DNA of 64,000 bases from Magallana gigas (taxonomy: Eukaryota): contig NC_088860.1 in the NCBI RefSeq assembly GCF_963853765.1, positions 13,764,001 to 13,828,000 on the forward strand. The letters are read 5' to 3'. This document shows, piece by piece, positions 1 to 64,000 of this stretch. The position numbers and the translations under genes were made by a program. Numbering within the stretch: position 1 is the stretch's first letter; the number at the start of each line of letters is the position of its first letter. The notes below the pieces were generated by a model, which saw only the letters and a list, made by a program, of their open reading frames with translations, had not been told where the DNA came from and ran no database searches.

Positions 1-845
1 ATGTACTTCATTTACTTGTTGATTAATATGACAATTCAATTTACACGTACATCGGTCTTAGAACGTTGATTGGTAAATTTTAGCTCTCTAAAACTTATGT
101 TTCCCAGGATTTTAAGCATGCACGCATGTCATTACACTTGCTTGTCTAATAACAGGTTGATATAGCCTTTTTGATGACTAAGGTTTATTTGTACTCAAAA
201 TAATGAGACATATAGACTGGGAATAATATATACCCAGGAGCACAACGTGTCAATTTCATAGGGCTGCAATGTACATGTAATGTAAAAAGAAAATCTAGTA
301 CATAGTATCTTTGGACCAATTTTGATTAAAGGAAAGATAACGATTTTCGTCGCGATGTCTATCGGAATTTATGAAAAGGCGGAGACAAAACAAGAATTTT
401 CGAACAATTGCCAACCAAAAAGCAGGGATTTAAAAATGAAAATAAAATCCCGTGATAAGATTCCATTTAAATGACAAATCTTTTTATCAAAAACTAAGTA
501 CTATTATCTTATTAGACAGAGACGTTTTGCCAAGCATTATCCTTACTAAGTTTTAATTCCTGTCGTCCCTTTATTTGTTGAATTTCTATATTGTTATAAA
601 CATTCCTAAAGCTGGCGATCATACATCCAAAAATGATTAAGTGGTCCAAGATTAAAAAAATAAAATTACAATGCTTTATCTACAGCCAAAAACCATAATA
701 TATGAAACTGGCTGAGAGCGACTTCGCTATGGGAATCAAATTCTTTGCGAAGAAAATTAATGTTACAGACTACTAGTATACATTTACGCTTTCAAACTTT
801 AAACACCATTTATTCAAACTTCCACCTCTATTCGGTATATACGCG

Positions 846-1543
846 CTAAACTGCGTCTGCAAAATCGTCCTCATTGTCCGACATACACACGTAGAACTCC
901 TCCTCCTCGTCAGAATGACACACGGGATCCGCCCAGATGTCTCCCGGAAGTCCTTCCGCCGCCGTCATGAATTTCTCCTCCGTGGCGTACACGCGACCTT
1001 TGGTGGTGCGCGACCTAACGACCACTGCATCCACCGAATCCCATTCCTCGTCCTCCCGCGGTGACGTCAGAGACGGGTCAGGGGCGGCGCTAGTGCGATA
1101 AACCCGCCTGGTTCCTTTGATTGTCATTTGAGGTCTCTTCTTCTTTCCCAACGCGTCACTTTCTGCTTTTGTCAATGGGCTGTGCCCCTTTGTTGATTGT
1201 TGCGCGTCACTTCCGCTTTTTCGACGCAAACTTCCTTCTTTCATTTTGCTGACAAATTTGCTTAATCGCTGTCGGTTCTTTTTACTTACCCGTTGTAAAT
1301 TATTGATTTCGTTCACAGATATCGGGATCTTTGGTCCATTTTCGCGTTTGTTTTTAATAACGTCTGCTATCACATTCTTGATGTCCTCGACATGGAGTAA
1401 TGTATTAAATTCAGTCAGTTTTGAAAGTCTTTTGAATGCTTCGTGGGAATACTTGAAGTTAAACGTAGAATATGGCGATTCTTTGTCATCGAATATATCA
1501 AACGCGGCAAATTTGATTTCTTCGTTTGTTTCTCTCGGTACAC
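846..1543 (-). CDS. PLA2G4A: cPLA2 terminal exon: end of catalytic domain plus long basic-then-acidic tail
   Basis: Acceptor aactcag| at 1544; [32 protein letters not shown] matches human GVPRETEEEKEIADFDIFDDPESPFSTFNFQY; the ORF then runs ~130 aa past the position of the human C-terminus to a stop at 846. Confidence 0.92.
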
Positions 1544-4500
1544 CTGAGTTACAACAAAAAAGAATGTTTGTAAAGTATGTACACAACTTTCCAAATGATA
1601 CTTTTACCTTAAACTTATATATGGGTAACAATGAGTTTAGAAATTTAGATTTATGTATATCATTTATTAAACGCACTATTCTAAATAAAACACCATAAAC
1701 TCACCTGGAGCTTTAAATCTGCGAAATTCAATATTAACGAGACAAAAATGGAGAACTATTGGACAGTATGGATCTGTTGGATGCTTGAATATATACAGTT
1801 CTTTCATTCCTTCTCGATCAAAGACCGTTACGTCAATCGGGGGAAAAGGCAGTTTGTTCAGATTGGCCCATTTCTCCGCCAGTTTGAGTTCCTACAAGCA
1901 CAGCAAATGTGTTAAGGTAGTTCACTACCGAATCCGCCTGGGGCTTCCGTTTATATTTACTGAATTAAATTTTTGGGAAAAGAAAATTCGACTGATTTGA
2001 GAAATTATTTCAAGGTAAAGTGAGCCACCTTAACAATTAATTTTTTTCTACAAAACTATCTGTTGAACCTCAGTGGCCACTTGAGAATATGCGTGAATGA
2101 CAAACCGTATATCCAGTTTTTTTCGCGATGATCTAATTTTCGCTTTTTGCGATCTCTTAAATCGCAAATAATTGAATACGCAGAAATTAAATCCTGTATT
2201 ATTTTCTATAAGAAACTGTTTAAATCGCAAAAAATGACTGATGCAACTTAAAAAATGTAACAGATTTTCCTATTTTCGCAAATTTTGTGACACGCGAAAA
2301 AAACCCCGAAAATACGGTAATTCACCTTGAAAGGCGGGGTAGTATCGCTGGGTCGGGCGCTGAAATCAAAAGACAGGATTATTTCCACGGCCCTCTGGGG
2401 TCGCAGTACAAGGGGATAGGGTGAATTGAAGGTCAGACCAGCGTCTACCATGTAGAGACGTTTGACATTGGTAGGATGTATCTCCAACAAGCCGTCAAAA
2501 TCATCTAGATAAAATAAGATTTTGAGATTAAGGAACAACTTCTTTTAAGCCCCGGCAAGTATCTGAAAAAGTTTACTTTAACAACACTTTTTACCTTTTT
2601 GAGTATGGACATCTTCTGTGTAAGAAAAATATTTGGGCTACCTACTAGTTTATTTATTTATCAAATTCATTTAAATTATATTTATACAATGTCAATTTTC
2701 CCTACTTCTTCATTTATATGAGTACTTTCAGTACTTTGTCAAATGACATCATAATATTAATTTAAAATTAGTAAATTAATATAATTATAAATTAGATCAT
2801 TTATTCCCTGTCAGCTGGAATGTGGTCTTTAATATCTCACCGCTTACTCTGTTGGCATTAGCACCTGATTCCTCAGGGTTAAATGGAGACAAGGGGAAAG
2901 CCTGTTGGAGGGACAACCCCCTCATAAAATTATGCACCACTCCGGCCCGGCCAGCGCGGGAGTTTAGGACCTCGAACCGCTTACTGCAATGAGGAAAACG
3001 CTAAAAGATTACGCTAAATTCTAGAAGCAGTATATTGTTTGTCAATTAAATAGTTTACCAAAATATCAAATATATTGGTTTTATAATCCAATCTCACGTT
3101 TAAAAAAAACATGGTTATTATATCGAACACGCTTTACATTAATGAATTCATGCTTACAGCGAAGTTATTTTTCATTCATTCAATTAATAACAAATCTCGT
3201 TAACTGTGTAAAATATCAATTGTCCCTGGCATACGCAAATTATCTTAAAGGGACATATCTCAACATCTTATTTTTAATCTTTATGTATGGTATCATGTGT
3301 TTTTATTTATGAATGATTCACCAAAATTTTAATGTTAGAAATCAAGTTACAAACGAGATATAGGGGTAAGAAGCCAAAACTAGAGTCTTATTACACATAT
3401 TATTAACAAATAATGTAAGTAAAGAAATTATCATTTTTCAGACATCATACTGAGCAACTTGTGACAAACAAGATAAACTTATCCAATGAGTTCATAAATA
3501 AATGCAATTTCATCAACAACAGAATTAAATCCCATACCAATACTACACAAATGTAAACAATAACAGGATTCAGGCTTTGTTTACGAAACAAAGAAATCTA
3601 ACCTCTGTATCTTGCTTGTAATTCGATATTTGACATTCAAATTTTGACAAAGCATAAAAAAAATTCATATTGACCATTCTAGACATTAAAATGGAAGAAA
3701 AAGATAAAACATCTGAGCTCAAATTATGTCATATATTCCCTGTAATGGCATGACCAGTCATAAAATATAATTCTAGTAAAATCGGACATGAATTTCACTC
3801 ACTTTTCCAAGAGGCCCGATAGGAAGTTTTGCCAGTACCCTTTTTGTTTGGTTTTTCTGAGGGTGGCGTGCCTTGAGCGAGGGTGTCCGTTTGACATGCC
3901 CTTGGGTGCTGTAGGGGGAAACTTGAACACATTGTTGTTTTCTGGTTCCTTTTTTACTGGTTCCGGTTCCTCCTCCTCATCATCATCGCCTTCATCTTCG
4001 CTGCTATCGCTGGACTCCTCATCCTGAGCCTGCTCCAGTGATTTCACTTTGAAAATAGTATCAAGAACGTGAATACTGGTAAGTAACTTTCGTTTTCTAT
4101 ATGTATCAAAAACATTTTTTACATTTAAAGTTTTATTTGGTTCGGTTACGCCTTTCCATGCTGACAAGATATACACTGATGAGCAGTATATCCTTACAAG
4201 GGCGTTGTTACGTCAAATGTTTCCTATTGATTAGTTTCAGCTTATTTTGAATTTGATGAGCGACCTTAACTGTTTTTCATGTCATCTTCATTTTAAAGTG
4301 AAGTTTCTATCTTGCCACGAATAATAGTAAAAGGGTATATACATACACCTGNNNNNNNNNNNNNNNNNNNNNNNNNNNNNNNNNNNNNNNNNNNNNNNNN
4401 NNNNNNNNNNNNNNNNNNNNNNNNNNNNNNNNNNNNNNNNNNNNNNNNNNNNNNNNNNNNNNNNNNNNNNNNNNNNNNNNNNNNNCTAAATGTAATGGTA

Positions 4501-7496
4501 ATGCATTGCAATGCATTACATGTTTTCAAAGTAATGCTAGTAATGTGTAATGCCTCAAAATTAGCATTACAAGTAATGCTAATGTAATGCATTACTTTCC
4601 AAAATCTAGTGTAATGCTGGCATTAAATGACATTACTTTGCATTACTATGCATATTTATGCATGTTCACTTTAAAAAATGTGATGAATAAATGAATAGTT
4701 GAAATTGAATTTGATTAAATTTATTTTTAAAGAAGAAAGAAATAATTCTAATTAAGAAAAAAATGTTTTAATTGTACATGTTTTATTAAAAAAGGTTTTT
4801 AAAAATTCATTTTTGAATTGTTTATATTACTAAAGATAACAGCACAATTTCATAACATTTTTAAGAGTGTTGTTATTAAGAGTTTTTAATCATTTAAACA
4901 ATTTACTCCAATTAGTTTGAACTTCAATAAGAAATGTGTCAACAACACACTATGCCCCCAGGATAATCTAAGTATCAAAACAATCTATTGTTATAAGAAG
5001 TGCTAAACACCCCAATCCCCTTCCCTTCGCTATGTCACAATAGAATAGGAGACAGACATGCACCTTTAAAAGCAAAATGAATGCACTGTCCATCCATGAT
5101 GAAAATCAATATCACTTCCAATATTATAACCCATTTGAAAATAATCTTACTTATTTTCTCTCTCTTTCTCTGTCTCTGTCTCTCTCTCTCTCTCTTGTAT
5201 ATTAATTACACTGTACATTAGTTTGGACTGATAGAAAATACAAGATTTATGTATTTAATCTATTATTGCACTTAATATATCCTAAGATAAAGATCGTCAA
5301 ACAGTATTTTCCAGCCCAAGCTTTGACTGCTCCTGCAAAACATTTATTAAGTATAGCCCGGAAGATGGATGCATTTAAAAGATGAACCCTTTAAAACTTC
5401 GATCATAAGTGCAACAGCAATCTTTTGTCTTAAAGTGTCCTTCGTAAAAAGAAATACGATTAAAATATATTAAGAAATATAACTGGGAAAAATCATCTGT
5501 TTATAAATTAATAAAATTAAGTGTCCAAAATTATAAAGATTTGTGTAATCTGGGGATATATCTATATTTAGCTTATAAAAACCGCAACATTATTTCATAA
5601 ATTGTTTTTTGTTACGCATGTTATCCTGTGTCTCTATTTCATATCTGATATTGTATCATGCCAAATGTCTATAAATATCATTTTACTTATGTAATATGTT
5701 GTTCATATTGCCACAATATGATTATATATTGAGCAAATAAAGAATGACTCTTGTTTATTCATTGAATTTGATCCTGATACTGAGCATGAAGCTGTAGATA
5801 TGTTAAAGAGTGTTGTATATTTGAAACATTTGCAAAAACTCTTTATTAGCTTTACTTTTAAAAAAAAAGTAATGGTAATGGTAATGCATTACTTTACTCA
5901 TGTAATGGTAATGTAATGCATTACTTCAAGAAAATCAAGTAATGGTAATGGTAATTTAATGCCCAAATTCATGAAGTAATGGTAATGTAATGCATTACTT
6001 TACAATGTAATTCGCCCCAAGCCTGATATATATATATAACAAAAAGTGTTCACCCTGATAAATACAATAATTTAATAATCATGACATAAAATAACGTGAA
6101 CTTTCGTTATCGGTATGTCTTTCCATCAACAGGACAGATAATAAAAGACAAAAACGAATGAAATCAATTACCCGTGACGAAACGTCAAAACATCAAATTT
6201 GTATTTTTCTATGTGCTTAATATGATTGGTAACTTTTTGTGATTGATATTAGTTTTCAGATAAATTCAAAAGAAAAATACTTAGTTAACATACCCAAAAT
6301 AATCATGAACAAATCAGCCAAGGCCGTTGGAATATGGTGTCTGCATTGTTCTTACCTCAGATTGTAGGACTACTCACTTTAAATTTGCTGCGTATTTTGT
6401 GTTCGACAATGTTTTACATATAAAGCAATCTAAATTAGGTAACGTTACTTTAATATAATTTTTTTCTCTTGTATAAGTGTAAAGTTATATCCAAAAGCTC
6501 TGAGCAAAATTCAACCAAAGCGGAAGTGTTTGCGATATTTAACAAAGGTCAAGGTCTCGGGTCGCAGCCAGAAGTCAAGATCAATGCAATCTTCACTACT
6601 TGAATGTGAAAAGGAAATCAGCCATCCCGACGGCAAGACAAATGAATGTGTTTATTTCATATAGTAAATTACATTATACTGGGTGAACACTAAAAAAGTT
6701 TGGTTCAGTGTATACTGTATATACCGGTATTTTATAAAATAAAATTACATATAACGTCAGATGCTTAAGTTAAACGGAGCCTCGCACAGGGTTTTGACAC
6801 AATATGTGCCAAAAAAACCATTAAAAAATCGTATATATAGTTTACTATATATACGATTTTTGCACAGATTGTGTCAAAACCCTGTGGAGCCTCGTGTAAA
6901 TCTTAATCCGATTAAAATCACAACACGGGACAAAAGACAGACTGATATACACAAATCATTGATCTACAGATTCTAACGTTCCACAATTTTATCCAATTCT
7001 ACTAAATTAATCAAGTGTTGAATAAACTATTGAAAAATAAAAACACGCAGACAAAGTTTGTGTAAATCTTTGATAAACAATGTTTGATATCAAATGTACC
7101 GCATAAAACAATTTATGTATCATTTTGTTTCGTTTGATTCCTGTTTTAACATACGGAAGAACTTTAATTTCTTTCAATAAAAAAGGGAAAAATCGAGACT
7201 TACCCATTTCCTGCCTAATCATCTCCACCGGGTCCTTGTTTCGGTTATCTTCAAGAAGCCTCTTAAACAAGATGCAGAATGCACTTCCCCATATCCCTAC
7301 AGAAGAAACACCAATCGTCTACATGTAACTTATCACTCATAAAAATCTATCTCCATATCTAAGTTTATTTTGAATATTTTTTGATATACAGAGGTTTTTT
7401 GTTCAAGGAAGTTTGAACACATATAGTCTAAAATGACTTCGCACATCCAGCTCTTTTTTTCTTATAATAAAGATCTAAGATGTCATAATTTGGAAA

Positions 7497-7568
<72 letters not shown>

Positions 7569-9829
7569 GTACCTTGTAAGAAATGAAGAGGTGGTTCTCC
7601 GTATGATTTTACCAATTTGCCCATGAAGAACTTGCTTCCAAACAGTTCTGAATTCATATAGGCTCCATATTTTGGCATTCCAATTTCATAAGGTGAAAAC
7701 TCAACCCATTCTGTAAAAATCAAATGACAAATGATTGGAATAACCTTAAATAAATTATCAAATACCATAAAGAAGCATTAATTCAAAATGTCGTACCCTG
7801 AAAACTTCTTGCCGACCGATCTGCTTTTACGTTTACACACGTCATAAGTGGAAGTGGCACTTTTCCATCTTTGACCTTTTCACGCATGTCTGACAACTTT
7901 GTAGTTAACCTCTGTGATTAAAAACAATCAGATCCAAATTCGATGCAATGAGTGATTTGTATTTACCTTTTTAACTAAATTCACATTCGTTATTATTCAA
8001 TAATAAAACTACATGTACTATTTATCTTTGGTCTTTGCTTACGTCTTTTAGAAGGGTCTCCCCCACGAGGTGTCCAAAGATGTCCGTAAAACTAACAGGT
8101 TGTCCGTTCCGGCGTTTTTCGAGGATCCGGTCCACGTAGCGGTATATACTCTGAGGGGACAGCAGCCAGATGAGACTAGAGTCAATGTTGTTCATTAACT
8201 CATCCTGCATGTCCCCTGGGTGCATCTCTGGCCAGTCCTTGTGCGAGTATAGTGTGGAGACATACCTAGGTAGAAAAGTGGATAGAATAAGTGGAAACGC
8301 ACTTTGGTTAATTTATTGACTGAATACACTTTTTATAATTGTTGAGATGGAAAAGCACGCGGAATAGGGTAGTTTATCTTTAGATAAATATATTGAGTGG
8401 ATATACTCGCATATGAGTGACTGACAAAATAAGAGATGGGATAGAGGACAAATTAAGGCGAAAACACTCTGCAACTAGGAGAGGAGAGGATCAGAACAGG
8501 TAATCAGCTGAAGAAACCTACTGGAACAGTCCATAGAATGGCAAGCACCTTCATGATTGAGCTTTACAGACTTTCAAGAGCATTTAACAGCACAATAAGG
8601 GTCAAGTTATGAAATCTACACAAGCATTATGGCATTCCTGATATATATATGTCAACATCAGCAGAAAAATATCTGATGGATGTACTAACTGTGTTATCGA
8701 AAGCGGAAAGACATCTGACTGGTTCAAGGTTCAGACCGGAGTGAGGCAGGGATGTGTCATGTCTGGTTCCTATTCATCATTGTGGTCAATTGGATAATGA
8801 GAAAAACCAACAATGAGAAACAAGGTATACGTTGGAAATTTATGTCGCAGTCCACACTAGAAGAATTTGACTACGCCGATGACCCGGTGCTTTTATTCAG
8901 CAAACAAAGTGCCTTTTTCACCCATGAACAACTTATGGAAATCAGCCAAACATAGCACTAAGACCAAGCTAAGAATATTCAACACAAATGTCATCTCTGT
9001 GTTATTGTATTGCTCTGACCTCTGGAGAACCCCCGAAAAAGATGATGAGAATCTCGATACATTCTACCGGAAATATCTTCGGAGAATTTTGAAGATACAC
9101 TGGCCAGACAAGATATCGAACCAACAGCTATATGAACAAACATCAACAATCCTAATGTCAAGAACAATCCAGGGTATGCATTGGAGATGGATAGGCCATG
9201 TTCTCCAAAGGGACAACAGTGCGAACATCAGAACTGCGTTGACCAGGGCTCCTGATGGAAAGAGAGGCGAGGAAGGCCAAAGAACACCTGCAGGCACACA
9301 GTAGAGAAAGGGAGAAAAGAACTAAAGTGGCACAGTTTGAGAGAGGTGCAGGTTATCGCCAGCGACGTCGCAAGAGGTGTACTTTGTTGCGCGACCTCAT
9401 GCGTCCTCCGGGGGCACGGATTGGATAAGTAAGTAGTACTCGCATATGAATCATGAAATGTAGGTATTGTCAAAGTATGATTGCGTGTGGTAATTGATAT
9501 CCTCATTTCGTGTGTTAATATAACACTTAGACCTAGTATTTCTTTATATGTTCTCTGTAGTCTCTAGATATTTCTTAGAGTCAGGACAGTGTCTTATAAA
9601 TCGTAACGTAACATTGGTTTTTTCCCCATTTGTTAAAATTTAATACCCATGGAATGATTTTAAAGAACGTGATTGATAAATAAAAAGATATCTATTTACT
9701 AGTATGTTCACAGACAATATAGTTGTCAAATTTGCTCAATAGCATTTTTGATATTCATGCACTCTCTAATGACCTACAGACGTATCATGTACAGTAACCT
9801 ATGTATATGTATATGTATATGTATATGTG

Positions 9830-9862
<33 letters not shown>

Positions 9863-12800
9863 GCATTTTGAATCTAAAGAAAAACATGGGGTGAATGTAC
9901 TCTTGATTATTTATTGTGCAAAGTGCATGTTCAGCACTTTGTAAAAACAACAATTTTTCTTGGATATATCCCAAGGTTAGTTGGTAGAAATTCGCTCAAA
10001 TTACATCCAAAAGATTGTGGTGAGTTTTTCCTAGAAATTACAATTATAGCTAATGTATTTCTGGAAAGTCGAAATTGATTTTAGTGTACTGCGAGGAAGC
10101 TTTTGGCACCATCAATTACAATAAAGGGCATACGTGGGCAATAATATTTCTTCGAGGTTTATTTTTAAATTTTTCTCACAAAATATCAAAATCTACCAGA
10201 AGAACAAATAAACCCAAGGTTAAGTGTTTTACATGTATGTTCCTTCTGTTTGCATCACTGTCATACGTTCGGATTTTAAACTATTTCTCAATGTATATTC
10301 TAATATATATGCAAATCATTATTACTGTACAAACATTTGACTTTTTTCACACGATATTACCATGACGATCCGGAGAGTCCAGCCACATAGGAAGTGACGT
10401 CAAGAATGCCGGACTTCTTGAGAGCGTTAAAGACGCCACTGTACGCCACCATGGCGCGGAATCCGCCCCCGGATCCTATCACGCCCACTGTCGGAACCTT
10501 TATAGTAAAAAAAAAAAGAGTATTAAAAACTTCTGTTAAATAAATAATTCAAAGATTTTGGAGATAATGATATAGCAAAAGTAAATTGCATGAACACGTT
10601 TTATATTAGTGAATTGAAGTATTTAATGCTAGTAAAATATATTTAAGTTTTCATGAAAGAAGTTTTTTAAAAAATTAACTAGCGCATGATATCCTATATT
10701 TGTATATGAGATTAAACTGACCACCAAGGAAATTTCTTCTAAGCGGATCAAAAGCTTAAAGAGACAACAAAAACCACGACGAATACTGCATATCCGTAAT
10801 ACCCCTTCCCCATTGTTAAATACAAATAAATAAGTGCAACAGCACTTCTGACACCTACGGTATTACAAGGTTGCAGCAAAGGGCAATGGACACATTTGTC
10901 ATTACAAGTATATGTATAAACTGACAAAATGAATACGGTGAATGAACATCTTTGCTGCAAATGCATTAAAGGCATCGTCAGAAATACAGGACCAGTCACA
11001 AAAATGCCTACATTTCTTGGATAGGTTCGGTAAAATTGTCTTGGTTTCATAAATATTCTTTAGCGATTTTCATTCACGAAGGAAAAGCCAATCTCACCAG
11101 TTTAGGGGGGCGGGGTGTTATAAAAAACCAAAGACCATCAAATGAAAATATATGTAAGAACGTTTTATTATTCACGCAATTGGTGAGATTTTCATCACAA
11201 AAGTGTAAAGCCCCACATCGTGTGCAAGATTTGCCACTGGGCGATATATGAATAAATACAGGTATAAGGGACTGGACGAATTTGCTAATTTTTATTTCTC
11301 CAAAACACACCTCCTCAATATCCTGTGGTCCCCTCTCCTCTCCCAGTAATTCCACCATTTTCTTCATGACGACATCGCTTCTATTTTTTCTAAAGTCTTT
11401 TTCCTGATCACACAGGCACAGACTATACCGGAGAGTAGGGTTTTCGCTGCAAGTTAACATGTAACATTGAGGTAATTACGTGTAACGTAATACATAAGTA
11501 ACAGCTGTAAGAGAACAAGAATGTAAGAAGGATCGTGATATGGACTCCAAGGCAACAAAAGAGTGAATTTAAATAGATCTAAAATGCAAAAACATCATTC
11601 ATGAATAAAACAAAACAAACAAACGACACAATGTAAAGAAAACTAACCGACTTTCCAAAAAGATCAAATTAAGAATTTTAACTTTATGAAACGAAAAACG
11701 TTTCCAAATTTAATGTAAATCAATGTATACAAAATATAACATACTTAGTTTATTGAAAATAACACAAGTTATTTAATCATCTATTTATTTTTTTTTGTTC
11801 AACTGAAAAAAGTTCAATTCATTTCCGAAGGACCAAACATTTCAAACTTCATTTTAAAAAGGCAGCGAATAGAGAAAAAACAGACAAACACAAGGAATCT
11901 AAAGTGTATGGATTTCTTCCAAAGCAAATTAAAACGACCGAGTAAAAAAAGTTTGCAATGAAAATTCGATCGTTTCAAACATGTTACTACTGTTAACACT
12001 GTAAATGAATCCCTAATTTATTACGCTTTCGGTGAAGAAGGAAGAAAGCTGTCACGGAGACAATGGAGCATTTTTTTTTTACTGATGGCTGAATATGTTG
12101 TTTTCATGCATTACGATTTTAATGAATCAAATTTATCAGTTTTAAGCTTATGCGGAAACCCATTTCGGGAAATAGATAATGATCGAAAAAATCTCTACAT
12201 ATCACTAGTGTCAGACGTTTTTTTTTTAAATTAGGTAAAATACTAGCTTCTAGTGACATGTTGAAATAAATGCAACTGTCAAAAAAAACCAACTGTCCTC
12301 TATATTGACATTTAGAATTTATATATGTTCGAGCAAATAATTTATCTCATTATTACCTACGGGTATTCACGTAACCTTAGTCATGAAACATGATTGTATA
12401 ATATACAGAATCTATTGAATATAGAAAAAAGATATTTCTATATATTTAAATAATTGTCTATGGTTCGACATTGTTTATATTCGTATGAATACATGTAATG
12501 TTATATGTGATAATTCATATATGATATACGTATCTGAAACTTGTATGCTATACCAAGTACTATTTCTAACAGTCTATAAATGTACTTAGAATATACTAGA
12601 AATTGGTTTATATATATACATGTATATATCGACGATTGTAGCGAAGGAGAACATAATTCAGGAAATAAAAATGTACTTCCTACATTGACGTACTAAGAAA
12701 GTTGTCATAATATTCATGAACTTTCTTCCACTGGGAATTTTAACCTAAACCCGGTCGGGATTTCCCCATTTATATAATAAATTATTTTTTTTTCGGGGGG

Positions 12801-25157: not shown

Positions 25158-25345
25158 GCTGAAATGCCGGACTTGCAGACGGTTAATTCTTCGGGGGAGT
25201 GCTGGGAAAATAAAGATTTTGCGTTGACAAACTAATGATTTCTTCAGTGTGCTGTTTTCAAATTAATCATAGATAGATACAAATATTTCTTAATTAATTG
25301 TTTTCAATCAATACATATTCTTTTATTTCATTGTCTGTTACAAAA

Positions 25346-25698
25346 CAGTCACGTAGCATCGTTTTTGAAAGTGGGGGGGGGGGGGGCAGACTCATCCAAA
25401 AAATTTTGACAAGCAAAAAACAATTAAAAAGAATAAATAAAAAGTAAAAAAAAAAAAGAAGGAATTTTAACCTTTTCCAAAATCTTAAAAATCCTAATCC
25501 GGGCGGGGGGGCTAGCGTAGTATATAACTCCACTCATTTCCTTATTTTCATATCAATTTTTTACATCCTCCCAAAAAAGTGGGGGGGGGGGCAACTCCAT
25601 ATAATTTAATTTTTTATATGTCAATTTTAAAAAATTTGTTGCTGTGAGAAAAAGTGGGGGGCCAGGCCCCCCCCCCCCCCCCTGATGCTACGTGCCTG
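25346..25698. mobile_element. MITE with CAG-terminal 15-bp TIRs and G/C runs
   Basis: cagtcacgtagcatc / gatgctacgtgcctg (1 mismatch), flanked on both sides by caaaa. Confidence 0.75.
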
Positions 25699-25956
25699 CA
25701 AAAGTGTAGATTACTGAGAATCGAGAAAGAAGAAATCAAATTTTGATTCGCTATAATCTAAAATACTATTGTCAAAAAAGGAATAATATCTCTCTTATTT
25801 GGTCGTGTATACCAATTACATGTAGACGTCTATTGAATTATATCGATGAATGGTCATTAACGTTAGTTATAAACAATTTTTATGTTAGATTACTACAGAA
25901 ATGTTGAGGACTCGCATGTATTCAACAAAATGTTTGCCGTTTAATCTTGCTGATAT

Positions 25957-26280
25957 ATATAAGGAATAAGGAATCATTCTTTGAGTATTATGAGGTGATA
26001 ATTTTGGTCGGGGCGTGATCAAATCCAATAAAGCCCGAAGGGCTTTATGATAGATTTGATCACGCCCCTAGCGAAATTATCACCTCATAATATTCAAAGA
26101 ATGATTCCTTATTACTTATATTTATATAATTTTACGCCATCGTACGATTAAATATTGAAATATAAATAAACAAACCCTGCTGGCGCCTCGATTTGGCGTC
26201 ATTTGTATTATGAGTTATATATTACAAAATAGATACGTAGTGTTATCACAGACAAAGACACTGGATAATGTAAATATATA
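25957..26280 (+). mobile_element. Dispersed element with ~160-bp terminal hairpin, copy 1 (Crypton-like, unverified)
   Basis: ataaggaatcattctttgagtattatgaggtgataatt...aaagcccgaagggcttt...aattatcacctcataatattcaaagaatgattccttat plus a unique tail; near-identical inverted copy at 41155-41470. Confidence 0.8.
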
Positions 26281-28539
26281 TCTTTAAAAATGGCAGTAAT
26301 TTGATCGTTTTAATAAAAGCATAATGTCTGAAAAGTTTCTCTGCGTTAGCAAAGTTTTCATAACTGTTGATTTTAAATATGAAATTAAAATAGAATACTT
26401 TACAAAACCAAATTTTGCTTCTTGGAACATACAAAAACTGTCAAACTATTATGCATGACTTTTTTTTATAATGTTAAAGGGAGGAAACCACTAAATTAGG
26501 TAAAAGCCTCATACTAACAGTTCAGATTATTTGAGTTGTCGCACTTGGTCATTTCCGACTTGTCATTTTCTGTTGTTTACGGAATGTAGAGCAAAACGTG
26601 TTTACAACAACGATGCTTGTTTACAACTTGTTTACAACTTCTGACAAAGCTTTATTAGGGAAATGTTCAATCTAGTTATTATGTGCAATCAGTGCTTAAG
26701 ACATGATGTGACAAGAGAAAGGTACTTTGCATACGAATGCATAACCCATATATATTAATGAATAAAAAAATCTACAATAACATGCCCATAACTGTGTGAC
26801 ACATGGGTTGACCGAAAAAGGACACCCCTTTCCAATCTCTAAATAACCGTAGTACGAAAAATCTAATAATTATTCTTCATTCAAATATCAAACGTTTTAA
26901 GCAAGTGATATGTAATCTACAATGCCTTATAGATATGTTCAATTAATTCATTGGGTACTTTATCTTTTTTCTAAATCACGTGATGTGTGTATGCTCCATT
27001 AATTAACATGTTATTTTCGATATCTGTAAATCTCTTGTCTCAATTTATGTATTGAATTGTGAGCGTAAAAGAGTCATAAAAATTCCTGTTAATTTTGTTC
27101 CTTGACAACTCAATCAAAGTTTAAATCAAATCACCCCCTTTCGGTATTACTTACATACATATATGTACTACTAGTGAAGTGTTCAAGCAATGTACGAATA
27201 AAACCGTATATAGATTAAGGAGTTAGAAACCATTATAGATATATTGCAATTGATTGAATGCCGTTTCGGGTTGATGGTCAGTTATTGATGAGCTTCGGCA
27301 AATTCTAACGTTTCACAACGCTGCTTTGACCCTTAGGGTAGGTCATAATGGAATTTATACGGGAGATGCTTGCCCTGATACAAAGTCTATAGATTCGTTA
27401 TCTAGTTGCCACTCCACTTAACCAATACAGTGTCTACCCTGCCGATTTGCCGGAATTCTGTGGGTGGGTGACACATACAGAGAGTTGGTTAAAATCAGGG
27501 GCGTTGTTTTTTCTTCATAGAGTCATCTGAATTTTCTTTGAAAAACCGAAAGGCCGCACAACGTAACGTTACTGATCGGAATAGCCTGGAGACTGGTGGC
27601 CATCTAGAAAGGATTTGGTCACATTAAGGAGTTTGTTTGTCGTTTTCACCTCAATCTAAAACCAAGTCTGACACCTTCTGTTGTTTGGTTGCAAGCTAAT
27701 TTGTAGAGTTCTGATGAGTAATACATTTTATTGGATTAAATAAAAAGAATTCCTGTGTAAAATGACGACACATCACACAACATTCCCCGTTTGTCGTGAC
27801 TTTAAGTTTCATTTATATGAATAAATACATTTCCTTCCGTTTTTTCTTCTTTTTGAAATATAGATATTATTAAAAAAAATCGCTAAATATAACAATAAAT
27901 AATTAAGCAATTCATTTTGATTTACAATTTTTCAACTTTATAATTTTAGCGCTCAAAACAGGTCTTTCGATCTTTTTTCTTGGCACAAAATTACAAGTAT
28001 GAACTTTTTTAAATTTTTTTTTTTATCAAACTACGTAAAAAGCTTTAAGGTTTTCTTCGTTTTTCAGAAATAATGATCATACAAACACTAAAAAATCCAC
28101 ATCTAATTAGTTTTAAAACTTAATTCAAGTTCAAAGATTATTTTAATTTTGTTATTGGTATTATTATTTTGATTTTACTTTTTGGATTGAAATGAATGTT
28201 TGTTTAAGATATCCAATGGCATCCACTCTAATGAAGAAAAAAAAAACCAAAGTAGTATAAGGGTCAGGAATTAGAGTTAATTAGTATAAGTCGGGTTGGT
28301 CGGACAGTCCTCGGTGTGACTCTGACGCCCTGACAGCTACTGTATAGGTGTCCCCAGGTGTGAGAATTCATCGCCGTTCTTTGGACCTCGCGCACATTTA
28401 ATCTGATTGAAACACTCTTAAACTAATACAATTAGTAAATAACTGTGGCACTTAAGATACTCTCAAAACAAAAGACGAGACTTGTGCCTCATGGATACAT
28501 TCCAGTAAAATTCTGGCGCGGTTTTTTTTTTTCGAACAC

Positions 28540-28733
28540 AGATTTTTCAGATAGCCCCTGTCGTTTGTAGTGACTGTCACGTGATTTTTTTTCCTGGACT
28601 AGAATGACAAGATACAATTAGTTTCGCTGGGGGCTCCGATGATACTGCGAGATACGAAAGTTTAGACCTCTCTCTAACTCTCCCCCTTATTTTTCGCTGG
28701 TGTGTCGGACAAGAATTTTACTTTGCGGTAAGT
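28540..28733 (+). promoter_or_regulatory. Candidate promoter and non-coding first exon of the EGF/SEA/chitin-binding gene
   Basis: CpG-richer patch with E-box GTCACGTGAT 28576-28585, ending in a consensus donor GCG|GTAAGT at 28727/28728; the next clear plus-strand acceptor with a coding exon is at 32193. Confidence 0.45.
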
Positions 28734-31700
28734 AGCATTTTGGATTTTCACTTCTTCAGGAATTATATCATTTAAAAAAAGTTTTAGTTGACCATGGAAT
28801 ATTACTCATTTTGAGAACAAAAATTGAAAAAGTGAACTAATTCAATTAATTTTGATTAGTAAGTTTTCAAGAAGACTTTGGATACTGATGAAGATTTTGC
28901 GCAGTGCGTTGTACTTTTTTTTAGTAGTTGTGTTACACCTATCTTTTATAAAGCTTTTTCGAAAGTGTTGGCATTCTTTAAGATATAAATGCTGTGTGCA
29001 CGATTTGTTTTCATTTTCACCCATGTTTTAATAGAAACCACAAATACTGTATGAAGTGAACAATATAATTTCTATCAATTTTCTTTGAACAAAAACCAAA
29101 TTAGATAAAATGTAGCTAGTTCTACATAATTAGTTAACGTATTTCGTTACAACTCGGGGATTAGTAAATATTTAACTGAACTTGCATTAAAATGATATTT
29201 TTTTTTTAAAGTGAAATAACCGGTAAATTTAATAGAACACATTAAACTGCATATATAGGATAAAATGTATTTTTAAAAAATAGTTAAGATAGGCAATGAT
29301 TTTTCTAAAAATGTTCGATATACTATCGTATAGAAAATAATACGTGGATTTTTTTCATGCAGTATTCTTCATTAACTTTTTCTATGCACTAAACTTAATT
29401 TCATGAAATCCTAACAGCACATGTCCGACATTTTATATCTCATTGATGAGGATGGAAAGCGTTTAAAGACCCATTTCAAACTATTACTTTTGAGTATAGT
29501 TAAGAGAGTAATGTCGAGAATTCTAATAAAACTATTATGGAACCCCCCCCCCCTTCCTTTTTTCCCCAACATCCCGGGTAAAAAAAAACCCTGGCTTGTC
29601 ATCTTCCGGAATACTAATCGTATGACAATAAAAAAAGTGGCTGACTTTTCCGGAATTTACTGGGTTACGTCGTATTATACGGCTGGTTCCATGGCAGCTG
29701 ACCGGGCCAGTATCTGACAATGTAGCACGTTGTTCCCAGGTTCATAATGTGTTCACAGGTTGTCTCCCCTTTGTGCTCTACCAGTTACGGGCCTTTCTGA
29801 CATGTTTATGGCCGACCGACGAGAGGGATTGATTTACCCAGTCGGGCTAAGCTTCTGACCTGTGCTTTATTGCCGTTCTATGGCATGTTTAACGATATTG
29901 CCGGTCAGTTTATGGCAAACTAATTGATAATTTGCTGCTCGCCAAACTGCATGCTTCGGAAAAAAATATCGTTTGTCAAACACCACTTCGTTTGATTTTT
30001 GTTAATTTTGCAGTTATCAATATTTTCGTTTTATTTTTTTTTCTATCAATTTTTGCCACACTGATGTTTAATTAAATATATTTAAAATTCATTTTTATAT
30101 GAACTCGTTCACTGCATTTACAGCAAATAACTTTAGAGATATAAAAATGAAAGGCTTCAAATTTTGACCATGAGGCGAAATTCTCACTCTGTTTTGTAAA
30201 AAGTTATTTATACAGTTAAAGTAAATACAATCCATATAGTTACGCTTATTTGCTCTAATAATGCAACTTTTGTAAATATTCCTATATAGTTTTTAGATCT
30301 CCTTTAGTTAAAAAAAATCACGTTGAATTCTCGTGAAGAGTATTTTGCAGTTGACACTACGATAGAATTACAATATTGTTGAGTTTGAAACTATTATGAA
30401 AACTACATAAACAATCGCAAGAAAACTTATCAAATTAAAGATTGTTTTCAATGAAATCTATTAAGAATGAATGACTGTAGTCGTGACCTTATGTTTCCTC
30501 TTTACTAATTTTTTCTTTGGTTGGTTAAGTGTGTGTGTGAGTGTGTGGGTGGGTGGGGGGGGGGGGGGTTAAGTTTAAGCCTACCAACGATTATGAAAAA
30601 AAACCCCGAAAATAATAAACCTTTACTTTACTTTTGATAACAATTACATACATACACGATTGTATAAGAATCAAGACCCTTTTTATTAGGAGAAGAGATG
30701 AAATAGTTGATGACATTTGGTGACATAACAAATGTCAGCTGTATCAAACTGGACAAATAAATCATCCAATTACAGCCGTTATATAACGCCGCTGTTTGCA
30801 GAAAAGAGGAAACTATTGTTGTAGACATGAAGGTTGTCATTTACTGCATATCCCACAATTCTCAAGGGAATGTCTTCCTGAATAAGCTGGCGTACGGACG
30901 GATATTTTTGACATCTTCAAAACTCTGATTTTGCTTTGAACAAAGCTTTCTTATTTTATTCATTTATTTTGGAAAATTCCTTTTTTAGCTTTTTGCACAA
31001 GTAAAAAATTTCTTAATTTGTCAAGATATTCGTTCACCGGAAAAAAAACTTCGTCATGTCGTAAAAAAATTTCGTAATTCAAATTTCATATCACTCATTA
31101 GTCTAGTAAAAATTAACAATGTTGAAATAAGTTGTCATAAATATAGTTTTTATACGCATCACTTATATTTGAAAACAAACACATGTCATATTTGTCCCGA
31201 GCCGTCGATGTCTGTATAACGGGCCCTGGATTCAGTGCTGGGGGTTATATGTTACAAGTCCGTCTTCTGAAATCCGTCCTTTTGTTTTCTGTCGGCCAAA
31301 ATAAATACAAAAATAAAAAAAATTCGAGATCCACAAACAAGATATCTGAATTTAATGTTCGTAATTTATTCCTTTCCTAAAGCACACAGTTAGGGTCAAT
31401 TGTTTCAAGTTTAGAAGATCGTCTTTTGTTTGTGTTTCATCCCTAAGCTACATTGTACTTTCAAGATTTCTAAAGTTCATAAAATATACATATTTATAAA
31501 TTTATTAAGATTTATGTCGTAAAACCGACATTATAATTTTGGAAAACGAGAGAATGTTATGATATCAAGATTGCCATTAAAATGATAGTACTCAGTACAC
31601 AGTTTTACATGAGACACTTACAACAAATTGAAGCCAATATAATTAATACCAATGAATACAATGCACATTACAATTGAAGTTTTCACTTGTTTTTCGTGAA

Positions 31701-31954
31701 AGTTGTTTCTAGACTGAAACCACAGTGCATATAATTGCGTTAAGCTTGCTTGATCCTCTCGCTTGTAGATCGTTTATCCATGTTGCTGAATGGAAAAGAA
31801 GACGAAAATCTTAACTGTTCCATGGAGTAAGTGCTTCAACAACCACAGACAACGTGTCACACTTGTTGATCAAGTTGTCGGAAAGGCTATTCTTCCATTG
31901 TCAAATATGAACCAATGTTTCTTCTCTCTCATTCTAATTTATTACACAACTAAA

Positions 31955-31956
<2 letters not shown>

Positions 31957-32019
<63 letters not shown>
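31957..32019. repeat. (TC)n microsatellite
   Basis: ~31 units. Confidence 0.97.
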
Positions 32020-32022
<3 letters not shown>

Positions 32023-32219
32023 CATTTTCCTTTATTGAATAATATGTTGAATAATATTTCAATTCGGTTAGTGGACTGGTTCAAACACAATACAAAGAAA
32101 AACCAGGTTAAGTGAGTAATTAGAATTCATTGGAATCTTTCAGATGAAAATCAGAAAACAGGATTGTGACTAGGATTCTTTGAATATTTTCAGATGACAG
32201 ACAAAATGGCGGCCTAAGA

Positions 32220-35200
32220 ATGGAGGGAGAGCCGGACTGGATCAGTCGAATGGCAGAGGAGCAGGTGATCGTCAGACAGTCCAGCGGTGAGGAGGCGGAC
32301 CGGTCCTCAAGTGAGGGCGCGCAGGAAGATGAGGACCCGGTGAGTGTGGCTCCTCAGGCTTGATACTTATGTAACGGAGAATTCTAGTGACTAATGGGAC
32401 TTGTAAAACATGGCTTATATATGAGGTTATTGCTTGTGAATAGTGGATCTGGCATTCGATTTTGGAAACATAAATAAACCATACTAAAAGTTTCAAAGGG
32501 TAAAACGTTGAAGAAAAGGTTGATTCCAAATACATGTATAAGATACCCTGGTATCACAATAACCAAGCTGTGTCCTTACCTGATGTTGTTAGGGAATATT
32601 TAGAATCGAAGGTTGGCTCAGTAGAATTTTGACACACATGGTAAAATGTTTAGTACAACGTTGATGCCAAATAGGAAAAACAACGGAAACTGATTACAGA
32701 GGCCATGCCTGAATATGCTAAGGAATGGTTTAATTGGTACACTGGGTCAGAATAAGTCGTACTAAAGTTTTCATAAGGCAGAACATAGAAGATTTGGTTG
32801 AAGCCAAATAGTAGAGGCAATAATCGCAGTCAAGTACTGTGTCCATACATGGTCGATGTTGCTAGGAAATATATAGAAGGTTCGCCTTAAAAAAAGTTTT
32901 ATAAAGAAGAACATATAGTACAAGGTTGATGCCATACAGTGTCCATTCCTTAAGATGCTAGGTAATAGTGGGCTTTTGCTCAAGAGAATAATCTACATGT
33001 ATGCTAAAAGTTTAAAAAAGCAAAACGTAGAAAATATAGTAGTGACAACGGTCACAAAGTAAAATTGAATCATATTGCATTGAAAAGATTTGTCATTTCA
33101 GTCATTTGGTCGTCTTTGGTTGATTTTAACATGATTCTTGTAGCAAAGTTCAAAGGTATAAAAATCTCCAAAAGGCAAAAAAAACTAAAAGATGAGATCG
33201 ATGCCAAGTGATAAGAAACAACAGTCACTGAGAAAAAAAAATAATTTTGTAATTCGTCTCGTATTCATAAGTATTATTTTGAGTATCATAAATTCAATGA
33301 ATGGACACTGAAAATCTTCTCGGATAATGCATGGACTAGTAAGTAAAAGTCAAGAAACTGTATAACCGTTAGGATGTTCTAATTCAATGACGTAATGTTT
33401 TGGATCTATTGCTTTGGGCGAATTGCGTTATGGCTTGCTACTTGGATGAAAGACTTTTTCTTTATCCAAAACCAGTTTCTTAAATGAATTCAGTGAATCG
33501 GAAACAAAACAAACATACACGCAATTCAGCTTCCTTTTGCAGCAATATAAAGTTGATTTTGTTACCAAAAGGGGAGTGTACAGTTGAAAAAGACAGATAA
33601 AGGGCTTAAAGTACAAAATACATTGGGAAAAGAGAACGGTCTATGGATGGTTAAAAAAAAATCCATTGCATTCATGGCGAACACCGCTCCTTTGTCCAGC
33701 CAAGGAGTTATCTGATTTTGAGGGCCCATCAGATTAATGTCAAGTCCATTTGTGTTCAATATCGGGTCCCTTTGAGGCAGTTCCTGACACATTAAATTTC
33801 CATTACTTTATCAAATGCGTTACCGTTTACATATAGAAGTTTAGGACGTCAGGAGAAAATATTTAGCATAAATTGTTGAACGATGTGATTCTCTATTCCC
33901 TAAAGCCCATCGCCAACATTTAATATGCATAAGTTATGACGATAGAAAGTTGACCATTTAGAGAAATTCCTAGATTGAGATAAAATGATTTGTTTTGACT
34001 TGATTCTAATGTGTGAATAAGGCAGAGTATAGATGAGATATAGATTTGTTTTTACCAAGCTGTTGAGCGTCATCGATCAAAATAAACACCGTTCGTCTGT
34101 CAAACAAATACGCAAAATATCGTGACTGTTTTGTCTATTATGACCTTTTAAGAGTTATTTGGGTGAACATAAAAGTTAACATTCAAAGTTATGTGGGTAA
34201 ATACAATGTAAATACAAAAAATTCTTTTGGTTAGAAAGTTAAACAAAATCATTATTTGTATATAAATTTCGAGATTTTCAAAAATCAAATTCCTCCATTA
34301 TTAAAAAATCGATAAAGGGTCAAGAAATAGCCTAAGTAAACAAAGGATGCATAGCAAAGGTATTATAAACGTTTACATGACTTAATTCTAATATTTGTAT
34401 CGAAATGTTATGATATATTGTACAGTGTGGCCATTTTTAGGCTATTTTTACCTTTTTAGAGGTAATCTGTATAATGATTTAGGAAAATGATCTAATTTTA
34501 AAGCCAAAATGTTTTGGATTTTCTCATTACTTAATAATAGTTCGTGACCAAACATATCATGTTCAAAAGTTTAAAGCAGGTCTGATGGTTCATTTGTTGT
34601 CCACCCAGCAATCTTAAAGATAAACTGATAATGTTCAAACCCGCTTTTAATATCGTGACTATTGAAGAAAAACTTGACATATGTGATATAACGTTCACGT
34701 ATGGATAGACTGTCGATACCAACTATCATTTGAATTAAACTATGTTACAGAAAAGAAACCTGCTCAATATATACTTGCCCCAAAAAAGAAAATCTTAAAT
34801 GTCATTTGGTTAAAAAATTTTACTTTTCATTCTTTGTTGTTTTTTTTTTTACAATTCAACTGCAATTATTTTAACCTAAAGGTACGGTAATGTAATGGAA
34901 GAAAAAAAATTAAACATCAGCCAATATCAAAACTTGATTTTATTCTGTAAAAAAAAATAATAACATGCTAGACTCTCTATTCTGCAACTTTTATTGACTA
35001 ATTTTGAAGATTGTACACAAACATTGCTCTTATTTTTTTTTTACAGAATGGGGTAATTCATTTCAACAACGACAGAAGCAGTAATACATCAGTGTATAAC
35101 AATGTGTCTCGGCATCATGTGGCGGACAAATCCAGACAGACAGAGTATACAAACGTTGGCAAAAAATACATAGTGACCGGAAACGGACATAATTCTAACC

Positions 35201-38200
35201 ATCTACACAACGGACAATCGCACAAAGTGCATTACGCTGACAATATAGGAATTATTTCCACGAAAAATTCCCCGCCAAGTTCTATAAATGAATTGGACAA
35301 AAAGAAACAGAGAGAGATAGAAAGAAAGAGGCGCCGGAGGATATGTACTGTGATTCTTCTGTTACTCCTGGCTTTAATCATCGGGTTCGGAGTCGGGCTA
35401 TTAGTGTATTTCTTATTAATGAATGGTGAGAATGAGATATATTTATTTATTTATTTTTTTTTTGCTTATTGGCATTAATAATATTTATTGATGTTAAGTT
35501 ACTGATTGATACAAATACATTTCGTATATAATTCTTTTTCATTTTTGCTGTGACTGTTACATGCTTAAATATCAAAATTTATGCATAGCAAAGTACAGAA
35601 TGTCTTCGTGTGCAACTTTTAAGCAAACAAGGGGGAAAATATGATCATTTATTGAAACAATTCAGATTTTCATCAAATGTAATAATTACACATTAATACA
35701 CGTCATTGGAACTAAGATTTCTTTAAAATACACTTAATAACTGTCAATTCCTTTTTGTCAAATCCGCTTGGCACATACATTTTACAAAAAATACGTGCTG
35801 TAAACCCCAATTTTTTCAAACTCTAGAATGATAAACAAGAATTAATGGTGTTTACTTTTACAGCAGATCCACGTCTTTACAGACAAATGAGTTATTCATA
35901 CAGAATCATCTCGATAAAATAATTATAATACAAATCATTGCATGCTGCTTGCATGACGACCTTAACAATTGAACATATTTAGTTTCATTCCCCAAAAAAT
36001 GAAATTTAAAAGGGACTTGGACATGATTTGAGCTCAAACTTTCAAATTTCATTTTTCCATTTTTGATTGTTAATATTGATTTACGTATTTTTAATGCTTT
36101 GTCAAAACTTGAAAGTCAAATATTGAGTTATAATCAAGATACATAATCTGAAATTCTTTGTTTTGTAAACAAAGCTCGAGTCTTGTCATTGCATTGTTTA
36201 CATATGTGTTTTATTGGTAAAAGTTTCAATCAAATGTTGCTTTCTTCTGTTTATGATATTATTTACGAACACATTGAATCAGTTTACCTTGTTTTCCACG
36301 AGTCATTTTGTCAAAGAAATGGTATTCCATACATTACATTTTTTGTAAACAAACATCAGACTCGAGCTTTGTTTACATGAAAATGAAGTCTTATCTCTGT
36401 ATTTCTCTTAAAACTTGACTTTTAAGTTTCAAGCTTTGATCAATCATTCAAAATGCGCAACTAAACCATTTTCGTGTTTAAGTCCGATATAGTCATACAT
36501 GAATGATGGAAAATGAAAATAGCATAGAAAAGAAAACAGCGTATGAGTAAAAACTATAATGGTGGAGAAATATTGACGGTATCATAAGTTTTGGTGATAA
36601 AGACTTTAGAATATTGACATACATTTTTGTGGATTTCTTCTCATGGTAACTCATACTTTTAGGTGGATCAAACCAATCCCTGCAAGAGGCACAAAGAGGT
36701 AATGCGGTTTTTTGTTCTCTTTTTAATTTTAAATTCTTAATGTTTCCCTTTTAAAGTTTTACTTGTCTCTTAGACTTTCAACTTCAAGTCAACTTAAATT
36801 GTTCTATGTTATTTTGTTGTACTCATATTTGAATATCAAAGACCTAACATTTGTTTTTCAGAATCGATTCTCGTAAAGTTGAAGCTGCCAATCTTAAATG
36901 AAACCTACACACCCGATATGGCAAACGTCAATTCCAGTGATTTTCGACGTATTTCGGAACCCCTCTGTGAGGAGGTATGGTTTTACTGAAATATATTCGT
37001 TTATATACTATTAAATATGTTCCAATGACTTGATTATATTAAAAATTAAAAAATCAAAAGATAAAAGTTTATGAATGTTATCAATCGATTAGACAATTTT
37101 CAATTTCTAATTGTTGCAAGATTATTTGCAAACTTTCTTAAAATATACTTACACTTTTTAACGTACTGTGATTAATACAAATATATTTCGATTTTAGATG
37201 GAATTTTACTTTCAACACGAAAAAGGTTTCGTTAAATGCAATATCAATGAAATAAGGTGAGAGAAATATATTCAGAACTTTCAAAACTCCTTTTTTGATA
37301 TTTTAACCAGTCATAGAATTATTAAGGGCGTTACCATTATTAATATACTTAAGATTCGCTCTCACTATCTTTTAGAAACGTTTCCAAATCCATTGAGTGC
37401 ACCTGCAAATCAACAACACAGTAAGTATTATTATCATAATATATATACTATACTAGTAATCTTCAAAATCTAGTTTTCTTTTGACATGGAATATAGCAAT
37501 TCTTTTGGTTTAAGTTATCTAGAATTCATGAATATGATCATGGCCCACTTGACATAGCCAGCCTTTTTCAATCACCTTTGTAGTAGATGTCACCGACCTA
37601 TCGTTTTCCACCTCTATTTCTTTTGGAAGTAGGTGAATGGTGTTCCAGCTATGTCCTATCCATGTGAATATATAATAACATAATTTTGGAAGGTGAAATT
37701 TTATTTTTATCCTTGGTATTTCAGTAAGAGGGATCACACTTCCCTAGAAGTGGGCGTGGATCTAACGTTTGTCGAATCACTGCGAGCAGAGGACATCCTC
37801 CGGATACTGGACACTAAAGCCAAAAAGGTGTTCTTTGACGGATTCGAGGTGGTGTTGATAAAGAACTTTATCGTGGACATCAAAGGAAACGGTCAAAATG
37901 GTAATACACAAAAACAGCTTTAAAAGGTGTTTGCTTACTCTCTGATTATATTTACATTATGAAGTTTATAGAATAATGATTACTTATACGGTAATTAATT
38001 TGTAGGTGGATGTCTCCCATCACCATGCCAGAACAATGGAATCTGCCAAACCACAGATGATGGAGATATATCATGCGCATGCCCAGTTGGATGGACCGGA
38101 ACACGATGTGAAATTGGTTGGTTAATTACCCTTAAAATTAAACTAATTAATAACAGAATTTAAATTAAAATTTTGTCAAAATATGGTTGTAAATACACGG

Positions 38201-53200: not shown

Positions 53201-56200
53201 CCTGTACAGACACGGGGGCTACCTACAGCTGTACCTGTGATGAAGGATGGACCGGTCCAAATTGCAGTCAAGGTATGACAAAATACTGAAACCATCATTT
53301 TTTTCTATATTGTATGGTTTATACATGTACCAATCATATCGCAAATCAATTGTTTTGGTATTTTTTATGATTAACATAATGATATTTTACAATGTATTTT
53401 GATTTCTGAAGTATGATTGGTAATAAGTATCTATTACCTTTCCTAGATATAAATGAATGCATAACATTAGCACCATGTGCCAACGGAGGAACTTGTCTGA
53501 ATGTTGATGGCTCCTTCCTGTGTACCTGCCCAGTGGGTTGGACGGGAACAACCTGCAAAACAGGTGAAATAGGAACATATAATGTTTATGAGATTGTTCT
53601 CAAACAAATCAAATCTTTATTCTGGAATTCTTGTGTTGTGTTTATTATCATGTTACTTGCCGTTGACAGATATAAACGAGTGCTTAGCATCTCCATGTGT
53701 AAATGGTAACTGTTCCAATACTCTGGGATCCTATACTTGTATCTGTGACGCTGGTTGGACAGGAACAAACTGTAGTCAAGGTAAACTTTCTAAACAATCA
53801 CAATCAAAAATGAAATTGGAAAACGGTGGTAAACTTCATGAAAAAACCTAATTAATATGCTAATCATGTAAAGTTTTTAAATCTATTCACAAACTACATG
53901 TACTTTACAAACTCCTTTCGAATATAACTTTTTAAGTTTTTTTTTCTGTTTGACAAATTAAACGTATTTGTATTACGATTTTATCAATTTTGTTTACAGA
54001 TATTGACGAGTGTCTCCAAACATCGTGTTTCAACAACGGTACATGTGTGAATACCCCCGGCTCCTTTTATTGTCAGTGTCCAATTGGCTTGTCTGGCGCC
54101 AAATGTGATCTTGTTGGTAAGTAGATCTGGAAACAATTTATTATTTTGGTTAAACATATACATGTGTTTTATGAAATAAATTGTCTTTTATCTGTCATTT
54201 TCCTGCAATATCCCAATTTCAGACATAACGGATATAACGCTTGTTTTTGACATCGTCAACTTCCCTTGGGTTGATGATCTTGCTGACAATTCTTCAATAA
54301 TATTTAAAAGTTATGCTGGGCGATTTTGTCGAGATGTAAGTAGTTATTTACATAATAAAACATAATCAAAAGCTACATATTGTAATGTTCCTATTGATTG
54401 TCACGGTTTAAAGTAATGCCTGCCATAATGTGTTCTCTGTTGTTTTATACAGATGGATGTTATCTTTGCCGTTCGGGCGGCTGACTACCCAGGGTACTTG
54501 TATTGTAATGTCGCAGCTTTTGGGTGAGTATTGGGAAGAAACTTGCAGTCTTGCAAGCACTATTTGAAAAATAAATTGAAATTTTGTAAATAAAATTAAC
54601 TGTTTACCTCTTTTAAAGAAAATTTAATATTACGATCAACTTGTCTTTAAATTAATATTCGTCCCGTATTGTTTTTGTTCAAGAGTTTAAAATGATTTTG
54701 TATGTTTTTAACTTTGTCAAAAGTAACCAAAGATAAATTACTTTTTGAACCATTCGCGTTTATAAGTTCGCCCATTTAGGGTTTGAAAAATACAGACGAA
54801 TATAGACCAGGGTCGAAAAAAATGTGTCTCTAATATACTAGTAGTAACGAAAATCTTCTGCAACAATTGTGAAGAGTTTTCGACTCCTTACACCATACTC
54901 ATATATGGCATGTACTTGATTTAAAACATTTTAACTGCAGACAAGACCCTCTGAACATAACTGTGGTCCTAACTTTCGGGGGACACGATTATACCAGTGG
55001 ATTTGAGAAACAGCTACGAGGGGCAATATATGAGACAACAAAGGAATACCGCTATCTTAACTATATTGTCCATTTGATTGGAGACGTCCTCATTGTTTCT
55101 GGCAGAATATCACACGGTAATACCCGTTCTGAATATTTATAAATCAAAAAAAATTGTAGCAAACATACCAAATAAACATTTCAATGTAGCTGTCCAATAT
55201 AAAAAAAATGAAAAAGATTTTTAAAAAAAACAACAACAAATGGATATGTGGACTTTTTTACGATATTATTTCAAATATAATTTTCCTCTGGTAAACTCGT
55301 GATAATAAATTATTATATCCATCTTAATATCAATTATAATCTTTATAGTCCATTTTCTTTATTCACAGATGCCTGGCTCACCAATATGACGATGTACATA
55401 TATGACGACTTCCAGTATAAACCCCAATATTCTGATATGAATTCTACAGAATTTAAAGCTTTTGAGAGTTCATTCTGTGATGATGTAAGAATATAAGCTT
55501 ATTGATGTGTTGAATCAACATTATATTTGAAATATTTATTCAGATTTGTTATGGTTGAAAAGAAAACCCATATCATTTTGTTCTTTTCTTAGATTGACTT
55601 GTTCTTTAAGAACAGTAACCTTACCTCACGATACTATCGATGTTTCTTCGATTATATTGGGTAAGTTTTCTCAAGATCTCTTTTATTTTAAATGAAAATG
55701 TATTTTTGTCTCTAACCATTAACAGATGAACCATAATTCTTCTAAAAGAATTAACTAACATCTTTGAGTGGCAAAATCGAATTCTGTAAAACATGACCTC
55801 CTATTTATCATAATAAATCTAATTTAAAACGGCGGTGTAAATACTGTAAACCACCTATAATCTATTTAATCGACAGGCATATTTGTGGTAATTTTTCTAA
55901 AATACAGATAAAACCGCATTTTTTTTTCTAGAAGAAACATTTGGCATTTCAATTTTGCTTACTTTCAAACTGTCTGTTAAATATGTCCTCCTATTTATTG
56001 TCATCAGTCTGATTTTAACGGTAGTGTGAATACTAACCTATGAACTTTGCGGTATAAAGACTGTTTACCTTTCTGTTTATCTCTGCAGTGCGGTTCGTCC
56101 TCACACTTTGACCTTCATCATGGTGTTCAATGGCACGGACTCGGTGTCACGCGAGCAGACGACAGGCGTGATAAGTGCAGGGGCTCCCCATTATACCGTG

Positions 56201-57769
56201 GAAAACCTAGATCTAATGTTCATTGGCTCCAATTTCTTCTACCTGCACCGAGGATACAACAAAATCGCCATTAACCTTACAGACTTCACCACCACATCAG
56301 CCCCTCCTACCACAGAGAGTCCACGTGCGTTATTTGAACTTTACAGACAAATTGTTTTGCAATTTGTTAAAATCTAATGATTTCTGTAAATTTGTGATAT
56401 AACAATTAATACTTTTCCACTAATCACGTAATCAATCATTTGACCGAAAAAAATTTAATATCACAGCAAGGTTTTGCAATCTGTTAAAATTTAGCGATTT
56501 CACAAAATTTTGCTAAAATTAGTTTAATACATTTCCGCTCGACCCATCGTCAAATTCATTTGACTGAAAACAAGTGTTCACCAACCTTATATCCATCTGA
56601 TTTGTTATCTTTCAGTGAAGACGCTGATTAATATAACATTTGTACTGAAGAATCTGACATATACTAATCAGCTGGCAAACACGGAATCCCAGGAGTTCAA
56701 ATCACTGGCGATACCATTCTGTGGTTATGTACGCCCAACTCTTACATTTTCAAATTAAATTAATTTCTCTCCAAGTGATGTGTATGCAGTCTGCAGTATT
56801 ACCACTGTTTCTGGTTTTTTTTCAGTTAACCGACTTGTACTCCACTCGAGACAGATTTAAATACATCTATGAACTATGCCAGGTTATGGCATTTGTGTAA
56901 GTGTTTCAACTTTAGATTTGTCACTATATATTTTTAATGTCTATATATATACTTTCATAATCACGCACTAAATTCGAGTAATAATTTACTTCTCCTTTTT
57001 AAGCCAAGAGGGTGGAAAGGACAAGATCAACTTCATCCTACAATTCAAGGGTGCTCAAGATCCCACATTACAAGAATTCATTTATGGAATTCTAATCGAA
57101 AACGCTCCTAGAGCGATTGTAAATGGAGAAATCTCCATCATCGTGGGTCCGCTAGCTGTGTTTGATGATTCTCTAGCCATCAACCAGGCCACTGTCACAT
57201 ATTCTCTGCCACCAGGTAAGTAGAGCGCTGCAGACTTAAAACAAGGATAGAATCTTTTGTAGAGACGTTTGCTTCGCTTTTAATTAACTTTTGTTGTACA
57301 TGAGGCCTACGTCACAGTAAAATTTTTGATATCATGAGAAAATGTTACTATATTTATGAATCCATGAATTGTGCAATTAGGGAACATTAATGGTTAAAAC
57401 AATATCTTAATTTTGAAATCAAGATATAAGAATAATAAATGGTTAAAACAATATCTAAATTTTGAAATCATGAAATAAGAATAAATATCTTTCGAACAAT
57501 ATTGAAGCAACTTGAAACCGTTCATAGTTGGTGCTGATGTTATTTTAATAGAGTCCACCACGCCCAGTTCTCCGCTGACCGCGGCACCCCTCGTGACTGA
57601 CCCTTGTAAAGACGCACCAGACAACGCATATCTCCCCGTTCCCGGAAAATGTCATCAGTTCTATAAATGTTCTTTTGGAATTTCCTACATGTTCGAATGT
57701 CCAGGTAACACTGTATTTTTCCAGGACAGAAACCAATGTGATAACAACGATGGTACAATTAAATGTTAA
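32220..57769 (+). CDS. Giant type II membrane protein: TM - SEA - 54 EGF - SEA x3 - chitin-binding CBM14; ~2,800 aa, 64-65 exons (would probably be auto-annotated fibropellin- or Notch-like)
   Basis: Phase-consistent exons: 32220-32339, 35047-35425, 36663-36698, 36862-36974, 37198-37256, (37376-37420), 37725-37900; 48 EGF exons 38006-54116; 54223-54335, 54453-54523, 54941-55116, 55369-55484, 55593-55660, 56089-56324, 56616-56728, 56826-56896, 57004-57215, 57552-57769 (in-frame alternative acceptor at 57528). No stop or frameshift in the join (8400 nt without the 45-nt exon). Confidence 0.88.
32450..32970 (+). repeat. Ancient ~135-140-bp tandem repeat in the first coding intron
   Basis: ggttga(t/a)(g/t)cca(a/t)a recurs near 32518, 32658, 32795 and 32923; gtgtcc.tac...gatg(t/c)tg.tagg recurs near 32570, 32840 and 32940. 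Confidence 0.45.
35047..35425 (+). CDS. Exon encoding the cytoplasmic tail and type II signal-anchor helix
   Basis: [14 protein letters not shown] precedes [27 protein letters not shown]; positive-inside rule gives N-in/C-out; no N-terminal signal peptide (protein starts with acidic [15 protein letters not shown]). Confidence 0.88.
36006..36487. mobile_element. Non-autonomous DNA transposon, Kolobok-like, copy 2
   Basis: ttaa|aagggacttggacatg ... cgtgtttaagtcc; internal inverted repeat gtaaacaaagctcgagtct / agactcgagctttgtttac; homologous to 3245-3745. Confidence 0.62.
36862..37900 (+). CDS. SEA-like domain 1 (juxtamembrane), 3-4 exons
   Basis: [38 protein letters not shown]|[19 protein letters not shown]...|[15 protein letters not shown]: beta-strand, Y..D+.N.NS.DF helix signature typical of SEA domains. 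Family call from motif recognition only. Confidence 0.72.
38006..54116 (+). CDS. Array of 54 tandem EGF-like modules on 48 exons
   Basis: Exon starts: 38006, 38229, 38481, 38994, 39471, 39743, 40013, 40333, 40601, 41520, 41896, 42350, 42621, 42910, 43210, 43519, 43897, 44220, 44445, 44898, 45363, 45590, 45913, 46373, 46602, 46843, 47060, 47311 (7 modules), 48262, 48470, 48726, 49024, 49959, 50161, 50393, 50701, 50997, 51351, 51710, 51955, 52236, 52469, 52678, 52954, 53162, 53447, 53670, 54000. Single-module exons are 111, 114 or 117 nt, all phase 1-1, six Cys each, mostly D(I/V)(N/D)EC...C.N..GS(Y/F).C.C..GW.G..C. Confidence 0.95.
41155..41470 (-). mobile_element. Dispersed hairpin element, copy 2, in the intron between EGF exons 9 and 10
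   Basis: Reverse complement of 25957-26280 with few substitutions. Confidence 0.8.
47311..48117 (+). CDS. 807-nt exon encoding EGF modules 28-34 without introns
   Basis: Within ORF 47292-48173; acceptor ctttcttcag|, donor ATAG|GTAAC; 39+38+39+38+39+38+38 = 269 aa = 807 nt. Confidence 0.95.
49129..49520 (+). repeat. ~100-bp degenerate tandem repeat (3-4 units) containing the exon end and donor site
   Basis: gacattggt at 49131, 49235 and 49333, each followed by (a/c)(g/c)tgtca.tagat...gcatgaatctgttgt.gctt. Confidence 0.75.
54223..57215 (+). CDS. SEA-like domains 2, 3 and 4 with Ser/Thr/Pro linkers
   Basis: [38 protein letters not shown]; [39 protein letters not shown]; [38 protein letters not shown]; each followed by a 68-71 nt exon and a longer third exon; [12 protein letters not shown] linker after SEA3. 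Confidence 0.75.
57389..57484 (+). repeat. 49-bp tandem duplication in the last intron
   Basis: aatggttaaaacaatatct.aattttgaaatca.ga.ataagaata x2. Confidence 0.8.
57552..57769 (+). CDS. Terminal exon: S/T/P linker plus chitin-binding type-2 (peritrophin-A/CBM14) domain
   Basis: [54 protein letters not shown]: C-x14-C-x5-C-x9-C-x12-C-x8-C with aromatics in FYKC and TVF, fitting the peritrophin-A consensus. Confidence 0.9.
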
Positions 57770-58378
57770 ATGTTAATCATTAGAACAAGTGTTCTTGGTT
57801 GAGAAATCCATTCTCATGGACTCATTTTTTAGTATTTATTCAATTTTCATGTTGACGTCATCGCATCATGTTTTTTTGTCATAATAATTGGTTTTATTTT
57901 GTTAACGTCTGCTTATAAGTGCCGACGTGTGCTTTTAAATTGGCTTTATATACAATTGTATATATGTATTGCACAAACTCGTGCTATTTTTGTTATGACT
58001 CAAATATTCTCATGTTTTACGTCAGATTCTTTTACATATTGGACACAAATAAATCAAGATACATTTAACGCTGTTGATCTTGTTCATTCTAAGCGTTGAT
58101 TTAGAGTTTTCTGATAGTTCAATATGGAATTTTTTGCGGAGTGATCTGTGTCATAACTGAGAGTTATTTTAAGATTCAGAAGGAAAGTATACAATTTTTT
58201 TAAAGGTATCTCTTTGTATAAAAAGCATAATCATTGCACAATTTATTAATTGCCACTCGTTTAAATCTTGTCCCTAAGAGCAATCCCGGTAGCGTGTTGA
58301 AGGTACATATTTGTGTCACACTTAATATTTTTAAATATTAAGATTGCTTTTGTTTTGTATTCAGATACATTGCTGGTA

Positions 58379-58618
58379 AATAAAAGACGGAAGTTAAAAA
58401 ATAAGATTTGACTAGATAATGTATCATGGGGCGTTCAATGCTCATGTTAGAAATGAACATATGATTTGTTTTTGATTTTGGACATATATTTTGTATACAA
58501 GCTGTTGAAAAGCTGTTGTATCTTGTGTTGGGGGGGTCTATTTCTGGTATAATGAATACTATTATGTATGAAATATTTAAATACCTCCCCTACTCAAGGA
58601 CATTTAGCAGTCAATAAA
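58379..58618 (+). terminator. Candidate polyadenylation signals of the EGF/SEA/CBM14 gene
   Basis: AATAAA at 58379-58384 and 58613-58618 downstream of the stop; AT-rich background makes chance hits likely. Confidence 0.35.
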
Positions 58619-60298
58619 AGTACATGGACGAGCGTGGAAGTCTTTACCAAAGTTATAGAATTCATTACCAGTGTTTTTGTTTGGATTTAGCATCGGTGAG
58701 GGGTATTGTTGGTATTATTATATTTACGCTTTAAAAACATTAAAATATTCCCTGATAGTTTTGTGTGAAATTAAGAACAGGACAATTTTCACGTGTATGA
58801 AGCATATCGTCAAATATGTTTCCGACTTTTTTTTTAATTTGTCAAATAAATTGTATACTCTTGAATTCACCACATAAGCTGATGACATGCACTTTTATTC
58901 ATACATGATGACAACTCTAATTATTCTTCGGACAGTGCTTCTTAGTGTTTTAGCATACATGTTTACCAACAGCGGTGAAAAAAGGTAGATTTAGAACCCA
59001 AAAGGGTAGCATTGTGCGCAGGTTTTTAACCATATACATGTATTTTAAGTGCGTATTTTAATATTATATACATGTATATGTAGATAGGGTTTCTGTTTAG
59101 TAATTGAGGATATCAACTTTTCAACTAAAATAAAACAAAGACTTAGGCCATATCAACACAGGAAACAAAATTATGCATGCATCTACTGTCAACTGATTGA
59201 ACGTTTTTTGGAGGAATAAAAGTTTTTTAGCAATTGCCATGGTTCAGTAAAAAAGGTTAAGTGCCAAAATTGAACGAATATGAGAAGTAAAAACTAGTAG
59301 TTAATCGTATATACCTTTTCAGTATTAAAAAATGATGTTTACATGCTTAACACAAATCATGCAGTGTTGCAATAAAATTCAAGTTAAAAGTTATTTTTGG
59401 TTATCATTGGAGGTAGGTGTGGAATAGCAAAGCTTCTTTTTTTTTCTTGGTAAGGATAATATTTACATGTCTCGTTACTAATGCAATCGCTAGAAATGAG
59501 AGTACCAAACTCCCGGATGTTTATATCAAAGAAAAGGTATATTGTAATAAGGAATAAAGGAATCTTTTAAATTAATGATGGAATGGAGGATTATTTTAAA
59601 AAATATAGCAACTCTAGAAAAAGTTGCGAGGAAGGGGGTTGATAATTTAAAAAAAAACCCTACATTTGCTGCCGATCGCTGTAAGTTGTAAGCAACTGTA
59701 AATTCTATCTGTAAACGTCAGGGGACCCCTTTTTTCTTTTTGTTATTTTCTGAAAGGGCTTAGATTGAAGTTTCAAAATGAAATGATACCAAATATTTGA
59801 CTGAAACTATCATAGTAAAGTACTGGAAAGGCATAACGTTTGTATGGGGTTGTATGGGAAATAATTGACACTCTTTTCTCGGAAGTGTAATCTTTCATCG
59901 TTTGATGTAAAATACATGCTTGACATCCTATAACTCATCAGACTTCAAAAAGCGTTTGTATGCTCCCGATTCAAGTCATACACTAATTTTAAACCCGACG
60001 AGATTTTTGGATCACAAAGGCATCCAAAATTGCTATCTATCAAAACAACGAACATATTTGTAGCGGTAGATTTTCGAATAAAAGTGGTAGGCGGAAGACA
60101 GAGTAAAAAGTAGTAGACTTCCGCGTAAAGCGGTAGAGTTAACATTTATGGTTATAGTAACACCCCTTCACAGATATTTCATGAATTAGTCTACAATATT
60201 ATCCAAAATAATGTTCATATCTGCATAACCTACTATCTATTCATTTCCATGGTTCATAATTTTAAAAGATGGATTTCTTATTTAATGCTATTGATAGG

Positions 60299-60965
60299 TA
60301 CGAAAGACGAATAGGGCCACATAAATTTTTTTTTATCTCGTAATTACGAGAAAGATCTCGTTATTACGAGTTAATTTCCTCGTTATTACGAGAAAAGATT
60401 TACATATAATGGTACGTTTCTGAAAAGACGTGGTCCACCCTTTTAATCTATCTTTTTCTTCCCAGAAACGTTAATTGAATTTTTATTAATTTTTAAATAA
60501 CAACGGCCATTATTCATTAATTTTTACATAAAATGATCGGATTTGACATTTTATCTTATATGAATAAGTGGAAAGTACTTCATGTAATTCTACTTTTCAT
60601 CTAATCCCACTCCGAAGTAAAAACCAGGTAGTCCTAGTCGTAAAAACAATTCTATTTGTTACAGATTACTTAAATGACTATAGATATACAGGATTTATCC
60701 AAATTGTGTGTTATATGTTCATACACAACCTTAACGTATATCGAAAATAATTGACTTTGTATATTAACATTTTGGAGTCTGAAAACAAATTACATCTATC
60801 CTTCTTATTAGTAAATAGTTCAATTTTATTAATCAATCTGTTTTGCTCCTTCTTCTGAAATTTCTTTAAAAATGCTCGGTCCGATTTGTGTATGCTAATA
60901 GCGAGAGCTTTTCTCGTAATTAGGAGACAAACATATTTTTATGTGTTCCCTTTTCGTCTTTCGTA
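60299..60965. mobile_element. Tc1/mariner-type MITE (667 bp)
   Basis: TA-bounded TIRs tacgaaagacgaatagggccacataaa / ttttatgtgttcccttttcgtctttcgta; subterminal ctcgt(a/t)attacgag palindromic repeats. Confidence 0.78.
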
Positions 60966-61828
60966 GATACTAGAGCCGAATTGCAAAACTTTCTCACATA
61001 GAAAAAATGGACCTTGAAAATCAAAGGTCCTTGTTTACAATGTACAATGTAAAGTTTCAGTGTACCTCAAAAGGTGACTAAACAAACGATTTAGATCATT
61101 CTTCTTTACTTAATATGTAAAAATGTGTGTATTCGTCTGATTTCGTCAATAAAAAATAAATATTAACATTCCTCAATAAAAATAACGATTGTCGATAATT
61201 GCTAACTTCTTTCCGTATATACACATACACATGTAGACATAATAATTTAAAAAAAAAATGTTTTATTTCCGTACATTTACATCCGTTGAGTTTTCTCTCT
61301 TCTATTCAGCAAACTGATTTTGACTCATACATGTGCATGTTTACAAACTAAAAGAAATGACCAATACTTAAAACGTTTAAATTCTAAAATGCCTTTAAAT
61401 CACAGGCGCACGAGGTTAAAAGCATTAAAGTATTCCCTGTACTAGAGTTATAACAAGGGTCGTCCCAGTCTCCATTTAAGATTTCTTTTAATCAAACGTT
61501 GTTTAAGACTGCATCACAATTCTAAAACATCTCGAAAGTGTTAATATAGTTTAGATTGCTTGAATACTTTCGATTACACGGTCTTAAATTAAATATCTGT
61601 CATCCGAAATTTGATATATAATTAAAGCTTTTTATGTGAATGATGAATCAAAATGCTTCCTTAAAAATATCTTAAAATCGATCCTACACAATACCCCATT
61701 AAGTTTCAATTATATATAAATCTTCCCTAACGTTATTGATATTCAAAACATCTCCGTATTTTCCTTGTTAAATACATTTTAAAATCAGATTAAAAACTAA
61801 GATTTTTTAAATGTTTATCAAAATAAGT

Positions 61829-62061
61829 GTCACCTGATGAGATTTCTTTTCAGATCTCTTTCAATGTAACCTGATGAGATCTCTTTGTAGGTCACCTAGT
61901 AAGATCTCTTTCAAGGTCACCTTGTGAGATTTCTTTCAAGGTCATTTGATGAAATCTCTTTCAAGGTCACCTGATGAGATCTCTTTCAAGATCACCTGAT
62001 GAGATCTCTTTTCAGATCTCTTTAAGGTCACATGATAAGATATCTTTGAGGATCACCTGAG
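61829..62061 (+). repeat. 25-bp minisatellite, ~9 units
   Basis: Consensus GTCACCTGATGAGATCTCTTTCAAG, head-to-tail, with two units carrying an extra ttcagatctcttt. Confidence 0.9.
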
Positions 62062-63083
62062 TGATATTATGCAATCTGTGTTTGGCCATTGTCGCTTGCC
62101 GGTCGTTAACATACTTCCCTCCTTCTCAAATACTACATGTCTTTTGTTAGGGAAAATGCTCTATTTCTCGAATAATGAATACTTCTTTATGAAATATTTC
62201 CTTAAAACACTGCTCTGATGTAGTTCCTTTGTTCCAGTAGTCTAAACGCTTATCTGGTATTAGCGAGCTTCTTAATATCAGAACGTTACCAGTGGTTACA
62301 GTACTGATACCCTTCAAAGTCGGAGTCTCTCGGATAAATCAACGGAATTCAATGGCAGTGCTTTAGTATGACACATGTCTCAAACACTTCTGTGTGAAAA
62401 AATATCAGAGCTCGACCCTAAATGGCCTCGAAACTGGTATTTTTCATACAGAATTTTTTTTATTGTAGGCAATCAAAGAACATGGACGAGCGAGGAATAT
62501 TAATTATATACCAAAGCTTTTTTTTTTTTAGCTTAAAACGTGAATCTCGAAACTTGCACCAATTCGTATTGCTTTATAAATTCTTTTTCTTTAGGATCTC
62601 ACATCCAGTTTAATTTTTTTTACGTCTTTATCAACAAATTTTATCTTTTTCCCGCGTAAACATCCAAAAGTGATATCTCATTTGCTTTTCCAATAACCAA
62701 TCGTATGGCAAAGATCTCACGTCTGTACTTTTGCTTTCTGCAGAAGCCAATGTGTTGTCCCGATTTTGACTGTTAACGCGAGAAATCAACAAGTTTGTTT
62801 ATGTTGGTATAAAACAGAACTAAACCAGAGTTGATACTTCAAAAAGAATCATTAATAAACTTTTTAAAGAAATACGAATCGGTGCATATGTCTTGTTAAT
62901 TCTTGAGAAATGAGCTGATGAAGCGAAGATGGTACCCAAGATGGCGTTATCCCGTGTAATTTTTCCTCCGAGGTAGCCTACACATTTTTTTATCGATTTT
63001 TATTTTTGTGGTTTGATCGATAAAAAAATAGTCCACGCGAAATCAACATCACACATAGGTACAAAAAAGACTTCAAAGAATGG

Positions 63084-63115
<32 letters not shown>

Positions 63116-63445
63116 TCAATTTTAAAGCTTTAAATTGAAGTTAAATTTAAATTGGCTTAACAATTCAATTAAAAGCAGTTTTTAGAATTTAAAGAAATAC
63201 ATATATTCATACCCGCACATGAAGTAGTCTTAATGAATCTTTATCATTATATCTCATATAATATAGAGGGAAACTACGAAGTGGGTATAAATATTTTGAT
63301 GTTACTTGATTAATACGTATGTCACGAAAGCCGTCGTGACTGTTCAGTCCAACACAACAAGATTCGAATCCTATTTACATTTTTTTATATAAAATAAAAT
63401 CAAACAAATATATATAATTTATACATAGCAAGAACAATAAAATGT

Positions 63446-64000
63446 TTAAGTTTTCTGTTGTCCCAAGTCTCCTTCACGGGCATGTTGAATAGGAGTGGGT
63501 AGATATGGCATGGCGTGAGACAGTGGCGGACAGGTATAACCACGGCGATGGACTGCAAGAAACTGGATAGGGACCTTATTAAATTAAACAAATAAACATA
63601 TTTTGAGTTACATGATTAATATACCTTACATAAACATAGGCTAAGTCGCACGGACTTCAATATAACATTATGGCAACAACAGCACGCCATACAATAGCAG
63701 TTCTACCTCGTAAAACCAGTATATCAAAAGTAACAAAAAATACTTAATATAAACTCCACAGTAATGTAAAAAGACTGAGCCGTAGTTAAATTACAAAAGT
63801 ATAAAATAGTTTAACTTACCCCTAATAGGAGAAAGGGTTACTCAAAACCTTAGCTGCTCATACCTGTCATGTAGAAAACGTGGTCACTGTCTGCTAGGTC
63901 TGCAATGCGGCAGTTTAAATAAAGTAATCAAACAATAGAAAAGAGCTGACCAATACGTACTGTAGCTGACACCGTGTCCAGAGAGGTACACTACGGGTAA
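63446..64000 (-). CDS. 3' end of an unidentified gene (three small exons), convergent with the EGF gene
   Basis: complement(63961->64000, 63864-63899, 63446-63552) joins in phase 1 with GT-AG sites to LPVVYLSGHGVSY-NLADSDHVFYMT-VHRRGYTCPPLSHAMPYLPTPIQHAREGDLGQQKT*. One intron is only 61 nt; product not recognised. Confidence 0.5.

Follow-up and report, generated by a model that had tools for sequence, protein, structure and literature searches.

Does the region between positions 32220 and 57769 of this oyster window (the whole 64,000-nucleotide stretch of DNA analysed) encode one protein, and what might that protein do? An original prediction from the sequence had proposed a giant membrane-anchored rod of EGF modules, flanked by SEA domains and ending in a chitin-binding tip, and had put it forward as a new system. 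We rebuilt the gene, compared its domains with characterized proteins and weighed several accounts of its function.

Gene model and transcript evidence

Rebuilding from the raw sequence yielded a gene of 63 exons on the + strand (32220–57769), the strand of all of its parts described below, in which every intron is GT-AG. Its coding sequence of 8,364 nt runs from an ATG at 32220 to a TAA at 57767–57769, is open throughout with no internal stop, and encodes 2,787 amino acids (predicted mass ~302 kDa before glycosylation, pI 4.3). From N- to C-terminus, the product comprises a cytoplasmic tail, a signal anchor, SEA-A, 54 EGF modules, SEA-B, SEA-C and SEA-D, a Thr/Pro linker and a CBM14 domain. 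The single open spliced frame that had been predicted, with this domain order, is thus recovered in the rebuilt model.

RNA contigs were aligned over positions 53000–58999, where spliced contigs from three RNA studies confirm all 13 of the junctions between EGF51 and the CBM14 exon. EGF52 is linked to SEA-C in one of them (X1 record 1), and a second (X5 record 6) connects SEA-B exon 3, SEA-C, SEA-D and the CBM14 exon; the contigs also place the SEA-C exon 3 donor at 56324 rather than 56318. Intron depth in this interval is ~1–5% of exon depth or less. The CBM14 exon, on whose use the proposed tip depends, is spliced in, with its junction to SEA-D (57215|57552) seen in X1, X5 and X9.

For exons 1 and 2, SEA-A and EGF1–50, the junctions are predicted from canonical splice sites and strict phase compatibility. 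This 5' part of the model further draws on cross-species conservation, which ends at the predicted exon ends, and on the presence in RNA of the exon that encodes the transmembrane (TM) helix: a fraction of 0.86–0.93 of its words is found in runs X1, X2, X27 and X33, and it is detected in the same libraries as the 3' junctions. No ATG precedes the helix in the TM exon, whose phase 1 end matches the SEA and EGF exons, while the CBM14 exon has neither a start codon nor a signal peptide of its own. The proposal of a single gene is therefore upheld by the open frame and, from EGF51 onward, by RNA-confirmed junctions, those further 5' being predicted.

Exon 1 (32220–32339), the predicted first coding exon, contributes the ATG and 40 codons that begin an acidic, Ser-rich tail, and has a phase 0 donor (CCG|gtgagt). 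An in-frame stop lies 36 nt 5' of the predicted ATG, which is also preceded by a possible acceptor (32194) and a uORF of 7 codons. Exon 1 is the least certain part of the gene model, and given the uORF and the possible acceptor the true start could lie upstream of 32220. At the other end, RNA depth runs beyond the stop codon and ends in the 58000–58199 bin, and a poly(A) signal (AATAAA) at 58048 helps to define a 3' UTR of ~300 nt (57770–58070).

Domain architecture and topology

Exon 2 (35047–35425), supported by RNA words and cross-species conservation, encodes the rest of the tail (residues 1–139 in all), a 14-residue basic stop-transfer run and a 26-residue TM helix (residues 140–165). The helix is the single hydrophobic segment of the protein, and eight of the nine residues directly before it are Lys or Arg. 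Disulfide-rich EGF modules, as is well established, are confined to the outside of the cell. Because of these three features, we assign the helix as a predicted signal anchor with N-in/C-out, type II topology, as originally proposed. The tail has no Pfam match. It carries the motifs YNNV and YTNV, both within exon 2 and conserved across species; YxN-type Tyr motifs are kept in the orthologous fragments P0156 and P0157. Exon 2 as a whole is 73–78% conserved in other species, with conservation stopping at the predicted splice sites.

SEA-A (36862–37900; exons 36862–36974, 37198–37256 and 37725–37900, phases 1-0-2-1) begins three residues past the TM helix. Its first exon gives a partial Pfam SEA match (E=0.012, profile positions 4–31), and its three-exon plan is that of SEA-B, SEA-C and SEA-D, whose junctions are confirmed by RNA. 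SEA-B (54223–55116; exons 54223–54335, 54453–54523 and 54941–55116; junctions in X1, X5 and X9) and SEA-D (56616–57215; exons 56616–56728, 56826–56896 and 57004–57215) likewise give partial SEA matches (E=0.14 for SEA-B; E=2.7e-4, profile positions 3–30, for SEA-D). SEA-C (55369–56324; exons 55369–55484, 55593–55660 and 56089–56324) closes with a Thr/Pro linker. Across the gene and a paralogue described below, SEA is the sole Pfam family matched by SEA first exons (7 of 13, profile positions 3–33), and the nearest ESM Atlas neighbours of a paralogue SEA exon are SEA and MUC16 clusters (score 0.90–0.91). With calls made from sub-threshold, partial-domain matches of single exons, the SEA identity of the four modules is probable. 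None of the four contains a G/SVVV self-cleavage motif, so mechanical release of the SEA type is not predicted.

The EGF array (38006–54116, residues 285–2320) is an uninterrupted series of 54 six-Cys modules, encoded by 47 single-EGF exons (111–117 nt, phase 1-1) and one exon that spans EGF28–34 (47311–48117; Pfam EGF_CA 2.5e-53 and EGF 1e-54, seven stretches each). The calcium-binding EGF (cbEGF) consensus is matched by 47 of the 54 modules and all 53 inter-module linkers are six residues long, consistent with the uniform cbEGF array, capped by one distal CBM14, that had been predicted. At the level of consensus, the cbEGF identity of the modules is solid; they are Notch-type EGF modules, with calcium binding assigned by consensus. 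Six modules (EGF 1, 2, 4, 11, 37 and 51) are non-calcium-binding, and the rod may be flexible at these points. The array is acidic (217 Asp+Glu against 62 Lys+Arg, pI 4.07) and holds 20 O-fucose and six O-glucose consensus sites. With phase 1-1 shared by every EGF exon, the skipping of some of them could yield rods of varied length. The predicted length of ~150 nm agrees with a published estimate for the nematode protein MUA-3 (~3 nm per EGF module, 150 nm for 52 EGF; PMC2150771).

The last coding exon (57552–57769), joined by the RNA-supported junction, encodes a Ser/Thr/Pro linker, short and of a type expected for O-glycosylation, followed by a CBM14 (peritrophin-A) domain. The Pfam CBM_14 match covers the full profile (E=8.5e-11, positions 1–53 of 53), and the sixth Cys is the final residue of the protein, with the stop codon directly after. 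An AlphaFold model of the domain has a pLDDT of 81, and all 14 of its 14 best PDB neighbours are CBM14-type domains, among them Der p 23, Avr4 with chitin hexasaccharide, the chitotriosidase CBM14, Blo t 12 and tachycitin. On profile and structural model together, the identification of a CBM14 domain with a CBM14-like fold is solid.

A paralogue with the same architecture lies 4.8 Mb away (C8:18.58–18.63 Mb). It comprises a TM exon (39% identical to exon 2), ~5 SEA modules, at least 53 phase-1 EGF exons, ~4 SEA modules and a terminal CBM14 exon; its tail lacks YxNV motifs. Because the paralogue repeats the plan, the design is conserved. Separately, two orphan copies of the segment from SEA-C exon 3 to CBM14 lie 18.4 and 36.7 kb downstream of the gene.

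Relation to known proteins

The original claim of novelty compared the protein only with Notch, Crumbs, fibrillin and type II transmembrane serine proteases, and it was overstated. MUA-3/MUP-4 and Dumpy constitute a characterized class of membrane-anchored EGF rods that join epithelium to apical matrix, and with a Lottia SEA and peritrophin protein and the bivalve protein bcbp-2 they are precedents that make the architecture not categorically new. Its new features are the type II topology, the run of three SEA modules and a tip formed by one CBM14.

MUA-3 (52 EGF, mostly calcium-binding, two SEA and a TM segment; PMC2150771) and MUP-4 (28 EGF; PMC2150763) are C. elegans receptors of apical hemidesmosomes, where they fasten epidermis to cuticle. 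Like the oyster protein, both cross the membrane once and combine SEA modules and a separate matrix-binding module with an EGF array of great length. They too form a two-member paralogous family, and their role, mechanical linkage of epithelium to apical matrix, is the one proposed for the oyster protein. They are, however, type I proteins with a C-terminal, intermediate-filament-associated tail, and their matrix module, proposed to bind collagen, is a VWA in mid-chain and not a CBM14 at the terminus. In MUA-3, LDL-A modules are present in addition. The nematode EGF modules are a lineage-specific variant with an insert, and the likeness is one of generic domains that we do not present as homology.

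Dumpy acts with Piopio to tether epidermis, tendon and trachea to chitinous cuticle (PMC10597583; Wilkin et al. 2000, cited therein). It is likewise a giant membrane-anchored EGF-repeat fibre, bearing tension between apical membrane and chitin-containing matrix. Dumpy, however, has a C-terminal ZP domain and TM anchor, EGF repeats alternating with DPY modules, no SEA or CBM14, and a link to chitin that is indirect, in contrast to the CBM14 tip of the oyster protein.

Among molluscs, the Lottia gigantea protein Lotgi1|232880 (2,198 aa; 11–29 shell-matrix peptides) has been called a major acid-insoluble protein (PMC3374290). It is similarly large, with a predicted N-terminal signal/TM segment and multiple SEA domains, and its one peritrophin-A is at the extreme C-terminus (aa 2140–2200), where the oyster protein has its CBM14 (PMC3374290). 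No EGF array is reported for it and it was found inside the shell matrix; the likeness is one of domain description alone. In the ark clam Barbatia virescens, the protein bcbp-2 combines 19 EGF repeats with a transmembrane region and is localized where tissue meets a byssus of chitin-like GlcNAc polymer (PMC11697411). Though also a TM-bearing bivalve protein with EGF repeats, it is shorter (a band near 100 kDa), has no SEA reported and lacks a bona fide CBM14, its chitin-binding-domain scores being sub-threshold, and its adhesion is credited to the EGF repeats (PMC11697411).

The Notch array is close in kind to that of the oyster, with hEGF-type modules, C-x-x-D-[VI]-[DN]-E-C junctions, six-residue linkers and O-fucose/O-glucose sites, and a SEA-like domain sits beside the membrane as SEA-A does. 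Notch is nonetheless type I, with 36 EGF, LNR repeats and an ankyrin-repeat intracellular domain, against 54 EGF and type II topology in the oyster protein, and it binds protein ligands, with no carbohydrate-binding tip.

An N-terminal cytoplasmic tail followed by a signal anchor is also found in type II transmembrane serine proteases (enteropeptidase, matriptase, HAT/DESC), which have a membrane-proximal SEA, in TM-agrin, a type II protein with SEA and EGF domains, and in teneurins, type II proteins with EGF repeats. None of these is known to carry an extended run of cbEGF modules or a CBM14. The oyster protein differs from them in having no protease, LamG or YD-shell domain, and the predicted absence of a protease domain is supported.

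Proposed function and alternatives

A type II tether between epithelium and chitinous matrix is the best reading of the sequence and its analogies, and we hold it with moderate confidence. In Ca2+-rich fluid, the EGF array would form a semi-rigid rod of up to ~150–160 nm, with the six modules that lack calcium binding as possible hinges. Such a rod would keep CBM14 clear of the apical membrane, where it could grip chitin fibrils of the extracellular matrix; candidates are the periostracum or organic framework of the shell, the sites where muscle attaches to shell, and chitinous linings elsewhere. In this role the protein would be a load-bearing or distance-setting tether, a counterpart of MUA-3/MUP-4 at the nematode cuticle and of Dumpy at that of insects, though turned round in the membrane and tipped with a chitin-specific domain, and its conserved tail might couple to the cytoskeleton or to phosphotyrosine signalling. 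Against a rod that stands off from the matrix, EGF repeats adhere to GlcNAc polymers (PMC11697411), and the array might instead lie along chitin.

The anchor could alternatively serve for delivery only, with the ectodomain cut near the membrane so that the EGF array and CBM14 become a structural scaffold, or one that cross-links chitin to mineral, in shell, periostracum or another chitinous matrix. We consider this possible, if on the unlikely side. The recovery of Lotgi1|232880, with its SEA and peritrophin-A domains, from shell matrix (PMC3374290) suits a shed or secreted component no less than a permanent tether; the low pI of the EGF array (4.07) points the same way, as does the frequent shedding of type II SEA proteins and ZP tethers, exemplified by cleavage of Piopio by the protease Notopleural (PMC10597583). 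However, neither a SEA self-cleavage motif nor a dibasic site is found between the TM helix and EGF1, and a tail conserved at 73–78% across species, with Tyr motifs, is unexpected in a mere delivery anchor.

Those Tyr motifs lend themselves to a chitin-sensing receptor, in which CBM14 would detect chitin and YNNV/YTNV would report engagement or tension. Directed at the animal's own nascent chitin scaffold, it would be a contact or distance sensor guiding secretion; directed at fungal or parasite chitin, an immune pattern-recognition receptor. Conservation of YxN-type motifs in P0156 and P0157 and the placement of one distal recognition domain on a long stalk suit such a role. We nevertheless regard it as doubtful: the paralogue tail is without YxNV motifs, the protein contains no signalling domain, whether kinase, death, TIR or other, and its tail is without a Pfam match, and a 54-module rod far exceeds known pattern-recognition stalks and better matches mechanical tethers.

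A fusion in the model of neighbouring genes (TM-SEA, EGF-repeat and SEA-CBM14), or a rarely used CBM14 exon, is very improbable. In its favour, the junctions of the 5' third are predicted, the downstream orphan segments show that a 3' module can exist without an EGF array, and no long protein with this terminal CBM14 occurs among the 150 best database representatives. Against it, full-depth spliced contigs link EGF52–54 with SEA-B/C and SEA-B with CBM14, the last exon lacks a start codon or signal peptide of its own, the TM exon has no ATG before its helix and ends in the phase that SEA and EGF exons need, and the paralogue has the entire plan on one strand within 47 kb.

Gene structure and transcript evidence

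The EGF-rod gene occupies positions 32220-57769 on the + strand of a window of AT-rich eukaryotic DNA, and the metadata of sequencing runs point to an oyster host ('oyster metagenome'). Between 38.0 and 54.1 kb on this strand, successive EGF-like peptides occur in stop-free stretches. Scanning for open AG...GT units with phase 1 at either end and six cysteines delimits EGF exons of 111-117 nt. We put the whole gene together from splice-site tables and obtained a model of 63 exons, GT-AG throughout, that runs from an ATG at 32220 to a TAA at 57767-57769. The encoded protein has 2,785 aa in the first model and 2,787 aa once one donor is corrected by RNA. Introns have a median length of 175 nt, and the two long ones (2.7 and 1.4 kb) are both at the 5' end. 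The coordinates, protein length, 54 EGF modules, four SEA modules and terminal CBM14 domain of the original prediction are all recovered in this rebuilt model.

Transcript data cover the 3' part of the gene. RNA runs contain 0.21-0.28 of the words sampled from 53400-58400, compared with a share of ~0.35 for exons (counted from the model) and of 0.72-0.82 for the five highest-share holders in the same list. The observed share is a little under the first value and far under the second, so that the RNA runs contain exons and not the whole interval. RNA from X1, X5 and X9 (runs assembled as Logan contigs, from three studies) and from X20 (a run of raw reads) was mapped to 53000-58999, and GT..AG joints were found at all 13 predicted junctions within this interval. 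These joints are 53272/53447, 53563/53670, 53780/54000, 54116/54223, 54335/54453, 54523/54941, 55116/55369, 55484/55593, 55660/56089, 56324/56616 (donor first guessed at 56318), 56728/56826, 56896/57004 and 57215/57552. A contig of 1,176 nt (X5 record 6) links SEA-B exon 3 to the CBM14 exon by way of SEA-C and SEA-D, and another of 1,091 nt (X1 record 1) extends from EGF52 to SEA-C. Depth in intron bins is roughly 1-5% of exon depth or below, and RNA depth stops in the 58000-58199 bin, which adjoins an AATAAA at 58048. The raw reads of X20 contributed one read only, with its first mate on the - strand. Splicing of the CBM14 exon (57552-57769) into the transcript was the main point on which the original prediction could have failed; RNA joints to this exon are present, and the observation therefore stands.

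One contig, X1 record 2, keeps the SEA-C/SEA-D intron (56316-56645) at a depth of 11.6 versus ~230 for exons. Relative to the window it carries 4 substitutions and 3 gaps, and it could represent low-level intron retention or another allele.

Read-level junction evidence is confined to 53000-58999, and the 5' third of the gene consists of predicted junctions. Support for these predictions comes from the TM exon (exon 2, 35047-35425), for which 0.86-0.93 of words are found in RNA runs, including X1, X2 and two runs recorded as RNA. This exon has no ATG ahead of the helix and ends in phase 1, the phase needed by every SEA and EGF unit. Its conservation also ends at the splice sites: in other species the exon is 73-78% identical at the protein level (fragments P0156 and P0157, the latter on locus L018), and the similarity breaks off no more than about 5 nt from the predicted acceptor and donor. 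The matches retrieved in this homologue search are unspliced genomic ORFs only, which inform on conservation and not on junctions. Junction-spanning 28-mers for E2/E3 and E1/E2 gave zero matches in metagenome contigs, in a search that had no positive control.

Exon 1 is the weakest element of the gene model. Its Kozak context is good and its donor strong. Ahead of its ATG lie a 7-codon uORF (ATGACAGACAAAATGGCGGCCTAA, 32194-32219) and a good acceptor-like site, ttttcag/ATG, at 32194, and a further 5' exon upstream may be spliced to this first coding exon.

Domain architecture

All residues of the protein are assigned to the tail, TM helix, SEA modules, EGF modules, linkers or CBM14 domain, and the frame stops after CBM14, which bears out the predicted absence of a protease domain. 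There is only one hydrophobic segment (residues 140-165), with a 14-residue run on the N-terminal side of it and SEA-A starting 3 residues beyond. EGF, SEA and CBM14 domains are extracellular, and the protein is thus placed N-in/C-out, as a type II membrane protein. It has a mass of 301.7 kDa and a pI of 4.3, with a pI of 4.07 for the EGF array.

The six-cysteine pattern C-x-C-x-C-x-C-x-C-x8-C is found in 54 of 54 EGF modules (residues 285-2320), and the inter-module linkers are exactly six residues long in 53 of 53 cases; the array is uninterrupted. A full calcium-binding EGF (cbEGF) consensus, defined as [DNE]-x-[DN]-[EQ] before C1 and [DN]-x4-[FY] between C3 and C4, is present in 47 of the 54 modules; the exceptions are EGF 1, 2, 4, 11, 37 and 51, together with EGF41, which fits in its N-terminal half only. 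The array also contains 20 O-fucose and 6 O-glucose consensus sites. An exon that encodes seven EGF modules matches Pfam EGF_CA (PF07645; 2.5e-53, 178.5 bits against a cut-off of 27) and Pfam EGF (PF00008; 182.7 bits), and modules in the other 47 exons were assigned by pattern and not by profile. The modules encoded by five consecutive exons, EGF42-46 (50701-52065), are 81-94% identical to one another, which points to a recent internal tandem duplication of a 37-residue 'CVHGSC' subtype. Because all EGF exons are phase 1-1, module number can change in frame through duplication or exon skipping.

Each SEA module is encoded by three exons with phases 1-0-2-1 and has two conserved cysteines. Pfam SEA (PF01390) was scanned exon by exon, whereas its gathering cut-off of 26.4 bits is for the whole domain. 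When the gene and its paralogue on the same chromosome are considered together, 7 of 13 SEA first exons match Pfam SEA, and no other family, at profile positions 3-33 (E = 2.7e-4, 0.012 and 0.14 in the window gene; 2.8e-4, 0.021, 0.093 and 0.098 in the paralogue). Third exons scanned singly gave no Pfam match. Profiles of the SEA exon alignments retrieved nothing significant from PDB sequences, and the best match of the first-exon profile, a 57-residue chain of adhesion GPCR F1 (E = 1.4), is a lead only. The nearest ESM Atlas neighbours of a paralogue SEA exon are SEA and MUC16 clusters (0.90-0.91), and the same search with the window's SEA-D exon 3 returned no usable match. Judged from sequence, SEA identity of the modules is probable. 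The autoproteolysis motif G/S-[VI]-V-V, which marks a self-cleaving subclass and not every SEA domain, is absent from all modules, and GS[VIL][VIL] does not occur anywhere in the protein.

The terminal domain matches CBM14 (Pfam PF01607) with E = 8.5e-11 and 42.3 bits, against a cut-off of 22.1, and the match covers the full profile (1-53 of 53). Its six cysteines have the canonical spacings of 14, 5, 9, 12 and 8 residues, aromatic residues are present in C-x-x-F-Y-x-C and in V-F-F after C4, and both the cysteine and the aromatic columns are conserved in alignment A3. An AlphaFold model of the domain (pLDDT 81) was compared with the PDB using Foldseek, and the best 14 neighbours are without exception chitin binders of CBM14 type, including Der p 23, Avr4 both alone and with a chitin hexamer, the CHIT1 CBM14, Blo t 12, tachycitin and Aplysia EHEP (probability 0.90-1.00; E 2e-3 to 0.3, as is usual for a small domain). 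On this model the terminal domain has the CBM14 fold, and chitin binding is predicted.

Relatives and comparison with known systems

Among the best 150 database representatives for the CBM14 exon, multi-CBM14 proteins predominate and none contains SEA modules like those of the oyster gene. Matches that look orthologous are short ORF fragments only (P0060, P0099, P0102 and P0119; 53-61% identity). Like the oyster gene, these fragments stop at the last cysteine or at most a few residues from it, and their contigs are too short to reveal adjoining exons. One of the 150, P0093, has a different plan with 2 EGF and 8 CBM14 domains.

The paralogue is located on the same chromosome at G000:C8:18580252-18627398 (+; loci L010, L015, L011, L016, L012 and L017). 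Its TM exon is 39% identical to that of the window gene, and its terminal CBM14 exon is 60% identical and matches the Pfam profile at 1.5e-11. Some 5 SEA modules, no fewer than 53 phase-1 EGF exons and some 4 further SEA modules lie between these two exons. A 7.8-kb intron precedes the CBM14 exon, and in one exon the third exon of one SEA module is fused to the first exon of the next. The fragments P0099, P0102 and P0119 are closer to the paralogue's CBM14 than to the window's. A TM-SEA(n)-EGF(~54)-SEA(m)-CBM14 plan has thus survived an old duplication, a sign of selection on the design as a whole.

Outside the window, 18.4 and 36.7 kb downstream, the 3' end is present as two partial tandem copies (G000:C8:13838576-13840339 and 13856903-13858594). 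Both comprise SEA-C exon 3, SEA-D, the CBM14 exon and intergenic DNA, are 85-95% identical, and derive from a repeat unit that starts within the SEA-C intron, at window position 55886. EGF and TM exons are missing from their vicinity. In the first copy the CBM14 exon contains a TAG; the exons of the second seem intact. The copies may represent pseudogene fragments, or else 3' modules that are alternative or independent.

The original prediction proposed this gene as a candidate new system. Our literature search for the combined architecture found no published description of a TM-SEA-EGFn-SEA-CBM14 protein. The kind of molecule, on the other hand, is known from MUA-3/MUP-4, Dumpy and molluscan proteins. 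Teneurins and TM-agrin are existing type II EGF proteins. Type II transmembrane serine proteases have an N-terminal cytoplasmic tail and an uncleaved signal anchor in common with the oyster protein, which lacks their C-terminal trypsin-like protease domain and is not a member of that group.

The C. elegans protein MUA-3, which joins epidermis to cuticle, contains 5 LDL-A, 52 EGF, 1 VWA and 2 SEA domains, a TM helix and a 328-aa tail, and its authors estimate a length of up to 150 nm for the 52 EGF (PMC2150771). MUP-4 is a 28-EGF paralogue of MUA-3 (PMC2150763). A long EGF array and SEA domains on a single-pass membrane protein are shared with the oyster protein, as a likeness of design and not of membership. 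MUA-3 and MUP-4 have a type I orientation, with a cytoplasmic, intermediate-filament-associated domain at the C-terminus and a VWA within the EGF array, whereas the only TM helix of the oyster protein is N-terminal and its array is without a VWA. Drosophila Dumpy, together with Piopio, fastens apical membranes to chitinous matrix and bears tension (PMC10597583). Dumpy and other ZP-domain tethers are built with ZP and DPY modules; the oyster protein contains neither, and has no unassigned stretch that could hold a ZP domain of ~260 aa.

Two molluscan proteins also provide points of comparison. Lottia Lotgi1|232880, a 2,198-aa protein that is abundant in the acid-insoluble shell matrix, has SEA domains, a predicted signal/TM segment and, at aa 2140-2200, a peritrophin-A domain (PMC3374290). 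As described there, it shares with the oyster protein an N-terminal signal/TM, several SEA domains and a single C-terminal peritrophin-A, a comparison of architecture and not of sequence; on direct reading, two of its published peptides have no match in the oyster model. In the ark clam Barbatia, bcbp-2 has EGF repeats and a TM region and is situated where tissue meets a byssus of GlcNAc polymer, and EGF repeats themselves adhere to GlcNAc polymers (PMC11697411). The oyster gene lacks protease, VWA, ZP, LNR and ankyrin domains and its topology is the reverse of that of the type I families, and it is thus a member of none of these. By analogy, the oyster protein does share a working principle with the compared families.

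Possible function and genomic surroundings

To our knowledge, the hold of molluscan epithelium and muscle on the shell, and the registration of mantle cells with the mineralised chitin scaffold, are not understood at the molecular level. The gene described here is a concrete candidate for attaching epithelium to shell, as a rod anchored in the membrane with a chitin-binding domain for its only distal recognition module. This candidate belongs to a conserved family of two genes, and its expression is seen in several independent sets of RNA data. The anatomy advanced in the original prediction (domain order and type II orientation) is confirmed; rod, tether and contact-reporting roles are what we infer from it. 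The EGF array would form a rod stiffened by Ca2+ and up to about 150-160 nm long, possibly with hinges at the six non-calcium-binding modules, and would project the single chitin-binding domain from the apical membrane. The protein would then tie the cell to a chitinous matrix or report contact with that matrix, and its conserved tail may form a link with the cytoskeleton or with phosphotyrosine adaptors.

We give a tether between cell and chitinous matrix an even chance of being the correct reading. Such a tether would be the third, independently built tie of an epithelium to its apical matrix by a giant EGF rod, after those of nematodes (MUA-3/MUP-4) and insects (Dumpy), with the oyster version having inverted topology and a direct chitin-binding domain. 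Alternatively, the protein could be shed and act as a matrix scaffold, a possible but doubtful explanation in whose favour are the Lottia precedent and the acidic EGF array. If shed, it would provide the shell matrix with an acidic cross-linker of a new kind, joining chitin to mineral. A more far-reaching form of the tether reading, which we regard as rather unlikely, is that the gene and its paralogue are the missing link between molluscan epithelia (candidates being the mantle and, under muscles, the adhesive 'tendon' cells) and the shell chitin scaffold. As a Ca2+-stiffened 150-nm type II tether, the protein would set or measure the width of the mineralisation space, transmit muscle load and report chitin contact through a conserved phosphotyrosine-motif tail, and would constitute a 'contact-recognition' mechanosensor that evolved independently of MUA-3/MUP-4 and Dumpy. 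A receptor that senses chitin, consistent with the predicted chitin-binding tip and conserved tail, seems improbable. An artefact of the gene model, to which the predicted 5' junctions would be most exposed, is very improbable with the 3' junctions seen in RNA and the plan repeated in the paralogue.

Several features of the surrounding sequence were also observed. Upstream of the EGF-rod gene, a neighbouring gene on the - strand includes a C2-domain exon (18367-18705; Pfam C2, 7.6e-09) and further - strand ORFs within 849-18705; on the basis of peptide motifs, we suspect a cytosolic phospholipase A2-like gene. An ORF at 8861-9301 (+) matches Pfam DUF6451 (5.8e-11) and is adjoined by retroelement-like ORFs, and is probably what remains of a transposon in an intron of the upstream gene. 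Positions 4352-4485 are 134 N, either a gap in the assembly or masked sequence. A Ser-rich open stretch of 74 codons without a Pfam match lies between the two genes (25011-25232, +) and could be an upstream exon of the EGF-rod gene, part of another gene, or a chance occurrence. Long (CT/GA)n microsatellites, read as SLSLSL in translation, occur at 7480-7560, 19380-19650 and ~31950-32050, and one of them lies ~170 nt upstream of the predicted first exon.
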